Below, piece by piece: positions 1-64,000 of a stretch of DNA of 64,000 nt; position 1 is the stretch's first letter; the number at the start of each line of letters is the position of its first letter. This stretch comes from Candidatus Nomurabacteria bacterium (GTDB lineage: Bacteria; Patescibacteriota; Minisyncoccia; Phycocordibacterales; JACOZG01): positions 108,272 through 172,271 of the forward strand of contig JADLCI010000007.1 of NCBI GenBank assembly GCA_020847275.1. The letters are read 5' to 3'. The notes under the pieces were generated by a model, which saw only the letters and a program-made list of their open reading frames with translations, had not been told where the DNA came from and made no database searches. The translations under genes and the position numbers were made by a program.

Positions 1-1688
1 CCTTTACCATTACCGACAGCACCACAGGTACCTGTAATTATACTGTTCAGAGTGGTGATACTTCCTCCGATCTGGACGCCTCGATCTCTGGAACAATTGC
101 CGATCAGTCTGCTAATGCGATGAGTAATTTCACCCCAGCGACGACTCTCGCGACCAATAAAGCACTTGTTATTGACACCACCGCACCGACGATTTCCACG
201 TTCTCGCCGGCCGATGATGCGACCGGAGTTTCTCCTACTGCTAACCTGGTTCTCACTTTCGATAGCGTCGTCAACTCAAATTCTGGCAATGTGACGATTA
301 AAAAATCTTCTGACGACACCACGGTAGAAACAATTGACATCACTGGTGGTCAAGTGTCAGGCAGTGGGAGTGACACGATCACCATCAATCCTTCAGTCAC
401 CCTCGCGAGTCTTACGGGGTACTATGTTCAAGTTGATAGTACGGCCCTCAGAGATGTGGCGACCAATAGTTACGCCGGGGTCAGCAACGCTACAACTTGG
501 AACTTCACTACTAGTGACTTAGACGCGCCAACAATTACAAGTGTCTCTTCTGATAAGGCAAATGGTTCTTACACCACTGGAGAAGTTATCGATATCGATG
601 TTACTTTTTCCGAAGCGGTAACATCAACCGGGGATGTGACCGTTACTCTAGAAACAGGCACCTCCGATCGTACTTGTACATTTTCTGTATCTAATTCATC
701 CTCTGGTACGTGTAACTACACAGTTCAGGCCGGTGACGCGAGTTCTGATCTAAACGTGAATACAATTTCTGGCACAATCGCTGATCAATCCAGTAACGCC
801 ATGACTGACTTTAACCCGGCTACCAATCTCGCGACCAATAAAGCACTTGTTATTGACACCACCGCACCGACGGCCTCTTCTCTTTTTCCGAGCGATAATG
901 CAACCAATGTTTCGGCCACAGTTAATCTGGTGGTGACCTTCGATGGTGTGGTGATTGTTAATAGTGGTAATGTATACATCAAGAAAACAAGTGACGACAC
1001 CACGGTAGAAACAATTGACATCACTGGTGGTCAAGTGTCAGGCAGTGGGAGTGACACGATCACCATCAATCCTTCAGTCACCCTCGCGAGTCTTACTGAA
1101 TATTATGTACAGATTGATTCCGGTATCGTACGAGACGTGGCCACCAACAGCTATACCGGAATCGCCGACACGACTAGTTGGAGTTTTACCACCAGTGATT
1201 CGGAGGTTGTAGCTGAAGAGGAAACTCTTCCGGCCTTTAATTCTACCGGAGGAGGTGGCGGAGGTGTTTCCGTGAATCAAAACGCCCTTGTCCCCAATAC
1301 TCCCAATGTTGCGCCACCAGCGCTAAATCTACCACCGGGTATAATTTCTCTTTTTACGCCCACTCAGCTGCAAGTAATTCTCATTTTTCTGCAGCAGCGA
1401 CTTCTCCTCCCGCCGATCGCGCCTATCGTTCCAGTTCCATCACGTGTTTTCACTAGACCGCTTGGTTACGGGGATAGGGGAGATGATGTAACAGCTTTAC
1501 AGAAATTTCTCACTGCACATCGTCCCGTAATTTATCCATCAGGTATTGTCTCAGGCTACTTTGGTCATCTGACAGAACTAGGCGTGATGCAATTACAGGA
1601 GCACAATGACATTGCTCATTTTGGTGAACCCGGTTACGGGTTTGTCGGTCCGTCGACTCGTGCCTTTTTGAATTCTCGTTCACTCTAA
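1..1688 (+). CDS. Surface protein, 5'-truncated by the window edge; tandem Ig-like ~227-aa repeats and a C-terminal peptidoglycan-binding domain
   Basis: The reading frame is open from position 3 upstream of the first ATG at 120. Repeated ATNKALVIDTTAPT...TITINPSVTLASLT units. A GGGGGG linker, then a C-terminal PG_binding_1-like motif (GDRGDDVTALQKFL...GYFGHLTELGVMQLQ). Confidence 0.6.
   Translation, partial: FTITDSTTGTCNYTVQSGDTSSDLDASISGTIADQSANAMSNFTPATTLATNKALVIDTTAPTISTFSPADDATGVSPTANLVLTFDSVVNSNSGNVTIKKSSDDTTVETIDITGGQVSGSGSDTITINPSVTLASLTGYYVQVDSTALRDVATNSYAGVSNATTWNFTTSDLDAPTITSVSSDKANGSYTTGEVIDIDVTFSEAVTSTGDVTVTLETGTSDRTCTFSVSNSSSGTCNYTVQAGDASSDLNVNTISGTIADQSSNAMTDFNPATNLATNKALVIDTTAPTASSLFPSDNATNVSATVNLVVTFDGVVIVNSGNVYIKKTSDDTTVETIDITGGQVSGSGSDTITINPSVTLASLTEYYVQIDSGIVRDVATNSYTGIADTTSWSFTTSDSEVVAEEETLPAFNSTGGGGGGVSVNQNALVPNTPNVAPPALNLPPGIISLFTPTQLQVILIFLQQRLLLPPIAPIVPVPSRVFTRPLGYGDRGDDVTALQKFLTAHRPVIYPSGIVSGYFGHLTELGVMQLQEHNDIAHFGEPGYGFVGPSTRAFLNSRSL
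107..1200 (+). repeat. Tandem direct repeat, period 681 nt, inside the surface-protein gene; 311-415 and 992-1096 are identical over 105 nt, and 146-194 is nearly identical to 827-875
   Basis: Direct comparison of the sequence at 151 vs 832 and at 311 vs 992. The antisense and alternative-frame ORFs in the track (104-343, 785-1024, 334-522, 1015-1212) are mirror artefacts of this repeat. Confidence 0.85.
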
Positions 1689-1705
1689 GATGGCGTTGTT
1701 TGGTT

Positions 1706-2395
1706 TTAACCATGTGCCACCGCTATTGCAAAGACTCTTCTTGCGCCAGTGGTGAGTAAAACTTTTCTTGCTTCAGAAATTGTTGCGCCAGTGGTAATGA
1801 CATCGTCAATCAAGATAACATTTCTATTTTTCACCTGATTCCTTCCAGATTCAGAAATAGCAAAAGCGTTGCGGGGATTATTTAAACGGGTATTACGATC
1901 TCTTGTTTTCATCTGGCTTGGTGTCTCACGGGTTTTTATTAAGATATTTTCCTGCAATTGCAGATTGGCAGGATCGAGACCGGCAAAATATTTTGCCAAC
2001 ACTTGCGCCTGATTGAAACCGCGTTCATTTTTTCGTTTTTCTGTCATTGGGACGGGGATTACGATGTAAGATTCTGGTTTGGGTATTTGTGGCGGTTGCC
2101 AGGCAGACAAACTCTCCGAGTAGTATTTGTATAGTGATTGGGCTAGATCATACGCCACCGCGCGAGCCCCACGATATTTAAGTTGCCAGATTGCTTGTTT
2201 AATTCGGACATCTTGATAATTAAATACCGCTTGGGTGTCCACGATTTCCAGTGGTTCGGCTTTGGGGATAAGCGCACGGCAGTTCGGGCAGAGGTAATAG
2301 TTTCTGGATCGACAGGATAAACAGCGGGCGGGTAGGACATAGTTGATAATTGTGGATAAGTGTGGCCACCAAGAGTAAGTCATTGCTTCTTTCAT
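1706..2395 (-). CDS. comF: ComF/ComFC-family competence protein with a phosphoribosyltransferase domain; start taken at the internal MKEAM
   Basis: N-terminal double Zn-ribbon CLSCRSRNYYLCPNC. C-terminal PRTase motif ILIDDVITTGATI. The longer ORF to 2632 would overlap pilM, so the internal ATG at 2395 is preferred. Confidence 0.6.
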   Translation of the reverse strand: MKEAMTYSWWPHLSTIINYVLPARCLSCRSRNYYLCPNCRALIPKAEPLEIVDTQAVFNYQDVRIKQAIWQLKYRGARAVAYDLAQSLYKYYSESLSAWQPPQIPKPESYIVIPVPMTEKRKNERGFNQAQVLAKYFAGLDPANLQLQENILIKTRETPSQMKTRDRNTRLNNPRNAFAISESGRNQVKNRNVILIDDVITTGATISEARKVLLTTGARRVFAIAVAHG

Positions 2396-2434
2396 GATAT
2401 AATAATTCAGTGGGCTGATGAAGCCTCCGTGTAA

Positions 2435-3547
2435 ATGGCTAATCCGTTTGAGAAATTTCTGAATTTCACCAAGTTTGCTCTTTGGCAGAAGAAAAGCGTT
2501 CAGGTTCTTGGCATCGATGTCGGCGCGTCTTCGATTAAGGTTGTGCAATTGCGCAAGGAACATGGTCGAGCGGTGCTCGAGACTTATGGTGAAATTGCTA
2601 CTGGGCCCTACCGTCAGCTTGCGGTGGGGCAAGCGGTTGTGCTTACACCAGATAAACTGGCGGAGGCGGTTAAGGACCTTTTTCGTGAAGCAAATGTGAC
2701 CACGGCTTCGGCTTCTTTTGCCATACCGCTTGGCTCCAGTTTGCTGGTGATTATCGAGATCCCGCGCGTGAGTAGCAATGTTCTAGACAAAGTGGTGCCG
2801 ATTGAGGCGCGCAAGTATATTCCAGTCCCGATTGGTGAGGTGGCGATTGATTGGTGGCCGATTCCACTTCAAGATATGAACCCCGAAGGTAAGAATCCTG
2901 ACAAGCTAGAGATTCTTGTGGCGGCGATTCATAAGGGTGTAATCAGTCAATACCAAGATTTAGCCACAAGGATTTCAGTTGTGCCGTCGTTCTTTGAGAT
3001 TGAAACCTTCAGTTCAATTCGCTCCGTCTTTTCTGGCGACATGACACCGACAGCGATTCTGGACATCGGTGCCGGCAGTACCAAGATGGCCATTCTGGAT
3101 TATGGCATTGTTCACGTGTCGCACACGATTCATAAGGGCTCACAAGACATCACCGTTGCTCTCTCCCGAGAATTGAATGTAGACTTTGCCAAGGCCGAGG
3201 AGGTGAAGAGGACGGTGGGGCTGTCGGAACGCTTAGTTGGTGGGGGAGTATCGTCGACCATCAATAATTTAATGGAATATATTTTTGCTGAGGCTAATCG
3301 TGTTATTCTGGATTACCAGGTTAAACAGAAAAAGACGATTGGTCGGATTATCCTGATTGGCGGTGGTTCGTTGCTACAAGGATTAATTGATGTTGCGACA
3401 AAGAATTTTGAAATTCCAGTAGTGATCGGCAAGCCTTTTAATAAGGTGGAGTCCCCGCCATTTTTAGAGCCAGTACTTAATGAAGCGGGACCTGGATTTG
3501 CGGTGGCGATTGGATTGGCGCTCCGTCACTTACAGAACTTGGATTAA
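2435..3547 (+). CDS. pilM: Type IV pilus assembly ATPase-like protein PilM
   Basis: N-terminal LGIDVGASSIKVVQL actin-like fold. Position at the head of a pilMNO-pilB-pilT-pilC array. Confidence 0.7.
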   Translation: MANPFEKFLNFTKFALWQKKSVQVLGIDVGASSIKVVQLRKEHGRAVLETYGEIATGPYRQLAVGQAVVLTPDKLAEAVKDLFREANVTTASASFAIPLGSSLLVIIEIPRVSSNVLDKVVPIEARKYIPVPIGEVAIDWWPIPLQDMNPEGKNPDKLEILVAAIHKGVISQYQDLATRISVVPSFFEIETFSSIRSVFSGDMTPTAILDIGAGSTKMAILDYGIVHVSHTIHKGSQDITVALSRELNVDFAKAEEVKRTVGLSERLVGGGVSSTINNLMEYIFAEANRVILDYQVKQKKTIGRIILIGGGSLLQGLIDVATKNFEIPVVIGKPFNKVESPPFLEPVLNEAGPGFAVAIGLALRHLQNLD

Positions 3548-3572
3548 TGTGATTTAATAAATAGAGTTCATC

Positions 3573-4235
3573 ATGGATCGAGAAACACAAACATCATTTA
3601 TTCCGAAGGCGGCTCTCAGTCGCAATATGGAGTTAGCGCCCCGGAGTGTCAGTTTCTTTACGGTCATCTCTATGTTCACCCTTTTTCTCTCAATCGCTTT
3701 CTGGGGGGGGACATTTGGCTACCGTCAGATATTGCAGAATCAGATTGAGGCACCGTGTTCTGAACGTTCCACAGTCACGGGCAATGAACAGAGTTGTGGA
3801 TTAAGAGAGAGTATTAACCGCGAACGCCAGAATCTAGATCAGGCCACAACGGTTTTTCTCAAGCGTCTGAGCGACAAACTTTTGATTGGTAACGATTTGG
3901 TGCGTACCCACCAAACAGTCCTACCATTGCTCACTATGCTTGAGGAGCTAACTTTGCCATCAATTTATTACACCCGTTTTGCTTATAATGGTAAGACGAT
4001 TACGATTGAGGGTCGCGCCTCGGGTTACGAAGATATTGCGGTCCAGACTCAAGTTCTTAGCCGTGACCGCGGAAGGATTAAGAGCTTTATCTTCTCCGAT
4101 CTAGATTTAGATAGTTTTGGGAATGTAATTTTCAGATTAATTTTGAATGTGGAGCCGGAAGTTATTTCTTATACCCACGCACTTGGCGATACCACTATTA
4201 ATAATTCTTCGGTCACTAATAATCCCTTGCCATGA
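3573..4235 (+). CDS. pilN: PilN-like pilus assembly protein with a single N-terminal TM helix
   Basis: One TM segment (FFTVISMFTLFLSIAFWG) followed by a coiled region. Synteny after pilM. ATGA overlap with the next gene. Confidence 0.5.
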   Translation: MDRETQTSFIPKAALSRNMELAPRSVSFFTVISMFTLFLSIAFWGGTFGYRQILQNQIEAPCSERSTVTGNEQSCGLRESINRERQNLDQATTVFLKRLSDKLLIGNDLVRTHQTVLPLLTMLEELTLPSIYYTRFAYNGKTITIEGRASGYEDIAVQTQVLSRDRGRIKSFIFSDLDLDSFGNVIFRLILNVEPEVISYTHALGDTTINNSSVTNNPLP

Positions 4236-4774
4236 AAAATTTTCTCCTTCCCCTTATCGTTTTGATTGCCGCCGTCGCCATTTTCTTCAGCCTCTCACGA
4301 CCTCTGCTCGCGGACATCGCCGTTTTGCGTCTAGAGAAAGCCAAACTAGAAACCGGTTTGGATAATGCGCGTAAATTACAAGAAGTTCGTGACGAACTTA
4401 TCAAGATTTCTCGCGAATTTCCCAAAGAAGACTTAGATCGTCTAAACAAAATGTTGCCTGACAACGTAGATAATGTCCGATTGATTATCGATATCAATAA
4501 TCTGGCGCGTGGCTCGGGGATGTCTATTCGTAATATTAAGATCAAGTCTGATCAGGGGGGCACTGATCCGCAGGTGATTGCTGACAGTGGACAGAAAAAA
4601 GGCGCTGTTACCCTTGCTTTCTCGGTCGCCGGCCCCTATGCAAACTTTGAAGATTTTCTGCAGCGGTTGGCGCGGAGCTTGCGTCTGGTCGATGTAACTG
4701 ACGTTTCCTTCAGCTCGAATGAGAAAAATTTCTACGAGTATAGCGTGGAGTTACAAACTTACTGGCTGAAATAA
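4232..4774 (+). CDS. pilO: PilO-like pilus assembly protein
   Basis: N-terminal TM helix then a coiled-coil. Synteny after pilN. Confidence 0.5.
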   Translation: MKNFLLPLIVLIAAVAIFFSLSRPLLADIAVLRLEKAKLETGLDNARKLQEVRDELIKISREFPKEDLDRLNKMLPDNVDNVRLIIDINNLARGSGMSIRNIKIKSDQGGTDPQVIADSGQKKGAVTLAFSVAGPYANFEDFLQRLARSLRLVDVTDVSFSSNEKNFYEYSVELQTYWLK

Positions 4775-4788
4775 ATCAACATAAAAAT

Positions 4789-5169
4789 ATGTCTGGAAAT
4801 AAAATTATAACTAATCTCGGACTCCTTCTTCTCGCCGCGGTTCTGATTTACTTGGGGTATGGTTGGCTGGGTGGTTCTGATTCGTCATCGGACGCAGGAC
4901 TGACAGCAGACGGGTTCAGTCAAGGGATTGATGGTGAAGATCCGTCCGACGAGTTTCTGGCAACACTTATTGGCCTACAGGAGCTCAATCTTAAGGGTGA
5001 TGTTTTCAAAAGCCCTGTTTTCAAGGACCTAGAAGATCACAGTACCGTTTTGGTTGATCAGGCGCCCGGACGCCCTAACCCCTTTTCGCCGGTTAATTTT
5101 GAAGCGGTTCGCTCTGTGGGTTCGCGTAGCGCCACCAGTTCTACTTCGACAAGCACCAGCTCGCGTTAA
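4789..5169 (+). CDS. Hypothetical membrane-anchored protein in the pilus cluster (PilP-like position)
   Basis: N-terminal TM helix and a Ser/Thr-rich low-complexity tail. Assignment is by position only. Confidence 0.35.
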   Translation: MSGNKIITNLGLLLLAAVLIYLGYGWLGGSDSSSDAGLTADGFSQGIDGEDPSDEFLATLIGLQELNLKGDVFKSPVFKDLEDHSTVLVDQAPGRPNPFSPVNFEAVRSVGSRSATSSTSTSTSSR

Positions 5170-5174
5170 AAACT

Positions 5175-6740
5175 ATGGATTCAACGATTACCGTTCCCGT
5201 CGCAACAATTGAAGAGGGGAGTCGGATTCCCTTAGAGGTTTTAGAATATGTTCCGAAGAGCTCGGCGACGTATTATCAATTTGTGCCCCTAAGGGTAAGT
5301 GACGGTGTTCTGGAGGTGGGGATGATGGACAGCAATAATCTCGAGGCGCGCGATGCGATCCAGTTCATTGCCTCTAAGATTGGTCTTCCCTTTAAAATTT
5401 TTTCAATTGGTAAGGATGACTTCGAGCGGGCATTGAAGGGGTACGAGGGTCTTACCAGTCAAGTGACAAAGGCGCTGGGTGACCTTGATTCGGAGATCAA
5501 AAACGAGGAAAAAAAACAGAAGACAGAGTCCGGTTCCGATAAAAAAGAAGTGAAGATTGTGGAGGATGCACCAGTAACCAAGATTGTGGCTGTGATTCTT
5601 CAACACGCTTCGTCTGGGAATGCTTCCGATATTCATATTGAGCCCACACCAGAAAATGTCCGGGTAAGGTTTCGGGTAGATGGTTCACTTCACTCTAGCC
5701 TTTTCCTGCCCAGTTCGGTGCTCGATGCGGTTGTGGCGCGTATCAAGATTCTGACCAACATGAGATTAGATGAGCGACGCAAGCCGCAAGACGGCCGTTT
5801 CTCTGCTCGGGTAGAGGGGAGAAAGATTGATTTCCGTGTTTCTACAATGCCAACTTATTACGGTGAGAAGGTGGTAATTCGTATTCTGGATTCAGAACGA
5901 CAGCTGCTCACCTTTAGTCAATTGGGTCTAACCCCAATCAATCTGAACACTTTCGAGCGCGCTCTTAAACGACCCTACGGAATGATTCTGGTTACGGGAC
6001 CGACTGGTTCTGGAAAAACTTCCACGCTTTATTCTATGTTGCAAGTGATTGATCGGGAGAGCAATAACGTGGTGAGCCTGGAAGATCCGATCGAATATAG
6101 CGTTCCGGATGTCAGTCAGTCCCAAGTCAGACCAGAGATAAATTATACTTTTGCTAACGGCTTGCGCAGTATCTTGCGTCAGGATCCGGATATCATAATG
6201 GTCGGAGAAATTCGTGATTCAGAAACAGCTAAACTCGCAATTCAGGCGGCGCTAACTGGTCATCTTGTGCTTTCCACTCTCCACACCAATAATGCAGCCG
6301 GAGTCATCCCTCGTCTTGTCGATATGGGCATTGATCCCTATCTTATCGCCGCGACCCTTATTCTCGCCGTGGCGCAGAGACTAGTTCCTACCCTTTGCGC
6401 TGAATCTAAGCAAGAGGTTCCGCTTGATGGTGGTCTTCGGGCGGTAGTTGATAAATATCTAGAAGAGGTACCAGAGGAAGTCAAAAAGACAATTGAGATT
6501 CCGAAAAGCATCTTTCGTCCTCAACCATCACCAACTTGTTCTGCTGGGGTTCGTGGTCGGATGGCCGTTTTTGAAGTACTTGAAATGGATCACGAGTTTG
6601 AGCAACTAATGCTCTCCACGCCCACCGAAGAAGCTATTTCCTCACTGGCAAGAAAGAAAGGTTTCCTCACGATGCGGGAAGATGCCCTACTCAAGGCGTT
6701 TAAGGGTCTGATTTCCTTTGAAGAAGTGAGCAAGTTGTAA
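5175..6740 (+). CDS. pilB: Type IV pilus assembly ATPase PilB (GspE family)
   Basis: GSPII_E N-terminal domain. Walker A GPTGSGKTST. Asp/His box. C-terminal Cys cluster (CSAGVRG). Confidence 0.8.
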   Translation: MDSTITVPVATIEEGSRIPLEVLEYVPKSSATYYQFVPLRVSDGVLEVGMMDSNNLEARDAIQFIASKIGLPFKIFSIGKDDFERALKGYEGLTSQVTKALGDLDSEIKNEEKKQKTESGSDKKEVKIVEDAPVTKIVAVILQHASSGNASDIHIEPTPENVRVRFRVDGSLHSSLFLPSSVLDAVVARIKILTNMRLDERRKPQDGRFSARVEGRKIDFRVSTMPTYYGEKVVIRILDSERQLLTFSQLGLTPINLNTFERALKRPYGMILVTGPTGSGKTSTLYSMLQVIDRESNNVVSLEDPIEYSVPDVSQSQVRPEINYTFANGLRSILRQDPDIIMVGEIRDSETAKLAIQAALTGHLVLSTLHTNNAAGVIPRLVDMGIDPYLIAATLILAVAQRLVPTLCAESKQEVPLDGGLRAVVDKYLEEVPEEVKKTIEIPKSIFRPQPSPTCSAGVRGRMAVFEVLEMDHEFEQLMLSTPTEEAISSLARKKGFLTMREDALLKAFKGLISFEEVSKL

Positions 6741-6766
6741 TATAATAATGGAGACGGAATAAATCT

Positions 6767-7159
6767 ATGAATATCTTAATCATTGATGACGACAAGTTCT
6801 TACTGGACATGTACTCGCTCAAGTTCAATGAGCTTGGTTTCCAGGTTTCCACCGCCACTGACGGCGAGGAAGCACTGGAAAAGGTCACAAATGGTCTCAA
6901 CCCGGATATCTTTTTGATCGATATTCTAATGCCGAAGCTGGACGGCTTTCAGTTTATTGCCAAACTGAAAGAAAAAAACTTACCTCCAGAAACTATTTTG
7001 ATAATTCTCTCCAATATGGGTCAACAGGCAGACATTGATCAGGGTTTGGCGCTTGGCGTAGACGGCTATATTGTGAAGGCGACGGCCACCCCCTCGGAGG
7101 TGGTGAGCAAAACGGTCGATATTGCCAATAGTAAGCACGCTAAGAATAAAAAAGTATGA
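6767..7159 (+). CDS. Stand-alone CheY-like response-regulator receiver domain (PilH/PilG-like)
   Basis: IIDDD...D...K receiver signature (MNILIIDDDKFLLD, DIFLIDILMP). Lies between pilB and pilT. Confidence 0.65.
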   Translation: MNILIIDDDKFLLDMYSLKFNELGFQVSTATDGEEALEKVTNGLNPDIFLIDILMPKLDGFQFIAKLKEKNLPPETILIILSNMGQQADIDQGLALGVDGYIVKATATPSEVVSKTVDIANSKHAKNKKV

Positions 7160-8220
7160 CCGATTACAAGCGAGATTTAGAGGAACTGGTTGTCACGGTT
7201 GTGAAAGAGGGGGCTTCGGATCTCCACCTCACCGTCGGTCGACATCCAACCATCCGCGTGTCTGGTGATTTGATTCCACTAGTTAATCGCCCGGTGTTAA
7301 AGCCAGAAGACACCATTGGCTTAATAACCGAGGTACTTTCACCGGAGAATAAGGAAGAGTTTTGGAAGAATAAAGAGATTGATTTTGCTTATTCTGCTTC
7401 TGCCAACGCGCGTTTCCGTGGGAATGGCTTCTTCCAACGCGGCTTTGTGGGTGCCGCCTTTCGCCTAATTCCGAATAAAATTTTGAGTCTCAAGGAGCTT
7501 AATTTACCCGAGCGTCTCGAGGAGTTTGCTCGACGGGAGCAGGGGTTCTTTCTCGCCGTTGGGCCTGTTGGTCAGGGTAAGTCCACCACGCTCGCTTCGC
7601 TTATTCAGATGATCAATCAGGAGAGAGCCGAGCATATTGTCACGATTGAAGATCCGGTTGAGTACCTCTTCCAGAATGACAAGTCCATTATTGATCAGCG
7701 CGAGGTTCGCTTTGATACTATGAGTTTTTCCAGAGCAATGCGCGGGATGTTTCGTGAAGATGTGAATGTGCTGATGTTGGGTGAGATGAGGAGTCCGGAG
7801 ACAATCGCCGCCGCCGTGACGGCCGCGGAGACCGGTCACTTGGTGCTGTCTACTCTCCATACCAACTCTGCTTCACAGACGATTGATCGCATTATCGATT
7901 CTTTCCCCGCGAACCAACAGAACCAGATTCGGATTCAATTGGCCGGTTCATTGGCGGGAATATTTTCCCAACGCTTATTGCCCCGTATTTCTGGTGGGCA
8001 GGTACCAGCCTACGAACTTCTAATCAACAATAATGCTATTGCCAACCTTATTCGTGAAGGGCGAACAGCTGAAATTGATGTGGTAATTGAAACTGGTTCC
8101 GAGAACGGGATGATCAATCTGAATCAGTCTCTATCGGATCTGATTCGTCGGGGCGAAATTACCCAAGAAACAGCTTATCGTTATTCTCTCAATCCCAAAG
8201 GTTTGGGGCGAATGATTTAG
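7156..8220 (+). CDS. pilT: Twitching-motility / pilus retraction ATPase PilT
   Basis: Walker A GPVGQGKSTT. PilT-family motifs (LVLSTLHTNSA). Size ~350 aa. Confidence 0.8.
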   Translation: MTDYKRDLEELVVTVVKEGASDLHLTVGRHPTIRVSGDLIPLVNRPVLKPEDTIGLITEVLSPENKEEFWKNKEIDFAYSASANARFRGNGFFQRGFVGAAFRLIPNKILSLKELNLPERLEEFARREQGFFLAVGPVGQGKSTTLASLIQMINQERAEHIVTIEDPVEYLFQNDKSIIDQREVRFDTMSFSRAMRGMFREDVNVLMLGEMRSPETIAAAVTAAETGHLVLSTLHTNSASQTIDRIIDSFPANQQNQIRIQLAGSLAGIFSQRLLPRISGGQVPAYELLINNNAIANLIREGRTAEIDVVIETGSENGMINLNQSLSDLIRRGEITQETAYRYSLNPKGLGRMI

Positions 8221-8227
8221 AAATCTC

Positions 8228-9439
8228 ATGCTATTTAATTATAAAGCGGTAACTAAGGAAAATCAGGCACAAGAGGGAAGCATTGACGCTCCGGGTTTGG
8301 AGTTGGCGATCTCCTCACTTCAACGTCGGGGTCTGATTATTCTAGATATCAAGGCGGCCGATGAAAGGGGGCGCGGTTTTCTCTCGCGTTACTTTATCTT
8401 TTCTCGTAAACCCAAGATGAAGGATGTTGTCCTGCTTTCGCGTCAGATTGCCACAATGTTTGAGGCGAAGGTCTCGGCCCTGGCCACCTTCCGCTTATTG
8501 GCGTCTGAAGTCGAAAGTCCGGTGCTGAAACGCGCCCTCACCGAGATTGCCGATGAGATCAATAGTGGTGTTCTTATCTCCACTGCGATGACCAAGCAGG
8601 AAGAAGTCTTCTCACCTTTCTATGTGAGTATGGTGAAGTCGGGTGAAGAATCCGGTAAATTATCGGAGGCGTTTAATTACTTGGCGGCCTATCTTGAGCG
8701 TTCTCACGGTCTGGTGAGCAAGGCCAAGAATGCGCTCATTTATCCAGCCTTCATCATCCTCTCCTTCATTGTGGTGATGATTTTGATGCTTGTTTTCGTG
8801 ATTCCCAAACTTTCAGCTATCCTGAAGGAAACCGGACAGGCTATCCCAATCTATACTCGGGCGGTAATTGGTTTGAGTCAATTTTTCGTAGATTATGGCT
8901 TCTTCCTCTTGGCGGGACTTGTGGTCTTGTCCGTCTTCGTCGGCCGTTGGCTCCGGACAGACTCTGGTCGCCGTTCGCTCTCTTCCTTCAAGCTTTCCAT
9001 CCCGTATGTGGGCAATCTCTATCAGAAACTCTATCTCTCAAGAATTTCCGATAACTTAAGCACAATGCTTACCTCCGGCATCTCGATGGTCCGCGCCCTG
9101 GAGATTACCTCTGAGGTTGTGGATAACGATGTCTATAAGGAAATTATGTTGAAATCAGCCGAATCGGTGAAGAATGGTAATCAGGTTTCTGCCGTAATGT
9201 CTAAGTATCACGAGGTTCCCTCAATTCTGGTTCAGATGTTTCGGGTTGGTGAAGAAACCGGTAAACTGGGCTCGATTCTAGAGACGATTGCCCGTTTCTA
9301 CCAACGCGAGGTCTACGATGCCGTAGATACTCTGGTTGATCTGATTGAGCCGGCAATGATTGTGCTTCTTGGTGCGGGAGTGGGAATCTTGCTTACCTCT
9401 GTTCTGGTGCCAATTTATAACCTGGCTAGCGGTATTTAG
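8228..9439 (+). CDS. pilC: Type IV pilus platform protein PilC (GspF family)
   Basis: Two GspF-like repeats. Three TM segments. About 400 aa. Confidence 0.75.
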   Translation: MLFNYKAVTKENQAQEGSIDAPGLELAISSLQRRGLIILDIKAADERGRGFLSRYFIFSRKPKMKDVVLLSRQIATMFEAKVSALATFRLLASEVESPVLKRALTEIADEINSGVLISTAMTKQEEVFSPFYVSMVKSGEESGKLSEAFNYLAAYLERSHGLVSKAKNALIYPAFIILSFIVVMILMLVFVIPKLSAILKETGQAIPIYTRAVIGLSQFFVDYGFFLLAGLVVLSVFVGRWLRTDSGRRSLSSFKLSIPYVGNLYQKLYLSRISDNLSTMLTSGISMVRALEITSEVVDNDVYKEIMLKSAESVKNGNQVSAVMSKYHEVPSILVQMFRVGEETGKLGSILETIARFYQREVYDAVDTLVDLIEPAMIVLLGAGVGILLTSVLVPIYNLASGI

Positions 9440-9458
9440 TTGTCCACAGAGGCGTCTT

Positions 9459-9546
9459 TTGCCCTTATTCTCCATTGCCGTATAATTAAGCCCGTGATGG
9501 TCAAGCAATTTCTCGACGTTGACCGTTCGCCCGGTTTTGTTATTAT
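9459..9546 (+). promoter_or_regulatory. Two tandem sigma70-like promoter candidates upstream of the first pilin gene
   Basis: TTGCCC-16nt-TATAAT (9459-9486) and TTGACC-16nt-TATTAT (9519-9546). Confidence 0.35.
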
Positions 9547-9582
9547 TAGAAAAGTCGAAAGATTATTAAAAGTTAATCATAT

Positions 9583-10044
9583 ATGATGAAATTGAATCTT
9601 AAGAAAGGTTTTACCCTGATTGAGCTCTTGGTGGTTATCGCCATCATCGGTATTCTGTCAGGTATTGTGTTGAGTTCGCTCAATACGGCGAGAGGTAAGG
9701 GTCGGGATGCCGCTGTTCAGGCACAAATGGCAAACATGAGAAGTCAGGCAGAGTTGTTTTACTCAAATAACAACAACTATGGCACGGCTGTTGCTCTGGG
9801 TGCTTGTGTAAGTGCCGCTGGAACATTGATTGATTCTGCCAATACGTCCAGCTTGCACGCTCTGGTTCTTACTGGGGCTATTGCCGGGCAGAGTCCACAG
9901 TGTGTTGTTAATACAACAAACGCTGCCTGGGCGGTGTCTGCGCTTAAGCCCACCAATGCAGCGGAAAGTTTCTGTGTAAGTAATACTCAAGCAGTCAGCT
10001 CTGGGGGTAACCACATCGCCCAAGCTGCTGGGACTTGCTCCTAA
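9583..10044 (+). CDS. Type IV pilin, candidate major pilin
   Basis: Class III signal MMKLNLKKG|FTLIELLVVIAIIG with E at +5. C-terminal Cys pair. A strong terminator follows directly. Confidence 0.8.
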   Translation: MMKLNLKKGFTLIELLVVIAIIGILSGIVLSSLNTARGKGRDAAVQAQMANMRSQAELFYSNNNNYGTAVALGACVSAAGTLIDSANTSSLHALVLTGAIAGQSPQCVVNTTNAAWAVSALKPTNAAESFCVSNTQAVSSGGNHIAQAAGTCS

Positions 10045-10068
10045 TTCGTATTCTTTCTGTTTTTCAAA

Positions 10069-10096
10069 CAAAACCCCTTATGGGGTTTTGTTTTTG
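10069..10096 (+). terminator. Rho-independent terminator after the first pilin gene
   Basis: caaaacccc-ttat-ggggttttg hairpin followed by TTTTT. Confidence 0.75.
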
Positions 10097-10138
10097 TCCA
10101 CACTTGTTGTTGAATGATTTTAATCAGGATGTTAGAAT

Positions 10139-10660
10139 ATGGTGATGATTAAAAAAGGTTTTACAATTTTGGAAATTCTCATAGTTATAGCCATTGTTGG
10201 TACTTTGTCTGGGATTATACTCGTCTTTGTTTCTAGTGCTCGTACCAGTGCTGCCGATTCAACGATCAAATCTAGCTTGGGTAGCTTACGTAAGGAGGCG
10301 AGTATTTATTTCAATGACAGTTCTTTGGGTAACGGTCGTTACAACACAACGACGTTTTTGAAAAATAGCGTATGCCTGATTCCTGGTAATTCTTTCTGGG
10401 ATGGTACATTTATTGCGAACGGTTCTCAGGGTGAAAAGTTGATAACCCAAGCTTTGAATGGTAGGGCGGCATCTTTGTCGAGATGTCTTATGGATTCTGC
10501 TGGTACTGGCTGGGCTGCCGCGGTAACTAGCGCGTCTAGTAACGGCCAGTATTTTTGTGCCGACCATTACGGCACCAATAAGATTACACAGACTGGTTTG
10601 TCACTGCTCACACTTCTTCAGGCGGCTTCGGGGAATGGAGGTATTCCCATTTGTCCGTAG
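10139..10660 (+). CDS. Type IV pilin paralog
   Basis: MVMIKKG|FTILEILIVIAIVG prepilin leader. C-terminal Cys. Confidence 0.75.
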   Translation: MVMIKKGFTILEILIVIAIVGTLSGIILVFVSSARTSAADSTIKSSLGSLRKEASIYFNDSSLGNGRYNTTTFLKNSVCLIPGNSFWDGTFIANGSQGEKLITQALNGRAASLSRCLMDSAGTGWAAAVTSASSNGQYFCADHYGTNKITQTGLSLLTLLQAASGNGGIPICP

Positions 10661-10708
10661 TTCTGGGGCTGGTTTTTGTCCGGGGTGCTATTATCTACAC
10701 ACAGTCTT

Positions 10709-11299
10709 ATGTCAGGAAAAGCAGGCTTCACTCTGATTGAAATCCTAATTGTCATTGCGATAATTGGTCTCTTGTCTGGAATTGTCGTGGTGTTCTTGTC
10801 GGGTGCTAGGGGTAGAGGATATGACGTGGCTATTAAATCTAGTTTGAAGGAGATTAGAAATCTGGCAGAAATCTATTATTCGGAGAATGGACAGTATGTC
10901 AGTATTCCCTGTGGTGTTTCTGGTATAACACCTGGTATCGCTGGGGCCCTAAGAAGTTGCATTCTTTCTACGGTCAGTACTTATTGTCGACATAGTTCCG
11001 TGACACCATTTAGCGTTTTCAAGGACGTTAATGTGCTTGCCCGCGCCAGAGAAGCTTGTAATGCAAGCGGAGGGTCAAATTGTGATACTTCTGGTGGGTC
11101 AACTGATAATACCTTTTGTAAGGCCAGTAATAATGACTGGGCTGTAGCGGTTAAATTGCGTTCGGATTCCAGTCAGTGGTGGTGTGTCGACAGTAGTGGT
11201 GCGAACATCCAAACATCTGGGAGCAATGCTGATAATGGTGGCTCTGGCTCACTAACTCCAATAAATAGGATCAATAGTGGGCCCGCCACCTGTCAGTAG
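10709..11299 (+). CDS. Type IV pilin paralog; start at the internal MSGKAG|FTLIE
   Basis: Prepilin N-methylation motif. The upstream 11 codons of the track ORF carry no signal. Confidence 0.7.
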   Translation: MSGKAGFTLIEILIVIAIIGLLSGIVVVFLSGARGRGYDVAIKSSLKEIRNLAEIYYSENGQYVSIPCGVSGITPGIAGALRSCILSTVSTYCRHSSVTPFSVFKDVNVLARAREACNASGGSNCDTSGGSTDNTFCKASNNDWAVAVKLRSDSSQWWCVDSSGANIQTSGSNADNGGSGSLTPINRINSGPATCQ

Positions 11300-11308
11300 A
11301 GTTTTCTT

Positions 11309-12103
11309 TTGTGTTATAATAATCCCGTGGCGAGCTTTCCTCATCTAACAGTTTTTGTTCTAGGGTTGATCGTTGGCAGTTTTCTTAATGTTGTAATTTA
11401 TCGTTACAATACCGGAAGGAGTGTGGCTCGTGGTCGTTCGCGATGTCTGGCCTGCTCGCGCAATCTGCACTGGTTTGAACTGGTGCCAGTGGCGAGCTTC
11501 ATTGCCCTGCGGGGGCGTTGTCGGCGGTGTTTGAGCGGTATCTCGTGGCAATATCCGCTGGTCGAGCTGGTTACCGGCTTACTCTTTCTTCTCGCCAGTT
11601 GGCAATTCGGCATCAACCCCGCTTCTTGGCCTCTGCTTGCGGTTTATCTTGTTATCCTCTCGCTCTTGGTGGTGATTACGGTCTATGACTTTCGCCACAA
11701 GATTATTCCGGACGGTCTCGTTTACGCCTTCATCATTTTCTCTATTTTACCTGTTCTTTTCACGCGGGAGGGTGTAATAATTTTTAATCATCTTCTTGCC
11801 GGCCTCGCTCTCTTTGCCTTCTTCTTCTTACTCTGGGCGGTTTCTCGTGGTCGGTGGATGGGCTTTGGCGACGCCAAACTGGCTCTTGGGGTGGGCTTCT
11901 TGCTTGGCTTAACTGGTGGTGTTTCGGCCATTGTGTTTGCTTTCTGGTTTGGAGCCTTGGTCAGCGTCTGCGTTCTCATCTACGGACAATTGTCTGGTCG
12001 GGCGAAGTTTGGTTTGAAGAGCGAGGTGCCCTTTGCCCCCTTTATCGTTCTCGGATTATTCCTGAATCTTTTCTTTCATCTCAATGTCATTGCCCTTTTT
12101 TAA
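11309..12103 (+). CDS. pilD: Prepilin peptidase / N-methyltransferase PilD (A24 family)
   Basis: N-terminal Zn-finger CLACSRNL...GRCRRC. Polytopic membrane protein with the catalytic Asp region (GFGDAKL). Confidence 0.8.
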   Translation: MCYNNPVASFPHLTVFVLGLIVGSFLNVVIYRYNTGRSVARGRSRCLACSRNLHWFELVPVASFIALRGRCRRCLSGISWQYPLVELVTGLLFLLASWQFGINPASWPLLAVYLVILSLLVVITVYDFRHKIIPDGLVYAFIIFSILPVLFTREGVIIFNHLLAGLALFAFFFLLWAVSRGRWMGFGDAKLALGVGFLLGLTGGVSAIVFAFWFGALVSVCVLIYGQLSGRAKFGLKSEVPFAPFIVLGLFLNLFFHLNVIALF

Positions 12104-12755
12104 AAACAAGAATTTACAGAGCGGCTTCACGCTTGTGGAGATGGTTACGGTCGTGGCGATTATTGTCATCATGACGATTGTCGTTCTCGCCAATTTTCCG
12201 GAATTTCGAGACCGTTCTTCTCTCGAGTTGGTGGCGCAAGAGGTGGCGTTGGTTGTTCGGCAGGCGCAGGCCTTTGGCACCAATACGAGGGCCGCTTCTT
12301 TCTCCACGCTGGAGTTTCCTTCCTACGGCCTTTATTTCAATGTGAATGCGCCACCCGGTGCCGTATTCCAGTCCAATGATTCATTCCGGTTATTTGCCGA
12401 CGACCCTAGCCAGACTGGCTCTATTGGCCGCTACAGTGATGGAGAGGTTCCTTGTACTCCGGGCACCACCGAGTGTCGGGAGGTGTATCGTCTTCCAACT
12501 GGAATAACTTTCACAAAACTGGAAACATGTCAGAGTTCTGGCCCTTGTAGCAATATTACGGCGACCAATGCTCTAAATATTGTTTTCGCCCGCCCCAATC
12601 CAGAGGCGGCCTTCGTCAGCGAATCGGGTTCGAATCTCTGCGGTGGTTCTTGCAGTTATGCTAAAATTACTTTGAGTTCCGTTCGAGCTGGTACGACACA
12701 GTGCGTCTACATTTGGGCCACTGGCCATATTTATACCAAACCATCATGTCCATAA
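12084..12755 (+). CDS. Minor pilin / pseudopilin (GspH/FimT-like)
   Basis: MSLPFFKNKNLQSG|FTLVEMVTV prepilin leader. Overlaps the pilD 3' end. Confidence 0.65.
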   Translation: MSLPFFKNKNLQSGFTLVEMVTVVAIIVIMTIVVLANFPEFRDRSSLELVAQEVALVVRQAQAFGTNTRAASFSTLEFPSYGLYFNVNAPPGAVFQSNDSFRLFADDPSQTGSIGRYSDGEVPCTPGTTECREVYRLPTGITFTKLETCQSSGPCSNITATNALNIVFARPNPEAAFVSESGSNLCGGSCSYAKITLSSVRAGTTQCVYIWATGHIYTKPSCP

Positions 12756-13309
12756 AAAAATCTGGCTTCACTCTGGTCGAGATAATGGTTGCCGTTTCCA
12801 TTTTTACCGTTGTGGCGGTGATTGCGACTGGCGCGGTGATAACCGCCAATAATATAAACAAGAGGTCCCAGGCAATTAAGCTGGTGGTGGATAACCTCAA
12901 CTTCGCTCTCGATAGTCTGACGCTCAAGTTGAAGCAGGGCGGGGGTTACTACTGCGATAGTGATGCCACCAATGTCTATCCGGTTGGAGCTGATTCCCGT
13001 AATTGTTCTGGGGAGTCAAGGCTTGCCTTTAGGGTTGAAGATGGTGCCGGTAGCTACGACTATTACATCTATCTTTTCTCTGGAAATAAACTTCAATTTT
13101 CGAAGGGTGTTGGATCAAGCGCGTCAATGTCGCCGCTTGTCCCGATTACGGCCGATGACGTGAACATTAATTCCGGTCGATTTTATGTTTTTGACAACGG
13201 CTTACCCGATAAACAACCCCGCGCGCTAATTAGTGTTTATGGTACTGCCACAGCGGGGAAGCAATCCAGTAGTTTCGCCGTTGAGACAACCGTTTCAGAT
13301 CGACGTTAG
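12746..13309 (+). CDS. Minor pilin (PilW/PulJ-like); start at MSIKKSG|FTLVE
   Basis: Prepilin motif at an internal ATG. The upstream part of the track ORF overlaps the previous gene. Confidence 0.65.
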   Translation: MSIKKSGFTLVEIMVAVSIFTVVAVIATGAVITANNINKRSQAIKLVVDNLNFALDSLTLKLKQGGGYYCDSDATNVYPVGADSRNCSGESRLAFRVEDGAGSYDYYIYLFSGNKLQFSKGVGSSASMSPLVPITADDVNINSGRFYVFDNGLPDKQPRALISVYGTATAGKQSSSFAVETTVSDRR

Positions 13310-13312
13310 AAT

Positions 13313-13891
13313 ATGAAAAAAATAAAGAAAAATTTGTCCACCGGTCTCACTTTGATTGAAACATTAGTTGCCATCACTATTCTTGTCGTTGGGGTGTTGG
13401 GTCCGCTAAATATTGCCTCCCGCGGAATCGGTGACGGTATCTTCGCGGCCAACCAATTAGCGGCGAACTATCTTGCCCAAGAAGCATTGGAAGTGATAAT
13501 CAACAAGCGCTATGCCACTATTCGTAAGGCGCAATACACCACGATTCCCGACTGGACTATTGATGCTGGTTTAAGCACTTGTATGTCATCTGGTAACCAC
13601 TGCGGTGTTAATTCTCTTACCGCTGCTCTTACGGCGGATTGTGGTAGTCTCACGGGGCCATCGAATAATTCCTGTGCACTGGTTTTCAATATCACTAATG
13701 GGATATATCAATCGCCCACAACTTTGCCGGTTGAGAATCGTGGCACCGTATTCAATCGCTCGGTGAAGATTTCGGCAGTTGACGCGGCGAGCCCCCCCAA
13801 CGAAATCAAGGTTACGGTGACGGTAAAATGGAACAATAAGAATGTTCCTAGAACGCTAACGATTGTCGAACACCTATTCAGTAAAGGATAA
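13313..13891 (+). CDS. Minor pilin (PilV-like)
   Basis: MKKIKKNLSTG|LTLIETLVAIT prepilin-type leader. Confidence 0.6.
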   Translation: MKKIKKNLSTGLTLIETLVAITILVVGVLGPLNIASRGIGDGIFAANQLAANYLAQEALEVIINKRYATIRKAQYTTIPDWTIDAGLSTCMSSGNHCGVNSLTAALTADCGSLTGPSNNSCALVFNITNGIYQSPTTLPVENRGTVFNRSVKISAVDAASPPNEIKVTVTVKWNNKNVPRTLTIVEHLFSKG

Positions 13892-13892
13892 T

Positions 13893-14429
13893 ATGGCAAA
13901 TAATTATCAAAAAAAACAAGGCGTGGTTATTCTATTCGCGATTCTACTCGTCTCAATTGTTTTAACGGTTGGTTTAACATTACTCAACATTACCTTACGA
14001 CAATTAATTTTGTCATCACTGGCGCGCGAATCGCAATTTGCTTTTTATGCGGCCGATAGCGCTCGAAATTGTGCCAGGTATTACGACAGTATTGATCCCG
14101 CCGACCAGAGGCCGTTTGGCTACTTTACTACCAGTGGCGGATTACTCTATGTTCCGCCGACGTCTACTTCTCTAACTTGCGGTGCTTCGTCCACAATGCT
14201 ACCAGCTGTTGATGGGTCAGACACCGTTACCTTCAAGTTCGTGGTTGCCTTCAATGATGGGGCTAGCCCGGCAAAAGAGAGTTGCGCGAATGTGACAGTT
14301 GTTAAGTTTAAGGCTACTGGAAAAACTGATATTAAATCTCGTGGTTACAATAGTTATGGGTCCAACAATTTCGACTGTTACCAGCCGGGGGATCGCACCG
14401 TGGAACGAGCTTCCTCTATGGTATACTAG
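13893..14429 (+). CDS. PilX-like minor pilin / pilus tip protein
   Basis: N-terminal hydrophobic helix QKKQGVVILFAILLVSIVL without E at +5. Last gene of the pilin block. Confidence 0.45.
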   Translation: MANNYQKKQGVVILFAILLVSIVLTVGLTLLNITLRQLILSSLARESQFAFYAADSARNCARYYDSIDPADQRPFGYFTTSGGLLYVPPTSTSLTCGASSTMLPAVDGSDTVTFKFVVAFNDGASPAKESCANVTVVKFKATGKTDIKSRGYNSYGSNNFDCYQPGDRTVERASSMVY

Positions 14430-16403
<1,974 letters not shown>

Positions 16404-16407
16404 AAAA

Positions 16408-16433
16408 ACAGCAGGGGAATCAACCCCTGCTGT
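16408..16433. terminator. Bidirectional hairpin terminator; the T-run is on the minus strand
   Basis: cagcagggg-aatcaa-cccctgctg. The A7 run on plus (T7 on minus) favours termination of the minus-strand small gene, and it also follows the ligA stop. Confidence 0.65.
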
Positions 16434-16444
16434 CCGTGGTGGTT

Positions 16445-16621
16445 TTATCGGCTGAGAAAGACTGTTAAACAGCAGATGACCGAGACCACGAGTCCAATTG
16501 TGCCCGCCAAGCTCGATTTGGCGTTATTCCTGCCGAAAGAAAGTGCGGTGTCAAGGCAGAAAACCAGAAACCCCAAAAGACAGACGACAAACAAAAATGT
16601 CTCGGCTCCTTCCGTTATCAT
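16445..16621 (-). CDS. Unannotated 58-aa two-TM small membrane protein, below the ORF-track cutoff
   Basis: The reverse-complement translates to MITEGAETFLFVVCLLGFLVFCLDTALSFGRNNAKSSLAGTIGLVVSVICCLTVFLSR. A GGAGG Shine-Dalgarno lies 8 nt upstream and a hairpin plus T7 lies downstream. Confidence 0.55.
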   Translation of the reverse strand: MITEGAETFLFVVCLLGFLVFCLDTALSFGRNNAKSSLAGTIGLVVSVICCLTVFLSR

Positions 16622-16684
16622 CCGTTAATCCTCCAAAGTGGAAAGTCCAATTGTCACAAGCCGTTTATATATTTATCAAATTTA

Positions 16685-16730
16685 TTGACAAAAGTCAAAT
16701 ACGAGAATTATCCTGACTTTGTGTTAAAAT
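16685..16730 (+). promoter_or_regulatory. Promoter candidate for gatC
   Basis: TTGACA (16685-16690), 18 nt, TATCCT. An extended -10 TGTTAAAAT lies at 16722-16730. The gatC GTG start at 16737 has almost no leader. Confidence 0.3.
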
Positions 16731-16736
16731 GAAATA

Positions 16737-16979
16737 GTGATTACCAATGACGAGGTAAGGAATCTGGCAAACCTGGCGCGGATCGGGCTAACCCCAGAGG
16801 AAGAAACAAAACTGACCAGCGAGCTGGGTCAGATTCTTAATTATGTGGGAGAATTAGGTGCCGCCGTGGGTGAGACGGTGAACGACCTAGGCGAGAATAA
16901 GAATAATTTACGAGAGGATGGTGAACCATTGCCGGCCCTAGAGAAAGGGGAGTTTGTGAAAGTGAAGAAAATTTTATGA
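16737..16979 (+). CDS. gatC: Asp/Glu-tRNA amidotransferase subunit C
   Basis: 80 aa with LTPEEETKLTSELGQILNYV. Overlaps gatA by ATGA. Confidence 0.75.
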   Translation: MITNDEVRNLANLARIGLTPEEETKLTSELGQILNYVGELGAAVGETVNDLGENKNNLREDGEPLPALEKGEFVKVKKIL

Positions 16980-18277
16980 GTTATCCGGAAATAGACAATG
17001 CGCAGCTGAACGCTTTCTTGGAAGTTTTTGCTGATGTCGCGGAGCAGAAGAGAGTTCAATCTGGAGAGACGGGTCCACTTGCCGGCTTGAAGATTGCGGT
17101 GAAGGATAACATTTTAATCAAGGGAAGGATTAGCTCATCGGGGTCCAAGATTTTGAGTAATTATATAGCAAGCTATGACGCGACGGTAATCAAGAAGTTG
17201 CGTGAAGCGGGGGCAGTCTTTGTTGGCCGTACTAATATGGATGAATTTGCAATGGGAGCATCAACGGAGAACTCGGCGTACGGGGTTACGAAAAATCCGC
17301 ATGATTTGAGTCGCGTGGCGGGTGGATCATCTGGTGGGTCAGCCGCGGTCGTTGCCGCCGGTCTGGCTGATGCGGCTCTTGGTTCTGATACCGGTGGTTC
17401 TATTCGCCAGCCAGCCAGTTTCTGTGGAGTAGTTGGGTTGAAACCAACCTATGGTCGCGTATCGCGCTTTGGTCTTACTGCCCTCGCCTCTTCTCTAGAT
17501 CAAATTGGTCCAATTGCTAAAACCGTGAACATGGTGGAGAAAATTTATCAGGTGATTGCTGGCTATGACGAGAATGATGCCACGAGTGTGGACGCTAAAT
17601 TTTTTGAAACAAAAAAAGATGAGAAGCTAAAGATTGGTGTACCTAGACACCTGCTCGCGTCTGGGGTTGATCCGGAAGTTCTTCAAAATTTTGAGGATAC
17701 GTTGAAAAAATTAGCTCGTTTGGGTCACGAAGTGATTGATATTGAATTGCCCGCCGTGAAATATGCCATTGCTTGTTATTACATCATTATGCCAGCGGAG
17801 GCATCCACCAACCTCTCGCGCTTTGATGGCTTGCGTTATGGCCTGAAGAAAGAGGGAGAGAATCTGCTTGATGATTATTTGCAAACACGAGGAACAGGGT
17901 TCGGCTCGGAGACGCGACGGAGAATAATTCTGGGTACCTATGTTTTATCCTCTGGCTACTATGACGCTTATTATGGTCAGGCGACACGGGTGCGTGGTTT
18001 CATCAAGCAAGATTTCGTCCGAGCCTTCCAGCGGGTGGACGCGATCGCTCTTCCAACCGCACCCACCACCGCTTTCAAAATTGGCGAGAAGGCGAATGAC
18101 CCACTGCAAATGTATCTGGCCGATGTTTTCACCTCTCCCGCCAATTTAGCCGGTTTACCCGCAATTTCTATTCCCTCCGGTAAGGATAGCAACAATTTGC
18201 CGATCGGTTTCCAGCTCATCGCTCCACCGTGGCGTGAAGACAGGTTGTTTGCCCTCGGCCTTCAAATTGAATCATGA
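16976..18277 (+). CDS. gatA: Asp/Glu-tRNA amidotransferase subunit A (amidase signature family)
   Basis: Amidase signature GGSSGGSAAVVAAG. Catalytic Ser/Lys context. Confidence 0.85.
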   Translation: MSYPEIDNAQLNAFLEVFADVAEQKRVQSGETGPLAGLKIAVKDNILIKGRISSSGSKILSNYIASYDATVIKKLREAGAVFVGRTNMDEFAMGASTENSAYGVTKNPHDLSRVAGGSSGGSAAVVAAGLADAALGSDTGGSIRQPASFCGVVGLKPTYGRVSRFGLTALASSLDQIGPIAKTVNMVEKIYQVIAGYDENDATSVDAKFFETKKDEKLKIGVPRHLLASGVDPEVLQNFEDTLKKLARLGHEVIDIELPAVKYAIACYYIIMPAEASTNLSRFDGLRYGLKKEGENLLDDYLQTRGTGFGSETRRRIILGTYVLSSGYYDAYYGQATRVRGFIKQDFVRAFQRVDAIALPTAPTTAFKIGEKANDPLQMYLADVFTSPANLAGLPAISIPSGKDSNNLPIGFQLIAPPWREDRLFALGLQIES

Positions 18278-18816
18278 TTATCAAATATTTTAATCTACAA
18301 TATTTCTACAATCTAATATATCGGCTAATCACCAGTCCGTGGTATTTAGAAGTGCCTGTCTGGTTTCCGCTCGTTTGGCTTCTTGTCATCATTGCCCTGT
18401 GGATTGCCATTGTCGCGATTGCCCTAAAAATATATCGACAACGCAAAGAAGAGTCGGCTGATCTAGAGTTTCTCTTGAAAAATAAGTCAGCCGAGCCGGT
18501 GGAGAAGAATGACCGGTGGGAGAAGGTTCTGAAATATTTGGAATCAGAAAATCCAGCAGAATGGAAATTGGCGATTATCGAAGCGGATACAATGCTTGAC
18601 GATTTAGTTAAGTCGCTTAAGCCGGTGGGGGAGAATCTGGGTGAAAGATTGAAAAGTATTGAACCGAGCGACTTCCTGACCATTCAAGAAGCGTGGGACG
18701 CACATAAGGTTCGTAATCGTATTGCTCATGAATCCGATTTTCAACTCTCTCGTCACGAGACCTCACGGGTGATCGGTTTATTCCGCCAAGTGTTTGAGGA
18801 GTTCAAATATATCTAG
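18274..18816 (+). CDS. Hypothetical membrane-anchored protein
   Basis: N-terminal TM helix then a charged helical region. No recognisable motif. Confidence 0.4.
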   Translation: MIIKYFNLQYFYNLIYRLITSPWYLEVPVWFPLVWLLVIIALWIAIVAIALKIYRQRKEESADLEFLLKNKSAEPVEKNDRWEKVLKYLESENPAEWKLAIIEADTMLDDLVKSLKPVGENLGERLKSIEPSDFLTIQEAWDAHKVRNRIAHESDFQLSRHETSRVIGLFRQVFEEFKYI

Positions 18817-18861
18817 TTCACCTAGCCTTTTTCATTCAATGTGCTAGAATGTAGTCCACTC

Positions 18862-18935
18862 TGCGGGGTAGAGTAACAGTAATTCGCGAGGCTCATAACC
18901 TTGAGATCTTGGTGCAAATCCAGGCCCCGCAACCA
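18862..18935 (+). tRNA. tRNA(CAU) with an atypical D-loop and T-loop; initiator-like A11:U24
   Basis: Acceptor TGCGGGG/CCCCGCA + A + encoded CCA. Anticodon stem CGAGG/CCTTG with loop CTCATAA (CAU). D-loop AACAGTA lacks GG. T-loop is TGCAAAT. Confidence 0.55.
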
Positions 18936-18948
18936 GCCAGAAAATTAA

Positions 18949-19024
18949 GTCGGCGTAGCTCAGTTGGTTAGAGCGTGGGACTCATAAGCCCAAGGTCGCT
19001 GGTTCGATTCCAGCCGCCGACACC
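18949..19024 (+). tRNA. tRNA-Met/Ile2 (CAU), elongator-type
   Basis: Cloverleaf GTCGGCG...CGCCGAC, closely parallel to E. coli elongator tRNA-Met. Anticodon loop CTCATAA. G1-C72 is paired. There is a 31:39 A/G mismatch. Confidence 0.75.
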
Positions 19025-19053
19025 GTTTTTTAATAGAATTTGAAAAACGAAAC

Positions 19054-19130
19054 GCGGCCGTAGCTCAACTGGTTAGAGCACTCGCCTGTCACGCGAGAGG
19101 TTGCCGGTTCAAGTCCGGTCGGCCGCGCCA
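19054..19130 (+). tRNA. tRNA-Asp (GUC)
   Basis: GCGGCCG...CGGCCGC acceptor with encoded CCA. Anticodon loop CTGTCAC. Confidence 0.85.
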
Positions 19131-19158
19131 ACGATATCTAGACCAACATACTTTTGAT

Positions 19159-19554
19159 ATGGATATTACTAATGAGTTCTCGTTTGTGCTAAAGCCATCG
19201 CAACATGGTATTGGAGTTTTTGCTGTTCATAAAATCTTGAAAGATACTCATCTTCGTCTTTTTGGAGATAATGAGACATTGGATTTGCGTTCCATTGCTC
19301 GTCCAAAAGAAAATGTTCCAAACCCATTTCACTCTTATTGTATGGAAAGAAAAGGTGCATTGATTTGTCCAGAAGATTTTGGGCGGATGCATGTTGGTTG
19401 GTATCTGAATCATTCAAAAAACCCGAATACCCGTCGGGACGAAGATTTTAAATGGTATTCTTCAAGAGATATTGAAGCTGGAGAAGAAGTATTGATTGAC
19501 TACAATTCTCTTGAAGAGCCAGATGAAGCAAAGGAGGATTATTACAAATCCTAA
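19159..19554 (+). CDS. Minimal SET-domain protein (vSET-like protein-lysine methyltransferase fold), 131 aa
   Basis: GIGVFAV (GxG), NHSKNPN (cf. NHSCxPN) and EEVLIDY (ELxF/YDY) SET motifs. About 37% GC versus about 48% in the flanks. Sits between tRNA genes. Confidence 0.65.
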   Translation: MDITNEFSFVLKPSQHGIGVFAVHKILKDTHLRLFGDNETLDLRSIARPKENVPNPFHSYCMERKGALICPEDFGRMHVGWYLNHSKNPNTRRDEDFKWYSSRDIEAGEEVLIDYNSLEEPDEAKEDYYKS

Positions 19555-19593
19555 GATGGCTTTTTCTCGCTTTTTATAGTAAATTTGTGGGGC

Positions 19594-19668
19594 GCCAGAG
19601 TAGTTCAGTGGTAGAACGCCATCTTGGTAAGATGGAGGTCGAGAGTCCGATTCTCTCCTCTGGCTCCA
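19594..19668 (+). tRNA. tRNA-Thr (GGU)
   Basis: GCCAGAG...CTCTGGC acceptor, T, CCA. Anticodon loop TTGGTAA. Confidence 0.8.
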
Positions 19669-19680
19669 GTTTTTTGAAAA

Positions 19681-19756
19681 GCCACCTTAGCTCAGCTGGT
19701 AGAGCACCACTTTCGTAAAGTGGGGGTCCCCGGTTCAATCCCGGGAGGTGGCTCCA
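19681..19756 (+). tRNA. tRNA-Thr (CGU)
   Basis: GCCACCT...AGGTGGC acceptor with encoded CCA. Anticodon loop TTCGTAA. Confidence 0.8.
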
Positions 19757-19767
19757 GAGTCAGAATT

Positions 19768-20631
19768 ATGAATAAACAAGAAATTAGTCAGAAAATAGAA
19801 GAGTTGGAGAGCGAAATGCAGAAAGCCGGTTTCTGGTCCGACAAGATTAGGGCGCAAGAAGTGATTAAGATGGTGGCGGAGATGAAGCAGGATTTATTGG
19901 GGGGAGAGAAGTATGATTCGGGTAATGCGGTGATTACCATTTTCTCCGGAGCAGGCGGAGATGATGCTGAAGATTTCTCGGCCATGCTATTACGGATGTA
20001 TCAACGTTTCGCTGAGAAGCGCGGTTTCGGTATGAGTCTCATTCATGAGAACCAGAATGACCACGGCGGCTATCGGAATATCACTTTCTTGATGCAAGGA
20101 AAAGGGGCTTATGGTATATTGAAGAATGAGTCTGGTGTTCACCGACTCGTTCGTGTCTCACCATTCAACGCCAAGCAGGCGCGGCACACCTCTTTCTCGC
20201 TGGTGGAAGTAATTCCCGAGATGAAGAAGAGTGAACTGGTGAAAATTTTACCCGATGATTTGAAAATAGAATTCTCTCGTTCAAGCGGTCCGGGCGGACA
20301 GAATGTGAATAAGCGAGAGACGGCGGTTCGGATTGTTCATCTGCCCACAGGACTCTCGGCTCACTCTGGGGCGGAGCGTTCTCAGGAACGTAATCGGGAA
20401 AGGGCGCTTCAGATTCTCTCTGGTAAACTTTATCGTCGTCAGGAAGAAGAGCGCGAGGCGAAGGAGAAGGGGATGTATATCTCCAAGACGACAGAAATTG
20501 AATGGGGGAATCAGATTCGGTCTTACGTTCTACATCCATACAAGATGGTTAAGGATCATCGTAGCGGGGTAGAAACCAATCAAGTTGATAAAGTTTTGGA
20601 CGGTGAGATTGATTTGTTTTTGTCTCAATAA
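19768..20631 (+). CDS. prfB: Peptide chain release factor, RF2-type, unusually short (287 aa) and encoded without the programmed +1 frameshift
   Basis: SPF codon-recognition motif (RVSPFNAKQ) and GGQ (SGPGGQNVNK). The true start MNKQEIS is 12 nt after tRNA-Thr, so there is no room for a frameshift window. Domain 1 is about 60 aa shorter than E. coli RF2. Confidence 0.7.
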   Translation: MNKQEISQKIEELESEMQKAGFWSDKIRAQEVIKMVAEMKQDLLGGEKYDSGNAVITIFSGAGGDDAEDFSAMLLRMYQRFAEKRGFGMSLIHENQNDHGGYRNITFLMQGKGAYGILKNESGVHRLVRVSPFNAKQARHTSFSLVEVIPEMKKSELVKILPDDLKIEFSRSSGPGGQNVNKRETAVRIVHLPTGLSAHSGAERSQERNRERALQILSGKLYRRQEEEREAKEKGMYISKTTEIEWGNQIRSYVLHPYKMVKDHRSGVETNQVDKVLDGEIDLFLSQ

Positions 20632-20642
20632 AAAATTTCCTA

Positions 20643-21323
20643 ATGATTTACTTTGATAAAGTCAGTAAGATTTATCCCGACAGCTCGGTTGGTCTTGAGG
20701 AGGCGACCTTTACCGTTGAGCCGGGACAGTTTGTTTCCATTGTTGGTCATTCTGGCGCTGGCAAGTCCACCCTTCTCAAGATGATTCTGGCGGAAGAGAA
20801 ACCATCGGCAGGTAAAGTCTTCTTCAACTCATTAGATATTCATGAATTGCCGCCAAGAGAGGTGCCAGAATTGCGCCGGCGTATCGGGAGTGTGTTTCAA
20901 GATTTCCGTCTCTTACCGAACAAGACCATTTTTGAGAATATCGCTTTCGTAATGGAGACGGCTGGTCGCACCGACGAAGAGATTGCCGCTGATGTGCCCC
21001 ACGTGCTTGAACTCGTTGGCCTTGAACACAAGATCTGGAGTTTCCCGTCGCAACTCTCCAGTGGTGAAAGACAAAGGGTCGCAATTGCTCGGGCAATTGT
21101 GAATCAGCCGGAACTTCTTCTTGCCGATGAACCCACCGGTAATCTTGATCCCATCAACACCTTTGAAATCATCGATATTATGAGTAAAATTAATGCGCTT
21201 GGTACGACGGTAATTATGACCACACACAATAAGGGGGTAATTGATAGTCTCGGACGACGTGTGATCACGCTGGAAAAAGGTCGGATTACTCGGGACGACA
21301 AATCTGGTAAGTATGTTTTATAA
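20643..21323 (+). CDS. ftsE: Cell-division ABC ATPase FtsE
   Basis: Walker A GHSGAGKST. ABC signature LSSGERQR. Followed by ftsX. Confidence 0.85.
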   Translation: MIYFDKVSKIYPDSSVGLEEATFTVEPGQFVSIVGHSGAGKSTLLKMILAEEKPSAGKVFFNSLDIHELPPREVPELRRRIGSVFQDFRLLPNKTIFENIAFVMETAGRTDEEIAADVPHVLELVGLEHKIWSFPSQLSSGERQRVAIARAIVNQPELLLADEPTGNLDPINTFEIIDIMSKINALGTTVIMTTHNKGVIDSLGRRVITLEKGRITRDDKSGKYVL

Positions 21324-21334
21324 AAAAATAACAA

Positions 21335-22252
21335 ATGCTAACTACTAAACTTCGTCGTATTGCTTGGTCGGGTTTCCTCAATTTCTTCCGGACACCGGTG
21401 GTGGCACTGGCTTCGGTGATTACGCTTACGGTTACCCTCTTTGTGATCGGCTCTTTGGTCCTTGCCAACGCTTTCTTCTCCGCCTCGATAGCGGAAGTTC
21501 AGAGGAAAGTAGATATAAGTGTATCGTTCAAACAAGATGTGGAGGAAAGCCGGATTCTGGAGGTGAAGAATTCTCTCGAACTTCTACCGGAGGTTAAGGA
21601 AGTGGCGTACAGTTCCCGAGAGCAAGAATTGGCCGACTTTCGTTCCCGCAATGCCAGCAATGCCCTAGAGCTACAGTTACTTGATGAACTTGGTAATCCT
21701 TTTGGTGCTAGGTTAAATATTCGTGCCGCCGACCCGGTTCATTATGAGAGTATTGCTAAATTTCTTGATAATGAAAGTGGTTCCGCCAGTAACCTCGCGG
21801 TGATTGATAAGATTAGTTTCAAGCGTGATGTGGTGGATCGTTTAATTTCTCTCGTCCGTACGGCCAAGAGAATTGGCTTCGCCACGACGCTTCTATTTGT
21901 CTTCATTTCGCTTGTCGTTACGTTCAATACAATTTCTCTCGCTATTTATATCTCACGAGAAGAAATTTCCCTAATGAAACTGGTTGGCGCGAGTCCGAAC
22001 CACATCCGTGGACCTTTTCTCGTCGAGGGGATTATCTCCGGTGTTATTTCGGCCTTGCTCGCGTTGCTCCTGCTTTACCCTGCGACTATCTGGCTTCGAG
22101 ATATCACTTCTAGTATTTACGGTGGTTTGAATTTGGCAACCTATTTCTCTAGCCACTTTGCGACCCTGCTTGGACTCTTGCTCGTTTCTGGGGTGATTCT
22201 CGGGGTGTTGGCAAGTTTTATGGCTACTCGACAGCACTTGAAACGACAATAG
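21335..22252 (+). CDS. ftsX: Cell-division permease-like protein FtsX
   Basis: Four TM helices, a large extracytoplasmic loop, and synteny after ftsE. Confidence 0.75.
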   Translation: MLTTKLRRIAWSGFLNFFRTPVVALASVITLTVTLFVIGSLVLANAFFSASIAEVQRKVDISVSFKQDVEESRILEVKNSLELLPEVKEVAYSSREQELADFRSRNASNALELQLLDELGNPFGARLNIRAADPVHYESIAKFLDNESGSASNLAVIDKISFKRDVVDRLISLVRTAKRIGFATTLLFVFISLVVTFNTISLAIYISREEISLMKLVGASPNHIRGPFLVEGIISGVISALLALLLLYPATIWLRDITSSIYGGLNLATYFSSHFATLLGLLLVSGVILGVLASFMATRQHLKRQ

Positions 22253-22253
22253 T

Positions 22254-22994
22254 TTATTGCTCAATCTGGGCGGTGATTCGATCTACAAGTCGATAAAACG
22301 ATTCACTCCGCTTTTCTCGTGGTCGAGGTAGGTCAATAGAGAAGGTTGCCTTCACCCTGCCCGGTTGAGGCGAGAAGACGATTATTTCATCAGCGAGGGA
22401 CACCGCCTCCTCAATTAAGTGGGTTACTAGTAGTATTGTCATGCCGTATTTCTGCCAAATTCTAGTAATATCTTCTTGCAGGTGTGTCGCATTAAAACTG
22501 TCGAGCGCGGAAAAAGGTTCATCCATCAAGAGAATTTCAGGGTGGACGGCCAGTGCTCTGGCAATACCCACTCTCTGACGCTGACCGCCAGATAACTCGC
22601 GCGGGTAAGCGTGGGAGAAATTGGTTAAGCCAACCTCTTCAATTTTGTTACGAACAATACGCTCCTGTTCGTGAGATGGGAGATTTCCCCGCATCTTGAG
22701 TCCGAATGCAACATTCTCGCGGACGGTTAGCCAGGGGAAAATGGCGAAGTGTTGGAAGACCATTGCCTCGGTCTCATAGTGGCGCACGATTTCACCGTGT
22801 TCGGCTTTAATTAGTCCGGCAATAATTCGCAAGAGGGTGGACTTGCCGCAACCGGAGGGGCCGACCAGAGCAACAAGTTTTCCAGATCGTACCTTGAAAC
22901 TCACATTGAGTAGACCCCTCAATTCCCGGCGGTGTTCATCGTGGAAAGAATGGGATACATTACTAACTTCTAAAATATGGTTTTTATTCTCCAT
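22254..22994 (-). CDS. ABC transporter ATP-binding protein (SsuB/TauB/NitT-like)
   Basis: Walker A GPSGCGKST. Signature LSGGQRQR. Walker B LLMDEPFSALD. Confidence 0.8.
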   Translation of the reverse strand: MENKNHILEVSNVSHSFHDEHRRELRGLLNVSFKVRSGKLVALVGPSGCGKSTLLRIIAGLIKAEHGEIVRHYETEAMVFQHFAIFPWLTVRENVAFGLKMRGNLPSHEQERIVRNKIEEVGLTNFSHAYPRELSGGQRQRVGIARALAVHPEILLMDEPFSALDSFNATHLQEDITRIWQKYGMTILLVTHLIEEAVSLADEIIVFSPQPGRVKATFSIDLPRPREKRSESFYRLVDRITAQIEQ

Positions 22995-23718
22995 AAGATT
23001 GTGCGCGACGAAGCAGTGGTGTCCAAATTGCCCGGTTTATCACGAAGACGAGAAAGAGGATGAGACCAATACCGGCCCAGAGGACAGCCGTTTCACCCTT
23101 CTCCCCAGCTTGAGTGAGGAAGACACCGATACCGTTGGGAAAGCCGATAATTTCAATTCCAATGATTGCCTCCCAGCCGACACTGATACCCACCAGAGAA
23201 CCAGTGATGATGGCGGGAAAGGAAAGGGGGATGAGGTAGTGCCAGATTCTTTTATTTCCCGTGGCGCCGAAGATGGTGGCCGCTTCATTGAGTTCTGCGC
23301 GGGCGAGGTGAATTGCGTTTAGGACATAGAAAAGGATTGGCCAGATGATTGCGGTGGCGGCGAAGACAACGGCCATAGTATTGGTATAGCCAAACAATAA
23401 GATAAAGACAGGGATGAGGGCGAAAGACGGTACATTTTGGAGGAGATCAAAAAGAGGGAGAAGAAAAGCGCCCAGTCTGGTTCCGCCGATTGTGACCGCG
23501 AAGCCGACGGCGATGACTAAGGAAATGGCGTAGGCTAGGATAAGTCGGGAGAACGAAAGCGCAAGACTGGTAAGGAGTTCGATATTTGTCGCCGCACCAA
23601 GTCGTCCGAGCCAGAAGAGAAGAGCGAGTGGGACGAAAAGGGCGATGACGATTAGCCACAAATGGAAGCGATGGCGGTAGATTTTTATACCATGTGAAGA
23701 GTGGATCATTACTGACAT
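22984..23718 (-). CDS. ABC transporter permease (SsuC/TauC-like); no cognate binding protein in the operon
   Basis: Six TM helices, EAA-like loop, canonical C-terminal ...INRAIWTPLLRRA. Confidence 0.75.
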   Translation of the reverse strand: MSVMIHSSHGIKIYRHRFHLWLIVIALFVPLALLFWLGRLGAATNIELLTSLALSFSRLILAYAISLVIAVGFAVTIGGTRLGAFLLPLFDLLQNVPSFALIPVFILLFGYTNTMAVVFAATAIIWPILFYVLNAIHLARAELNEAATIFGATGNKRIWHYLIPLSFPAIITGSLVGISVGWEAIIGIEIIGFPNGIGVFLTQAGEKGETAVLWAGIGLILFLVFVINRAIWTPLLRRAQSYGE

Positions 23719-23758
23719 TTTACCACTCTTGTGATATTGTGGAAATGTTTTTATGTAT

Positions 23759-23832
23759 TACCGGTTCGTCTAATGGTAGGACAGCGGCCTTTGAAGCCGT
23801 TAATTGGGGTTCGAGTCCCTGACCGGTAGCCA
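23759..23832 (+). tRNA. tRNA-Gln (UUG)
   Basis: U1-A72 acceptor TACCGGT/ACCGGTA + G + encoded CCA. Anticodon stem GCGGC/GCCGT with loop CTTTGAA. Confidence 0.75.
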
Positions 23833-23871
23833 ACACTTTTCAAGCGATAATTCATATTGTAAAATAAAAAT

Positions 23872-24063
23872 ATGTCAGGACCGTATATTATTGCAATCAC
23901 CGTTATTCTCGCCATGATTGCTTTGGCGTTGTCATTTAAGCCAATGAGAAAAACCATAGGATTACTCTTAATAATTCTTGGAGGCCTTGCGTGCATGACT
24001 TTTATCGGTGTAGTAATTGGTATACCAATGATTATTATTGGGGGTCTGATGATGTTTGTGTAA
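23872..24063 (+). CDS. Small 2-TM membrane protein (63 aa), about 40% GC
   Basis: Wholly hydrophobic with two predicted helices. Immediately downstream of tRNA-Gln. Confidence 0.4.
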   Translation: MSGPYIIAITVILAMIALALSFKPMRKTIGLLLIILGGLACMTFIGVVIGIPMIIIGGLMMFV

Positions 24064-24184
24064 TGACCAGAGAGGTTTCAACTTCGTGCCAGACAGTTAG
24101 CAGTCACATGCTAAGTCGAGAGACTGAGACGCAACAGGTCACTATTCCGAAAATTGCATACCTACTGAGAGCAGTAGCCAGGAC

Positions 24185-24212
24185 AAAAAATCACCTTAGG
24201 GGTGATTTTTTG
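24185..24212. terminator. Rho-independent terminator (A-run on plus before the hairpin, T-run after)
   Basis: aaaaaa-tcacc-ttagg-ggtga-tttttt. Confidence 0.6.
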
Positions 24213-24225
24213 TTAGAATCAAGTA

Positions 24226-24918
24226 GTGTCTACACCATCAACTAAAAAATCACTACGCTTCGGGATTGTAGATGACAGTGGCTTACGAGCTGCTACATGG
24301 AATTTGCGATATCAAGTAAGCAATAAAACCGGCCTGCCAGAGGTTTATTTACTTTGTCGAGAACTTCGAGGTGATATACATGCCAGTATGCATCCTTCCG
24401 GAAAATGGCATGTTGCATATCCAGAGGAAGTGTTTGCTCGAAACATTAAAGACATCAGTCCTGAGGGGACAGATAGATTTATCCAAAAGTGGATTAGGCC
24501 TAAGGAGATAAAGCCAGGAATCACCCTTGCTTTCCGTATCATTACACCTTTTAGTGCAGTAAAAACCAAAATCGCTGAGGATGAGAAAGAATTTTTTCGT
24601 ATAGCAAAAGCACCCAATGGCAAGGCGACCAACATCATGATTTTGTTTGTGTCGCCCGACGCCAATTTGTATACTATTAAAGGGTCTGAGGTTATCGGCC
24701 GGGTTTTACTAAATAATGGCGAGAAGGTTATTGCTATACACGAGGTCATAGATATCGTGCCCCCGTTCACCGAAAAGCATCGAGCCAGTCCTAGGTATCT
24801 AAAAGGTAAAAGCAAAAGTGATTTAAGTGGTCCAGATCTGAAGGCCATCATCTTCGGAGATGCTAGCGACGGCTCTAGAGTTATTTGGGATTGTGCTGTA
24901 AATAGTAGTCTTGATTAA
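24226..24918 (+). CDS. Hypothetical protein (230 aa), GTG start, no recognisable domain
   Basis: Long soluble ORF at about 43% GC. A TAGAAT -10-like hexamer lies 7 nt before the GTG, so a leaderless transcript is possible. Confidence 0.45.
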   Translation: MSTPSTKKSLRFGIVDDSGLRAATWNLRYQVSNKTGLPEVYLLCRELRGDIHASMHPSGKWHVAYPEEVFARNIKDISPEGTDRFIQKWIRPKEIKPGITLAFRIITPFSAVKTKIAEDEKEFFRIAKAPNGKATNIMILFVSPDANLYTIKGSEVIGRVLLNNGEKVIAIHEVIDIVPPFTEKHRASPRYLKGKSKSDLSGPDLKAIIFGDASDGSRVIWDCAVNSSLD

Positions 24919-24933
24919 TCTTAGCTTGCGGGG

Positions 24934-25104
24934 ATGTTTATTGGGACCCCAACTTGGGTAGGAAGAAGGATTATTGATTCTCAAAGTACCTACGAAATTA
25001 AGACTGTGTATGCTGTGATTTTACTCGCCGGCATACTTGGGTATCTTCTTAATTTACTTTTCCTGGTTGTGGAGAAAAGGGCATTACACTGGAATGGAAA
25101 ATAA
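24934..25104 (+). pseudogene. Remnant encoding only the C-terminal ~55 aa of an ABC transporter permease (TauC/SsuC-type)
   Basis: Translates to MFIGTPTWVGRRIIDSQSTYEIKTVYAVILLAGILGYLLNLLFLVVEKRALHWNGK, the canonical permease C-terminus. No upstream TM-coding portion exists. Same frame as 24226-24918 but separated from it by two stop codons. Confidence 0.55.
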
Positions 25105-25162
25105 GCTGGTACCGTTTGGTGGAGAATGTTTTCGGTTTTTTTAGAATTAACCACCGTTTTTT

Positions 25163-25816
25163 ATGATCGAAAAAGAAAATAAAGATTTATGTACTTTATA
25201 CATAATTCGCCACGGAGAGACGGAATGGAATCTAAAGAATATTGTGCAGGGACACTCTGACTCCGAACTCACCGAAGCTGGTATTATACAGGTTCAAGAG
25301 GCGGCCGAGGAATTGAAAGAGATTCATTTTGATGCCGTTTTTTCTTCAGATTCTCCTCGTACTGTGCGTACAGCAGAAATTGTTAGACTCGACAGGGAGT
25401 TGATAATTGAAACCTCGAAATTACTTAGAGAAAGAAATTACGGAAGGTTTGAAGGAAAACCCTCGTTTGAATTCAAAGAGGTTCTTCGGAAAAAGCTTGC
25501 TGAGCGCAAGGAAATGTCAGACGAAGAACACTGGGATTTTAGGCTTGCCGATGACATTGAAACAGATGGGGAACTAATGACTAGATTTATTACCCAAATA
25601 AGAGAGATCTCTGTGGCGTACCCCGGCAAGACAGTTTTGGTTGTAACTCATGGCGGGTGCATTAGAAATTTTCTTATCAGGACCGGGTACTTTAACCGGA
25701 GAGATCTCCCCTCTGGTTCGTTTAAAAATGCCGGATATGTTAAGGTCCTTTCAGATGGTGTAGATTTCTTTATTCAATTGGTCAGGGGGGTTGAGACACC
25801 CGGGGATAGCAAATAA
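25163..25816 (+). CDS. Histidine phosphatase family protein (phosphoglycerate mutase-like)
   Basis: RHGE motif (YIIRHGETEWN). Downstream His (TVLVVTHGG). Confidence 0.75.
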   Translation: MIEKENKDLCTLYIIRHGETEWNLKNIVQGHSDSELTEAGIIQVQEAAEELKEIHFDAVFSSDSPRTVRTAEIVRLDRELIIETSKLLRERNYGRFEGKPSFEFKEVLRKKLAERKEMSDEEHWDFRLADDIETDGELMTRFITQIREISVAYPGKTVLVVTHGGCIRNFLIRTGYFNRRDLPSGSFKNAGYVKVLSDGVDFFIQLVRGVETPGDSK

Positions 25817-25872
25817 GGGTCCCAACTTCGTATTGGAGGTTAGTAAGTAAGTTTTCTAGTATAATCACAAAC

Positions 25873-26133
25873 ATGTCTTTCAAATCAGAAAAGATCTCAT
25901 TACTAATATTGGGCATAACAGCTATCCTGTGTTCCAGGGCGATGTTCTGGTTTTTCGATGACCCTGAAGGACCAAATCTTCTAATCGTTATGGTGGTGGC
26001 CATGGTGGTATATTTTTTATCTTTGGTGGTGTCTTCCGTTTTTTCATTCACGGGCCTCAAGAGACTCTTGTCCACCATTTTAATTCAGATGATGACGGTC
26101 ACCAGTTTATATTTCTGTCTGTTATACTTTTAA
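25873..26133 (+). CDS. Small hypothetical membrane protein
   Basis: Three hydrophobic helices, 86 aa. Confidence 0.35.
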   Translation: MSFKSEKISLLILGITAILCSRAMFWFFDDPEGPNLLIVMVVAMVVYFLSLVVSSVFSFTGLKRLLSTILIQMMTVTSLYFCLLYF

Positions 26134-26134
26134 G

Positions 26135-26656
26135 ATGAAGGTTACATCAGATCTCACGAAGCTTTATCCGGAGATTGATATCAACAGCGATGGTGGTCCC
26201 GATGCATACAGAGAGGGGTTGCCCATTGTCGAACGTGATCCCGTGGCGGTCATTATCAAACATCCATCTGAAAATCAGTATCTCCTCGCAGAGTGGAAAC
26301 AAGCGGAATGGCGCGGATTTCTAACTGGCGGCATTGAAAAGGGGGATTCATTGGAGAAGACCGTTCGTAAAGAAATTCATGAAGAGACGGGGTACAAAAA
26401 TGTTTCCGAAATTATTGCCACAAATTTTGTCTCCCATGCTTTGTTTTTTCATCCGGTAAAGAATGTTAACCGCCTGGCGCACTATCGTCTTGTCTTTGCG
26501 AGACTGGCCGATCTTGAGAGGGAGAATGTTTCTGAGGAAGAAGGTAGGATTGCTGACTTTGTCTGGGTTCCCCACGATGAGGTGCTGGAAATACTGACAC
26601 GTAGGGACATGAAACTACTTTGGAATTTTTATATAAATAACCTAAAAGATTTTTGA
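26135..26656 (+). CDS. NUDIX hydrolase
   Basis: Nudix box GGIEKGDSLEKTVRKEIHEETGY. Confidence 0.7.
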   Translation: MKVTSDLTKLYPEIDINSDGGPDAYREGLPIVERDPVAVIIKHPSENQYLLAEWKQAEWRGFLTGGIEKGDSLEKTVRKEIHEETGYKNVSEIIATNFVSHALFFHPVKNVNRLAHYRLVFARLADLERENVSEEEGRIADFVWVPHDEVLEILTRRDMKLLWNFYINNLKDF

Positions 26657-26675
26657 CTGTGTTATCATACAAACA

Positions 26676-26909
26676 ATGTTGAACGATGAACTTAAAGCGA
26701 GGGTTAGAAACCAGACTACTGGCTATATTGCGGCGGCCCTTTCTCTGGTGGCCGGTCTTGCTTGGAATGACGCCATCAGGTCCCTGATTGAGGTTCTCTT
26801 TCCTCTGGATACGTCGGGAATTTTGATTAAGTTTGTGTACGCGATCATTATCACTGTGGTTGTTGTGTTTGTGAGCACTTCAATCCTGAAATCATCGGAC
26901 AAGAAGTGA
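26676..26909 (+). CDS. Small 2-TM membrane protein
   Basis: 77 aa with two hydrophobic segments. Confidence 0.35.
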   Translation: MLNDELKARVRNQTTGYIAAALSLVAGLAWNDAIRSLIEVLFPLDTSGILIKFVYAIIITVVVVFVSTSILKSSDKK

Positions 26910-27122
26910 TTTAATTGTTGGCTGTCTTTCTACGTGGTATGATTTAACACAATGAATAAGTTTCAGAGCCGTACTCCTGTTGTCGTGCGGGGCAGTGTTG
27001 GTTGTGGTTCGACCGGTGTTCGGGATTTCGGACTATTTTTAGCCTCGCTCTCGGTTGTGTTTTTCGGCCGAGATCGTTGGTCGGTCGACAGCAGAATCTA
27101 GTTTGTCGATCGTTAATCTACC

Positions 27123-27749
27123 ATGATTCTTTCTTTCGTTAATATGGTTACCGTCACTGTTCTAAGTTTCGGCGTGGCGGGGGTTTTTTTGGCTGGGGTG
27201 TTGGAGGAGGTTGTTGTGCCCATTCCTTCGGCTTTAACGATGATGGCGGCAGGCTTCTTTTTCCTGGGTGGGCAACCATTGGTCGAAAGCACGCTCATTG
27301 TTTTATTTGTTCGTGTGGCGATACCCCTTGCGCTTGGTTTAACTGTCGGGTCACTCTTTACTTATTGGTTGGCCTGGCGTTTCGGCCGTCCGGTCGTAGA
27401 GCGTTTTGGGCACTATGTCGGCATTAGTTGGACGGATATCGAGGGGCTAGAGAAGCGCTTAGAGAAAAATCGGAGTCAATCTGTCACCATTTTTAGTTTG
27501 CGAGTTTTTCCACTTTTACCAAGCGTGGTCATTAATATTTTTTGTGGCCTCACGAGGCTACCGTTTTGGCGTTATTGTTCCATTACTTTTAGTGGAGTGG
27601 TTATTCGGTCCTATATACTTGCTCTTGTCGGTTGGCAACTTGGTTCGGTCTACCACCACTATGCCCGCTATTTCGAGAAGATTGAGTTTATTGGTTTAAT
27701 TATCGTCGTCTTTTTTCTGGTTTTTTTCTACATCAGGCGTAAGAAATAG
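27123..27749 (+). CDS. DedA/SNARE-associated (VTT domain) membrane protein
   Basis: VTT-domain core (FGRPVVERFG...LRVFPLLPSVVINIFCGLTRLPFWRY). Confidence 0.75.
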   Translation: MILSFVNMVTVTVLSFGVAGVFLAGVLEEVVVPIPSALTMMAAGFFFLGGQPLVESTLIVLFVRVAIPLALGLTVGSLFTYWLAWRFGRPVVERFGHYVGISWTDIEGLEKRLEKNRSQSVTIFSLRVFPLLPSVVINIFCGLTRLPFWRYCSITFSGVVIRSYILALVGWQLGSVYHHYARYFEKIEFIGLIIVVFFLVFFYIRRKK

Positions 27750-27790
27750 GACTTCTTGCGCTTGCTCGGAGAAAAGCTATAATAATCCTT

Positions 27791-28567
27791 ATGACTGATA
27801 AACTAAAAAATTATTTGGGGTGGGTAATTATTATCGTTCTCTTTATCTTGGCGGGCGCCGCTTGGCGTTATTCGGGCGCCTACGCACGTTCAATTCAGCC
27901 GGGCTCCTTTCGAAGTTTTGCCGCTAGCGGTCAGGGCAAGGTCGTCATTGTGCCAGATGTTGCGGAATTCTCCTTCAGTGTTCTCACTGAGGGGTCGTTA
28001 GATATTGCTAAGTTGCAGGCCGATAACACCAGTAAGATTAACCAGGCGATTGATTTTCTAAAACAGCAAGGGATTGAGGCGAAGGATATCAAGACTGCCG
28101 GTTATAATCTATCACCCAGATATCAAACTGGTTTTTGTCGCGAACTTTGCCCGCCACCCTCAATTGTTGGTTATTCCATCAATCAGACGGTTGAGGTCAA
28201 AATTTTGAAGGATAGTTTTGTGAAGATCGGAGACATTCTGGCTGGAGTAGTTAAACAGGGTGCAAACAGTGTCTCACAATTGAATTTTACCGTGGACGAT
28301 CGCCTGGTCGCTGAGAATGAAGCAAGGTCAGAGGCAATTACTCAGGCGAAGACGAAAGCGAAAGCCATTGCCAAAGCGGCCGGTTTCTCACTTGGTGAGT
28401 TGCTGGCGATTGAGGAGGGATTTAATGATTTTCCCCGGTTTTATGGTTTAGAGGCAAGTAAGATGGGTATGGGGGGCGACATGGTTGCTTCTGCGCCTGC
28501 GCCCGTGGTTGAACCTGGGTCACAGGAAATTGTGGTGAATGTGACCCTTCGCTACGAGATTGACTAG
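27791..28567 (+). CDS. SIMPL-domain (DUF541, BP26/OMP28-like) periplasmic protein
   Basis: N-terminal TM or signal. KVVIVPDVAEFSFSV...GYSINQTVEVKI pattern typical of SIMPL. Confidence 0.65.
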   Translation: MTDKLKNYLGWVIIIVLFILAGAAWRYSGAYARSIQPGSFRSFAASGQGKVVIVPDVAEFSFSVLTEGSLDIAKLQADNTSKINQAIDFLKQQGIEAKDIKTAGYNLSPRYQTGFCRELCPPPSIVGYSINQTVEVKILKDSFVKIGDILAGVVKQGANSVSQLNFTVDDRLVAENEARSEAITQAKTKAKAIAKAAGFSLGELLAIEEGFNDFPRFYGLEASKMGMGGDMVASAPAPVVEPGSQEIVVNVTLRYEID

Positions 28568-28631
28568 GCTAGCGACTACTGCTAGTCTCAAGACAGACCG
28601 CTCATTTTAACAAGAAAGGAGGTGAGGTCTA

Positions 28632-29099
28632 ATGCCCTGGTATATTTGGGCGCCAGCCCTGCTGATTTCAATTGTGGTGACTGGTTTTGTCCTGTGGCCA
28701 CGCCTGTGGCCACGAAGTTATAGCCGGGCTGATCTTGAACCAGTTGCACAGCCCGATCCGGTCGTTGAACCGATCTCGATTTCTCCCGATTTCGTCTTGG
28801 TTGGTGGTCGGATGGTTTGTTTCCGTCGTCTACCTAAAGAGATGAATGATACCGAGATTCGTTCTATGTTGTCTGACCTGGGTTTAATCGAGTCTACTCG
28901 AGAAGTTTTGGAACGAGTGTTGGAAGATCATCCAAACTTCTGTCCTCGAGGAAGGATCCTTCTTCTGAAGGAAGACGGCAACAACGGAGCCGCTTTTGTG
29001 TTTATCAAACCGGAAAACGGGGGACTAGGGGTTAATTTGTTTCCTTCGGGTTTTCCCCGTATACACCCTGAGGGAGACTGGATTATCGCAATGGCGTAA
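28632..29099 (+). CDS. Hypothetical protein with an N-terminal TM helix
   Basis: Strong SD AAAGGAGGTGA before the ATG. No recognisable domain. Confidence 0.4.
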   Translation: MPWYIWAPALLISIVVTGFVLWPRLWPRSYSRADLEPVAQPDPVVEPISISPDFVLVGGRMVCFRRLPKEMNDTEIRSMLSDLGLIESTREVLERVLEDHPNFCPRGRILLLKEDGNNGAAFVFIKPENGGLGVNLFPSGFPRIHPEGDWIIAMA

Positions 29100-29112
29100 G
29101 GCCGTCCACAAA

Positions 29113-29144
29113 TGTGCCCACTGGTAAAACAGTGGGCATTTTTT
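29113..29144 (+). terminator. Rho-independent terminator
   Basis: tgcccactg-gtaaaa-cagtgggca followed by TTTTTT. Abuts the stop of the convergent yqeY-like gene. Confidence 0.75.
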
Positions 29145-29595
29145 ATAGTAAAATTTCGTCGACGGCCGCTTTCACATCTGCGCCGTCAGCCTTACCCTTC
29201 AGGTCTTTCATTAGGGCGTTCATTAGTTTACCGGCATCAGCTCTACCTGTAATAGCCAATTCAGTTTTCTTAGCCTCGGCAAGTTTCTTTATCTCATCGC
29301 GACCCATTAGTTGAGGGAGGTAAACTTCAATGAACTTTAATTCGGCCTTCTCACTTTCGGCCAGATCTGAACGACCGCCAGTCTCAAATTGAGAGATTGA
29401 GTCCTTGCGTTTCTTGGCTTCGCGACGGATGACGGCAAGTGCCGATTCATCGTCTAGCATTTCATCTGGTCTTTTCTTCTGGGACACCAGTTCATTGGTG
29501 AAGGCGGAGAGCAGACCTCTGATTACCCCAAGACGGACTGCTTCTTTGGCTAGCATCGCCTGCTTCATTTCTGATTTTATATTTTCGTGTAACAT
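29143..29595 (-). CDS. GatB/YqeY-domain protein; start taken at MLHENIKS
   Basis: YqeY-like helical domain (LSAFTNELVSQKK...DLAESEKAELKFIEVYLP). Confidence 0.65.
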   Translation of the reverse strand: MLHENIKSEMKQAMLAKEAVRLGVIRGLLSAFTNELVSQKKRPDEMLDDESALAVIRREAKKRKDSISQFETGGRSDLAESEKAELKFIEVYLPQLMGRDEIKKLAEAKKTELAITGRADAGKLMNALMKDLKGKADGADVKAAVDEILL

Positions 29596-29631
29596 AATCA
29601 CTAGTCTAGCAGATTTGCTATAATCCAATCA

Positions 29632-32394
29632 ATGACAAGTCGAGGCGACAAATTTGGACAGCTATATGACCAGCTCAACGAGGCCCAACAAGAGGCGGTG
29701 GACACGATTGAGGGGCCGGTCATGGTTGTGGCTGGGCCAGGTACAGGCAAGACCCAGGTGCTTACCCTCCGTATTGCCAACATTTTGCGGGAGACCGATA
29801 CACCGCCGGATGGAATTCTCGCCCTCACATTTACGCAATCTGGGGTTCATGCTATGCGAGAGCGTTTGGTGGAGATTGTGGGCGCCCGCGGGTATCGAGT
29901 GAACATCAACACTTTCCACGGCTTTTGTAATGAAGTTATCCAACGTTACCCAGAAGAGTTCCCACGTATTATCGGTTCGCGAAGTATTACGGACGTAGAG
30001 CAGATTAAGATCTTGGAAGGAATTATTCAGGATCCCAAGATTCGCTTGGAAGTTTTGAAACCCTACGGGGCACCGTTTTATTATTTGCCAGCTGCGCGGA
30101 GTGCGATTGAGAAATTGAAAAAGGATAACCTGAAGAAGTCAGATCATCCAGAATTGGATCTGATTTACCGTGAGTATGAGAAAGCTTTGCGGAAGGGCCA
30201 GTTATATGATTTCGCCGATATGATTATGGAGGTGATTGCCATCCTGCAGAAAAAGAAAATTTTTCTTCGGAAATTGCAAGAAGAATATTTGTATCTTCTG
30301 GCGGATGAGCATCAGGATGCTAATCGTTCGCAGAATGAATTGCTCGCCCTCCTGTCTAATTTTCATCAGAACCCCAATTTATTCATCGTGGGCGATGAGA
30401 AGCAGGCGATTTTCCAATTTCAGGGAGCCAGTCTAGACAACTTTAATTATTTTAAAAAATTATACCCGCAAGCGAAACTTATCTCCCTGACACACAGCTA
30501 TCGTTCGCACCAGATCATTTTAGATGCAGCGCACAGCTTGATTGATTCTGGTAAATTGTTGGCGGGAAGAAAGTTGGCGCCAGAGAAGATCAGAATTATC
30601 TCTTGCGTTAATAATTCAGCCGAGCAACAGTTTATCGCCCGAGAAATAAAGGCCAGATTAAAGGGGGGAATCTCTCCAGACGAGATTGCTGTTATCTATC
30701 GTGATAATGCTGATGCGGGCCCAATTGTGGAGGCGCTGGAGCGATCTCTTGTTCCCTTCGTCATTCACTCCCAATCGGATTTATTAGCGGACGCAACGGT
30801 GGGAAAGGTAATCCTTATTCTAGAGGCGGTTCATCACTTTGGCCGGAATGAGTATTTAACCCCGTTTCTTCACTTGGATTTTCTTAACCTAGACAGTTTG
30901 GCGGTTTACCAGACCAAAACTTATGACGATTTTAAAAAAGCGAAAGGTGAGCTGGGAAATATCTATCAGAAGTTAGAAAAATGGTATCGATTTGGTCACA
31001 ACCAGAATCTGACCGATTTGTTTGGCCTGATTCTTGAGGAGACGGGGTTGCTGGAATATCTCTTGCGCGAGCCACAGGCGGAGGAGAAATTGTCCAAGTT
31101 GCAGAGTTTCTACGAGGAACTGAAAGAATTATCAAGTAGTCATCCTCAGTTTCGGCTAGCCGACTTTATTGATTATCTAGAAACGCTACGCCGACATAAT
31201 TTAGGTTTACTACAAACAGTTCCATCTCAACGGAGTGGGGTGCGTTTACTAACCGCTCATCGGGCAAAGGGGTTGGAATTTGACGAGGTTTATATTATCG
31301 GGGCGGCGGACGGACATTTTGGTAATCGTCGGGCCAGGACGACTCTCGATCGAGAAAAAGAGAACGATGACAATAGTGAAAGGCGACTCTTCTACGTGGC
31401 GCTTACGCGGGCCAGGAAAAAGGTCACAATCACTTACGCGAAACAGGGTAGCGGCGGTAAACCAAAATTGCCAAGCCAGTTTGTGGAGGAGATTGATAAA
31501 GCTCTGGTGGAGAGAATAGATTTGGAGCCAGAGAAGATAAAACCAGAAGAAGTCCTGCGCCCAAAGCCGATTGCTAAATCATCTCTGGGAGAAAAAGCCT
31601 ATCTAAATAAAATATTTTTAGAGCGCGGATTGTCCGTGACGGATCTCAACAATTACCTCTCTTGCCCGTTGAAATATTTTTACCAGAATCTGTTGCGACT
31701 GACCCAAGTGCAAGAGAAGCATCAACTCTACGGTACGGCGGTGCATCAAACACTGAAGGAATTCTTCGACCAATATCGGGAAGGTAAGAAGTGGCCAGGG
31801 GTGAAATTGTTTACCAGATTTAAGTATCACCTTTCTCGCCAGGCATTCTCACCGAATGATCTGGAAGCTAGTTTGGAAAAAGGGGAGAAGGCGCTTGCTG
31901 GTTATCTTAAATTCTATAAATATCGTTGGCCGAATCGGATTCTTAATGAATTCAGTGTGCGAGGAATTTTTCTCAATGAAAAAATAAAATTGAATGGCAA
32001 AATAGACAAATTAGAGATTAGTGAAAGTGGTGAGACGCGCGTGGTGGATTACAAAACGGGCAAACCGAAAACTCGCAACCACATCATTGGTCTCACGAAA
32101 TCGGCTGGCAGTGGCGACTATTTTCGTCAACTGGTCTTCTATAAGATTCTTCTAGAAAACCTGGACCGCCAGAAATATCACGTTACCTCCGGTCTAGTGG
32201 ATTTCATCGAACCTGATGATAAAGAGAGATACAAACAGGAGGAGTTCGCGCTCAACGATTCAGATGTGGTGGGACTCTCGGAACAGATCAAACAAGTGGC
32301 GGAGGAGATTCTAAGTTTAGAATTCTTGGATAAGGGTTGTGGGAAAAAAGATTGCGAATGGTGTCGCCTAAGGCAACTGACGAAAGGGTCTTGA
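29632..32394 (+). CDS. UvrD/PcrA-family helicase fused to a C-terminal PD-(D/E)xK (Cas4/AddB-like) nuclease with a 4-Cys cluster
   Basis: Walker A AGPGTGKTQV and helicase motifs. C-terminal NYLSCPL...DYKTGKP...CGKKDCEWC. Confidence 0.75.
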   Translation: MTSRGDKFGQLYDQLNEAQQEAVDTIEGPVMVVAGPGTGKTQVLTLRIANILRETDTPPDGILALTFTQSGVHAMRERLVEIVGARGYRVNINTFHGFCNEVIQRYPEEFPRIIGSRSITDVEQIKILEGIIQDPKIRLEVLKPYGAPFYYLPAARSAIEKLKKDNLKKSDHPELDLIYREYEKALRKGQLYDFADMIMEVIAILQKKKIFLRKLQEEYLYLLADEHQDANRSQNELLALLSNFHQNPNLFIVGDEKQAIFQFQGASLDNFNYFKKLYPQAKLISLTHSYRSHQIILDAAHSLIDSGKLLAGRKLAPEKIRIISCVNNSAEQQFIAREIKARLKGGISPDEIAVIYRDNADAGPIVEALERSLVPFVIHSQSDLLADATVGKVILILEAVHHFGRNEYLTPFLHLDFLNLDSLAVYQTKTYDDFKKAKGELGNIYQKLEKWYRFGHNQNLTDLFGLILEETGLLEYLLREPQAEEKLSKLQSFYEELKELSSSHPQFRLADFIDYLETLRRHNLGLLQTVPSQRSGVRLLTAHRAKGLEFDEVYIIGAADGHFGNRRARTTLDREKENDDNSERRLFYVALTRARKKVTITYAKQGSGGKPKLPSQFVEEIDKALVERIDLEPEKIKPEEVLRPKPIAKSSLGEKAYLNKIFLERGLSVTDLNNYLSCPLKYFYQNLLRLTQVQEKHQLYGTAVHQTLKEFFDQYREGKKWPGVKLFTRFKYHLSRQAFSPNDLEASLEKGEKALAGYLKFYKYRWPNRILNEFSVRGIFLNEKIKLNGKIDKLEISESGETRVVDYKTGKPKTRNHIIGLTKSAGSGDYFRQLVFYKILLENLDRQKYHVTSGLVDFIEPDDKERYKQEEFALNDSDVVGLSEQIKQVAEEILSLEFLDKGCGKKDCEWCRLRQLTKGS

Positions 32395-32453
32395 CAAACA
32401 GTTCTCACTATGCTAGATTCTAGCCAGTAGTTCTTTTACACCTAACTTGCAAT

Positions 32454-32505
32454 GTGGTCATAGCCAAAAGGTGCTTATTTCTAGGCATTTTCTGGCTATG
32501 ACCAC
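32454..32505 (+). promoter_or_regulatory. Perfect 13-bp inverted repeat (gtggtcatagcca / tggctatgaccac) with a 26-nt loop, upstream of the GC-rich gene
   Basis: Read directly from the sequence. No T-run follows, so it is not a canonical terminator. Confidence 0.5.
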
Positions 32506-32562
32506 TACGGTCCATGGTGCCTCCTCGGCGTAGAGGGAAATTAAATACGAAAGGATGACACT

Positions 32563-33165
32563 ATGGCAACAACATTGGTATCAGAAATGTCGCTCGAGGA
32601 GATGTGTAGACAGTTGCTTTCTGTGGCGGTTCGTGATGGCTTGGTGAGCACCAGAGACGGAGTGGTGCCGACAGATCTCTCGTGTGGTGACTTGGTCGGC
32701 ATGGCCAACTACCTTTCCGTGCTGTTCACCGCGAACCTCACTGTCCGCAAGGTCAAAGTGAACCGCAACCGCTCTCCGCAAGAGGCGATCGAAGCCACTG
32801 GCCGCACGCAATACACGGACCGCCAGGTCGTGAATGCGATGCCGAAAGGTGAAGGCGATGAAGCCGAGATCGTGTTCTTCAAACCTGACCTCTCGGAGCG
32901 CAACAGTTTCATCTCCGATGACGACCTAGAAAAAGAGTTCGAGCTGCGTGGCCTCAAGCCCGCTGACCCAGTCTCTGTCGCCGCCGTGAATGAAGCCGAC
33001 CCTGCCTTTGCTGACCAGGTGCCTCACGGCACTCACTGGAAAGATGACAAGGGCAACTGGTGTCACGTCACGTTCCACCTTTGGTTCGACGAGCGCGAGG
33101 TGTGCGTCGGCCGCGGATACGGCGGCTGGCACGATGATGCGTATTTCGCCGGTGTTCGCAAGTAG
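32563..33165 (+). CDS. Hypothetical protein (200 aa), compositionally foreign at about 57% GC
   Basis: Codons are strongly G/C-ending, unlike the neighbours. Tail rich in His/Trp/Cys (HGTHWKDDKGNWCHVTFHLWFDEREVCVGRGYGGWHDD). An AAAGGA SD precedes the start. Confidence 0.5.
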   Translation: MATTLVSEMSLEEMCRQLLSVAVRDGLVSTRDGVVPTDLSCGDLVGMANYLSVLFTANLTVRKVKVNRNRSPQEAIEATGRTQYTDRQVVNAMPKGEGDEAEIVFFKPDLSERNSFISDDDLEKEFELRGLKPADPVSVAAVNEADPAFADQVPHGTHWKDDKGNWCHVTFHLWFDEREVCVGRGYGGWHDDAYFAGVRK

Positions 33166-33226
33166 TTTGCCGCCATTCCTTAGCTCTGTTCCGATTCGTC
33201 GGAGCGGGGCTTTTTTGTTCTAAAAA

Positions 33227-34402
33227 CTATCTCGTGTCTCTAAGACCAGAAGCGACGGGTAAGCCGATGATGAGGAATAAACCAAGGAAAGTGAAGAGAT
33301 AAGAAAGGGGAAGAAAAGAGAGGAAAATGCTCGCAATAATCGGCGCGAAGATGTAGGCAATTGGGTACATACTGCGGGAGATGAAGACAAGGTTAGCGTC
33401 GCGACCGTCGATAATCTTGAAGAGGTAAGTCTCTTTCATTGCTTCAACCGTCGCCGCACCGATGCGCGAGAAGAAGAGGACACTGGCCCAGATTACCACA
33501 CTGGCACTCGAAATCTGGGTGATAATCAGGCAAGCGATGATTATTATCGTCAGGCCGGCGAGAAGAAGTTCCCGCTCGCCCCACCAGAGATCGGCGATTC
33601 TGCCGAGCGGGAAATCTAGTAGCACGAAAGGGATGAGCATAATGGTGAAGATGACACCAATTTGGGTCCAAGCGAGACCAATGTGTTGGTGGAGATAGAT
33701 TGGCATGTAGATAACCATCATCGCAGAAAAGAAATTAAGTAGGAGATCTATTGTCATGATTCGTCGAAGATCGGGGTTATTTGATGCGAAAACTCGCCCT
33801 AGGCCACTAGCTAAGCTTAGATTCTCCCCACCTCTTTTTACCACCTCCTTCAGCTGGCGAACGGAAATGTAGATAAAGGGAAGTAGGGCGGTGGCGGCAA
33901 TGGTGTAGACCAAGGAGAAATCAGAACCAGACGTGAGACGACTGGCCAAAAAAGGGGAGATGAGCCAGGCTAGATTATTGACGGTCAGGAAAACACCACG
34001 AATCCGCCCAGTAATCTGATTGTCGGACAGCTCCTCCAGATAGATGTCTAGATTGATGGCGGTAAGGAAAGAGAGGACGATATAGGCCACGACCAACCAA
34101 ATACCGGAATAGTGGCCATTGCCGAGTGCCAGATTACCCAGAACAAGGAAATTGGTGACACCCAGAAAAATAATTGATCGACGATTACCGAAGCGACGAA
34201 ACAGGCGTAGCCCTTGCCATGAGGCGAGAAGTGAAATCGCGGCCGCGAACGAGTAGAGGAGTCCAACCCGTTGCTCGCCCACGAACTGGGAGATGAATGA
34301 GGAGTTGATGTAAGCTCCTATCGCCGTGGAGAAAGACAGGAAGAAACCAGCACCGTAGGCCAATAACCGTAATCGATGTTTCTCTGCTGGGGAATGGTTC
34401 AT
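33227..34402 (-). CDS. MFS transporter
   Basis: Twelve predicted TM helices. MFS loop motif (GRLADRFGRR-like: LRLFRRFGNRRS). Confidence 0.7.
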   Translation of the reverse strand: MNHSPAEKHRLRLLAYGAGFFLSFSTAIGAYINSSFISQFVGEQRVGLLYSFAAAISLLASWQGLRLFRRFGNRRSIIFLGVTNFLVLGNLALGNGHYSGIWLVVAYIVLSFLTAINLDIYLEELSDNQITGRIRGVFLTVNNLAWLISPFLASRLTSGSDFSLVYTIAATALLPFIYISVRQLKEVVKRGGENLSLASGLGRVFASNNPDLRRIMTIDLLLNFFSAMMVIYMPIYLHQHIGLAWTQIGVIFTIMLIPFVLLDFPLGRIADLWWGERELLLAGLTIIIIACLIITQISSASVVIWASVLFFSRIGAATVEAMKETYLFKIIDGRDANLVFISRSMYPIAYIFAPIIASIFLSFLPLSYLFTFLGLFLIIGLPVASGLRDTR

Positions 34403-34413
34403 TTTTTAATCTC

Positions 34414-36168
34414 TTAGACCTCGATCAACACGGGCAAGATAATTGGACGGTGGTGCGTTTTCTGGAAAAGGTAACGACCGACTTCTTCACGGATTACATT
34501 CTTAACATAATCAAAGTTTATCGGATGCATCGCCGCCGTGGATTCCTCGATTTTTTTCTTTGCGAGGGAGCGGGCATGATGGAGCAATTCTTGCGAATCT
34601 TTCAGATAAACGAAGCCGCGCGAGATAATATCTGGCGATTTACGGACACGGCCTGTCCGGGCATCCACGATGGCCACAATTACGAACATTCCTTCCTGCG
34701 ACAGCATTTGTCGATCACGGATGACGACTTCTTCGACATTATTTTGACCAAGGCCATCTACCATTACCACGCGGTTGGAGACACCTTCTTTTAGTATCTG
34801 GATTTTCTGTCCCTTGTCGGTAATCTCAATCACACTGCCATTATCAGGAACGATGATGTTTTTCTCCGGCATGCCAAGCTCTAGAGCCAAGTCTTCATGT
34901 TGGCGAAGCTTGTGGTGGGAACCGTGGATTGGTATGAAAAATTTCGGTTTGATTTTTTTGTGCAGCCATTCAATCTCGCCACGATTACCATGGCCGGAAG
35001 AGTGGATGTATACATCCGAGGTGCGGTAACTGATAATCTTGGCGCCTTGTCGGGCAATATTGTCTTTCAGTTTCTGTACGGCGATTTCGTTTCCGGGAAC
35101 AATAGAAGAGGAGAGTAAGACGGTGTCGCCCTTCTTGAAACGGAGATATTTGTGAGTTTTATTGGCCATGCGCATTAAGGCCGCGAATTCTTCTCCTTGA
35201 GCGCCTGTCGCAAGCACAACCACCTTATCTTCAGGGTACTTACTCGCATCTTGCATCGAGATGACGGTATCTTTCTTCAGTTTCCAGAGCCCGGCCAGTT
35301 GGGAGATTTCCATGTTGGTCTTCATACTTCTTCCCTCAATCACTAATTTTCGACCATATTTTTCTACAATCTCCACAATCTTAATCATTCGTTCTAGCTG
35401 GGAAGCGAAAGTACCGATGAAAAGACGCCCCTTGATACTTTTGATGATTTCCTCAAGGTTTTTATGAGTTTCGCGTTCGGGGACGGAGAAACCGGGATTT
35501 TCAATATTGGTGGAGTCGGCCAGGAGCAAAAGAGTTTTTTCTTTCTCAAAGATGCCGTAGCGCTTTTCTTCTTCGTTCGTTGGTTTACCATCGACTCCGT
35601 CCAGATCTAATTTGTAATCACCCGGATTAACGATTAGGCCGTAGGGTGTTTCTATGATTATCCCGAAAGAATCCGGAATAGTATGCGTGACACCGAAGAA
35701 CCGGACGGTAATCTCGCCCAACTTAATCTTGCTTTCGTTTTCCACTACCCGCATATCAAGCGGTGGAAGGTGGGGGAATTCATCCATTCGTTTTTTAATA
35801 AACAGGGAGGTCAAATTGCGGGTATAGAGCGGTGGATTACCGATTCGGCCCATTATGTAAGGAATCCCGCCGGTGTGATCGAGGTGTCCGTGGGTGATCA
35901 CTACCCCCCGAACTTTCTCTTTATTTTTTTCAAGATAGGTGACATCGGGGATAATGTAGTCAACCCCCGGCATTTCTTCGGTGGGGAAAGCGAAGCCGAT
36001 GTCGATCACGACGATGTCGTTTCCCATTTCGATGGCGGTCATGTTTTTCCCGATTTCTTCCACGCCGCCCAGTGGGATTATCCGAATATTTCCCTCAGCA
36101 AGTGGGGGTACAGTTTTCTCTGCTGATGTGGCTCGAGGCGCTCTCCTCATTCTTGGTGGTGGTTTCAT
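34414..36168 (-). CDS. rnj: Ribonuclease J (metallo-beta-lactamase / beta-CASP)
   Basis: HxHxDH (VITHGHLDHTGG). Beta-CASP motifs. About 580 aa. Confidence 0.85.
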   Translation of the reverse strand: MKPPPRMRRAPRATSAEKTVPPLAEGNIRIIPLGGVEEIGKNMTAIEMGNDIVVIDIGFAFPTEEMPGVDYIIPDVTYLEKNKEKVRGVVITHGHLDHTGGIPYIMGRIGNPPLYTRNLTSLFIKKRMDEFPHLPPLDMRVVENESKIKLGEITVRFFGVTHTIPDSFGIIIETPYGLIVNPGDYKLDLDGVDGKPTNEEEKRYGIFEKEKTLLLLADSTNIENPGFSVPERETHKNLEEIIKSIKGRLFIGTFASQLERMIKIVEIVEKYGRKLVIEGRSMKTNMEISQLAGLWKLKKDTVISMQDASKYPEDKVVVLATGAQGEEFAALMRMANKTHKYLRFKKGDTVLLSSSIVPGNEIAVQKLKDNIARQGAKIISYRTSDVYIHSSGHGNRGEIEWLHKKIKPKFFIPIHGSHHKLRQHEDLALELGMPEKNIIVPDNGSVIEITDKGQKIQILKEGVSNRVVMVDGLGQNNVEEVVIRDRQMLSQEGMFVIVAIVDARTGRVRKSPDIISRGFVYLKDSQELLHHARSLAKKKIEESTAAMHPINFDYVKNVIREEVGRYLFQKTHHRPIILPVLIEV

Positions 36169-36198
36169 ATATTTAATTATTCAATTTATTTTAATTTT

Positions 36199-37896
36199 TT
36201 AAATCTGATTATTTTTATTCGCAAAAATTGGCCAAACCCTATCGGTTTTAATATGCCAGCGATAGATATTTAGAAATCTATCTGCCGCCGTATTAATTGT
36301 TGGAAAGGTTACGTTTTTTATCTCGGTCGGTAAAAGATAGAGAAATTCCGGGGCGTAGACGAAAATTGCTGGTGTGTCAGACGATACGGTGTCATTAAAT
36401 TTCTGGTAAAGGGAGGCGATTTTCTCCTGGTCACTTGACCGTCGTACCTCCTCCAGGATTTTATCTGTCGCGCTATTTGTGTACAATGCGATGTTTAATC
36501 CCGGGTCTAGCCTTTGTGAAGAATGCCAGAAGGCGAAGGTGTCCATATTGCGTCCCAGAATTTCTCCGAAAAAGAGGGCTTCATACTGTCGTGGACGGAT
36601 TACATTCTGATTCAAGTCGCCGATTTCAAAAATTTTCAAATCTACCGCCACCCCTAGTTGTTTCCAAGTGTCGCGAATAATTTCCGCCGCTTTCTTCAGC
36701 TCCGGGGTGTCAGAGGTCGTCAGTGTAAATGAGAGGGTGAGGGTTTCTTTCTTTGTTTTTTTCTCCCAAGTTGTGCTCGTCTCATTAAACTCCCAGCCGC
36801 CATTCTCTAGAATGGCACGAGCTTCGCTAATACTTGAGGTTGACATCGAAGAAGAAAAATTTGGCAGGGGCCCGGTAATTGGCTGACCGTAACCGGAAAG
36901 CGCGCCGTCAATAACCACACTACGATCAAGGGAGAGATTAAGTGCCTTGCGCACTTCGGGATTCGCCAGAACTGGAGCACGGCTTTGGTTCAAGAATACA
37001 CCAAAAACCCGGGGGAGAGGTGAGCGTAGCACGCGAGATCCCAGCGCCTCTAATGCCTTGGCGCTCTCGGCTGAAATGAGGCTCGCAGATGTAATTTTGC
37101 CTTGACGGTAGGCATTCATTAATTCCGTTTCGTTTGGGTAGAAAAACAAACGCAGGTTACTGATCTTTGCTTTCCCGAGCGCAAAATTTTCGAATGGTAC
37201 GAAATCGTAATACTCAGGAATTCCAAGAGCGTCCTTCTTAATATTTTTTACTTTGTAGGGGCCAGAACCAATACCCTCGATATTGAATTGGTTGAGGGCG
37301 AACACCTCTGGGTCTAGACGACCCCAGATGTGCTTAGGCAGAATTCCCATTGTGGCGTTATCCAGAAATGGTGGGTAGGGTTGTTTGAGGTGGAAGCGGA
37401 TTATCTTATCATCAACCCTCTCAATCCTTACTCCCTCCCATGAGGCACGCTTAACACTCTTTATAATTGGGTTTAGGGTGCTTGTGATTGTGAACTCAAC
37501 ATCCGCGGTGTTCAGTGGCGCACCATCGTGCCAGGTTAGGTTGTCTTTCAAGGTGAAAGTGTAGGTAAGTCCGTCTTCGGAAACTTCAACTTTTTCTGCC
37601 AGATCTGGTTCTGGCTTATTTTTCTCATTTACTCGCATCAATCCAGAATAGACAAGAGTGGAGAGGTCTCGATCAGCGTCCGAGATTGCCAGAAGTGGAT
37701 TGATAAAGCGCGGTGATCCAATGATGCCCTCACTGAGACTGCCACCGGGAGCAGCAACGGTAATAGAGAAAATCTGGTTGATTCCGCCCAAGAGCCAAAG
37801 CGTCCCGACAACACCGACGAGCGCAAGAGTGATAAAGAGTCGCCACTGGCGTCGCGAGAGCGAACGAAGGGCAAGGATAATCTTCTGACTAGACAC
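36199..37896 (-). CDS. ABC transporter substrate-binding protein, family 5 (oligopeptide/nickel type), membrane-anchored
   Basis: SBP_bac_5-like length and motifs. N-terminal TM anchor. No adjacent permease or ATPase. Confidence 0.7.
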   Translation of the reverse strand: MSSQKIILALRSLSRRQWRLFITLALVGVVGTLWLLGGINQIFSITVAAPGGSLSEGIIGSPRFINPLLAISDADRDLSTLVYSGLMRVNEKNKPEPDLAEKVEVSEDGLTYTFTLKDNLTWHDGAPLNTADVEFTITSTLNPIIKSVKRASWEGVRIERVDDKIIRFHLKQPYPPFLDNATMGILPKHIWGRLDPEVFALNQFNIEGIGSGPYKVKNIKKDALGIPEYYDFVPFENFALGKAKISNLRLFFYPNETELMNAYRQGKITSASLISAESAKALEALGSRVLRSPLPRVFGVFLNQSRAPVLANPEVRKALNLSLDRSVVIDGALSGYGQPITGPLPNFSSSMSTSSISEARAILENGGWEFNETSTTWEKKTKKETLTLSFTLTTSDTPELKKAAEIIRDTWKQLGVAVDLKIFEIGDLNQNVIRPRQYEALFFGEILGRNMDTFAFWHSSQRLDPGLNIALYTNSATDKILEEVRRSSDQEKIASLYQKFNDTVSSDTPAIFVYAPEFLYLLPTEIKNVTFPTINTAADRFLNIYRWHIKTDRVWPIFANKNNQI

Positions 37897-37904
37897 GGGT
37901 TTAT

Positions 37905-38135
37905 TTAGAGGAAAAGATTGAGAATGTTCGCAATAATAAATAGTCCCGCCAAGATAATCGTGCCCAGGAACAGGGTTTTTTCAAAACCGCGTTTAGCATG
38001 GAAGACGCCGCCAGAATTGCCGCCACCAAAAGCGCTTCCAAGACCCTCGCTGGATTGTTGCAGAAGGATTGCCACGACCAGAAGCACGGCCAGCGCAACC
38101 TGCAACCAGGGCAAGATATTAGCGAAGAATAACAT
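37905..38135 (-). CDS. secG: Preprotein translocase subunit SecG; start at the internal MLFFANILPW
   Basis: 76 aa, two TM helices with a Gly-rich loop (LLQQSSEGLGSAFGGGNSGGVF). The longer track ORF (to 38396) has no support. Confidence 0.7.
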   Translation of the reverse strand: MLFFANILPWLQVALAVLLVVAILLQQSSEGLGSAFGGGNSGGVFHAKRGFEKTLFLGTIILAGLFIIANILNLFL

Positions 38136-38189
38136 TAGCAGTGAGTATAGCAGAAGATAAAAATAGAGCAAGTGATCCTTAATATTATC

Positions 38190-38226
38190 TTGACTCGGCT
38201 TTTTTCCCGAGTATAATGTCGGCACT
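38190..38226 (+). promoter_or_regulatory. Near-consensus sigma70 promoter for groES-groEL with an almost leaderless start; no CIRCE operator
   Basis: TTGACT (38190-38195), 16 nt, TATAAT (38212-38217). The groES ATG at 38227 lies only ~10 nt after the -10. No TTAGCACTC-N9-GAGTGCTAA element was found. Confidence 0.55.
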
Positions 38227-38526
38227 ATGAGTAACAAAATAAAACCTTTGGGTGATAGAGTGCTAGTTGAGTTGATTGATGATTCAACTAAGAAGACAAA
38301 ATCGGGAATTATTACCCCAGACACCGTAAATAAAGAAAGGGGTGAACAGGGGAAGGTGGTGGCAGTGGGAGAGGGGCGCCGCACGGACGATGGCAAACTG
38401 ATTCCCGTTGCGGTAAAAAAGGGCCAGCAAATAATTTTTTCTAAATATGGCCCGGACGAGGTAAAGATTGACGGTAAAGAGTACTACATTATTAGCGAGT
38501 CCAACATTTTAGCGATAGTTGAGTAA
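38227..38526 (+). CDS. groES: Co-chaperonin GroES
   Basis: MSNKIKPLGDRVLVE start. 99 aa. Confidence 0.95.
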   Translation: MSNKIKPLGDRVLVELIDDSTKKTKSGIITPDTVNKERGEQGKVVAVGEGRRTDDGKLIPVAVKKGQQIIFSKYGPDEVKIDGKEYYIISESNILAIVE

Positions 38527-38535
38527 ATAACAATT

Positions 38536-40197
38536 ATGACGAAACAAATTATTTTTGGTGATGACGCACGGAAGGCACTCAAGCGGGGCATTGATCAGGT
38601 GGCAGATGCGGTGCGAATTACAATTGGTCCCAAGGGACGCAATGTCATTCTAGACAAGGGTTATGGCACGCCAACTATTACCAATGATGGTGTTTCCATT
38701 GCGAAGGAGATTGGTTTGAAAGATAAGGTTGAGAATATGGGTGCCGAAATTATCAAAGATGTGGCCCAGAAGACAAATGATGCGGCGGGTGACGGCACAA
38801 CGACGGCGGTTGTCTTGGCGCAAGCTCTAATTAGTGAGGGCTTTAAGAAAACGACACTTGGTGTCAATGCGATGGGTTTACGAATTGGAATTGAGCACGC
38901 GGCTCGTGAAGTGGTTGCGGCTCTCCGTGATCTGGCTAAACCGATTAAAAACAAAGAGGAAATTAAACAAATTGCAACAATTTCAGCCGAATCAACCGAA
39001 TATGGCGCAATTATTGCCGAAGCAATTGAGAAGGTTGGGAAGAACGGTGTGGTGACAGTGGCAGAGTCTCAAAGTTTCGGCGTGGAGTCAGAATTAGTAG
39101 AGGGGATGCAGTTTGAAAAGGGTTATCTCTCGCCCTATATGGTGACAGACGCTGAAAGGATGGAGGCGGAATATCGAGATGCTCTGATTTTAATTACCGA
39201 TAAAAAAATCTCGAGTATTAAAGACATCCTACCACTCTTGGAAAAAGTCGCGCAGGGTGGAAAGAAGGAGTTGGTAATTATTGCCGAAGATGTGGACGGT
39301 GAGGCTCTGGCCACTCTGGTTGTTAATAAATTACGCGGGACATTCAATACCCTTGCCCTCAAAGCACCGGGTTTTGGTGATCGGAAGAAAGAGATGTTGG
39401 AAGATATTGCGATACTAACTGGTGGGCAGGTAATCTCTGAAGAGGTTGGACGTAAGTTGGAAAGTGTCGACTTGAAAATGCTTGGTCGGGCTCGGAAGAT
39501 TGTGGCGACGAAAGAGAATACGACAATTGTTGGTGGCGCAGGGAAGAAGGCGGATTTGGAAGCACGGATGAGTCAGATTAAAAAACAAATTGCCCAGAGT
39601 GACTCCAAGTATGATCAGGAGAAGTTGCAAGAGCGCTTGGGTAAGCTTGGTGGCGGTGTGGCCGTAATCAAGGTTGGTGCCGCAACCGAGGCGGAAATGA
39701 AATATTTGAAACTGAAAATGGAAGACGCCGTGGAGGCAACCAAGGCGGCGATTGAAGAAGGAATTGTCGCTGGTGGCGGTGTGGCCCTAGTACGGGCAGG
39801 AGTGAAGGTTGCGGGTAAGACGCTCAAATCACCGTCCGCGGATATCGCTCATGAATTTGAAGTTGGCGTGAAGGTGCTTCTTAAGTCATTGGATGCGCCT
39901 CTTCGTCAGATTGCGATCAATGCTGGGAAGGATGATGGCGAAGTAATCTTAGACAAAGTAAAAAACGGTAAGGGTAACGAAGGTTATGATGCTAATGCCG
40001 ATAAGATTGTGACCGACATGTTCACGGCGGGGATTATTGATCCAGTGAAAGTGACTAGGACTGGACTGGAGCGGGCGGCAAGCGCGGCAGCGATTCTTCT
40101 GACCACCGAGGTGGCGATTACGGATGAGGTCAAAGAAGAGAAGGAGAGTCCAATGGGTGGTGGTATGCCAGGCGGAATGGGGAGCATGGGCTACTAA
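38536..40197 (+). CDS. groEL: Chaperonin GroEL
   Basis: AAGDGTTTA ATP-binding motif. C-terminal GGM tail. Confidence 0.95.
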   Translation: MTKQIIFGDDARKALKRGIDQVADAVRITIGPKGRNVILDKGYGTPTITNDGVSIAKEIGLKDKVENMGAEIIKDVAQKTNDAAGDGTTTAVVLAQALISEGFKKTTLGVNAMGLRIGIEHAAREVVAALRDLAKPIKNKEEIKQIATISAESTEYGAIIAEAIEKVGKNGVVTVAESQSFGVESELVEGMQFEKGYLSPYMVTDAERMEAEYRDALILITDKKISSIKDILPLLEKVAQGGKKELVIIAEDVDGEALATLVVNKLRGTFNTLALKAPGFGDRKKEMLEDIAILTGGQVISEEVGRKLESVDLKMLGRARKIVATKENTTIVGGAGKKADLEARMSQIKKQIAQSDSKYDQEKLQERLGKLGGGVAVIKVGAATEAEMKYLKLKMEDAVEATKAAIEEGIVAGGGVALVRAGVKVAGKTLKSPSADIAHEFEVGVKVLLKSLDAPLRQIAINAGKDDGEVILDKVKNGKGNEGYDANADKIVTDMFTAGIIDPVKVTRTGLERAASAAAILLTTEVAITDEVKEEKESPMGGGMPGGMGSMGY

Positions 40198-40228
40198 TCT
40201 AACAAGGGTTGTTGTATTATTGGGGTAA

Positions 40229-42922
40229 ATGTCTAATCCTTCATTGCGTCGAAGGGACGAGTTTATTTTGGGTGTTTTATTGGTATTTATTGTTGTATTT
40301 GGGTTTTATTATTTTTCTAATTCTTCGACGCCCGATGGATTATTTCCTAGTTTGCAACTGGCACAGATTAGTGGCCAGAAGGTTGAGGTTGTGGGACAAG
40401 AAACTATCCCGCCCACGACCCAGATTACTTCTCCTGGTGGTGGGGAAGTATTGTCTGGCCTGGTAACTGTCACCGCGACGGCCAGTGACAATGTGTCGGT
40501 GAACAGGGTCGAGCTTTGGAAGGATGAATCGCTCTTTAGAAGTACGGGTTCTCGTCCATACAACTTTATTTGGGACACAACTGCCTCTTCCAATTCTACC
40601 CATACACTACAAACAAGAGCCTATGACGCCGCCGGGAATGTTGGATTGTCGCCGACGGTGACGGTCAGCGTCTCTAATACTGGGACTCCGCCGCCAGCGG
40701 GGGATAATCCTGGCGGTAGCTCCAATTCTGATCCGAATAATCTCGCTAACGGTTCAAGTGTTCTCTTCGTTGATAAAAATAATTCTAATTGCAGTGACCA
40801 GCACTCTCGAAGTCAGGCACTTAACCCGCAGACACCGTGGTGTGGTCTCGCTGGCTTAACGGAAAATCACGGTTTAACCGTTCGCCCTGGCGACACGGTC
40901 TACTTTCGAGCGGGAGATTATACCGGACGCGAAGCGGGAATTATTTCTGACGGCACTCCGAGTGGTCGCATCACTATTAAGCCATATCCTGGCGATATGG
41001 TGATTTGGCGTGGCGGGTCTACTTCTTATGAAAGATTGTTTTCAGCAACAACAGACTATCTAACACTAGAAGGATTTACCATTGTTGGACATATTGATAC
41101 ATCGGAGGGCTCATTATACATGCCCGTGCTCCTATCTTTCTCTAATAACACTGGACTTGAACTGCGTAACCTAACCATAGAACCCTTCCAGTCTGTTAAC
41201 GATATCGGATTCGGTAATCGCTGGCCGAGTGATCATAGTAGGGAAGGTTGGGGACACGCGGTTAAATTATACAATTCTGATAACTTCAAGATTCAAAACA
41301 TAAAGATAACCTGTCAGGCCAGTACAGATGTTTACCCCGCCTTGAAATTCAACGGAGACGGACTCCAGCTTGATAACGTGAGAAATGGCGTGGTTGAGAA
41401 CAGTGAGTTTAAGGATTGTGCCCATATTCCACTGACTACAAGATTCAATTCCTATGGCGTAACGATTCAGAACAATGTCATCTCTAACGTTTTTCACACG
41501 GGCATGGCATCTGGTGTTGGCAGTCACAATAATATAATTCGCAACAATATTATAAAAAACTATAATTCTATTCCCAATGATCTATCCAACCGCTCTCACG
41601 GGATTGAACTATTGGGTGAGAATGACAGCTTAATCTACAACAATATTGTCTATAATGGAGCCAACAACGGCAATGGGATTTCTTTGGGAAATTCTCAAGA
41701 TTCCAATTTTTCACAGAACAATAACAATAAAATTTTTCATAACACTGTCTACTCTACCAATTACAACAATATCAGCTTGGGGAGCAATGGCCTGTTTGGT
41801 ACCAATAATTGGGTTAACAATAATCAGATAAAGAACAATATCACTTATGGCATCCAGCAGTATCAAAGTGAAGGACAATTCCTGCACGGGGAAATTCGAG
41901 TGTATGGTTATGACTATGAGGGTAACAACGGTTACGGCAATATTTTCCAAAATAATTTGGTGAAAGATTTCCGTCCCGAAGAAAAGCCAATCGTTAGTCG
42001 TAACTTTAGAAACAACACCTATAATCGTTACTCGGTTGCTGAATTCAATAGTTTGCCCTGGGCTTCGGGAAATATCGAAGGCGATCCCAAGTTTATTAAT
42101 CCCAGCGCGGGAGATTTTCACCTGCAAGCGACGAGTCCCGCTATCAATGCGGCACCTTGTTTGCCTGAGGTCACTGTTGATTTCGACGGCAGAAGTCGTA
42201 GTGCTGGTGGCGGTTGTACGATTGGCGCTTTCGAACTTGATCTGGTAAATCCGCCCCCGCCCCCGCCAGTTTTGGAAGAGGAACCGGTAGTTGAGGTTGA
42301 GCCACGGACCGAGGACGAGGAACCAGAATTAATCACCCCCGCTGCTTGTGGGGACGGTGTTCTCGATGCCGGAGAACAATGTGACGGTAATCTGATGGGT
42401 GGTTTAAGTTGTCGGTTGCTTGGTTTCTTGGGCGGCGGGAGTTTGCGCTGTTATTCGGGAAGTTCACCGCGGGCTTGTCGGCTTGATGTTGAGAAATGTT
42501 TACTCGCCCCCAATCAACCACCGCCAGTAAGGCAAGTCCCCGAGACAATCCCAGCCACAAAATCATCACCAGTGTCCGGTACAACCGAATCGCCAGAATT
42601 GTCCACCTGCCGAGAACGTTGGCTGTGTCGACAGGGCTGGAGTGAATGCGTGGATGGTAAGCAGACCCGTGAGTGCGTGGAACTGACCCAGTATGGCACC
42701 ACCTCTTGTCGGCCAAGGGTGGAACGAGCTTGTAATGAGAACGATCTAGCTTCGGATGTATTAGATACGAAGGCGATTGGTGAACAGGAAAAAGGGTCTT
42801 CTGTTGTTGCTAAATTGAATTTAACTCCTGTTCAGACCAAGGCCTTAGCGGTACTTGTTCCCACCTTCTTCGCAACACTAGCGATACTTGCAACGGTGAT
42901 TATTCGAACTTTTATGCTATAA
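40229..42922 (+). CDS. Large surface protein: N-terminal TM, Ig-like domain, right-handed parallel beta-helix (PbH1) repeats, Cys-rich module, C-terminal TM
   Basis: Asn-rich repeats (NNIIRNNIIKNYNS, NNNQIKNNITYG). CGDGVLDAGEQCDG cysteine-rich repeat motif. PPPPPP linker. Hydrophobic C-terminus. Confidence 0.6.
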   Translation: MSNPSLRRRDEFILGVLLVFIVVFGFYYFSNSSTPDGLFPSLQLAQISGQKVEVVGQETIPPTTQITSPGGGEVLSGLVTVTATASDNVSVNRVELWKDESLFRSTGSRPYNFIWDTTASSNSTHTLQTRAYDAAGNVGLSPTVTVSVSNTGTPPPAGDNPGGSSNSDPNNLANGSSVLFVDKNNSNCSDQHSRSQALNPQTPWCGLAGLTENHGLTVRPGDTVYFRAGDYTGREAGIISDGTPSGRITIKPYPGDMVIWRGGSTSYERLFSATTDYLTLEGFTIVGHIDTSEGSLYMPVLLSFSNNTGLELRNLTIEPFQSVNDIGFGNRWPSDHSREGWGHAVKLYNSDNFKIQNIKITCQASTDVYPALKFNGDGLQLDNVRNGVVENSEFKDCAHIPLTTRFNSYGVTIQNNVISNVFHTGMASGVGSHNNIIRNNIIKNYNSIPNDLSNRSHGIELLGENDSLIYNNIVYNGANNGNGISLGNSQDSNFSQNNNNKIFHNTVYSTNYNNISLGSNGLFGTNNWVNNNQIKNNITYGIQQYQSEGQFLHGEIRVYGYDYEGNNGYGNIFQNNLVKDFRPEEKPIVSRNFRNNTYNRYSVAEFNSLPWASGNIEGDPKFINPSAGDFHLQATSPAINAAPCLPEVTVDFDGRSRSAGGGCTIGAFELDLVNPPPPPPVLEEEPVVEVEPRTEDEEPELITPAACGDGVLDAGEQCDGNLMGGLSCRLLGFLGGGSLRCYSGSSPRACRLDVEKCLLAPNQPPPVRQVPETIPATKSSPVSGTTESPELSTCRERWLCRQGWSECVDGKQTRECVELTQYGTTSCRPRVERACNENDLASDVLDTKAIGEQEKGSSVVAKLNLTPVQTKALAVLVPTFFATLAILATVIIRTFML

Positions 42923-42971
42923 TCATCCTAATATGAATAAATCAGACAATTTAACAAAAGAATAAAATATT

Positions 42972-43520
42972 ATGTGGTTACTTATAATCATTGCAGTCGT
43001 TCTCGCTTGGTTAATCTTTAGTTACAACGGGCTTGTCACATATCGCCTGCGGGCTGATGAGGCGTGGAGCGATATTGATGTACAGATGAAGCGTCGTTAC
43101 GATCTCATTCCCAATTTAATGAACACGGTCAAGGGTTATGCCACACACGAACAGACAGCGTTTGAGAAAGTGACCCAAGCTCGCAGTGCGGCGATGGGGG
43201 CAACGGGGCTGGCGGCCAAGGGTGAGGCCGAGAATATGCTTACTGGTGCCCTGAAATCAGTTTTCGCTATCGCCGAAGCTTATCCGGAACTGAAGGCCAA
43301 TCAGAATTTCTTGCAATTACAAAACGAGTTGTCAGATACGGAGAACAAAATTCAAGCAGCCCGGCGATTCTACAATAGCAATGTTCGCGACCTCAATATC
43401 AAGATTGACACTTTTCCCTCCAACTTGGTCGCCAACCTTTTCCACTTTGTGAAGAAAGAATTTTTCCAATTGGAGGCGGGGGATGAGGTGGCCCGGAAAC
43501 CAGTTGAGGTGAAGTTCTAA
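42972..43520 (+). CDS. lemA: LemA family protein
   Basis: N-terminal TM then the LemA helical domain (RLRADEAWSDIDVQMKRRYDLIPNL). Confidence 0.75.
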   Translation: MWLLIIIAVVLAWLIFSYNGLVTYRLRADEAWSDIDVQMKRRYDLIPNLMNTVKGYATHEQTAFEKVTQARSAAMGATGLAAKGEAENMLTGALKSVFAIAEAYPELKANQNFLQLQNELSDTENKIQAARRFYNSNVRDLNIKIDTFPSNLVANLFHFVKKEFFQLEAGDEVARKPVEVKF

Positions 43521-43523
43521 ATA

Positions 43524-44417
43524 GTGGCAACTCTCTATACTCATCAAGCAAGTAATGTTCGGAAGACCTGGGCGCTGATGCTCGGCTTTTTCCTCTTTCT
43601 TATCGTGCTTGGGTGGGTTTTTTCTCAAGCTTATGATAATCCGCTGATTCTCTATGTTTTTGCGATGTTTTCTATTTCTCTAAACCTCGTAAGTTACTGG
43701 TATTCTGATAAGATTGCCCTTGCTCTGGCCCGCGCTCGGCCCGCCTCTCGCGAGGAATTCTTCGATCTCTTTACGGCGGTAGAGAATCTGGCGATTACTG
43801 CTGGACTGCCTCGACCGGCGATTTATGTGATTGATGACCCGGCGCCAAATGCTTTCGCTACCGGTAGGAATAAAGAGCATGCGGCCGTGGCAGTGACAAC
43901 GGGCCTGCTTCAGATGATGACCAAAGTAGAACTGGAGGGCGTGCTGGCCCACGAATTATCTCATATCGGCAACCGCGATATTCTTATCTCAACGGTCGTT
44001 GTGGTGCTTGTTGGACTTGTGGCCATGATCTCCGATATCTTCTTGCGCTCAATGTTTTGGGGTGGGAATCGTCGTCGTGGTGATGACGATAGGGGGTCAG
44101 GGGTGTTTCTGTTTTTAGGGATTATTGCGGCAATTATCTCGCCGATTGTGGCGACGCTTATCCAGCTCGCCGTTTCTCGCCGTCGAGAATTTCTTGCCGA
44201 TGCCTCTGGAGCGCTTCTCACCCGTTATCCTGAAGGCCTTGCTTCCGCTCTGGAAAAGATTGGGCATTATTCGTCACCGATGAAGAGGGTTAGCACGGCA
44301 ACCTCACATCTTTTCATTTCCTCTCCGCTTGGAGGTAAATCTGGTGGCCTATCAAAACTTTTTCTCACTCATCCATCGATTGAGGAAAGGGTCAAGATGT
44401 TGCGAGAAATGGCCTAA
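43524..44417 (+). CDS. htpX: Zinc metalloprotease HtpX (M48 family), GTG start
   Basis: HELSHIGNRD (HExxH). Four TM helices. Usual LemA-HtpX pairing. Confidence 0.8.
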   Translation: MATLYTHQASNVRKTWALMLGFFLFLIVLGWVFSQAYDNPLILYVFAMFSISLNLVSYWYSDKIALALARARPASREEFFDLFTAVENLAITAGLPRPAIYVIDDPAPNAFATGRNKEHAAVAVTTGLLQMMTKVELEGVLAHELSHIGNRDILISTVVVVLVGLVAMISDIFLRSMFWGGNRRRGDDDRGSGVFLFLGIIAAIISPIVATLIQLAVSRRREFLADASGALLTRYPEGLASALEKIGHYSSPMKRVSTATSHLFISSPLGGKSGGLSKLFLTHPSIEERVKMLREMA

Positions 44418-44437
44418 TTTCGTATCCTAGGGTAACG

Positions 44438-44522
44438 GGAGGGTTCGCATAGCGGTCTAGTGCGCACGCTTGGAAAGCGTGTGTGGGGCAACCCACCGAG
44501 AGTTCGAATCTCTCACCCTCCG
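44438..44522 (+). tRNA. tRNA-Ser (GGA), type II with a long variable arm
   Basis: Acceptor GGAGGGT/ACCCTCC + G. Anticodon stem CACGC/GCGTG with loop TTGGAAA. Long variable arm. T-arm GAGAG-TTCGAAT-CTCTC. Confidence 0.75.
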
Positions 44523-44649
44523 CCCACAGTATTTAGTATCGGCAGACGCGAGTGCCCGCAATATAGTTAGATACTTACCTGGGTTGACATTTGCGATACA
44601 AACTCTAGGATTAGCTCCGGCTGCACTTTTACAGAAAGGAGTGAAAATC

Positions 44650-45753
44650 ATGTCTAGGCCCGTGGTAGTAACATTGCCAATTACACCCCGCCATACTCCC
44701 GGACTCGGCCTGATGCTGATACCGCTGGTAATGGACATTATCAGACAGCAGATGGACGGCACCGGCGTGTTGGCCCTAAACGTCAATGGCTCAAAACTTG
44801 GAAGCGTTAATGTTGAGCCACACGTACTCGGATATCTCAAGGTCTGCCAGCAGGTTGGTATCGTACCGAACGTTGTTTGGCGCGACGATCAGCAGGAAAA
44901 CGTTTATTGGATCAACCAATTCTTCAAGCAACTTACCGACGCCGGACTAATCTTCCGGGCCAAAAGGGCAGTTAAGCGCTGTCCCTGCCGGATTGTAGAG
45001 ACTCTAGCCAATGCCGAGAATTTTTCGGATGCCAGAAAGTTGTATCACTGGACTGGCAATGTTTGCTTGTGCAAAATTTGCCAATTGCCAGTGTATGAGG
45101 AAAGTGATGATGTCTACCTTTTTAGGCTACCAAAGCCAAAGAAGGGGTTTGTCGTTACACCCGAATTTACTCAAGGGGAAATTGCAAATCTGGCCAGTAG
45201 ATTTACTGGAGCAGAGTTGCTGATCTCTCGAACACGTCAATCGGCCATACCTTTATGGGTTGGTCGGGAGCGAATTTTCCTTGACCCCGACTTTACCTGG
45301 CAGCTATATCTCCCGATTCTGTGGCATTGTGGTCATCGTCCAACGGTCATGATCGGTAGCCAGAAGAATCTCTTTGGTTGCTATTTGGCCATGCTTCTGT
45401 TGGAAATCTTGGTTGGTGATCAAGTAAACTTGGTCATACCAGCTTACTGCCAGACCAAAAGTCCGGCGGATGCCACAATCATGGGACGCTTCCTTGAGTG
45501 GAACAGATCAACTGTTCGTTTGTTTCTGGCCGCTCACGTGGCCTACCATGTCAAGGATACTCGTTTTGATGTTTCGCTCTTGCGGAATATCCAGAACCTT
45601 AGTCTCATCCTTGGTGGCCAAGTAGCTACGTCATCGGGAGCTCGATCGCTCGAACAAAGCCTGTCTCGGTCAAGCGCTCGGCAATTGCGTCAGCGTCTGC
45701 TCGAGGCTCGGCGATCAGGTGTAATTGATTCACTAATCTTGGAACTTTCGTAA
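44650..45753 (+). CDS. Degenerate class-I aminoacyl-tRNA-synthetase-like protein (MetRS-like catalytic core, 367 aa) lacking an intact HIGH/KMSKS and an anticodon-binding domain
   Basis: PITPRHTPGLGLMLIPLVMDIIRQQMDGTGV aligns to the aaRS P-x-x-x-G-x-x-H-x-G-H...D.I.RY..M.G region, with HLGH replaced by GLGL. CPC...CLCKIC Zn knuckle as in the MetRS CP domain. KMSKS position reads QTKSP. AAAGGAG SD before the ATG. GC-elevated. Confidence 0.5.
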   Translation: MSRPVVVTLPITPRHTPGLGLMLIPLVMDIIRQQMDGTGVLALNVNGSKLGSVNVEPHVLGYLKVCQQVGIVPNVVWRDDQQENVYWINQFFKQLTDAGLIFRAKRAVKRCPCRIVETLANAENFSDARKLYHWTGNVCLCKICQLPVYEESDDVYLFRLPKPKKGFVVTPEFTQGEIANLASRFTGAELLISRTRQSAIPLWVGRERIFLDPDFTWQLYLPILWHCGHRPTVMIGSQKNLFGCYLAMLLLEILVGDQVNLVIPAYCQTKSPADATIMGRFLEWNRSTVRLFLAAHVAYHVKDTRFDVSLLRNIQNLSLILGGQVATSSGARSLEQSLSRSSARQLRQRLLEARRSGVIDSLILELS

Positions 45754-45763
45754 GGAGCCAGTG

Positions 45764-46492
45764 ATGAAAGAATTGGAATGGTTAGTAAGTGGATGCGAAC
45801 GTGTCTTTGGAAACAACTTGCGTTGCATTCTTCTCTTGGGTTCGGTTCAGCACGGCGACACAACGCCGTTCTCCGACACCGATCTCGTTGTCGTAATTGG
45901 CAGCATGAGTCTGGCGGAGACGACACAGTTTCGGACGCTGGTCCGATCAGCCGAGATGTTGATTGATTGTTCCCTGGTTTGCCAAGATGAACTTCCGGTC
46001 AGTTCAGACCATTTTCATCTTGGTTCGCATGGTTGCTATCACCTAGAGTTGGTGCTTAAACACACCCGCTGTCTTTGGGGCAGAAATATCCTTCTGGACT
46101 TACCCAGTCCAACTGAAGAAGCCATACGGCATAGTGTGGCCGAGAAAATCTCTGAGTACACTTGGTGGGTTCGGCGAATGTTCGTTGAGTCGAATCGCCA
46201 GCGTTCGCTTGAGACAAACTACCAACTGAACAGCCGTCTGATCAAGGTGGTGCGAGATCTACTCTATCTGACAGACCACCACGGTCTCGACCAGTCCTTG
46301 GGGGAAACGATTGGGTTGTTTTTGAACAAGTATGGAGAACAGCTCAGTGAAGCAGAGCGGTTGGCCTTGCTTGGGCTAGCCGATTCTGGTCGCATTGCCA
46401 GCAATGTTGCCAACATGAGCGAGGGATATCTCGCAACACGATATTCACTGGTCAATTTTGTCTACAAACGAATGACCGAATTGGCCCTCTGA
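45764..46492 (+). CDS. Nucleotidyltransferase of the minimal Pol-beta fold (ANT/AadA-like architecture: N-terminal NTase plus C-terminal helical domain)
   Basis: GS-x10-DTD motif (LLLGSVQHGDTTPFSDTDLVVVI). AAGGAG SD overlaps the upstream stop, so the two genes form an operon. Confidence 0.6.
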   Translation: MKELEWLVSGCERVFGNNLRCILLLGSVQHGDTTPFSDTDLVVVIGSMSLAETTQFRTLVRSAEMLIDCSLVCQDELPVSSDHFHLGSHGCYHLELVLKHTRCLWGRNILLDLPSPTEEAIRHSVAEKISEYTWWVRRMFVESNRQRSLETNYQLNSRLIKVVRDLLYLTDHHGLDQSLGETIGLFLNKYGEQLSEAERLALLGLADSGRIASNVANMSEGYLATRYSLVNFVYKRMTELAL

Positions 46493-46496
46493 ATCA

Positions 46497-46530
46497 AGCC
46501 CGAGACTTGCGAGTCTCGGGCTTTTTCTTT
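46497..46530 (+). terminator. Strong Rho-independent terminator
   Basis: gcccgagact-tgcg-agtctcgggc perfect 10-bp stem, then TTTTTCTTT. Confidence 0.85.
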
Positions 46531-46542
46531 ATTCTTACTTAT

Positions 46543-47265
46543 ATGATTTACCGTGGCCGTCAAGGCGACATCGTATTTGAATTTTCTGTTTCCCCGGCTT
46601 CACGGGCGACAATTATTCTTTGTGACGGTCTACCTAGTGTACCTAAACAGCGTCAAGTGATGGATTTGTTGCAAGCTAAGGGCTACAATGTTTTTTTCCC
46701 ACGATATCGTGGAACTTGGGAAAGCGGCGGTAATTTTCTGGCCCAGTCTCCAGCCCTAGATATACTAGAGTTGGTCGCCCTGATTAAAAGCGGGTCGGTA
46801 ACGGAGCTGTATAGCAATCAAAAATTTAGTACCAATCCTAGGCTTTATTTGGTTGGAAGTAGTTGGGGAGCTACGGTGGCGTTGTCTTTGGCCGACAACC
46901 CTGATGTCGCCAGAGTTATTGCCTTTTCACCGATTGTTGACTTTGTTTCCCATCAACAGAACAGCCAAGGCCAAAATCTGCAGTGGCTTAAGCAGTTTAT
47001 TCGGCGAGCGTTCTATCAGGGATACCGCTTTGAGGATAAAGATTGGGAGCGAATGTTGTCTGGGGAATTATTTAAGCCATCGCTTAAATTGAAACCGGAA
47101 ACAACCACCATTGTTTATGACCGGTCTGACGAAGAAATTAGTTCTACCGACATAGAAACGTATTGCCAAATCGGCGGAGCCACGGCCGTTCAAGTTACTG
47201 GTATTGGCCATTTAAGTTTTTCTAAAATACCACCAGAACTTTGGGACCAAGTTCTGGTGGGTTGA
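46543..47265 (+). CDS. Alpha/beta hydrolase (esterase/lipase fold); start at MIYRG
   Basis: GxSxG nucleophile elbow (VGSSWGA). C-terminal His region (GIGHLSF). Confidence 0.6.
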   Translation: MIYRGRQGDIVFEFSVSPASRATIILCDGLPSVPKQRQVMDLLQAKGYNVFFPRYRGTWESGGNFLAQSPALDILELVALIKSGSVTELYSNQKFSTNPRLYLVGSSWGATVALSLADNPDVARVIAFSPIVDFVSHQQNSQGQNLQWLKQFIRRAFYQGYRFEDKDWERMLSGELFKPSLKLKPETTTIVYDRSDEEISSTDIETYCQIGGATAVQVTGIGHLSFSKIPPELWDQVLVG

Positions 47266-47282
47266 GAAGTTGGCTGTCGGCT

Positions 47283-48599
47283 TTATTCAATAGTCACCAC
47301 CTTTTTGGTTAACTTAATCCGCGATTTGAAGCAGCTCATAAGTTCTCGTTTCTCCTCGTTAGTGCCATCTTTGAGAATGTACTTGGCATAGGTTTTGAGA
47401 TCAATTTCCTCATGCTTGGCTTCGGGATCACGTACGCCCAGCACGCCAGACTGAAATCGGTTATGCCGTTTCAGCTCTTTCTCAAACTTTATCTGCACCC
47501 CAGTCTGATTCAGGTCGATCTGGTCAAGTGTTTTGGTTAACTGTTCGGTTAGCTCCTCCTCCCGCAAGTATGGATTCTTGCAACTTCGGTCTTTGGAGCG
47601 ACCGCAGCCATAGTAAATATACTTAGCCGTCGTGCCATCCTTGAGTAGCTTGTATTTCTCCTCGGCCGAAATGCCCGAGCCACACAGGCCACAAATCATG
47701 AGTTTGGTGAAGGCGAATTCGTGACTCTGGCGGACGATATTGTCCCGCTTTAACTGCTCCTGCGTCTTGTCGAATAGTTCTTTCGTGACTATCGGCTCAT
47801 GTTTGCCCCGATACCAGTTGCCGCTTCTTTTTGGATATTCAAAGGTGCCATAGTAAAAAGGGTTTTGGAGGATTCGAAATATATTACCAAGTGCTAAGTT
47901 GTGGTTACCGACTGTCTTGAAGTTGAGCTCAAATTTGAGCCAGTGGTGAATCTTCCGCCCGCTCCACTTCTCGTAGGCCATTTTCTCAAAGATTTTCTTG
48001 ATAATGGGAGCTCTCGTGGCATCCACTATTACCTGACACTTTTTATCCATCAGTTTCTGGTTCAGATAACCGGCGGGAGCCACTCCTGGCCATAACCCCA
48101 TCTCCACTCGCGTTCTCAAACCACGCTTCACATTGATGCCTCGATTGTCATTCTCCAACTTAGCCTGCGATCCCAGAATCATTAGCAAGAACTTCTCATT
48201 TGGATTGTTACTAAAACGCTGGCCAAAGGTACGGATTTCCATGAGTTTACCGGAGTCCATTAAGTCCACGATCTTGCCGAGGTCACCAGCGTTTCTTGAT
48301 ATCCGATCTGGCGCCCAGGTGAGAATGCCATTAAACTTACCCTCTTTTATCTCTTCAACAATTTCATTGAAGACTGGTCGCTGACCAGTCTCTTTGGCTG
48401 AGTGCGATTCTCGCTTCATGGTGACGACCTCCAGATTCTCTTTCTCGGCCAGCTGGAGCATCTCCTTGATTTGGCTATCAATGCTCAAGATTTGGCGTTC
48501 TTCGGACTCTGAACTTTTACGGGCATAAAGGCAGTATTTTACCCTTACAGGGATTGCTACTTTGGCCGCTACCCCTAACGGCGATATGGCTATGGTCAT
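47283..48599 (-). mobile_element. Large serine recombinase (resolvase domain + recombinase domain + Zn-ribbon), phage-integrase type
   Basis: Catalytic Ser context YARKSSESEERQILSIDSQ. Recombinase-domain and CxxC...CxxC zinc-ribbon segments. 438 aa. Confidence 0.8.
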
Positions 48600-48708
48600 A
48601 CCCTAAGGAATGACGCAACCGCCCGAAGGAGTCCAGAGCGTCCCGAGTAGGTAACCTGTTGGTAACTAAATTGCCCTTATTTTGCAACGCAAGCTAGGAT
48701 ATTGACCT

Positions 48709-50454
48709 ATGAAGACCTATGAACACTTGACTTGTTATTTACGTTCTGATAGGATGGCCCGTATCAGCATGCGCAAGGATATCCAAGCAAAACTTAAAGA
48801 AATGCCAGAGTTACTTTCCATCAGCCAGGTGGCAGAAATTTTCTCTATCCACCAGGACACCCTCCGCAACTGGGAGAAAGAAGGCATCCTGGTACCGCTC
48901 CGAGCTGGTAAGCGCGGGGACCGCAAATACCGCCCGCAAGACATCCAGACAATTGTCGACAAGATGGGTAGCAAGCTCACCCTCCCGCAACTCGAGCAGT
49001 TTCTCTGGAAGAGCGCCGACATCCTTCGGGGCAAAATCGACAGCTCTGACTACAAAAAATATATCTTCGGCCTCCTCTTTTACAAACGTATCAGCGACGT
49101 CTGGGACGAGGAATACGCGAAGGTGATGGATGAGTTCAAAGACGAGACGATTGCTCGTGCCGATTATAATCACCGCTTTCAGGTGCCGAAGGAGTGTCGC
49201 TGGTCGGTCGTGGAGGAGCGGGCAGAAAATATCGGCAAGAAGCTCAACGAGATTTTTGAGAAGCTTGCCAACGCGAACAGCCCGAAGCTCGACAGGATTT
49301 TTGAGGACCTCGATTTCGCCAACAAGGATCGTTTCCCGAATGAGACGACCCAGCGACTCATCAACCACTTTTCCCAATACAATTTTGGCGACACTTATAT
49401 AAACTCTGACCTCTTGGGCGACGCATACGAGTATCTCATCAAACAGTTCGCGGCGGACGCCGGCAAAAAAGGCGGCGAGTTCTACACCCCGCGCGAAGTC
49501 GAGCGTGTCATCATCGAGATCCTCAAACCCCACAAGAAAGACCACATCTACGATCCAACTGTCGGCTCTGGCGGCTTCCTTCTCGAGGCTTTCCATTACC
49601 TCAAAGAAAAAGAGAACGAGCAGGTGGCACGCACTCTCTATCTCTACGGTCAGGAAATAAACATCGGCACCTTTGCAATCGCTAAAATCAACATGTTCCT
49701 CCACGGTCTTGATAGCGCCGATATCCAGCGTGGGGATACGTTAGCCAATCCGCAGTTCCTTAATCCGAACGGCTCTCTCAAAACATTCGACATCTGCGTA
49801 GCCAATCCGCCCTACTCAATCAACGACTGGGAATACGAGATGTTCAAATCCGACAAATACGGTCGGATAGACGGGTACGAACTACCGCCAAATAAAAATG
49901 CGGACTACGCCTTCGTCCTCCACATTATAAAGTCCATGAACTCAAATGGTCGCGCGGGCATCGTACTCCCGCACGGTGTGCTCTTCCGTGGCGGTTCCGA
50001 GGGGCGCATCCGCGAACAGATACTCAAGAACGACCTTATAGAAGCCGTCATCGCGCTCCCGCCGAAGCTCTTTTATGGCACGGGCATCCCTGCGGCCATC
50101 CTCATTTTCAACAAGAACAAGCCGAAGGAACGTCAGGGCAGAGTGCTTATTATTGATGCCGAAAAGGATTTTTCCGAAGGCAAGAACCAAAACTCACTCC
50201 GCTTTCAAGACATACAGAAAATTGTTAAGGCCCACGCTGGGTACAAGGATGTAGAAGGATACGCTCGCGTCGTCGGCTTCAAAGAGATTGAGGAGAACGA
50301 ATTCAACCTCAACGTGCGGCGCTACATCGAGAACGGCGACAAGGAGGAAGAGGTAGATGTGTCAGTGGTCCGAAAGGAGCTCGCCGTTCTCGAGAAGGAA
50401 CGTGAGGAGATAGGTAAAAGGGTTGAAAAGTATTTAACAGAGTTGAAGTATTAA
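48709..50454 (+). CDS. hsdM: Type I R-M methyltransferase subunit HsdM with an N-terminal MerR/excisionase-type HTH extension
   Basis: Motif I DPTVGSGGFL and motif IV NPPY (VANPPYSINDW). The canonical HsdM N-terminus (LEQFLWKSADILRGKID) begins at about residue 85. Residues ~20-80 form the HTH (LLSISQVAEIFSIHQDTLRNWEKEGILVPLR). Confidence 0.85.
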   Translation: MKTYEHLTCYLRSDRMARISMRKDIQAKLKEMPELLSISQVAEIFSIHQDTLRNWEKEGILVPLRAGKRGDRKYRPQDIQTIVDKMGSKLTLPQLEQFLWKSADILRGKIDSSDYKKYIFGLLFYKRISDVWDEEYAKVMDEFKDETIARADYNHRFQVPKECRWSVVEERAENIGKKLNEIFEKLANANSPKLDRIFEDLDFANKDRFPNETTQRLINHFSQYNFGDTYINSDLLGDAYEYLIKQFAADAGKKGGEFYTPREVERVIIEILKPHKKDHIYDPTVGSGGFLLEAFHYLKEKENEQVARTLYLYGQEINIGTFAIAKINMFLHGLDSADIQRGDTLANPQFLNPNGSLKTFDICVANPPYSINDWEYEMFKSDKYGRIDGYELPPNKNADYAFVLHIIKSMNSNGRAGIVLPHGVLFRGGSEGRIREQILKNDLIEAVIALPPKLFYGTGIPAAILIFNKNKPKERQGRVLIIDAEKDFSEGKNQNSLRFQDIQKIVKAHAGYKDVEGYARVVGFKEIEENEFNLNVRRYIENGDKEEEVDVSVVRKELAVLEKEREEIGKRVEKYLTELKY

Positions 50455-50457
50455 CAT

Positions 50458-51264
50458 ATGACAAACATGGACATACAACAAGAAAAAGAGGAGAAGTTCG
50501 TCGACAAACACGATTTTTACTTTGAGGCACCTTTGTATGAAGCTATCGAAGTGAGCAGGTTGGAGGGTGACATATTCAGTGGTGATGTGGATGCGTACAA
50601 CACCGCAAGTGGTTTTGACACCACTTATGAAATAAAAACGGGTCATATCGGGTATCACGATAACGACTTCCGAGGTTTTTATACAGTTGTCCTAACCTGC
50701 AAAAGAAAGGGTGAAGATAAGTTGCGTTTTTTTGTTTACAGAAGTAAAGAGTTAGTTATTAAACTCGGTCAATTTCCGTCTTTGGCAGACATACAGTTCG
50801 CTGAAATCGGAAAGAAATACGACAGCGTGTTGCCGAAAGAAGATTTAAAAAATCTCAAGAAAGCTATCGGCCTCGTTGCGCACGGCGCGGGTGCCGGGTC
50901 ATTCGTATATCTTCGGCGGATTTTCGAGAATCTTATACTCGCAACATTCAAACAGAACATGGCTGCTGTCGGTGTCTCCGAAGCGGACTTCAAGACCAAT
51001 CGTATGGAAGATAAAGTGGAGGCGCTGAGGACGTTTTTGCCTAGCCAGCTCCTTGAGATGAAATCTATCTACGGAATTCTGAGCAAGGGCGTGCACGAAT
51101 TGAGCGAAGAAGAGTGCCTCAAGTACTTCTCCCCGTTGAAGCTCTCAATTGAACTCGTCCTCGATCAAAAGATAGAAGAGGCGACAAAGCGCGGACGGGA
51201 CGCGCTTGTTAAAAAGCAGCTACAGAATATTCATCAAGAGCTTTCTAACGGTGAGACTAAATAA
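50458..51264 (+). CDS. Hypothetical 268-aa protein inserted between hsdM and hsdS (possibly DUF4145-like helical domain)
   Basis: No catalytic motif recognised. C-terminal helical region AIGLVAHGAGAGSFVYLRRIFENLI. Gaps of 3 nt or less to both neighbours. Confidence 0.4.
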   Translation: MTNMDIQQEKEEKFVDKHDFYFEAPLYEAIEVSRLEGDIFSGDVDAYNTASGFDTTYEIKTGHIGYHDNDFRGFYTVVLTCKRKGEDKLRFFVYRSKELVIKLGQFPSLADIQFAEIGKKYDSVLPKEDLKNLKKAIGLVAHGAGAGSFVYLRRIFENLILATFKQNMAAVGVSEADFKTNRMEDKVEALRTFLPSQLLEMKSIYGILSKGVHELSEEECLKYFSPLKLSIELVLDQKIEEATKRGRDALVKKQLQNIHQELSNGETK

Positions 51265-51266
51265 GT

Positions 51267-52373
51267 ATGGCTACTGCGCCCCAAAAAAATATTCCCAACG
51301 GTTGGCAACAAGCAAGACTCGGGGATATTTCTGATATCACAAATGGAAAGACCAATACGCAGGATGCTGTTACTCACGGGGAATATCCTCTCTTCGATCG
51401 CTCGGTCGCAATAAAGAGGAGTAATAAATATCTTTTTGACGACACCGCCGTCATCCTCCCGGGTGAGGGAGCAGAGTTTGTGCCCCGCTACTACAGTGGC
51501 AAGTTCGATCTGCATCAGAGAGTGTATGCTATTTTCCCGAACGAGACGGTTTATCCTCTATTTTTATATCAATATTTGTACGCAAATCGTGCAGTCTTCG
51601 CACAAAATGCAGTCGGGAGTACGGTGAAGTCTCTCCGCCTCCCAATTATTCAAGCGGTCGATGTTTTACTGCCCACTCTTCCCGAACAAATGAAGATCGC
51701 GGAAATTTTATCCGCGGTCGATGCAGAAATTCAAAAGACAGACGAAATAATCACCTCTACAGAGAAACTCAAGCACGGGCTTATGAAGCAGTTTCTCTCG
51801 GCCAATAAAAGTTCTACAAAGAAGAGGTTCTCAGAATTGGCGAGTCTCAGAAAAGAAGCCTTCGATCCGAAGACAGAAGCGTCTGAAAAGTATGTTGGGT
51901 TAGAACATATTGATCAAAACTCAGGAGCATTGCTCGGATTTGGTGACTCCATTGAAACGGCAAGCATAAAAACAAGATTTTATGCCGGTGACATTTTGTT
52001 TGGGAAGTTGCGCCCCTATCTACGGAAATACTGGAAAGCAAACTTTAGTGGAGTTTGTACTACGGAGATACTCGTCTTCCAGCCTAAAGAAAAGAGAGAC
52101 GCCGAGTTTATTTTTTACCTTACTCAGTCGGATCAGTTTATAAATCATTCAAACTCGAAATCGTTTGGTACCAAAATGCCTCGAACAGATTGGAATATCG
52201 TTTCCGAGTTTGAGTTTTTCGCTCCCTCTCCAATAAAGAGACAGGAAATTGGGACCTTGCTGACTCTTATCGATCAAAGAACCTCAATCAACCGAAAAAT
52301 GAGAGGACGGTTAGTTCTCCTTAAGAAAGGTCTTATGCACGATCTTTTGAGCGGTAAGAAAAAAACAATATGA
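51267..52373 (+). CDS. hsdS: Type I R-M specificity subunit HsdS
   Basis: Two target-recognition domains separated by a conserved central helix (LPTLPEQMKIAEILSAVDAEI). C-terminal conserved helix. Confidence 0.8.
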   Translation: MATAPQKNIPNGWQQARLGDISDITNGKTNTQDAVTHGEYPLFDRSVAIKRSNKYLFDDTAVILPGEGAEFVPRYYSGKFDLHQRVYAIFPNETVYPLFLYQYLYANRAVFAQNAVGSTVKSLRLPIIQAVDVLLPTLPEQMKIAEILSAVDAEIQKTDEIITSTEKLKHGLMKQFLSANKSSTKKRFSELASLRKEAFDPKTEASEKYVGLEHIDQNSGALLGFGDSIETASIKTRFYAGDILFGKLRPYLRKYWKANFSGVCTTEILVFQPKEKRDAEFIFYLTQSDQFINHSNSKSFGTKMPRTDWNIVSEFEFFAPSPIKRQEIGTLLTLIDQRTSINRKMRGRLVLLKKGLMHDLLSGKKKTI

Positions 52374-53653
52374 CCACTGAAACGCTAAAGAATAAGACAA
52401 GGACGAAGGAGATATATCATGCGGCTAATACCGACCCCGTTTTCGATGTTAAGTCTCGTGAGGTAATGAGAGGGAAACTTTACGAGATCGTTTTTCCTTT
52501 CAATCGCCAGGGTAAGCAGAAGTACTCACTCATCTCGGAAATTCACTTCGATGGGGTGAGCCGTCTCGATCTCAAGGGTATGAGGGGTATGACGCGCGGC
52601 TATGGCTTCACGCAGGACACCGTCCCCATTGTATCGACTTTGAACGAAACTTTCCCCGGTGTCACAAAGATAATAATTTCTACTAAAACAACATCGATAA
52701 ACCTACGGAAGAGCGAGCTCGTGTTGAATGTCGACGACTATAAGACTATTTATTCCACAATCCGTCCTAAAAATCAGAAGCACTCTAAGGATCAGAAGGT
52801 TACGATCCATAATATTTTGGCACAAACAGGTGGACTAGGTCTTAAGGCAAAGAAAATTCCTTACGTTGCAGGCACAATTAAGGGAATTTTGAGAGAAGTT
52901 TCTTCCTCGGGCGGGAAGTTATCAGATGTCGACTCCGGCGCGCTACTTGATTTTGCGCAGAACAAGATTGAAAACTATGACGTCGACGCCGCTACGCTAA
53001 TCCATACGAAGGAAAAAATAGACAAGGTCTATTTTGAGAAAGTCATCGCGCGGTTTGAGAAACTGCTTGCCCTCAAAAAAGGGGTCGGCGCAAAGAAGCT
53101 GGAACAACGGTGGCACAATTTCTTCAAAGATAACTCTTGGATCTTCTCGTACTTGTTTGCCGCGCCCCATTTTCTTTTCCAGGATGAGTATTATGTTGGT
53201 GGGCAAAAAGGCACGGGCAAAGAAGCGCGATATGCCGATTTCATTTATAAAAATAAGCTGACGGGCAGCGCAACCATAATCGAAATTAAAACTCACAGAA
53301 CGAAAACGCTTCACAACACAGCCTACCGCTCTGCCGGGAAGGTATACCCGATTTCTTCAGATATCACGGGAGCAATAAATCAGGTCCTAGATCAAAAGAA
53401 TACCCTCCTCAAGAATTACTCGACCGTAGCGCAAGGCGATTTTGAGATCTTTGATCCGCGCTGCGTCATCGTTGTTGGCAACACCAAAGATATTCCGAAG
53501 GAGAGGGTAAAGAATTTCGATATGTTCCGATCGAATTTGAGGAATATAGAAATTATTTGCTTTGATGAACTTCTAGAAAAAGCGAAGCTGCTTTTGAGCC
53601 ATTTCATTAAGCCAAAGGGCTCCAAGAAGAAGAAAAATAAGAAGATAAAGTGA
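52370..53653 (+). CDS. Shedu/DUF4263-like PD-(D/E)xK nuclease with an unknown N-terminal domain, embedded between hsdS and hsdR
   Basis: C-terminal YADFIYKNKLTGSATIIEIKTHR (D...ExK), then AINQVLDQ, CVIVVGNTKD and terminal IEIICFDELLEKA, matching the DUF4263 layout. ATGA overlap with hsdS and a 1-nt gap to hsdR. Confidence 0.5.
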   Translation: MTTETLKNKTRTKEIYHAANTDPVFDVKSREVMRGKLYEIVFPFNRQGKQKYSLISEIHFDGVSRLDLKGMRGMTRGYGFTQDTVPIVSTLNETFPGVTKIIISTKTTSINLRKSELVLNVDDYKTIYSTIRPKNQKHSKDQKVTIHNILAQTGGLGLKAKKIPYVAGTIKGILREVSSSGGKLSDVDSGALLDFAQNKIENYDVDAATLIHTKEKIDKVYFEKVIARFEKLLALKKGVGAKKLEQRWHNFFKDNSWIFSYLFAAPHFLFQDEYYVGGQKGTGKEARYADFIYKNKLTGSATIIEIKTHRTKTLHNTAYRSAGKVYPISSDITGAINQVLDQKNTLLKNYSTVAQGDFEIFDPRCVIVVGNTKDIPKERVKNFDMFRSNLRNIEIICFDELLEKAKLLLSHFIKPKGSKKKKNKKIK

Positions 53654-53654
53654 T

Positions 53655-56561
53655 ATGAAATTCAACGAACAATACACGGTAGAAAATCACGTCATCAAGT
53701 TTCTCAAGGAGAGGCTCGGTTACGAATACATCAAGCCGCAAGAGTTTGCTAAGCTCCGCGAGTTTGAGAATGAGTACATCATTACCCCCCCACTGCTTGA
53801 GGCGGTCAAAAGGATCAATGGCATTGACGAAGATGGGGCGCTCTCTGTCGTTCGTGAGGTGAAGAAGATTGATAACAACGAGGCGTTTCTTGAAGCGCTT
53901 CGCTATGGCGTAAATCTCAAGGATCCGCAGACCGGCAAAATGCGGGACTATCTCATTGTTGACTTTGATAACCCTTCTAATAACCATTTTGTCGTCACAA
54001 ACCAGTTCTACTTTGAGGGCAACTCCGAGAATATCCGTCCAGACGTAATGGTGTTTTTGAATGGACTCCCGGTTGTGGACATCGAAGCAAAAAGTCCGAC
54101 AGCCGCAAGTAGTGTGGATTACTCGAAGGCCGTAGGGCAGATAAAACGCTACGAGCGCAATGCCTTTAAGCTCTTTTGGACTAACTGTTTCAACATTGCG
54201 ACCGACGGGCTCCAGACGGTGTACGGCGCGACCCATGCTCCTGCGCAGAATTTTCTGCACTGGAAGGACGAGGAACTTGAAAAGGCCGAGGGTGGCGAGC
54301 TAGAAATGACGCTGGTGGCTCTGCTTGAGAAGAATCGTCTCTTGGATGTTGTCCAGAACTTTATCGTCTTCGAGAAAGAGAAGGAGCAGACGGTTAAGAA
54401 AATAGCCCGCTACCAGCAACTTCGCGCGACGAACAAGATCGTCGAGCGAGTACTTGGTGGAGAAAAAAAGCGTGGGCTCATCTGGCACACTCAAGGGTCA
54501 GGCAAATCGCTCACGATGTACTTTACTGCCTGGAAACTGCGCTTCAATAAAGAACTCAAGAACCCTAAGGTGTTTATTCTCGTTGACCGCATCGACCTGG
54601 ACGACCAGATTTACGAAACATTTATTAATTGTGGCGGGAAGAATGTGATACGCGTCGAGTCACGCGTCGATTTGGAGCAGAAAATCCAGTCTCCCGAGCG
54701 CGGGATTTTCATCTCTACGATCCAGAAGTTCTCGGAGCTCGGTGATTCGATAAAGAGTTTTGATGAGAATGTGATTGTGCTCTCAGACGAGGCCCACCGT
54801 GATAACGAGGGTATCTCCGCTATTAATTTGCGGAGTGCCATGGGCAGTGCCTTCTTCTTTGGCTTCACCGGAACGCCCATCGACCGCGTCACTCTCAATA
54901 CACACCGCAATTTCGGGCAGGACGGCGAGCGATATTTGGATTACTACTCTATTCAGCAAGCGATTGACGACGGTGCGACGCTTCCGGTTACCTACGAGGC
55001 GCGACTCTCAAAATTCTTCATTGACGAGGAGAAGCTCGATAAGCAGTTTGAAGAGCTGACTCAAGGGCTCTCAGAAAAAGAAAAGGACGCGGTGGCTAAG
55101 AAGTACGGCAAGAAGGAAGCAATCGTGAAGCTCGACAGACGCATGGAAGCCGTCGCCCGCGATATCGTTGAGCACTACCGACTCTACGTAGAACCGGCGG
55201 GATTTAAGGCACAGATTGTCTGCTACGACCGCGAAGCGGTAGCGAAGTATAAGAAGCTCTTGGATCAGCTGGTACCCAAGGAGTGGTCGGAGGTGGTGTA
55301 TTCGCCCGGCGATCCAAACACCGACACGGAAGACCTGCGCAAGTACAACACGACCAAGGCAAAGCGAGAGAAGATTATCAACGAGTTCAAGGACCCTGCA
55401 AGTCCTCTCAAATTCCTGCTGGTCTGCGACATGCTTCTTACGGGCTTCGATGCTCCGGTTGAACAGATAATGTATCTCGACAAGCCGCTCTGGGATCACA
55501 ATCTCCTGCAAGCAATCGCTCGCACAAACCGCGTCTACCCAAACAAAGGCGCAGGAAAGGTAATTGATTACTACGGCGTCACCAAGAGTCTCTACAAAGC
55601 GCTCGATTTTGACGAGAGTGTGGTCGACTCGGCCATGATCAACATCGATAAGCTCAAGGAAGAGTTTGTTGAAGTGCTTGAGGAGATTATGAATATCTTT
55701 ACGGGCATCAATATCGAAGACCCGTCGATTGATAACCTGCGTCGCTGTCTCAAGATATTTGCTGAGAATTTGGACAAACAGAAATTTCTGCGTAGCAAGT
55801 ATGCGCGGCTCAAACTGTTGTTTGAGATACTCTCTCCCGATCCGTTCTTGAAGGAACACGTGCGCGCCTTTGAGTGGCTTACCAGCGTGTATTTGGCTTT
55901 CGATAAAGAATATGGGGCAAAGATGTCCGATGCAGAACTTCTCGCTGAATATGGTGAGAAAGTAAAACAGCTCATCCAGCAACGCGTTGACTACGAGGGT
56001 ATCACTAAGAACTTCCGCGAGCTTAACGTGAACGATCTCTATGTGATGGAACGGCTTAACAAAATGGACGATGAGGAGAAAGCTCTCAATCTTGAGAAAA
56101 TGCTCAAGCAGGAAATCTCCATCAACGTCGATACCAATCCAGCGTACAAAAAATTCAGCGAACGACTTGCCCTCATCCGCAAGGAGTTTGAACAGCACCA
56201 GATTGACCTCTCCGAGCGCATCAAGCGCTATCAGCAACTCCTCGAGGACATAAAGAAAAAAGGAGACGAGGCAAAAGAGCTTGGATACTCGCTCAAGGAG
56301 TACGGACTATATGTCATTTCTACCGAATTTATTGAGGGGGACAAGGATGTGATTCGAGAGTTCATTAAGGAGATGACGAAGCGGCTTGAGGATATACTCG
56401 ACGAAGGATGGCAGGAGTCGTCTAAGCGTGAAGAATTTCTCAAGGAGGTAAAGCGTATCGTGCAGGAACTTGTGCTCAGAGAGTATAAGGACCGCATAAA
56501 AGCCGCCGACTTCCAAAAATATCTCAATCGGCTGGTTGATATTGTGATCAAAAAATTCTAG
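53655..56561 (+). CDS. hsdR: Type I R-M restriction subunit HsdR (SF2 helicase-nuclease)
   Basis: N-terminal nuclease region. Walker A HTQGSGKSLT. DEAH box (LSDEAHRD). 968 aa. Confidence 0.85.
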   Translation: MKFNEQYTVENHVIKFLKERLGYEYIKPQEFAKLREFENEYIITPPLLEAVKRINGIDEDGALSVVREVKKIDNNEAFLEALRYGVNLKDPQTGKMRDYLIVDFDNPSNNHFVVTNQFYFEGNSENIRPDVMVFLNGLPVVDIEAKSPTAASSVDYSKAVGQIKRYERNAFKLFWTNCFNIATDGLQTVYGATHAPAQNFLHWKDEELEKAEGGELEMTLVALLEKNRLLDVVQNFIVFEKEKEQTVKKIARYQQLRATNKIVERVLGGEKKRGLIWHTQGSGKSLTMYFTAWKLRFNKELKNPKVFILVDRIDLDDQIYETFINCGGKNVIRVESRVDLEQKIQSPERGIFISTIQKFSELGDSIKSFDENVIVLSDEAHRDNEGISAINLRSAMGSAFFFGFTGTPIDRVTLNTHRNFGQDGERYLDYYSIQQAIDDGATLPVTYEARLSKFFIDEEKLDKQFEELTQGLSEKEKDAVAKKYGKKEAIVKLDRRMEAVARDIVEHYRLYVEPAGFKAQIVCYDREAVAKYKKLLDQLVPKEWSEVVYSPGDPNTDTEDLRKYNTTKAKREKIINEFKDPASPLKFLLVCDMLLTGFDAPVEQIMYLDKPLWDHNLLQAIARTNRVYPNKGAGKVIDYYGVTKSLYKALDFDESVVDSAMINIDKLKEEFVEVLEEIMNIFTGINIEDPSIDNLRRCLKIFAENLDKQKFLRSKYARLKLLFEILSPDPFLKEHVRAFEWLTSVYLAFDKEYGAKMSDAELLAEYGEKVKQLIQQRVDYEGITKNFRELNVNDLYVMERLNKMDDEEKALNLEKMLKQEISINVDTNPAYKKFSERLALIRKEFEQHQIDLSERIKRYQQLLEDIKKKGDEAKELGYSLKEYGLYVISTEFIEGDKDVIREFIKEMTKRLEDILDEGWQESSKREEFLKEVKRIVQELVLREYKDRIKAADFQKYLNRLVDIVIKKF

Positions 56562-56563
56562 CC

Positions 56564-57133
56564 ATGAAAAGAGAAATCGCTCTTCAAAATAAAAAGGTCA
56601 CCTACACTCTCCGGAAGAGCAAGCGAGCTCGAAGAATGCGTCTCGCCGTGTATTGTGACGGTACAATAGTTGTTACTACGCCGTTTGATCTCAAAGAGAC
56701 GGTTGCGGAGAGGTTTATCCGAGAGAAAAGCCAATGGCTTTTCTCAAAGATAGCGTTTTTCGAGCAATTCAAGGGTCTTGCAATTACTCGTTACTCACAC
56801 GAGGACTATCTTAAAAATAAAGACCGCGCTTATGAGCTTGCGATTGAGCGAGTGCAGTATTTCAACAAAAAGCATAAGTTCATTTTTAACAAGATCAATA
56901 TAAAGAATCAGAAGACTCGCTGGGGCAGTTGCTCTAAAAAAGGAAACCTAAATTTTAACTATAAAATTGTGCTGCTTCCGCAACGGCTTGCCGACTACAT
57001 CATCGTTCACGAACTATGCCACCTCAAGGAATTTAATCATTCCAAGAAGTTTTGGAATCTAGTCGAGAAAGTAATTCCTGATTATACAAGGATTAGAGAT
57101 GATCTGAAGAGAAGTGGCGTCACTTTTTACTAA
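56564..57133 (+). CDS. YgjP-like / DUF45 M48-family metallopeptidase, often linked to type I R-M
   Basis: HExxH (IIVHELCHLKE) in the WGSCSKKGNLNFNYKIVLLPQ context. Confidence 0.7.
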   Translation: MKREIALQNKKVTYTLRKSKRARRMRLAVYCDGTIVVTTPFDLKETVAERFIREKSQWLFSKIAFFEQFKGLAITRYSHEDYLKNKDRAYELAIERVQYFNKKHKFIFNKINIKNQKTRWGSCSKKGNLNFNYKIVLLPQRLADYIIVHELCHLKEFNHSKKFWNLVEKVIPDYTRIRDDLKRSGVTFY

Positions 57134-57134
57134 C

Positions 57135-57665
57135 ATGATTCATAAAATCAGAAATTTTATCCAAAGTTTAGAGAAGAGGCAGATTATCGCTTATATCGTC
57201 TTTTTGCTACTCGCCACAATCGTGTTCGTTGGAATGACCTTCTTTAAGGAGACGTTTCAAAAGATTGGATACACGTTACTTCTCATTGAACTCATTCTTC
57301 TAGTGACCGTTGCTTGGGCATTGGCCGGGCATGCGGTAATGAAATCACTCTTTGTTGTCGGCGCTAGTTTATCGCTGATCATTTTTCTCTCGCAAGCATA
57401 CTGCGGAGCCCCCAATCTTTCTCAGGCAGGTAACGATGCGCTCAAGACACTTATTGCTTTTGGTTTTATATACATCGCCACAAATTTTCTCCGAGCACTA
57501 TACAAAGAAGTCACTGATAGGACCAAGGTCCTGAGGCAAGTAAATGGCGGGAAGAGCCCGTGGTTCTTTCTTGTGCCATTTGCGTTGTTTGTCGGCTTGT
57601 TTGTATGGCAGATCGTTCAGATCATTATGCCAATTTTACAAAACCTCTGTATTTACCAAATTTGA
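57135..57665 (+). CDS. Hypothetical polytopic membrane protein
   Basis: Four or five TM helices. Starts 1 nt after the ygjP-like stop. Confidence 0.4.
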   Translation: MIHKIRNFIQSLEKRQIIAYIVFLLLATIVFVGMTFFKETFQKIGYTLLLIELILLVTVAWALAGHAVMKSLFVVGASLSLIIFLSQAYCGAPNLSQAGNDALKTLIAFGFIYIATNFLRALYKEVTDRTKVLRQVNGGKSPWFFLVPFALFVGLFVWQIVQIIMPILQNLCIYQI

Positions 57666-57769
57666 ACCTGTTGGTAACTAACGCTTCGCAATATCTCCTG
57701 ATTAAGCTAGGATGCTTCACGATAGCCAAATGTGCTATCATGCTCCTGACAATTGAATAAGCAAAAGTA

Positions 57770-57915
57770 GCCTAAACTCGGCGTTGCCGGGCATGGTGAA
57801 AAGTCCTATCAAGCCCAGAAAACCCATCATGGGGTCGCTTGATAGGCCATATCGGGAAACTGATATGAGTGGCCGAAAGGCTGCTACCCGTGGTGGGCTT
57901 TCTGTTTTTAAATAA
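57770..57915 (+). ncRNA. Candidate structured RNA (sRNA or cis-regulatory leader) with nested hairpins and a terminal U-run
   Basis: 10-bp stem cctatcaagc/gcttgatagg (57804-57846) enclosing cccat-c-atggg. catatc-N8-gatatg. gcc-GAAA-ggc tetraloop hairpin. ccc-gtggt-ggg then ctttctgttttt. No plausible ORF. Confidence 0.35.
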
Positions 57916-57959
57916 AAACAGAGGTTCATCTCGGCAGATTATTAGTAATTTATAAAACT

Positions 57960-58883
57960 ATGCCGAGAAATAAACTTTTTAGTTTGATTATAGGAATTGG
58001 AGTTTTCATTCTAGTTGCTGGCGGAGGATATTATTATTGGTGGGCCGGAACTCCTCAATACTCGCTCATCCAAATCAAAGGAGCTGTTGATAACAAAGAC
58101 GTTACTACAGCTCTTTCTTATTTCGACACCGACGCTATTTTTGAGAATCTCTGGACAGATATCCAGGCCCAGGTAGCCGAATCAGCAGTTAAAGATTTGA
58201 AAGACAATCCTTTCGGGGCTCTCGGTGCCGCCCTGGGACAAAGCATGTTGAATAATATGAAGCCAGCTATGAAGCAGAAATTCTCGGATAGTCTTAAAGA
58301 GTCTCTGACAAATCCGTCAACAGCGACTAGCAGTATTGCAACGACAATCCAAGGCAAGAGAACTATTAAGGTAAACGGAGACACTGCTATTGTTACCGTC
58401 GAAAATGGTTTAGAGATGAGGATGCTAAAACAAAGTGACCGCCGGTGGAAAATTATTGCTTTGAAAGGATTGCCTAGTATCGATAATCTAATGTCTAAAG
58501 ACACCGCCCAATCATCTGAACCAAGCAATGATTTAAGCAAGAAAGTTAGTCTGGAAATTACTAAGAAGGGATTCTCTGATGAAAATTATCAAACCAAAAA
58601 TACGCTTGTCTTACAGCTCAACAATCTTACTGGCAAAGATATTCAGGGTGTGAAGGGGAGCATTGTTATTAAAGATCTTTTTGGAGATGCGATTAAGCAC
58701 ATCGATATTTCCTATGACGGTGGATTAAAACAGGGAGAGAGCAAACTCTATTCTATTGGCGTCGAATACAATCAATTTATGGAAGAAGATATTAAGTTGC
58801 GTCAAACTGCATTAGAAAAACTGCAATACGATTGGGAACCAAGCACTATTATCTATGAGGACGGGACAAGAGAAAATTCCTAA
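57960..58883 (+). CDS. Hypothetical membrane-anchored (lipoprotein-like) protein
   Basis: N-terminal TM helix and a Ser/Thr-rich extracytoplasmic region. Confidence 0.4.
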   Translation: MPRNKLFSLIIGIGVFILVAGGGYYYWWAGTPQYSLIQIKGAVDNKDVTTALSYFDTDAIFENLWTDIQAQVAESAVKDLKDNPFGALGAALGQSMLNNMKPAMKQKFSDSLKESLTNPSTATSSIATTIQGKRTIKVNGDTAIVTVENGLEMRMLKQSDRRWKIIALKGLPSIDNLMSKDTAQSSEPSNDLSKKVSLEITKKGFSDENYQTKNTLVLQLNNLTGKDIQGVKGSIVIKDLFGDAIKHIDISYDGGLKQGESKLYSIGVEYNQFMEEDIKLRQTALEKLQYDWEPSTIIYEDGTRENS

Positions 58884-58884
58884 T

Positions 58885-59376
58885 ATGTCAAAGAATGGCA
58901 ACGGAAGATCATTCAGCCGAAAATTTGTATCGATAGTTTATTATTTGCCGTCGATCTTTCTCATTATTTTGGGTTTTGTTTTTGCCTCTTCTGGCTCACC
59001 TGGATTAGGAACAGTCGTGTTTGTTGTTGGTGTTTTTTCCTGGCCCCCTCTTGCTAGAGGGGTGAGAAATATAAAATTTCCGTCAATGCCGCGACGGCTG
59101 ACTAACAACGAGAAAAAGGAGCTTCATAGAAATAAAGAAGTCCGCGAAACCAAATGTACCTGTGTGGCTTGTGATAACGTGTGGTTTTACGGAAAATCAG
59201 ACATTCGATTAGAAAATCAAAAGAAGGCCGGGAATCAACTAAAGGTCATGGCCTGTTGTAGTGGTTGTTGGTTACCCGCGATTGCCCTGCCACATCAACG
59301 GGTAATAGATCTTGATAAATGTCCTAAGTGCGGTTCTAAGTCTGTGAAAAAAGAGGAGGTGGTTCATTATGTCTAG
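58885..59376 (+). CDS. Hypothetical membrane protein with a C-terminal Zn-ribbon
   Basis: CTCVAC...CPKCGSK Cys pairs. Two TM helices. Confidence 0.35.
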   Translation: MSKNGNGRSFSRKFVSIVYYLPSIFLIILGFVFASSGSPGLGTVVFVVGVFSWPPLARGVRNIKFPSMPRRLTNNEKKELHRNKEVRETKCTCVACDNVWFYGKSDIRLENQKKAGNQLKVMACCSGCWLPAIALPHQRVIDLDKCPKCGSKSVKKEEVVHYV

Positions 59377-59587
59377 CTTTCTTGTCTATTTAATAATCGT
59401 CTACCAAAACACCCTGTCTCCGTTTCTTTACCATCGTGGAGTAAGATGTCGGTTTTATCCAAGTTGTTCTGAATATGGTATCTTGGCGATAGAAAAATAC
59501 GGGTCTGTCCGAGGCACCATCAAAACATTTAGGAGAATCCATTCCTGTCGTCCCAATAATTTTAGTAGTTGCATTGACTTTCCCTAA
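59369..59587 (+). CDS. yidD: YidD-like membrane protein insertion efficiency factor
   Basis: VYQNTLSPFL...CRFYPSCSEYGILAIEKYG...RIHSCRP matches the YidD/PF01809 pattern. Confidence 0.6.
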   Translation: MSSFLVYLIIVYQNTLSPFLYHRGVRCRFYPSCSEYGILAIEKYGSVRGTIKTFRRIHSCRPNNFSSCIDFP

Positions 59588-59613
59588 TACTACGAAGGCG
59601 CAGAGGACTATCG

Positions 59614-61086
59614 CTAGCCAATCCACGCCGACCCGCCATTGCTGTCGACAAAATCAAGCCAAGCGTTGAATGACCTTTGATTCTCGCTCGTTTCGATAGA
59701 CCCCATGACCGCCATCGCAAAAGCGTCCGCAAGATCATCGTGGTGTTCGACCCCGAACCCAGTTAGTTGGGTAATGAGCGCCTCTGCCCCGCGAGCGGGA
59801 AATTGAATCATTCCGCTTTGGACGTATTGGGAGGTGAGAGCCAGTCTGGTGCGCTTGTCAGTCGTATTCTTGACTGACTCGACCTCAATCCCTTCTATGT
59901 CTAACTGGTCGGCATAAATCTGCTGGAAACCATTGGATTCGACTACCACAGTCGGCGCTACCTCATAGTTAAGGTTTTTTACAACGGCCTTGATTGTCTG
60001 AATCGTTTCCGGATAGGTCATCCGGCGATTCACGACATTGGGCAGAACAAAGAGTTTGAGTTCTCCTTTGTGGCTATAAAGAATAAGGGTAACAATGGCT
60101 GTATAATCGGCGGTTTCTTTCTGTGAAATGGCAAGATCAACACCGACATAGACTCCAACCACTCGCTCTTTCGCTCCTTTCGGCAGCTCAGCGTAATACT
60201 GAATCCATTCGGGGAAAATCACCCGGCTGGAGTCGGAGACGATTCTCAGGAGATATTCCTGTTGCCAAGCGAATTCGTTGGCAACACCCCGCCTGAGGGT
60301 GTCGATTTTTTCTGGCGCATCGAATTTCTCCGGCCAGAGACAGCGGCCTTCTTCATCAAGCAGAGGAAACCAGCGATAGACACCTTTTATGTCCCCGGTA
60401 TCCATCTTCTGCTTCAGGCGCATCATCAGAGAATCTTCATGGAGCAAATTGCCCACTAGAACGACTCGCGTCCCGATATCGCCGAGCGGGATGACCTCGC
60501 GAGTGAACCAATCGAAAACCTTGTTTCGCCCCTCAATGGTTTTGGTGGAATTTAAGTCTTCGACATCATCCAGAATCAGCAGATCGGGACGATGTTCATG
60601 GTGCCGAATGCCACGGATGCTTTGCTCGGCTGAAGCAATCATGATGCGAGCGCCGGTGTTCTGGAAAACCAAAGACGAAATTGCCCAGTCGCCGCCGCCC
60701 GTTTCCTCCCGAAATGGGCCTAAGTCGCTTTTTAACAGCCGGTTATTTTCTAGCTCGAATTTCAGGTTAAGCATCTGTTGGCGAGCCTGAGCCTGAGTGC
60801 GGCAGATAATGAGCACGAATTTCTTCTGCTGTTCGCCCAGAATCGACCATAGGGAATACGACAGAGTAATTAGGGTTGATTTGCCCGAGCCTCGGAAGGC
60901 GACGATACAGGTCAGATTGTTGGAACGGTCTTCGGTCAGTCGGAAAATATCTTTCTGAAATTCGGCAGTCGGATATTTCACATAGTGGGGCAGATAGATG
61001 TGGAAGAACATCAGATGGCTTTGCTTTGCGACCTGTTGTCTGACTAGCCGGTCCCGCGCCAGCGACTCAAAGAGATTAGCTTCCAT
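59614..61086 (-). CDS. Phage terminase large subunit
   Basis: Walker A FRGSGKSTL. Walker B LLILDDVED. C-terminal RNaseH-like nuclease (VGVDLAISQ...D). 490 aa. Confidence 0.75.
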   Translation of the reverse strand: MEANLFESLARDRLVRQQVAKQSHLMFFHIYLPHYVKYPTAEFQKDIFRLTEDRSNNLTCIVAFRGSGKSTLITLSYSLWSILGEQQKKFVLIICRTQAQARQQMLNLKFELENNRLLKSDLGPFREETGGGDWAISSLVFQNTGARIMIASAEQSIRGIRHHEHRPDLLILDDVEDLNSTKTIEGRNKVFDWFTREVIPLGDIGTRVVLVGNLLHEDSLMMRLKQKMDTGDIKGVYRWFPLLDEEGRCLWPEKFDAPEKIDTLRRGVANEFAWQQEYLLRIVSDSSRVIFPEWIQYYAELPKGAKERVVGVYVGVDLAISQKETADYTAIVTLILYSHKGELKLFVLPNVVNRRMTYPETIQTIKAVVKNLNYEVAPTVVVESNGFQQIYADQLDIEGIEVESVKNTTDKRTRLALTSQYVQSGMIQFPARGAEALITQLTGFGVEHHDDLADAFAMAVMGSIETSENQRSFNAWLDFVDSNGGSAWIG

Positions 61087-61468
61087 TTTTTTCTAGGTTA
61101 ATTCTGGCTAGGGCCAACGCTCGGCGAATCAATTCTTTTTGTGGTGAGGACAGTTCCTCGATTACCTCCAGTTTACCGGCCAATTCGAGGCGCGTGCGGT
61201 AGCTGGGATGGTGGTTCTTTAGCCACATATTCACCGCCCGCAGGTCACGATTCTTGATTGCCGCAATCAACTGGCCCTCGGCCATATCGTTCATCAGCAA
61301 CACGCCATCAGTCATGGCCCGATCGACCTCAGCAGAAAATTCAGGATCATCTTTTTTCCACTGATAGAAGCTGGTCCGTCCGACCCCAGTTTGTTTACAG
61401 GCAATCTCCACGATTGGTGTCTTGCGTAATTGTTCAAGCACGGCACTTTTTAGTTTATGCCTTTTCAT
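61076..61468 (-). CDS. HTH protein, terminase small subunit-like
   Basis: N-terminal HTH (PIVEIACKQTGVGRTSFYQWKK). Overlaps the large terminase gene by 11 nt. Confidence 0.5.
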   Translation of the reverse strand: MKRHKLKSAVLEQLRKTPIVEIACKQTGVGRTSFYQWKKDDPEFSAEVDRAMTDGVLLMNDMAEGQLIAAIKNRDLRAVNMWLKNHHPSYRTRLELAGKLEVIEELSSPQKELIRRALALARINLEKNGS

Positions 61469-62819
61469 GGATCAGTTTCGGCTTGAGCCCAGTTAGTTTC
61501 GACCAACGGTGCAGAATGACTTCAGCATAGACCGGTGATTTTTCCATTAGGTAACAGCGCCGCTTCATTTTGGCGGCCGCGATTAGAGTGGAGCCACTGC
61601 CGCCAAACGGCTCCAAGATAAGATCGTCGCGCCTGGTCAGCACCTTGATATACGGAATGAGAATTTCCAGGGGCTTGGTGCCGAAGATGATTCCTTGTCC
61701 GCTAGACTTTTCATCGGCGGCCTTGTAATCAATGAAGTCAGTCGGGCAGATTTTCTTGCCCTTTTCATACCCTTCCCAGTGCGGTTTACCGCTGGTGGCG
61801 AACAGAGCGTTCTCATACTCGGTCTGAAGTAGCTCGTCCGCTTCCGGTTCAGGGTTCTTTAACTTCAGGCCCGGGCTGCTACCAACTAGAGCAATATCCT
61901 GTTTATTGAAGAATTTGTATTTGGCCGCGAACCCTTGAACGCGGTTCGGCAGATGCCAAGTAATGGTGTTGCGGTATTTCCAGTGCTTCTCCAGCTCGTT
62001 CCAGATCGTCCGCAGGTTCTTGGGGTGCTCGAAGACGATAATGGAGAAGTCCGGCTTTTGGACTTTGGCGACGTTGGCCATCCAGCGCTCGGTGAAGTCC
62101 GGCGGCAGGATATCGGTTTCCAGATAGCGCCGGTTCTTCTTGGAACCGAAACCGACTGTCGGTTTGCCGTTCCTGGTCTTGCCTCGCAGATAGTCGAGAA
62201 TATATGGCGGGTCGGTGAAGCACATATCAGCTCGTTCGTTCCCCATCAGCGCTAGCATATCCGCTTCCACCGTGGAGTCACCGCAACGCAATCGGCTACC
62301 GCTCAAGTCGTAAATGTCGCCCTTCTTAACGTTGATTTTCTTGATGTCCAGTTTGGCTAGTTCTTTTTCTAGGTCAAACTGTTCCTCGTTGTCGCCGATC
62401 CCGAAGATGTCATCCAACTCTTCCGAGTCAAAGCCAATGTCAGCCAGCAGCTTCTCGTCAAATTCGGCCAGGAGCGCTAGATCAAACTCACCGGAATTTT
62501 TGTTCAAGCGCAGGTTTAATTCTTTTTCCTTTTCAAGGTCAGGGATATTGACGTAGACTACCGGCACTTCTCTGATATCCATTTGTTTGAGCACTGTGGC
62601 CCGGAAGTTGCCACCGACAATGATTCCCTGGCGACTGGGCGCGGAGTTAACCACCAGTGGGTCAACTACGCCGTAACGAGTAATGCTTTCTTTTAGCTGT
62701 TCGGTCGCTTCCTTTGACCAGCGGCGAGGGTTGATCTCGGGGTGGCGTAGGGAAGCAAGGGGAACATAGTCAATCTGGAGATTCTCTGACGGAACCTTAG
62801 ATTTAATTGTTTTATTCAT
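61455..62819 (-). CDS. ParB-like nuclease domain fused to a beta-class amino (N6-A/N4-C) DNA methyltransferase; phage-type orphan MTase
   Basis: ParB N-terminal motif (GIIVGGNFRA). Motif IV DPPY (CFTDPPYILDY) precedes motif I (LEPFGGSGST). Confidence 0.7.
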   Translation of the reverse strand: MNKTIKSKVPSENLQIDYVPLASLRHPEINPRRWSKEATEQLKESITRYGVVDPLVVNSAPSRQGIIVGGNFRATVLKQMDIREVPVVYVNIPDLEKEKELNLRLNKNSGEFDLALLAEFDEKLLADIGFDSEELDDIFGIGDNEEQFDLEKELAKLDIKKINVKKGDIYDLSGSRLRCGDSTVEADMLALMGNERADMCFTDPPYILDYLRGKTRNGKPTVGFGSKKNRRYLETDILPPDFTERWMANVAKVQKPDFSIIVFEHPKNLRTIWNELEKHWKYRNTITWHLPNRVQGFAAKYKFFNKQDIALVGSSPGLKLKNPEPEADELLQTEYENALFATSGKPHWEGYEKGKKICPTDFIDYKAADEKSSGQGIIFGTKPLEILIPYIKVLTRRDDLILEPFGGSGSTLIAAAKMKRRCYLMEKSPVYAEVILHRWSKLTGLKPKLIHEKA

Positions 62820-62849
62820 TTTATTAACTTAATTGACTAATAAATGGAC

Positions 62850-62907
62850 GCAAAAACGCCCGGACATAAGCTCGTGCTGTTTTGGCACAAACGTATGTCC
62901 GGGCGTT
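62850..62907 (-). terminator. Hairpin terminator on the minus strand
   Basis: Perfect 14-bp inverted repeat aacgcccggacata / tatgtccgggcgtt. Reads as hairpin + TTTTTG on the minus strand. Confidence 0.5.
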
Positions 62908-62948
62908 CCGAACGATGCTCTATCTAATTTTCAACCAACGATTCTATT

Positions 62949-63254
62949 TTACACCCCCGAATCTTTGTTAGCAAGCACCTTGACGCTATCTCTAATCGAC
63001 AATGATTCCCGAAACTTTAGGTGGGCAAAGCCCCGTCCGCAAACTGGGCATTTGACCCTAATCATGTCGCCGAAATCAACATTGATTTTGACTGGCTTGC
63101 CGTTGTGGAATCTCATTATTTGGTAACTGCCGTCTTCCATTTTGCGCGCTAACGGGATACCACAGTTACAAACGAAGAGTCCACCTGGTTTGACAAAGCC
63201 GGTTGTTGGGGAAAGTGGCATGGCCGTTTTATTTTTTATCCTTAACCCACTCAA
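62949..63254 (-). CDS. Small Zn-ribbon protein (phage-associated, hypothetical)
   Basis: CNC...CPVCGRG Cys pairs. 101 aa. Confidence 0.4.
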   Translation of the reverse strand: MSGLRIKNKTAMPLSPTTGFVKPGGLFVCNCGIPLARKMEDGSYQIMRFHNGKPVKINVDFGDMIRVKCPVCGRGFAHLKFRESLSIRDSVKVLANKDSGV

Positions 63255-63394
63255 CTTTGCCGGGGTGATTCTCGGCGTAGCGCCGCGTGGTGATTTCTCC
63301 TGTGTCGACGTGGTGCGGCTTTTCCTTAGTCCAGTTATGATTTTTCTTGCCCATAATTAATGTTTTAATTAGTTATTAATTTTCTTACCTAATC

Positions 63395-63703
63395 TTACTT
63401 ACCGACCTTATTATACTTCGGCTGGTACTTTTTTATTTCCTCCGCCTCGTGCCGTTCGGCTTCCGCCACAGTATCACAGCGGTGATAACCAAAGTGGGTA
63501 GCGTCCGGCCAGTAGTCATCACGAAGATGATCTAGTAACCGAACCCGTATTCCGCCATCGCTCGTTCCCTTGCCGATGTACAGAATGGTCAGTTTCCCGT
63601 CAGTCGTCAACATACCACAGTAATAAACGCCAATCGCACTTGAGTCCCACCCCTCGACCACCTTGGCTGTATAATGGTAGGGATACTTAAATGGGTAAAC
63701 CAT
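63395..63703 (-). CDS. GIY-YIG domain protein (homing-endonuclease-like, minimal)
   Basis: GVYYCG...LYIGKG GIY-YIG motifs. Conserved Arg/Glu downstream (RLLDH, EAERHEAEE). Confidence 0.55.
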   Translation of the reverse strand: MVYPFKYPYHYTAKVVEGWDSSAIGVYYCGMLTTDGKLTILYIGKGTSDGGIRVRLLDHLRDDYWPDATHFGYHRCDTVAEAERHEAEEIKKYQPKYNKVGK

Positions 63704-63836
63704 AATTTGCTATACTTAACTAGTAATCACTGATCTGCGGTGACAATCGCTCGACCCCCAGTTGCCATTCCGCTAACCCAAGTATAGCAATATGATAATG
63801 CTTGTCAAATCATTACGAAAAGTGTAAGCTATCAGT

Positions 63837-64000
63837 ATGAAAAACGACCAAAATAAGCCATTTTTTATAGGTGGCCGTATTCGGGAGGCGCGAGAGGCTG
63901 TGGATATCTCACAACTGGACCTGGCCAAAGCCTTGGGGTACGAGTCTGCCACAGCCATATCACTGATTGAAAGTGGAGCGCGAAACCTTCGAGCGGAGGA
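63837..64000 (+). CDS. XRE-family HTH transcriptional regulator (phage repressor-like), 3'-truncated by the window
   Basis: LDLAKALGYESATAISLIESG helix-turn-helix. Upstream TTGTCA...TAAGCT promoter-like hexamers. Confidence 0.55.
   Translation, partial: MKNDQNKPFFIGGRIREAREAVDISQLDLAKALGYESATAISLIESGARNLRAE

Follow-up and report, generated by a model that had tools for sequence, protein, structure and literature searches.

The question raised by this locus was why a small gene for a predicted lysine methyltransferase of the SET type lies between tRNA genes in the genome of a Candidatus Nomurabacteria bacterium (Patescibacteria), what its product might do there, and how and when the gene arrived. 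We analyzed the gene within a 64,000-nucleotide stretch of this genome (the window), together with related loci from other genomes. A first-pass annotation of the window had described it as a minimal, vSET-like SET-domain gene, AT-rich and wedged inside a tRNA cluster, with a placement that suggested a recent insertion.

An intact SET-domain gene in a tRNA cluster

The window contains an intact open reading frame, running from ATG to TAA, that encodes a protein of 131 amino acids (MDITNEFSFVLKPSQHGIGVFAV...LNHSKNPN...GEEVLIDYNSLEEPDEAKEDYYKS) with a mass of 15.4 kDa and an acidic pI of 5.3 (Table 1). The identical protein is present at NCBI on a 296-kb contig, where it is annotated as 'SET domain-containing protein [Candidatus Nomurabacteria bacterium]'. 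The motifs GIGVFAV, NHSKNPN and EEVLIDY, previously taken as the signature of a SET domain, are all present, and the protein matched the Pfam SET profile (PF00856) with 35.9 bits, compared to a gathering cutoff of 22.4 (E 1.1e-8). The match included profile positions 1-105 of 105, spanned amino acids 17-116, and was the sole domain in the protein. Given this E value and the existence of at least 199 homologues of the same length (see below), the reading frame is not a product of chance. There was no signal peptide, secretion domain, ankyrin repeat or hydrophobic N-terminus in the 131 amino acids.

Both ARAGORN and Rfam placed the gene between two tRNA-Met(cat) genes plus tRNA-Asp on one side and two tRNA-Thr genes on the other, in agreement with the first-pass annotation. 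The order of the surrounding backbone is ligA, gatA, a gene for a 180-amino-acid membrane protein, the tRNA genes Met-Met-Asp-Thr-Thr, prfB, ftsE and ftsX, and this order is conserved in relatives. A functional tie between the SET gene and prfB was ruled out, as relatives keep prfB in place without a SET gene.

Table 1. Positions in the window of the SET gene, its motifs and the flanking features
Feature	Position	Strand	Basis and remarks
Possible extended -10 element TGcTAGAAT, candidate promoter of the tRNA-SET-tRNA-prfB unit	18842..18850	+	assigned by eye
tRNA-Met(cat)	18862-18935	+	ARAGORN + Rfam
tRNA-Met(cat)	18949-19024	+	ARAGORN + Rfam
tRNA-Asp(gtc)	19054-19130	+	ARAGORN + Rfam; ends 28 nt 5' of the SET start codon
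Stand-alone SET-domain CDS, predicted SAM-dependent protein lysine methyltransferase	19159..19554	+	ORF, Pfam, AF2, Foldseek
GIGVFAV, aa 17-23, GxG SAM-binding motif I	19207..19227	+	G17/G19 invariant; aligned with GYGV of Set2 and vSET
NHSKNPN, aa 84-90, SET motif III (NHS), SAM contact	19408..19428	+	N84/H85/S86 invariant; equivalent to vSET N69-H70-S71
EEVLIDY, aa 109-115, SET motif IV ending at the catalytic Tyr	19483..19503	+	E109/E110/Y115 invariant; Y115 equivalent to vSET Y105
tRNA-Thr(ggt)	19594-19668	+	ARAGORN + Rfam; begins 39 nt 3' of the SET stop codon
tRNA-Thr(cgt)	19681-19756	+	ARAGORN + Rfam
prfB (release factor 2; PCRF + RF-1 domains)	19768..20631	+	12 nt 3' of tRNA-Thr(cgt)
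ftsE	20643-21323		backbone context, after prfB
ftsX	21335-22252		backbone context, after ftsE

The SET fold and the active-site residues are conserved

We modeled the protein with AF2, using 44 homologues as input (pLDDT 89.2, pTM 0.80), and compared the model to the PDB with Foldseek. The top match was vSET (3kma_A; E 2.3e-7, TM 0.73 on the length of vSET), followed by two other minimal SET proteins, P. falciparum PFL0690c (PfSET) and S. pombe Set7, and then by MLL1 and G9a, each with a Foldseek probability of 1.0. There were 283 matches at E ≤ 1e-3, and the best 50 of these 283 were all SET domains. At the level of the overall fold, the AF2 model and the Foldseek matches both indicate the SET beta-fold.

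Alignment to vSET with hhalign gave a probability of 97%, with 30% identity over 92 columns. It paired G17/G19 with vSET G15/G17, Y60 with Y50, N84-H85-S86 with N69-H70-S71, and Y115 with the catalytic Y105; Y115 also aligns to the tyrosine in the FDY motif of Set2. The first 40 residues of the vSET query are what we take to be its N-terminus, and residues 41-106 agree with the alignment from the profile search. The residues G17, G19, N84, H85, S86, E109, E110 and Y115 were invariant across the 44-homologue alignment, and those aligned with the vSET active site were invariant or aromatic (mean column identity, 61%). The Pfam threshold and the catalytic residues were the two checks suggested by the first-pass annotation. 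Both were run: the score exceeded the threshold, and the GxG, NHS and Tyr positions are present and do not vary among the 44 homologues.

From the Pfam match, the model and the conserved residues, we conclude that the window encodes a genuine minimal SET-domain protein, whose predicted fold and active-site residues are intact and strongly conserved. The enzyme looks active, and its predicted activity is most likely methyl transfer from SAM to protein lysine.

A large prokaryotic family of small SET proteins

We found at least 199 homologues that were 53-74% identical to the window SET, nearly all of them 127-135 amino acids long; where a name was given, it was that of a member of the Paceibacterota, Parcubacteria or Patescibacteria. 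In the GTDB species representatives, a relative is encoded at 117 loci. Taxonomic spread and identities were read from the best 80 of these 117 loci. Relatives at 50-68% identity were from Patescibacteria (Paceibacteria, Yanofsky-, Wildermuth-, Azam-, Taylor-, Zambryski-, Sung-, Moran-, Uhr-, Doudna- and Peribacteria), and those at 39-50% identity were from Saccharimonadales, Acidobacteria, Myxococcota, Planctomycetes, Chlamydiota, Verrucomicrobia, Nostoc, Methanoregula (an archaeal methanogen; 41-43%) and Woesearchaeota. A search of 1.84 billion cluster representatives with the family profile recovered 2113 proteins at E ≤ 1e-3, of which 512 reached E ≤ 1e-10; most of the proteins had 115-165 amino acids. 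These 512 are clusters at 50% identity, from bacteria and archaea.

The view that SET proteins are rare in bacteria and usually horizontally acquired was not supported by this search, since the 512 clusters are distributed over Patescibacteria as well as further phyla of bacteria and archaea. These stand-alone SET proteins of ~115-165 amino acids thus form a large family that is native to prokaryotes and common in Patescibacteria (Paceibacteria/Parcubacteria). This is in agreement with the view, put forward in a review, that SET genes are not simply the result of eukaryote-to-bacterium transfers (PMC3980110). A literature search found no paper connecting SET domains to Patescibacteria.

The proposed resemblance to vSET held for structure and not for sequence. 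vSET is the best structural match and has the same minimal architecture. In sequence, the family profile matched vSET at E ~1e-4, no better than it matched yeast Set2 (E 4e-5), LegAS4 (E 1.1e-4, over amino acids 17-124) or ASH1L. The term 'vSET-like' describes the architecture of the protein, not its ancestry. The window gene is an already annotated SET-domain protein, and neither a relative of vSET nor an oddity derived from eukaryotes. A phage or defence origin was also considered and rejected: there were only three distant matches in IMG/VR, no PHROG and no PADLOC match.

Two sources of clues to function were of little help. Domain fusions, which might have served as a Rosetta stone, were limited to tandem SET-SET proteins (P0121, P0129) plus a single fusion to a cupin and a weak one to GNAT. 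Conserved neighbors might have pointed to a substrate, and we clustered 723 neighboring reading frames from 87 loci. There was no conserved protein partner; the most recurrent cluster was a generic ABC ATPase, found in 9 of the 87 loci, and nothing recurred beyond it.

Base composition of the SET gene

The AT-rich composition noted in the first-pass annotation was borne out. The GC content of the SET gene was 0.371, compared to a mean of 0.468 for the window, and its GC3 was 0.273, compared to 0.494. Both values were the lowest among the 61 reading frames of the window (z ~ -3), and only 0.9% of 396-nt windows were equally AT-rich. The amino acid content of the protein was ruled out as the source of the low GC: host codon usage predicts a GC content of 0.44-0.46 for this protein, the actual value is 0.07-0.08 lower, and the deficit is therefore due to the choice of synonymous codons.

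The window SET gene is the most AT-rich of 24 neighboring genes and one of the stronger deviations across the loci that we compared. The bias itself is found throughout the family. Of 64 loci, 51 (the syntenic ones among them) had a SET gene that was richer in AT than predicted from the codon usage of its neighbors, and in 16 loci it was the most AT-rich gene. Because the bias is common to the family, composition is weakened as a clock for the insertion.

The tRNA cluster is an insertion hot spot

We recovered contigs of relatives by a metagenome search anchored on the 180-amino-acid membrane protein encoded 5' of the tRNA genes. Seven contigs (L102, L103, L105, L107-L110) have the identical backbone order and no SET gene, and the distance from tRNA-Asp to tRNA-Thr in these contigs is 165-515 nt. 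Three contigs (L107, L108 and L110) have a spacer of 165 nt, and two (L102 and L105) have one of 346 nt. In L103 and L109, it is 508-515 nt and contains a reading frame of 76-79 amino acids for a CxxC zinc ribbon. Relative to these empty tRNA-Asp/tRNA-Thr sites in a related clade, the SET gene is, by the gene order on the contigs, an insert.

Other genes were found in and around the cluster. There is a gene for a 150-amino-acid HNH endonuclease between the two tRNA-Thr genes in L107, L109 and L015, with a spacer of equal size in L108 and L110, and a NUDIX gene 5' of prfB in L103 and L107. In L099, the Met tRNAs are separated from tRNA-Asp by genes for a membrane protein and a nucleotidyl transferase, and L101 has a tyrosine integrase gene and a perfect 22-nt repeat of the 3' end of tRNA-Asp. 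The tRNA cluster is an insertion hot spot in this lineage.

Three contigs carry a SET gene 3' of tRNA-Asp, at distances of 75 nt (L009), 262 nt (L010) and 1.6 kb (L015), with differing amounts of further cargo 5' of tRNA-Thr or prfB. These SET proteins are 62-67% identical to the window SET, and the four form one clade in a neighbor-joining tree (without support values). The backbone proteins of L015 that we compared to those of the window were 57% (GatA) and 52% (the 180-amino-acid membrane protein) identical. In a tree of GatA, the contigs with empty sites form a separate tight clade, with the window and L015 outside of it. The earlier proposal of a recent insertion was thus right about the insertion, given the empty sites in the related clade. 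Its 'recent' part was not upheld, because the SET gene follows tRNA-Asp in three divergent genomes. A single old acquisition of the SET gene is at least as likely as repeated insertions.

In L015, a cassette made up of a 233-codon reading frame, YdjM and SET is located between two near-identical copies of a ~190-nt module that ends in an exact copy of the 3' end of the genome's own tRNA-Asp. There is one copy of the module in each of L010 and L101. The modules in these three contigs point to site-specific recombination at tRNA-Asp in this lineage. In the window, there was no integrase, att-like repeat or conserved tRNA-Asp module around the SET gene. The other tRNA-adjacent SET loci (L011, L017, L029, L052, L061 and L066) had no att copies, and a Pfam scan of the reading frames 3' of the SET gene in L011, L017, L052, L061 and L066 detected no integrase; the sequence of L029 ends at the SET gene.

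SET genes tend to follow tRNA genes

Across Patescibacteria, a same-strand tRNA gene ended within 300 nt upstream of the SET gene in 7 of 52 loci, compared to 7 of 421 other reading frames from the same loci, some of which share ancestry (Fisher p = 2.5e-4). The upstream tRNAs in the seven loci were Asp, Asn, His, Leu, Gln, Ala and Arg, and five of the seven loci were scattered on the SET tree (L061 was outside of the tree). Because the tRNAs differ and the loci are scattered over the tree, the association between SET and tRNA genes has arisen repeatedly. In these streamlined genomes, SET behaves like a solitary accessory gene that tends to sit right behind a same-strand tRNA gene.

L061, from a member of the Moranbacteria (UBA2206), is, after the window, a second case of a SET gene wedged between tRNA genes. 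The order in this locus is a TTGACC/TATGAT promoter, tRNA-Ala, 11 nt, SET, 8-15 nt, tRNA-Arg and a terminator.

Transcription of the SET gene

We searched for signals that could give the window SET gene its own transcript. A consensus scan detected no plus-strand terminator within positions 18200-20200 and no promoter match between tRNA-Asp and the SET start codon. The sole nearby plus-strand promoter match was weak (9/12) and inside the SET reading frame (19479-19506), and we rejected a separate promoter and terminator for the gene. The candidate -10 element upstream of the tRNA genes (Table 1) is without a -35 element and was omitted by the scan. Because there was no terminator between the tRNA genes and the reading frame, and no promoter after tRNA-Asp, the SET gene probably shares a transcript with the tRNA genes and prfB, from which tRNA processing would release it, as we infer from signals that were absent in a simple consensus scan. 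At several of the homologous loci, SET is provided with a -10 box or terminator of its own beside the tRNA. The SET gene is not preceded by a Shine-Dalgarno-like motif, which is normal for this genome since only 12 of the 61 reading frames of the window have one.

A model for the SET gene and its product

We consider it likely that the locus as a whole is to be read as an accessory gene in a tRNA spacer for a functional, stand-alone minimal SET enzyme of a prokaryotic family. The enzyme would transfer methyl groups from SAM to lysines in a protein. Its gene fills the tRNA-Asp/tRNA-Thr spacer of a conserved backbone, and this spacer and the neighboring sites are insertion hot spots in the lineage, empty in one related clade and occupied elsewhere by a zinc-ribbon reading frame, a gene for an HNH endonuclease, a NUDIX or integrase gene, or larger cassettes that include SET. 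The SET transcript would be made together with the flanking tRNAs and cut free by tRNA processing. The protein probably works as a homodimer, as vSET does, and the tandem SET-SET fusions in the family support this. As to the target, we can only speculate that it is a basic protein in the bacterium's own cytoplasm, for example a nucleoid-associated or translation protein, given that the SET protein is acidic and has no signal peptide.

The composition of the gene could also mean that it was recently acquired from a donor of lower GC content and has not yet adjusted to its host. The GC and GC3 values, the lowest in the window, and the shortfall from host codon usage fit this idea, as do the empty sites in the related clade. 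The nearest homologues (72-74% identity) are in other contexts, one of them in a genome of 36% GC where the SET gene has an equal GC3, 0.28. We nevertheless find such an event unlikely. The same gene follows tRNA-Asp in L009, L010 and L015, its products there group with the window SET in one clade, and the divergence of GatA and the membrane protein in L015 makes the linkage look old. Furthermore, the AT bias extends to most loci of the family, syntenic ones included, and neither att scars nor an integrase were found in the window.

Two other explanations concern the substrate. Characterized bacterial SET proteins are mostly effectors (PMC3980110), and an episymbiont could deliver the SET protein into a bacterial or archaeal host to methylate chromatin or other proteins. 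In addition to the analogy with the SET nucleomodulins of Legionella, Chlamydia and Bacillus, this explanation draws on the SET domain of LegAS4 as one of the best matches, on the accessory nature and patchy distribution of the gene, and on the Methanoregula homologues. We regard it as very unlikely: the 131 amino acids have none of the expected secretion or ankyrin features, the NCBIfam model for AnkI/LegAS4 (NF043024) scored 19 bits against a cutoff of 550, none of the 87 loci had secretion genes linked to SET, and the same family is found in free-living Acidobacteria, Myxococcota, Planctomycetes and archaea. We give similarly little credence to a broader version, in which SET is throughout Patescibacteria a mobile accessory enzyme at the interface between episymbiont and host, methylating a nucleoid- or surface-associated protein of the bacterial or archaeal host, with an mRNA that in some genomes, including those of the window and L061, would exist exclusively as a tRNA-punctuated, leaderless transcript cut from a tRNA operon. 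A SET-fold enzyme that acts on something other than protein, for example on methionine as a BurB-like S-methyltransferase or on a different small molecule, is the least probable of the readings. BurB (9l4t) was indeed the best PDB match to the single sequence (E 0.028, amino acids 77-120), but these 44 amino acids are only the generic NHS and EExxxDY region, and with the family profile BurB (E 0.027) fell far behind the protein lysine methyltransferases. All of the structural neighbors are protein lysine methyltransferases, and we found no biosynthetic gene context in the 87 loci.

Significance and comparison with known systems

As a gene, the window SET is a fairly ordinary accessory gene, and current views are not overturned by it. 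The family is abundant and highly conserved, and its proteins are small enough for easy biochemistry, which makes it a convenient starting point for work on protein lysine methylation among ultra-small episymbionts. The locus is also an example of how, in streamlined genomes, a conserved tRNA cluster can be a landing pad where small cargo genes settle. Of most interest are the repeated positioning of SET behind tRNA genes, the tRNA cluster as a site for cargo, and the possibility of tRNA-punctuated expression.

The locus shares properties with several known systems. vSET (A612L) of Paramecium bursaria chlorella virus 1 is a dimeric H3K27 methyltransferase of 119 amino acids (PDB 1n3j, 3kma). 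Like vSET, the window SET is a minimal core without pre-SET or post-SET domains, and NHSK-PN and GEE-I-Y are common to both. In contrast to these similarities, it is only 24-30% identical to vSET, and its nearest relatives (53-74%) are in Patescibacteria. It also has a middle insert that is 10-15 amino acids longer, with two near-invariant cysteines (C61 and C70), and a conserved acidic C-terminal tail, NSLEEP...EDYY (N116, L118, E120, P121, Y129). The family is prokaryotic and not viral, with only three distant matches in IMG/VR, and the cell is without histone H3. With the nucleomodulins (Legionella LegAS4/RomA, Chlamydia NUE/cpnSET, Bacillus anthracis BaSET and Burkholderia BtSET), the protein has the SET catalytic core in common. 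Unlike the window SET, these are larger, secreted proteins with extra domains and eukaryotic histone substrates; the window SET had no secretion features and no eukaryotic host was evident.

The position of the gene resembles a tRNA-targeted integrative element or islet in having an empty site in relatives, and differs in that the integrase and att repeat are absent from the window. Co-transcription of tRNAs and mRNAs is known from the thrU-tyrU-glyT-thrT-tufB operon of E. coli and from the 'tRNA punctuation' of mitochondria. As in those units, the window SET adjoins same-strand tRNAs, and L061 has a full unit from promoter to terminator. Unlike those units, the window SET has tRNAs on both sides within 28-39 nt, which is unusual for bacteria, and its co-transcription and processing are inferred.

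The closest functional parallel is with Go1-SET, which methylates MC1-alpha in a methanogen (PMC3980110). Go1-SET is also a small stand-alone prokaryotic SET protein, and the window SET family has methanogen members in Methanoregula. A search seeded with the Methanoregula homologue returned no Methanosarcina or named characterized protein, only unnamed or generic 'SET domain' proteins. MC1 is not a bacterial protein. The substrate of Go1-SET is an endogenous DNA-binding protein, which makes Go1-SET the best functional precedent for a SET enzyme in a cell without histones, and it is the precedent for our speculation that the substrate of the window SET is an endogenous basic protein, such as a nucleoid or translation protein.

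Composition and translation signals of the SET family

We compared the GC content of SET homologues with that predicted from the codon usage of their neighbours at 64 loci, drawn from the window and the homologue-bearing loci L001-L089. The homologues fell below the prediction in 51 of these loci, with a mean difference of -0.021 and the largest deficits in L051 (-0.107) and L066 (-0.105). The AT bias of SET genes is family-wide. One pair of paralogues, L037 and L053, was found on separate contigs of a single MAG, JAACPR01 (Candidatus Parcubacteria CG_2015-02_34_13).

A TATAAT-like box precedes the ATG of several SET homologues by 7-10 nt, an arrangement that suggests leaderless mRNAs in these bacteria. 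Over the whole window, a Shine-Dalgarno-like motif was present within 25 nt upstream of only 12 of 61 ORFs.

Other features of the window

The prfB gene of the window starts 12 nt past tRNA-Thr(cgt), and its unbroken frame encodes a release factor 2 of only 287 amino acids, with the SPF motif seen in the translation. The PCRF match begins at profile position 84; the N-terminal part is therefore short, and there is no sign in this frame of the usual programmed frameshift.

A LOOT RNA (Rfam RF03000) was detected in the window with a score of 81 bits, compared to a gathering score of 46.4. It sits among the ORFs with the lowest GC after SET (0.40-0.42). A LOOT RNA is also present in the relative L101.

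Cargo and integration signatures at the tRNA cluster

The tRNA cluster carries other cargo in relatives of the window. A free-standing ORF for an HNH endonuclease of about 150 amino acids lies between the tRNA-Thr genes or just 5' of tRNA-Thr(cgt), and it matched HNH families in PHROG (E about 1e-13). At this site the two tRNA-Thr genes of the window are separated by only 12 nt; in L108 and L110 the Thr-Thr spacing is that of L107. The place that SET takes in the window, between tRNA-Asp and tRNA-Thr, is occupied in L103 and L109 by a zinc-ribbon ORF of 76-79 amino acids (CxxC...CxxCxGxG), with weak similarity to DnaJ-CXXCXGXG and Anti-TRAP. In two loci with tRNA-Asp-linked SET, L009 and L010, a NADAR-domain gene lies immediately 3' of SET; this gene is absent from the window.

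Downstream of tRNA-Asp, L101 encodes a tyrosine integrase; the 3' end of tRNA-Asp is also repeated there perfectly over 22 nt, and two to three partial tRNA-like copies are present. Such features point to integrative elements at the tRNA cluster.

Coordinates of features in the window and in related loci
Feature	Locus	Position
prfB	window	19768-20631
LOOT RNA	window	57769-57885 (+)
LOOT RNA	L101	13065-13188
Low-GC ORFs around LOOT RNA	window	56564-57133, 57114-57665, 57960-58883, 58855-59376
Integrase, repeat and tRNA-like copies region	L101	8197-8218 / 8399-8420, 8528-8814, 9085-10017
HNH endonuclease ORF	L107	8163-8615
HNH endonuclease ORF	L109	8748-9200
HNH endonuclease ORF	L015	8563-9015
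HNH endonuclease ORF	L099	7475-7819
Zinc-ribbon ORF	L103	8090-8320
Zinc-ribbon ORF	L109	8189-8428
NADAR-domain gene	L009	1120-1500
NADAR-domain gene	L010	2706-3155
tRNA-Asp module, two copies	L015	3428-3621 and 5416-5614
tRNA-Asp module	L010	1943-2112
tRNA-Asp module	L101	8216-8420

A conserved module 3' of tRNA-Asp

Three relatives (L015, L010 and L101) share a conserved module, about 190 nt long, that follows tRNA-Asp and is absent from the window. It is made up of a hairpin resembling a terminator, a core with the conserved sequence GGAYTYGAARGNCGGAG and, at the 3' end, 19-22 nt that exactly duplicate the 3' end of tRNA-Asp in the same genome. In L015, two near-identical copies flank a cassette composed of a 233-aa ORF, YdjM and SET. 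Structure prediction gives a long-range stem that includes two covarying pairs, and the module had no match in Rfam. The module looks like either an unknown structured RNA or the att arm of a small element that targets tRNA-Asp.

What the first reader, a model, noticed from the sequence alone, without database searches (positions are those of the whole stretch)
44438..57133. A ~12.7-kb accessory island downstream of tRNA-Ser with a large serine recombinase and shifted codon usage
The stretch from tRNA-Ser runs through the NTase cassette, an alpha/beta hydrolase, a minus-strand large serine recombinase (47283-48599) and the R-M/Shedu-like operon to the YgjP-like gene. It uses G/C-ending codons (ctc, ggc, cgc) that are rare in the pilus, ligA and gro genes. 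A tRNA-adjacent recombinase plus stacked defence genes is the signature of an integrative defence island.
Basis: partly seen in the sequence, partly recalled or inferred. Interest (0 to 1): 0.55.

Follow-up and report, generated by a model that had tools for sequence, protein, structure and literature searches.

The report
tRNA-Ser-targeting serine-recombinase element with defence cargo
The flagged stretch is the tRNA-proximal part of a larger mobile element in an ultra-small (CPR/Patescibacteria) bacterium; its serine recombinase family sits next to tRNA-Ser genes in hundreds of metagenome contigs, and its restriction/Shedu defence genes fill a recurrent cargo slot between the recombinase gene and an orphan structured RNA (LOOT).

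Summary
The gene content is as described: tRNA-Ser(GGA), a large serine recombinase (LSR), a type I R-M operon with an embedded SduA gene, and YgjP. The composition claim is weak. GC is flat, and GC3 is raised only in hsdM, hsdR and ParB-MTase. There is no repeat of the tRNA 3' end in the window.

Comparative data still support an integrative element, with different anatomy and limits.
- In the window's LSR clade, 50 of 52 first downstream tRNAs are convergent tRNA-Ser, with five anticodons. More distant LSRs sit beside tRNA-Gln, Glu, Asn or Trp.
- A conserved motif (44525-44557) abuts the tRNA only where the LSR is present.
- Relatives without the LSR have DUF192 directly after the tRNA, which is the empty site.
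- The 9.0-kb R-M/Shedu block (48670-57664) is bracketed by a perfect 17-nt direct repeat. That repeat is a conserved site between the LSR promoter and a LOOT RNA gene. Eight loci show the slot empty.
- TerL, TerS and ParB-MTase (59.6-62.8 kb) and an XRE gene belong to the same recurrent architecture. The element therefore spans at least 19.5 kb and runs off the window.

I call it a new variant of a known kind: a tRNA-specific integrative element with defence cargo hotspots, driven by an LSR.

The parts
44438..44524 (+). tRNA-Ser(GGA): the chromosomal integration target (attB left arm, now the left half of attL)
   Evidence: ARAGORN and Rfam. GroEL-LemA-HtpX-tRNA-Ser(gga) synteny is conserved in about 38 of 60 related CPR genomes.
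44525..44557 (+). Site D (CACAGTATTTAGTATCGGCAGACGCGAGTGCCC): an element-borne junction motif, the inferred P' arm of attL
   Evidence: The motif (G)ACAATTTAGTATCGGAGTGACCCGAGT abuts the tRNA-Ser 3' end in nearly all LSR loci, whatever the anticodon or the distance to the LSR. It is absent from 52 of 55 tRNA-Ser genes of relatives without the LSR. In the occupied/empty pair L085 and L045, the sequences diverge exactly at the tRNA CCA end.
44572..47265 (+). Cargo slot 1: promoter (44584-44611), unknown 367-aa gene (44650-45753), NTase-like gene (45761-46492), terminator (46496-46523), alpha/beta-hydrolase-like gene (46507-47265)
   Evidence: No homologue of these genes occurs in any of the 128 related LSR or ParB-MTase loci. 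The distance from LSR to tRNA varies from 0.1 to 6.2 kb among loci.
47283..48599 (-). Large serine recombinase (438 aa); its terminator lies at 47230-47260
   Evidence: Pfam PF00239, PF07508 and PF13408. Similar to PDB YokA and A118 Int and to NCBIfam CcrB. YARKSS at residue 25 and CGLC at 303. Copies 65-81% identical occur in more than 550 metagenome stretches. Terminator.
48600..48652 (-). Conserved LSR upstream block (GGGACGCTCTGGACTCC...TGCGTCAT): promoter or protein-binding region
   Evidence: Near-invariant in 22 loci with no covariation. It contains a TTGACT/TGGACT -35-like box.
48653..48669 (+). U1 (DR1), AACCTGTTGGTAACTAA: the LSR-proximal copy of the conserved U site (reverse complement TTAGTTACCAAC...)
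   Evidence: Perfect 17-nt direct repeat with 57665-57681. TTAGTTACCAAC lies 63-125 nt upstream of the LSR start in about 40 of 72 loci.
48670..57664 (+). Cargo slot 2 (9.0 kb): hsdM with an N-terminal MerR/HTH_17 domain (48709-50454), unknown 268-aa gene (50458-51264), hsdS (51267-52373), sduA (52370-53653), hsdR (53655-56561), ygjP (56564-57133), membrane protein (57114-57665)
   Evidence: Pfam and PADLOC. NPPY at HsdM residue 366. SduA carries D290...E305-x-K307. The slot is empty in 8 loci and holds 0.4-9 kb of unrelated genes in others.
57665..57681 (+). U2 (DR2): the LOOT-proximal copy of the U site, followed by a -35/-10 promoter (TTCGCA 57685-57690, TAGGAT 57708-57713)
   Evidence: Homology of this region to 15 other loci begins exactly at DR2. 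The same site lies next to LOOT in all loci inspected.
57769..57916 (+). LOOT RNA gene (Rfam RF03000) with its terminator
   Evidence: Rfam 81.1 bits against a gathering score of 46.4. My own covariance model scores 124 bits here and hits 28 LSR-linked loci.
57960..59376 (+). Cargo slot 3: DUF2939 protein (57960-58883) and an unknown 173-aa protein (58855-59376), both with low GC3 (0.38-0.40)
   Evidence: The gap between TerL and LOOT is 0.1-1.1 kb and gene-free in L121, L148, L151 and L159.
59614..62819 (-). Packaging-type module: TerL (59614-61086), TerS-like HTH (61076-61468), ParB-N6/N4 DNA methyltransferase (61455-62819)
   Evidence: phrog_38 at 1e-81, terminase small subunit phrogs, and phrog_498 at 6e-75; Pfam. 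The same module in the same orientation lies upstream of the LSR in 28 of 37 IMG/VR loci and 11-14 of 80 metagenome loci.
62949..64000 (.). Further element-type genes up to the window end: 101-aa ORF (62949-63254, minus), endonuclease-like 102-aa ORF (63395-63703, minus), and a divergent XRE-type regulator (63837 to beyond 64000, plus)
   Evidence: A strong divergent promoter lies at 63808-63781. No housekeeping neighbour (DUF192 and others) appears before the window ends.

Best explanation
The flagged block is the tRNA-proximal two-thirds of one integrated mobile element. The element spans at least 19.5 kb, from 44525 to beyond 64000, in a Paceibacteria (CPR) chromosome. It belongs to a widespread family of elements.

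Integration (inferred). The element's large serine recombinase integrates it at the extreme 3' end of tRNA-Ser genes. The chromosomal half-site would be the T-arm and acceptor 3' strand, ...TTCGAATC...CTCCGCC(A), which all tRNA-Ser isoacceptors share. The element supplies motif D immediately after the tRNA, so the tRNA stays intact.

Cargo (shown by comparison). The conserved backbone is D, the LSR, its promoter, the U site, the LOOT RNA gene, TerL/TerS/ParB-MTase and an XRE regulator. Between these parts are cargo slots that turn over independently of the recombinase. Here slot 1 holds an unknown/NTase-like/hydrolase trio. Slot 2 holds a type I R-M operon with embedded SduA, plus YgjP and a membrane protein. 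Slot 3 holds two small genes.

How slot 2 was filled (inferred). Slot 2 sits between divergent promoters, the LSR promoter and the LOOT/cargo promoter. Filling it duplicated the U site and promoter module, which left the perfect 17-nt direct repeat. The likely route is site-specific or homology-guided cassette insertion at the U site.

Function (from family knowledge). The cargo protects the host and the element against phage through methylation-dependent restriction and the Shedu nuclease. The packaging genes with no visible capsid genes suggest either a satellite-like or PICI-like lifestyle, or a prophage whose structural genes lie beyond the window.
For: LSR identity.

Family size: more than 550 stretches at 65-81% identity.

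tRNA linkage:
- 43 of 44 first downstream tRNAs are convergent tRNA-Ser, with 5 anticodons.
- In the main LSR clade the count is 50 tRNA-Ser and 2 tRNA-Asp. Distant clades sit beside tRNA-Gln (4 loci), Glu, Asn and Trp.

Junction motif D is present with the LSR and absent without it.

Empty sites:
- In L045 and L063 the tRNA-Ser CCA end is followed within 3 nt by the DUF192 gene.
- DUF192 lies 0-6.5 kb from this tRNA in 13 relatives.
- It is absent from the window up to 64 kb, and from the 10 kb beyond the LSR in L085.
- None of the block's genes is syntenic in 38 relatives that have HtpX-tRNA-Ser.

Slot 2:
- The 17-nt repeat is exact, against a chance expectation of about 0.
- The U site sits at a fixed distance from the LSR.
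- Homology on the LOOT side starts exactly at DR2.
- The slot is empty in 8 loci and filled in at least 10.
- L144 and L120 share sequence up to the left edge of AGTTACCAAC and differ beyond it.
- Homologous R-M cargo (HsdM 72-77% identical) lies next to LSRs no closer than 66-70%, while the closest LSRs (78-81%) carry other cargo. Cargo therefore moves independently of the recombinase.

Packaging module linkage.

Shared raised GC3 of LSR, hsdM, hsdR, TerL and ParB-MTase.
Against: - No att site at the far end was found. The window ends first, and no recurrent junction lies upstream of ParB-MTase in other loci. Only one candidate was seen, in L147.
- No closely related genome was available. The best relative has 70% HtpX identity, so the empty-site evidence comes from different species.
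- GC is flat and most cargo genes have backbone-like codon usage.
- No capsid, portal or tail genes were detected near any family member.
- In five loci the packaging module lies inside slot 2 (between LOOT and the LSR) rather than beyond LOOT. The backbone order is therefore not fixed, and the packaging module could itself be cargo or a neighbouring element.
- R-M operons next to the LSR in L158, L170 and L115 lack LOOT and U2 at their distal end.
- No recombination activity has been shown.
Confidence: 0.7

Rival explanations
1. A shorter island. The LSR element runs from the tRNA only to just past the LOOT gene, about 44525-57930 (13.4 kb). The DUF2939/TerL/TerS/ParB-MTase/XRE region is then a separate, older element or prophage remnant stacked at the same tRNA hotspot, as in tandem accretion.
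For: - The smallest constant core in the family is LOOT, U, LSR and D, about 1.9 kb.
- The position of the packaging module relative to LOOT varies: outside in L121, L148, L151 and the window, inside in L084, L134, L099, L164 and L169.
- Tandem LSR copies on one contig are common: L157, L158/L170, L162/L163, L186/L187 and L174.
- DUF2939 and the 173-aa gene have a distinctly lower GC3.
Against: - The packaging module lies upstream of the LSR in the same orientation in 28 of 37 viral loci, and directly abuts the LSR in L084, L154, L161, L168, L176 and L178.
- No att-like junction or second recombinase lies between LOOT and TerL in the window.
- In L147 a D-type junction lies upstream of ParB-MTase, not next to LOOT.
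Confidence: 0.17
2. A minimal recombinase cassette plus SCC-like stacked cassettes. The mobile unit is only D to U1 (44525-48669, 4.1 kb), with ATTTAGTwwC inverted ends. The R-M/Shedu block is a separate recombinase-less cassette, integrated at the U site by the same LSR and bounded by the 17-nt repeats, as in SCCmec composite islands.
For: - D and the reverse complement of U share ATTTAGT(A/T)(T/A)C in inverted orientation. Joined, they would make an LSR-type imperfect palindrome.
- The best NCBIfam hit of the LSR is CcrB.
- Cargo is bounded by a 17-nt direct repeat.
- Conservation on the LSR side stops exactly at U.
Against: - LOOT is conserved on the far side of U, and it is never found at LSR-free tRNA-Ser loci. 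The DNA beyond U is therefore element DNA, not host DNA.
- In 7 HtpX-linked LSR loci, no ancestral neighbour (DUF192 and others) appears within 10 kb beyond U.
- The U site lies between two divergent promoters, so it may be an operator rather than an att site.
Confidence: 0.1
3. Not a mobile element. The recombinase is a resident regulatory or phase-variation enzyme (for example, one that shuffles type I hsdS), and the block is an ordinary variable chromosomal region.
For: - GC is flat and the codon signal is weak.
- The recombinase gene lies next to a type I R-M operon here and in about 15 other loci.
Against: - There is only one hsdS, with no inverted hsdS fragments.
- The LSR is linked to the tRNA in loci that have no R-M.
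- The domain architecture is that of an integrase.
- The LSR shows presence/absence polymorphism at the HtpX-tRNA-Ser site.
- It co-occurs with TerL, TerS and ParB-MTase, including on IMG/VR contigs.
Confidence: 0.03

Closest known systems
Phage-type large serine integrases (phiC31, Bxb1, A118, SPbeta SprA/YokA)
   Same: The domain architecture is the same: a resolvase catalytic domain, a recombinase domain and a zinc ribbon. Sequence similarity to YokA and A118 Int is detectable. The gene sits next to the inferred att site.
   Different: Known serine integrases usually target protein-coding genes or intergenic sites. This family sits at tRNA 3' ends, a habit typical of tyrosine integrases (Islander paper, PMC4383910). 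Its clades also track tRNA identity. No recombination directionality factor was identified.
Tycheposons and PICI-like tRNA-specific integrative elements (bioRxiv 10.1101/2020.12.28.424599)
   Same: Both are site-specific elements at tRNA genes, with integrase clades partitioned by target tRNA. Both have modular cargo next to the integrase, carry packaging genes without a full virion module, and stack at one tRNA.
   Different: Tycheposons use tyrosine recombinases in 910 of 937 cases and carry replication modules, and they come from marine cyanobacteria. Here the recombinase is an LSR, the packaging module has TerL as well as TerS plus ParB-MTase, a LOOT RNA gene is present, the host is a CPR bacterium, and no primase or helicase module was seen.
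SCCmec-type composite islands (CcrAB/CcrC serine recombinases)
   Same: The recombinase is an LSR whose best NCBIfam hit is CcrB. Integration is at the 3' end of a conserved gene. Cassettes are bounded by direct repeats of 15-18 nt, and some cassettes lack their own recombinase.
   Different: The target is a tRNA, not rlmH. The repeat here is not the chromosomal att core; it is a site inside the element between two promoters. A single recombinase gene is present. The scores fall far below the Ccr equivalog cut-offs (119 against 900 bits).
Defence hotspots of P2/P4-like prophages and satellites, and genomic islands with type I R-M in Patescibacteria (PMC12455944)
   Same: Variable anti-phage systems (type I R-M, Shedu) sit at fixed positions between conserved element genes. 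A type I R-M island has already been reported in a Paceibacteria MAG.
   Different: The hotspot here is delimited by a duplicated 12-17-nt site and by a structured RNA gene. The Paceibacteria report did not analyse a recombinase or a tRNA target. The P2/P4 comparison rests on my own knowledge of that literature.
Integrons (cassette capture next to the integrase promoter)
   Same: Cargo is inserted at a specific short site directly upstream of, and divergent from, the recombinase gene. The cargo is expressed from a promoter at that site, and the slot can be empty or filled.
   Different: The recombinase is a serine, not a tyrosine, enzyme. No attC-like folded sites or multi-cassette arrays were seen. 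The cargo is whole operons of up to 9 kb. Recombination at the U site has not been shown.

Membership tests
Large serine recombinase (serine integrase) | N-terminal resolvase catalytic domain with a nucleophilic serine in a Y-x-R-x-S context | tested here: met
   PF00239 at 2e-19 over residues 24-168. YARKSS at residues 25-30.
Large serine recombinase (serine integrase) | C-terminal recombinase domain plus a zinc ribbon domain | tested here: met
   PF07508 at 3e-15 and PF13408 at 3e-8. CGLC at residue 303. Matches to YokA and A118 Int extend over these domains.
Large serine recombinase (serine integrase) | Catalyses attP x attB recombination | not testable with these tools
   Only inferred, from the conserved tRNA-side junction and the empty sites.
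tRNA-integrated genomic island | An intact tRNA gene at one end with the integrase gene nearby | tested here: met
   The tRNA-Ser is intact and the LSR lies 2.76 kb away, convergent. In the family, 50 of 52 loci have this arrangement.
tRNA-integrated genomic island | A displaced or duplicated tRNA 3' fragment marks the distal end | tested here: not met
   No copy in the window at up to 3 mismatches or by local alignment. The distal end probably lies beyond 64 kb, and an LSR needs only a 2-bp core.
tRNA-integrated genomic island | Absent from the same site in related genomes | tested here: met
   38 relatives have HtpX-tRNA-Ser(gga) without any of the block's genes. In L045 and L063 DUF192 follows the tRNA directly. 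The relatives are distant (60-70% aa identity).
tRNA-integrated genomic island | Deviant base composition | tested here: inconclusive
   GC is 0.472 against 0.467. GC3 exceeds z=2 in only 3 of 18 genes.
Type I restriction-modification system | HsdM, HsdS and HsdR subunits in one operon | tested here: met
   PF02384 at 1e-108, PF01420 at 2.5e-21, PF04313 and PF18766. PADLOC MTase_I 1e-146, Specificity_I 7e-60, REase_I 2e-138. NPPY motif present.
Shedu (SduA) | DUF4263/SduA_C PD-(D/E)xK nuclease domain | tested here: met
   PF14082 at 2.5e-23. PADLOC SduA at 6e-66. D290...E305-I-K307. It is embedded between hsdS and hsdR rather than standing alone. Defence activity was not tested.
Tailed prophage | Terminase together with portal, capsid and tail genes | tested here: inconclusive
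   TerL, TerS-like and XRE genes are present. No structural genes were found in the window or in flanks of related loci. The window ends 1.2 kb past ParB-MTase, and CPR phage proteins may be missing from PHROGs.
LOOT RNA (Rfam RF03000) | Covariance-model score above the gathering threshold | tested here: met
   81.1 bits against 46.4, full length, models 1-121. Hairpins covary among 14 homologues.
SCC-type element (Ccr recombinases) | Ccr equivalog-level similarity and an rlmH target | tested here: not met
   CcrB scores 119.5 bits against a cut-off of 900. The target is a tRNA.

The most novel reading that the evidence does not exclude
The constant core of the family is LOOT RNA gene, U site, LSR gene and tRNA-side motif D, about 1.9 kb. 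This core could be a functional unit of a new kind: a serine-recombinase platform that is specific for one tRNA and also captures whole operons at the U site next to its own promoter. That would be an integron-like function run by a serine recombinase. The structured LOOT RNA, which has had no known function or context since its description, would then take part in regulating or carrying out recombination or packaging.
Probability: 0.12. Interest if true: 0.85.

Novelty: new variant of a known kind. Interest (0 to 1): 0.6.

Why it matters
- It describes a widespread mobile-element family of CPR/Patescibacteria, with more than 550 stretches in metagenomes. Little is known about mobile elements and defence acquisition in these organisms.
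- Its serine integrases behave like tyrosine integrases. They are tRNA-specific, and their clades track tRNA identity. This widens the known target range of LSRs, which are used as genome-engineering tools.
- It gives a genomic context to an orphan structured RNA, LOOT.
- It shows how a streamlined genome of about 1 Mb holds type I R-M and Shedu defence: as exchangeable cargo in defined slots of an integrative element.
- I found no prior description in six literature searches. The library is incomplete, so this is not proof of novelty.

Tried and rejected
- Direct repeat of the tRNA-Ser 3' end: none in the window.
- Exact-protein look-ups of the window's LSR, HtpX, ParB-MTase and HsdR to extend the contig: none on record.
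- A recurrent far-end junction upstream of ParB-MTase in 28 loci: none found. Only L147 shows a D-type motif joined to a tRNA-3'-end mimic.
- T-arm-like fragments near D, considered as displaced tRNA pieces: they are TTCGAA-containing hairpins or terminators.
- L174 as a circular 12-kb genome: its ends are only 93% identical, so it is two tandem related elements, not a circle.
- The conserved block upstream of the LSR as an RNA structure: no covariation and invariant sequence, so it is more likely a promoter or protein site.
- LOOT as a programmable guide RNA, considered from the alignment: its loops are conserved and its stems covary, which does not fit variable guide segments. This was not tested further.
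- Phase-variable hsdS shuffling: there is one hsdS and no inverted fragments.
- Second U-like copies with 2 mismatches in other loci: the total count is near chance. Only the copies next to LOOT are real.
- Function of the 367-aa and 268-aa proteins: no hits in Pfam, NCBIfam, PADLOC, PHROGs or PDB.
- PHROG and Pfam searches for capsid or portal genes in flanks of related loci: none.
Full report
**Observation**

The window comes from a Patescibacteria (CPR, class Paceibacteria) genome. The best relatives of its HtpX gene are CPR MAGs at 60-70% amino-acid identity.

- tRNA-Ser(gga) at 44438-44524.
- A 438-aa large serine recombinase (LSR) at 47283-48599 on the minus strand. It has Resolvase, Recombinase and Zn-ribbon domains and the YARKSS catalytic motif. 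It resembles SPbeta YokA, A118 integrase and CcrB.
- HsdM, HsdS and HsdR with an SduA gene between hsdS and hsdR. PADLOC scores are MTase_I 1e-146, Specificity_I 7e-60, REase_I 2e-138 and SduA 6e-66.
- YgjP at 56564-57133.

The 'NTase' and 'hydrolase' calls are weak. The 367-aa gene after the tRNA has no detectable family.

**Composition**

- GC is 0.472 in the block against 0.467 upstream.
- The CTC, GGC and CGC excess is confined to hsdM and hsdR.
- No second copy of the tRNA-Ser 3' end exists in the window.

**The recombinase family is tied to tRNA-Ser**

A metagenome scan found more than 550 stretches that encode LSRs 65-81% identical to this one. In the 80 loci kept, 44 have a tRNA downstream of the LSR. 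In 43 of those 44 the first tRNA is a convergent tRNA-Ser, 0.1-6.2 kb away, with any of five anticodons.

I added 48 IMG/VR loci and clustered the proteins. The window's clade has 50 tRNA-Ser and 2 tRNA-Asp neighbours. More distant clades (44-58% identity) sit beside tRNA-Gln (4 loci), Glu, Asn or Trp. Recombinase clades therefore track tRNA identity.

**The junction and the empty site**

Directly after the tRNA 3' end, LSR-linked loci share the motif (G)ACAATTTAGTATCGGAGTGACCCGAGT. In the window it is 44525-44557. The motif stays next to the tRNA even when kilobases of cargo separate it from the LSR. It is absent from 52 of 55 tRNA-Ser genes in relatives that lack the LSR. The three exceptions are L079 (which has the LSR), L001 (contig ends 51 nt after the tRNA) and L055.

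GroEL-LemA-HtpX-tRNA-Ser(gga) is conserved in about 38 relatives. None of the genes from 44.6 to 63.7 kb is syntenic there. In those relatives the recurrent downstream neighbour is a DUF192 gene, 0-6.5 kb from the tRNA. In L045 and L063 it starts within 3 nt of the CCA end. L045 is 80-83% identical in DNA to the LSR-bearing L085 across LemA-HtpX. The two diverge exactly at the tRNA 3' end.

DUF192 and the other usual neighbours (MurJ, LepA, GAPDH, RNR) are absent from the window up to 64 kb. They are also absent from the 10 kb beyond the LSR in L085. I infer that the LSR integrates the element at the extreme 3' end of tRNA-Ser, and that the inserted DNA here is at least 19.5 kb.

**Anatomy inside the element**

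In the orientation of the LSR gene, the recurrent order is: ParB-MTase, TerS-like, TerL, a gap, LOOT RNA (opposite strand), U site, cargo (mostly opposite strand), U site, LSR promoter, LSR, cargo, motif D, tRNA-Ser.

The window has exactly this order. TerL is at 59614-61086 (phrog_38, 1e-81). The TerS-like gene is at 61076-61468 and ParB-MTase at 61455-62819. Two small ORFs and a divergent XRE regulator then run to the window end. The packaging module precedes the LSR in 28 of 37 IMG/VR loci.

**The R-M/Shedu block is cargo in a defined slot**

A perfect 17-nt direct repeat, AACCTGTTGGTAACTAA, lies at 48653-48669 and 57665-57681. No other copy exists at up to 3 mismatches. It brackets hsdM through the membrane-protein gene, and the LSR lies just outside it.

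Its reverse complement contains TTAGTTACCAAC. That sequence lies 63-125 nt upstream of the LSR start in about 40 of 72 loci, at the outer edge of a near-invariant promoter-like block, GACGCTCTGGACTC...TGCGTCAT.

The DNA to the right of the second copy, including a LOOT RNA gene (Rfam RF03000, 81 bits), is homologous to segments in 15 other loci. The alignments begin exactly at the repeat.

With a covariance model built from 14 LOOT copies, LOOT is found in 28 LSR-linked loci.
- In eight of them (L107, L143, L144, L163, L173, L174, L175, L181) it lies about 170 nt from the LSR with a single U site. This is the empty state.
- In the window and at least nine others, 0.4-9 kb of unrelated genes sit between two U copies.
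- In five loci the packaging module itself occupies this position.

Each U copy lies just upstream of the -35 box of a rightward TAGGAT/extended -10 promoter. One drives hsdM and the other drives LOOT.

Homologous R-M operons (HsdM 72-77% identical) lie next to LSRs that are only 66-70% identical to the window's. The closest LSRs (78-81%) carry other cargo. Cargo therefore moves independently of the recombinase.

It is unresolved whether filling the slot is site-specific recombination at U, as in SCC elements or integrons, or homology-guided exchange with duplication of an operator and promoter module.

**Other slots**

The interval between LSR and tRNA (slot 1) holds 0-6 kb of unrelated genes in different loci. 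The window's trio there is unique. The two low-GC3 genes between LOOT and TerL (slot 3) are absent where LOOT abuts TerL.

**What the element is**

It has an integrase, an XRE regulator and a packaging-type module. I found no capsid, portal or tail genes in the window or in flanks of relatives. Those flanks hold R-M systems, ATPases and CI-like repressors.

It is therefore either a prophage whose structural genes lie beyond the sampled DNA or are too divergent to detect, or a satellite-like (PICI/tycheposon-like) element. Tandem copies on one contig are frequent. One junction, in L147, joins a D-type motif to a mimic of the tRNA 3' end 540 nt upstream of ParB-MTase. That fits stacking of whole elements that include the packaging module, but no such junction recurs elsewhere.

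**Comparison with known systems**

The recombinase passes the sequence tests for a serine integrase. It differs from characterised ones in targeting tRNA genes, which is a habit of tyrosine integrases (PMC4383910).

The overall logic is closest to tycheposons and PICI-like elements: tRNA-specific integrases, modular cargo, packaging genes and stacking (bioRxiv 10.1101/2020.12.28.424599). It differs in using an LSR, carrying a LOOT RNA gene and living in a CPR host.

The repeat-bounded cargo recalls SCC composite islands, but similarity to Ccr proteins is far below family cut-offs. A type I R-M island in a Paceibacteria MAG has been reported without analysis of a recombinase or a tRNA target (PMC12455944). 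LOOT is listed among 224 candidate RNAs of PMC5737381, but its main text gives no context.

**Verdict**

There is an integrative element with defence cargo at tRNA-Ser, but the composition evidence is weak and the right limit is wrong. The block is a mosaic of backbone parts and cargo slots that continues to the window end.

I rate it a new variant of a known kind, with moderate-to-good interest. The reasons are the tRNA-specific LSR family, the defined cargo slot and the LOOT linkage. The main gaps are the unseen distal end, the lack of a close relative, and the absence of any functional test.

Noticed in passing
window 57769-57916 (+); also L107, L143, L144, L151, L134, L137, L104, L127, L121, L148, L139, L084, L147, L099, L159, L028, L079, L163, L164, L169, L173-L177, L181, L189: LOOT RNA (Rfam RF03000) is encoded in the window. 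In 28 related loci it is linked to this LSR family, typically divergent from the LSR gene. It was not found at LSR-free tRNA-Ser loci of relatives. Its hairpins covary and are capped by GAAA-type loops.
   Followed up: yes
window 48709-50454 (HsdM residues 35-82): HsdM carries an N-terminal MerR/HTH_17 (excisionase-like) DNA-binding domain, and it is the gene next to the U site and the LSR promoter. A second promoter-like site (TTGACT-17-TAGGAT, 48727-48755) lies inside the annotated 5' end, so the true start may be further downstream.
   Followed up: partly
window 50458-51264 and 52370-53653; L158 and L170 (between hsdM and hsdS): The type I R-M operon itself has embedded extra genes: an unknown 268-aa protein between hsdM and hsdS, and SduA between hsdS and hsdR. 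The homologous operons in L158 and L170 carry different small genes between hsdM and hsdS.
   Followed up: partly
window 48600-48652; 22 loci in alignment A3: The block upstream of the LSR start (GACGCTCTGGACTC...TGCGTCAT) is almost invariant across LSRs that are only 65-80% identical as proteins, and it shows no covariation. This is stronger conservation than in the coding sequence, which suggests a protein-binding or promoter element.
   Followed up: partly
L147 11280-11345: A D-variant motif (AGGAACGTGAGACGGTGTTACGCGACCG) is joined to a non-tRNA sequence, CTCACCTGGCCCGC, which mimics a tRNA-Ser 3' end. It lies 540 nt upstream of a ParB-MTase/TerS/TerL module. It may be an attP-like junction between stacked elements.
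   Followed up: partly
L157, L158/L170, L162/L163, L186/L187, L174: Two LSR genes or two related modules lie on one contig. The ends of L174 are 93% identical over 438 nt. Tandem stacking of related elements at one site seems common.
   Followed up: partly
L182, L188, L192, L194, L204, L189, L185, L168, L135: More distant LSR relatives (44-64% identity), with the same ParB-MTase/TerS/TerL neighbours, sit convergent to tRNA-Glu, Gln, Asn, Trp or Asp instead of tRNA-Ser.
   Followed up: yes
L045 2055-2517, L063 about 11010-11440, and 11 other relatives: A DUF192 gene is the ancestral neighbour of tRNA-Ser(gga) in this clade. Its distance from the tRNA ranges from 3 nt to 6.5 kb, so this junction is a general insertion hotspot even where this LSR is absent.
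   Followed up: partly
window 44584-44611, 48695-48700, 57708-57713: All three rightward transcription units of the element (the slot-1 operon, hsdM and LOOT) are preceded by a (A/C)(G/T)CTAGGAT -10-like box. This may be a shared promoter type or regulator site.
   Followed up: no
window 32563-33165 and 19159-19554: Two backbone ORFs are compositional outliers: GC3 of 0.70 and 0.27, against a backbone mean of 0.48. They are stronger outliers than most genes of the flagged island. I did not examine them.
   Followed up: no
window 62855-62907: A 23-nt inverted repeat (87% complementary, 7-nt loop) lies just upstream of the ParB-MTase start. It may be a terminator or an operator.
   Followed up: no

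Follow-up and report, generated by a model that had tools for sequence, protein, structure and literature searches.

An undescribed gene module pairing a MetRS-derived pseudo-synthetase with a Pol-beta nucleotidyltransferase, with a possible role in aminoacyl-nucleoside chemistry

In a window of 64,000 nucleotides from Candidatus Nomurabacteria (the whole stretch of DNA that was analysed), we found the core of an undescribed and widely scattered module, in which a pseudo-synthetase derived from methionyl-tRNA synthetase (MetRS) is accompanied by a nucleotidyltransferase (NTase) and usually by a serine hydrolase. From the combined analysis, the module appears most likely to make or disarm a compound that joins an amino acid to a nucleoside. 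We assign a probability of roughly 0.4 to the reading that the module handles compounds of the aminoacyl-nucleoside or aminoacyl-nucleotide type without using ATP; it is probably neither a tRNA toxin nor an aminoglycoside resistance gene.

All features of the locus lie on the plus strand. Gene 1 (44650..45753; 367 aa), a MetRS-derived class Ia aminoacyl-tRNA synthetase (aaRS) catalytic-domain protein, has an AAAGGAG Shine–Dalgarno sequence upstream of its ATG at 44650. Gene 2 (45764..46492; 242 aa, with an alternative GTG start at 45761) encodes a Pol-beta/MNT nucleotidyltransferase with a HEPN-like helical domain. The translational coupling of the two genes that an earlier note on this DNA had proposed was confirmed: the TAA stop of gene 1 (45751-45753) overlaps the GGAG of the gene 2 Shine–Dalgarno sequence. 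The same note described a two-gene cassette closed by a terminator, which leaves out a conserved serine hydrolase gene, gene 3 (46543..47265; 240 aa, alpha/beta fold), downstream of the hairpin. An intrinsic-terminator-like hairpin with a T-run is present between genes 2 and 3 (46496..46533; 12-bp stem and 4-nt loop, placed at 46496-46523), but it is a conserved internal feature and not the end of the unit. A hairpin with a U-tract occupies the equivalent place in 6/7 loci, with folding energies of -14.7 to -22.7 kcal/mol, and its position, not its sequence, is kept among relatives. Gene 3 starts at the ATG at 46543; the TTG at 46507 listed by the ORF finder was rejected as its start, as it falls within the terminator.

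The product of gene 1 agrees in every residue with the hypothetical protein IT398_02165 that NCBI lists for a Candidatus Nomurabacteria MAG. It has no match among Pfam, NCBIfam and PADLOC models, including every aaRS model of Pfam and NCBIfam, and its family, which comprises about 300 clusters at 50% identity, is covered by none of these three collections. Searches of PDB sequences with the single gene 1 sequence and with a 9-sequence profile gave nothing meaningful; among these searches, MetRS was reached only with a 132-sequence family profile, which matched the A. aeolicus enzyme (E 0.0022). Comparison with true MetRS by hhalign gave a probability of 94% (E 1.4e-7), so the degenerate MetRS-like character of gene 1 stands. 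Like MetRS (tRNA-synt_1g), gene 1 retains the class Ia Rossmann catalytic fold with its CP insertion, as well as collinear remnants of the ISR/IDR, W-x-D-A-type, GKD-type and D-x-x-R-Y-Y-L-type segments. The cysteines of its knuckle, a predicted metal site that hhalign places in register with the MetRS knuckle, are conserved at ≥ 90% in 132 diverse relatives (C111, C113, C141 and C144), in line with the zinc knuckle noticed previously.

Unlike MetRS, gene 1 has no HIGH histidines, no KMSKS and no recognisable anticodon-binding domain. The assignment of GLGL to the HIGH position was upheld, since hhalign sets PGLGL of gene 1 against LHIGH of MetRS, and in the 132 relatives the two histidine columns are occupied by K/S/N and L/F/M; the histidines are gone family-wide. 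For KMSKS, the proposed counterpart QTKSP is in the right place by topology and by a low-confidence extended alignment only, in a shortened loop, and [KR]MS occurs at this position in just 1/132 relatives. As had been suspected, an anticodon-binding domain was not detected (no Anticodon_1 or Anticodon_3 match), and the protein ends with about 95 poorly modelled helical residues past the KMSKS-position loop. The predicted structure is moderately confident (pLDDT 69), and the mapping of active-site residues is of low confidence apart from HIGH and the knuckle. Class I enzymes need the HIGH histidines and the KMSKS lysines for aminoacyl-adenylate formation, and we infer from the sequence that gene 1 is unable to activate amino acids with ATP. 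The gene 1 family also differs from MetRS in its basic pI and its Pol-beta NTase partner (30/31 loci). The cupin-MetRS-like hydrazine synthetases (PyrN; the MetRS paralogue of Aravind 2010), which are ATP-dependent and linked or fused to cupin and lysine N-oxygenase, likewise differ from this family, which is without the HIGH histidines and KMSKS and has other partners.

Gene 2 has the expected MNT/AadA architecture, a two-domain NTase plus helical fold with the hG[GS]...DxD motif, and by its sequence appears to be a catalytically intact Pol-beta nucleotidyltransferase. Its best fold matches are to ANT(3'')(9), over about 205-210 residues, and it shares with AadA/ANT(3'')(9) and ANT(9) the MNT and helical (HEPN-like) domains and the GS...DxD motif. 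In the helical domain, where acidic or aromatic residues serve aminoglycoside binding in AadA/ANT enzymes, the charged residues that gene 2 and its relatives conserve number 9 K/R and 2 E at the sequence level. The Rx4-6H motif of HEPN proteins is absent from this domain, where the conserved stretch reads RRMFVESNR. In PADLOC-DB 2.0, gene 2 matches only the generic MNT model of the candidate system PDC-S09 (E 1.9e-6), and genes 1 and 3 match no defence model.

The third gene most probably encodes a catalytically intact serine hydrolase, aminopeptidase- or esterase-like, given that its triad (Ser in GSSWG, Asp, and His in GHLSFS) is invariant among orthologues. These orthologues begin with MIYRG or MIFRG, and gene 3 itself has weak matches to Abhydrolase_6, Hydrolase_4 and Peptidase_S15. 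Orthologues (E 1e-60 to 1e-89) directly follow gene 2 in 6 further loci with unrelated flanks, which brings the loci with a gene-3-type hydrolase downstream to 7, this one included; most close relatives have the hydrolase in this position. Elsewhere, the place is taken by the PF06821 Ser_hydrolase type (L049, L011/L012 and L046), and most loci of SF-A, the one distant subfamily whose neighbourhoods were sampled, carry a Peptidase_S51 gene. The hydrolase of the module thus appears to be exchanged among three unrelated types, S51 peptidases included; the S51 enzyme MccG splits processed McC at its aminoacyl-nucleotide bond (PMC9239234).

The pairing of genes 1 and 2 recurs, as the earlier note had anticipated it might: across the superfamily the pseudo-synthetase lies beside a Pol-beta NTase in 30/31 distinct loci. 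Within the close family, each of the 10 distinct loci (10/10) has gene 1 immediately ahead of gene 2. In the distant subfamily (≤ ~25% identity to gene 1) a Pol-beta NTase is adjacent in 18/18 distinct loci, with the order of the two genes reversed and the NTase from another subfamily. Full-length gene-2 homologues occur in L043 and L046 (E 7e-26), and at least 3 proteins (P0064, P0069 and P0150) are pseudo-synthetase/NTase fusions, P0064 joining full-length versions of genes 1 and 2. P0143 and P0140 also carry extensions at their C-termini, but on comparison these proved not to be gene-2-like. A functional coupling of genes 1 and 2 is supported by these sequence data. The family is scattered across CPR bacteria, gut and rumen bacteria and high-GC lineages. 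That the pair is undescribed held up as well: searches turned up neither a family model nor a publication on a system of an aaRS-like protein with a nucleotidyltransferase, and the Aravind 2010, HEPN 2013 and release-factor 2019 papers make no mention of one.

Further partners are found in the wider family, where fusions join the aaRS-like protein to a PRTase or a HAD protein (aaRS-like::PRTase, aaRS-like::HAD) and the NTase to a sulfotransferase or a GNAT (sulfotransferase::NTase, GNAT(Acetyltransf_3)::NTase). Neighbours of distant modules include CysD with CysN::APS-kinase, NUDIX genes on both sides, a PfkB kinase and radical SAM. These associations seem to point to small-molecule aminoacyl-nucleoside chemistry, and not to toxin–antitoxin activity or aminoglycoside modification. 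It counts against this reading that the informative accessory genes sit in distant subfamilies, at about 20-25% identity to gene 1; we carry it over to the minimal CPR trio because of the shared module architecture. In addition, true MetRS, IleRS and TyrRS genes lie near the module in five SF-A loci, a truncated Rel gene is directly upstream of it in 3 SF-A loci, and pheS (the PheRS alpha-subunit gene) is two genes away in L049. The enrichment of aaRS and Rel neighbours, drawn from partly related loci, is only suggestive.

In the reading that we favour, the former aminoacyl-adenylate/A76 pocket of gene 1 would hold a ligand of the aminoacyl-nucleoside or -nucleotide type, and gene 1 would be a probable ATP-independent aminoacyl transferase whose amino acid is drawn from aminoacyl-tRNA. 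A link to tRNA may exist in this other form, with aminoacyl-tRNA as donor substrate; the sole indirect hint is the basic pI of gene 1 (9.3, family median 8.7-8.8, versus 5.7-5.8 for genes 2 and 3), which fits binding of a polyanion such as tRNA. The NTase would perform nucleotidyl transfer on the same small molecule, either building a nucleotide-bearing acceptor or O-nucleotidylating it, and its role is only vaguely defined here. The hydrolase would strip the aminoacyl group, like AcmE for ascamycin and MccG for processed microcin C, resulting in unmasking or self-protection. Precedents for the transferase step are AcmF (truncated, AlaRS-like), SbzA (IleRS-like) and the cyclodipeptide synthases, and an aaRS-derived fold minus the activation machinery is what gene 1 shares with this functional class (PMC12945691; PMC2922099).

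The acm cluster of ascamycin encodes AcmF (370 aa), a truncated, ATP-motif-less aaRS-like transferase, together with the alpha/beta hydrolase AcmE and an extra aaRS, AcmD (PMC12945691), as well as a sulfate adenylyltransferase, an APS kinase, a sulfotransferase, a radical SAM protein, a phosphatase and an adenine PRTase (PMC12945691; PMC4257720). Our module resembles it in having a truncated aaRS-like protein (~370 aa) without ATP-activation residues and a co-encoded hydrolase, and the acm accessory set is linked to distant family members. As AcmF is a class II (AlaRS-like) protein, the comparison is one of functional analogy, not homology. SbzA, the class Ia precedent, differs in being full-length and in keeping HYGH/AMSKA (PMC12945691), and neither AcmF nor SbzA has an obligate Pol-beta NTase partner. 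A second parallel is microcin C immunity, with the enzymes MccG (S51), MccF (a serine peptidase) and MccE/RimL (GNAT). At the family level, two of these types recur among partners in the wider family, as S51 peptidases and as GNATs of the Acetyltransf_3 (RimL-type) kind, and both families have been shown to detoxify aminoacyl-nucleotides (PMC9239234). Gene 3, in contrast, is an alpha/beta hydrolase, neither S51 nor S66, and the module lacks both MccB and a precursor peptide of mcc type.

Because the Nomurabacteria module consists of just three genes and lacks an exporter, we lean slightly towards protection against the compound, or its turnover, over its production. That neither a transporter nor a regulator nor a gene for precursor supply belongs to the cassette counts against the reading as a whole. 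In a bolder version, which we consider less likely, the complex of an ATP-less class Ia fossil with an NTase would build or reversibly mask a new class of aminoacyl-nucleotides from aminoacyl-tRNA, as Trojan-horse aaRS inhibitors or as an alarmone-like signal of translation status, and the hydrolase would be the off-switch or immunity factor.

The results define a sizeable protein family so far without a model, and a new branch of aaRS evolution, in which a MetRS core without both signature motifs is under strong purifying selection. With its NTase partner and a hydrolase that has repeatedly been replaced by non-homologous types, the module forms a system of three components that is open to testing. 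Should the AcmF-like reading hold, aminoacyl-tRNA-dependent, ATP-independent aminoacyl transfer would extend to class Ia scaffolds, and the family would mark loci for the production or inactivation of aaRS inhibitors of the aminoacyl-nucleotide type, both in gut anaerobes and in uncultured CPR bacteria, with relevance to antibiotic discovery and resistance. Should a tRNA-directed reading hold instead, the module would represent a novel system of surveillance or toxicity at tRNA ends.

Such a system, unlikely in our view yet deserving of weight, would act on the tRNA 3' end in repair, quality control or toxicity: the pseudo-MetRS would dock the acceptor end, the NTase would add nucleotides, for which CCA-adding enzymes and MenT are models, and the hydrolase would deacylate aminoacyl-tRNA. 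It includes the toxin/antitoxin or abortive-infection version put forward in the earlier note, with the NTase as the toxin. The aaRS-derived fold with its CP knuckle, the basic pI of gene 1, the mostly Arg/Lys conserved residues of the gene 2 helical domain and the translation-related SF-A neighbours (Rel, TyrRS, MetRS, IleRS) are all consistent with it. Decayed copies of the module, present in some loci, are expected of conflict genes. Within the window, its neighbours are a serine recombinase, a block of type I R-M and Shedu genes, and phage genes, surroundings that would suit a defence function equally well.

Resemblance to MenT/AbiEii and HepT/MntA extends to a Pol-beta-superfamily NTase in a tightly coupled pair and to the MNT and HEPN-like folds. 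However, membership of gene 2 in MenT/AbiEii was not borne out: it has no PF08843 match and no DUF1814 signature, and its best folds are small-molecule ANTs. In contrast to HepT/MntA, its HEPN-like domain is fused to the NTase and lacks Rx4-6H. A 367-aa aaRS-like partner and a conserved third enzyme set the module apart from toxin–antitoxin systems, for which three enzyme-sized genes and stable toxin/antitoxin fusions are atypical. The PADLOC results (gene 1 unmatched, gene 2 with its generic model only) also argue against a tRNA 3'-end system, as does the dearth of mobile relatives with the queries tried: viral contigs scanned with two subfamily alignments, plasmids searched by tblastn with P0143 and phages with P0069 gave no matches. 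The PRTase, HAD, sulfotransferase and GNAT fusions and the PAPS pathway are hard to reconcile with it.

Further points against such a system are that the tRNA gene beside the module is not a conserved part of it and that its close-family loci mostly have other surroundings. A tRNA-Ser(GGA) gene is indeed located upstream of gene 1 (44438..44524), at a measured 125 nt and not the 128 nt reported before, but none of 10 related loci scanned has an adjacent tRNA gene (0/10), and most close-family loci are surrounded by housekeeping genes. A tRNA gene is found elsewhere in the locus in 4/10, about 2.6-3.6 kb upstream where the module is complete (3 loci). A downstream search for direct repeats of the 3' end of tRNA-Ser (seed 12, ≥ 16 nt) found none, and therefore there is no evidence that the module lies within a tRNA-integrated island.

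If the favoured reading is narrowed to production, the module would be dedicated to the biosynthesis of an aminoacyl-nucleotide or -nucleoside antibiotic or signal, and the hydrolase would confer self-immunity; we consider this doubtful. Distant loci offer an ascamycin-like set (PAPS synthesis and sulfotransferase, PRTase, HAD, radical SAM and GT2), and the true aaRS genes near some of them could be resistant copies; minimal mcc operons likewise have three genes only (PMC9239234). Against this, the CPR trio has no exporter, precursor genes or extra aaRS, CPR genomes are metabolically minimal, and the biosynthetic-looking operons are single examples (L034 and L038).

A protein-modifying pair is improbable. 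Here the NTase would AMPylate or nucleotidylate the pseudo-synthetase or a host aaRS (compare MntA acting on HepT, and GlnE and DrrA acting on their own targets), and the hydrolase would reverse or process the modification. The tight coupling and the fusions of genes 1 and 2 agree with this, but the HEPN Rx4-6H motif is missing, the small-molecule accessory enzymes are left unexplained, and we know of no esterase- or aminopeptidase-type serine hydrolase that acts as a de-AMPylase.

Very improbable is a resistance gene for aminoglycosides (or another cationic antibiotic) with two unrelated or accessory neighbours: despite weak HMM matches of gene 2 to ANT(4')-Ib and AadA and the APH and GNAT genes near some distant modules, gene 2 is not the bona fide AadA/ANT enzyme that had been considered, as it scores 12-23 bits against cut-offs of 193-595 in the curated NCBIfam ANT models, is 13-14% identical, matches in the generic NTase core only, has basic conserved residues in a substrate-side helical domain that would be the opposite of a polycationic drug pocket, and its pairing and fusion with a pseudo-synthetase would go unexplained.

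The Rfam scan of 44300-47400 returned the tRNA as its sole match, with no leader, riboswitch or T-box. A promoter-like TTGACA-16-TAGGAT (44584..44611; 10/12 matches in a consensus scan) between tRNA-Ser and gene 1 is a candidate only, such sites being no more numerous in the region than in shuffled sequence. The GC elevation reported for the cassette is marginal (0.497 versus a window mean of 0.467, sd 0.022; 91st percentile) and was rejected as a sign of foreign origin, since values are equally high in the neighbouring htpX (0.499) and hsdM (0.506).

In the window, gene 1, which encodes a MetRS-like pseudo-synthetase of 367 aa, runs from ATG 44650, with AAAGGAG ahead of the start, to TAA 45753. 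It lies downstream of tRNA-Ser(GGA) (44438-44524, by ARAGORN and Rfam) and of a promoter-like TTGACA-16-TAGGAT element (44584-44611). The TAA overlaps the GGAG preceding gene 2, a Pol-beta nucleotidyltransferase (NTase) gene that extends to 46492 from either GTG 45761 or ATG 45764, followed by a hairpin with a 12-bp stem and a T-run (46496-46523). The products of genes 1 and 2 are identical to the "hypothetical" Candidatus Nomurabacteria MAG entries IT398_02165 and IT398_02170, which places the window in the CPR (Patescibacteria). An earlier note had described the two genes as a cassette beside tRNA-Ser (44650-46530), and this observation is confirmed and extended here; its coordinates and motifs were right except for small details, as gene 1 lies 125 nt from the tRNA gene instead of 128 nt and gene 2 is annotated with 242 aa instead of 243 aa. 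The GC elevation claimed for the cassette is present but marginal (0.497 vs 0.467 +/- 0.022), and the neighbours htpX and hsdM are no lower.

The cassette is part of a three-gene unit. Context look-ups from either gene returned an invariant order of gene 1 (~365 aa), gene 2 (~245 aa), and a serine hydrolase (gene 3, ~248 aa) within unrelated flanks. By HMM scans of every fetched locus, gene 1 is directly 5' of gene 2 in 10/10 distinct close-family loci (the window, L001, L003, L006, L009, L013, L015, L016, L047, and L049). An orthologue of the window hydrolase follows directly in seven of the ten (E 1e-60 to 1e-89), with an invariant catalytic triad; the hydrolase of L049 is of another type (199 aa, PF06821), none was found in L047, and L016 is truncated by the end of its contig. 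Orthologue starts place the real hydrolase start in the window at ATG 46543 and rule out a TTG inside the terminator. The hairpin and U-tract, which the earlier note took as the end of the unit, keep their position between genes 2 and 3 in 6/7 loci and are therefore an internal feature of the module. Adjacency to a tRNA gene is not conserved among the related loci. The close family is rare, with five loci in 185,579 species-representative genomes (Paceibacterota, "Saccharibacteria", and a "Nanoarchaeota" MAG).

The spacer hairpin (window 46496-46545; L003, L006, L009, L013, and L015) is kept in position, not in sequence, and the hydrolase ATG lies ~10-25 nt further on, with a TATACT/TATAAT-like box ~10 nt 5' of it in several loci; this arrangement could reflect read-through control or a leaderless transcript. 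In a related protein found on seven contigs, P0049 (408 aa; L011 4211-5437, L012 6001-7227), the N-terminal ~250 residues of a gene-1 homologue run in frame into the helical C-terminal half of a homologue of gene 2; neither the NTase core nor the final part of the aaRS-like domain is present. A PF06821 hydrolase gene comes directly after it. P0049 looks like a deletion derivative persisting in a lineage.

Structural and profile evidence agree that the gene 1 product is a catalytic domain derived from MetRS that lacks the signature motifs of catalysis. The protein had no match in Pfam, NCBIfam, or PADLOC, nor in PDB as a single-sequence query, while the top 39 Foldseek matches of its model were all MetRS (E 3.5e-13, TM 0.55-0.66). 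A profile of 132 diverse relatives matched A. aeolicus MetRS (E 0.0022), and hhalign against genuine MetRS gave a probability of 94% (E 1.4e-7), with PGLGL opposite LHIGH and the Cys knuckle in register. A relaxed alignment is collinear across the entire catalytic core, the KMSKS-side half being of low confidence, and pairs ISR with IDR, IFLDPDFTWQ with IYVWIEAVLGY, VMIGS..QKN with YVHGKDN, and TVRLFL with TIRFYF; in the low-confidence half, the KMSKS loop is shortened to QTKSP. Across the family, K/S/N and L/F/M occupy the columns of the two HIGH histidines, and [KR]MS is present in just 1/132 members. At a mean column identity of 22%, P10, N44, D79, four cysteines, P171, S193, D212, D214, and W217 are near-invariant. 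The protein is thus conserved and presumably functional, and given established class I enzymology it is very unlikely to form an aminoacyl-adenylate. No anticodon-binding domain was detected, and the final ~95 residues are poorly modelled helices.

Gene 2 encodes an intact nucleotidyltransferase with an AadA fold, and it is not an AadA. G26, S27, D38, D40, D68, and E76 show no variation across 38 homologues, and the model is confident (pLDDT 89.5). Its sequence matches are limited to the NTase core, and NCBIfam ANT models score it at 12-23 bits against cut-offs of 193-595. It also lacks a HEPN Rx4-6H motif.

The partnership extends well beyond the close family. An exhaustive profile search for the gene 1 family yielded 300 clusters at E<1e-3, 229 of these at E<1e-10. 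In three members (P0064, P0069, and P0150) the aaRS-like domain and a Pol-beta NTase form a single protein, the NTase portion of P0064 being a full-length gene-2 orthologue (99.9%); elsewhere the domain is fused to a PRTase (P0131, L042) or a Cof-type HAD phosphatase (P0191, L038). P0173 (879 aa) carries a ~500-residue C-terminal extension without a Pfam match. Scanning metagenomes with a single distant subfamily, SF-A (~20-25% identity to gene 1), gave 28 loci, and an NTase gene adjoins the aaRS-like gene in 18/18 distinct analysable ones. The SF-A NTase lies upstream, belongs to a different Pol-beta subfamily, and has only the core in common with gene 2; most SF-A loci also hold a Peptidase_S51 (S51) gene, often with a small radical-SAM gene between. 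The window gene order recurs in L043 and L046, each of which has a full-length gene-2 homologue; the hydrolase gene after it is of the alpha/beta type in L043 and PF06821-like in L046. Overall, the NTase adjoins the aaRS-like gene in 30/31 distinct loci, the sole exception being the PRTase fusion of L042 on a short contig. In most cases the pair comes with a serine hydrolase, for which three unrelated types are used; that non-homologous enzymes replace one another in this way strongly indicates a requirement for the hydrolytic activity itself. Truncated accessory genes in SF-A, namely 93-aa radical-SAM fragments (L028, L029) and 84- and 120-aa S51 fragments (L032), indicate ongoing decay of parts of the module.

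The accessory genes encode enzymes that modify nucleosides, nucleotides, and small molecules rather than ones typical of RNA repair or of classical toxin-antitoxin systems. An apparent operon in L034 (33-7065) encodes CysD, CysN::APS-kinase, TauE/SafE, sulfotransferase::NTase (704 aa), S51, and the aaRS-like protein, so that a full PAPS pathway supplies a sulfotransferase which is itself fused to the partner NTase. The same-strand row of L038, also an apparent operon, reads SIS, NT5C-like, amidohydrolase, aaRS-like::HAD, NTase, RimL-type GNAT, GT2, and PRTase. The NTase of L035 is fused to a RimL-type GNAT, a NUDIX gene flanks the module on either side in L036, GNAT and APH are added in L024, and a PfkB kinase lies upstream in L046. 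True MetRS genes occur near SF-A modules in L020 and L035 (after the module in the latter), IleRS in L030, and TyrRS downstream in L019 and L028, while pheS, for the PheRS alpha subunit, is two genes from the pair in L049. A truncated Rel gene, whose 479-495-aa product has HD, RelA_SpoT, and TGS without the C-terminal regulatory domains, is directly upstream of the NTase gene in L020, L024, and L028. In L018, a 225-aa protein with a weak ADPrib_exo_Tox (ADP-ribosyltransferase exoenzyme) match is encoded (8064-8738) just 3' of the S51 gene of an SF-A module.

The ascamycin (acm) system closely parallels the module in logic and accessory repertoire. AcmF moves alanine from Ala-tRNA to a nucleoside sulfamate, the alpha/beta hydrolase AcmE takes it off again, and AcmD is an extra AlaRS for donor supply and self-resistance; the IleRS-like SbzA likewise uses Ile-tRNA (PMC12945691). 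The acm cluster also encodes a sulfate adenylyltransferase, APS kinase, sulfotransferase, radical-SAM protein, phosphatase, and adenine PRTase (PMC4257720). However, AcmF is class II whereas gene 1 is class Ia, so that the likeness is an analogy only. Cyclodipeptide synthases, also derived from class I enzymes, lost HIGH when they changed to aminoacyl-tRNA substrates (PMC2922099). The module seems to fit a known pattern, in which an aaRS-derived protein that no longer activates amino acids acts together with a hydrolase that removes the aminoacyl group; its class Ia origin and its obligate Pol-beta NTase partner, found in no known system, are its distinctive additions. Literature and family-database searches found no paper or family model describing it.

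It is established that gene 1 keeps the fold but has lost the motifs, that it is obligately partnered with or fused to the NTase, that NTase and hydrolase both have intact active sites, and that the hydrolase is replaced between loci. Beyond these points, we favour, at a probability of roughly 40%, a mechanism in which gene 1 handles an aminoacyl-nucleoside or -nucleotide type ligand without ATP. The ligand would be held in the old adenylate pocket, probably for aminoacyl transfer from an aminoacyl-tRNA donor; the selectively basic pI of gene 1 (9.3, vs 5.7-5.8 for genes 2 and 3) fits a tRNA partner. Nucleotidyl transfer by the NTase would target this molecule too, and the hydrolase would remove the aminoacyl group again. 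The CPR trio may either make such a compound or protect against one.

The pairing and novelty claimed in the earlier note hold, while its two specific readings, tRNA toxin/defence and aminoglycoside resistance, fit poorly. A repair or toxin system directed at tRNA 3' ends is the strongest alternative, though an unlikely one: basic surfaces, translation-related neighbours, and the mobile and defence surroundings of the window module speak for it, but gene 2 has no DUF1814/AbiEii signal and is not placed with MenT/AbiEii, the queries tried found no relatives in phage, plasmid, or viral collections, and the fusions involve small-molecule enzymes. A purely biosynthetic role, one half of what the favoured mechanism would allow, is likewise unlikely, and nucleotidylation of a protein by the NTase is highly improbable. 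Classical aminoglycoside resistance is the least probable. The conserved charged residues of the gene 2 helical domain, nine Arg/Lys vs two Glu, would argue against a polycationic aminoglycoside substrate.

Next to the module lies a minus-strand gene for a serine recombinase (47283-48599), and beyond it a type I R-M operon (48709-57665) encoding HsdM, an unknown 268-aa protein, HsdS, HsdR, and a YgjP-like protein, with a 427-aa gene for a Shedu SduA_C nuclease domain between hsdS and hsdR (52370-53653). A perfect 17-nt direct repeat, AACCTGTTGGTAACTAA (48653-48669 and 57665-57681), flanks a 9-kb block that contains the R-M genes, its left copy lying between the recombinase gene and hsdM, and the copies may mark both termini of an inserted defence cassette. 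Downstream, genes for a terminase large subunit (490 aa) and a ParB_N::N6_N4 DNA methylase (454 aa) on the minus strand (59614-62819) suggest a prophage or phage remnant. Upstream of lemA-htpX, an 897-aa predicted surface or secreted protein (40229-42922) has an N-terminal membrane anchor, repeats rich in Asn, a proline-rich linker, and a C-terminal region rich in Cys. The window also contains a tRNA cluster (Met, Met, Asp, Thr, Thr; 18862-19756) and a separate tRNA-Gln (23759-23832).
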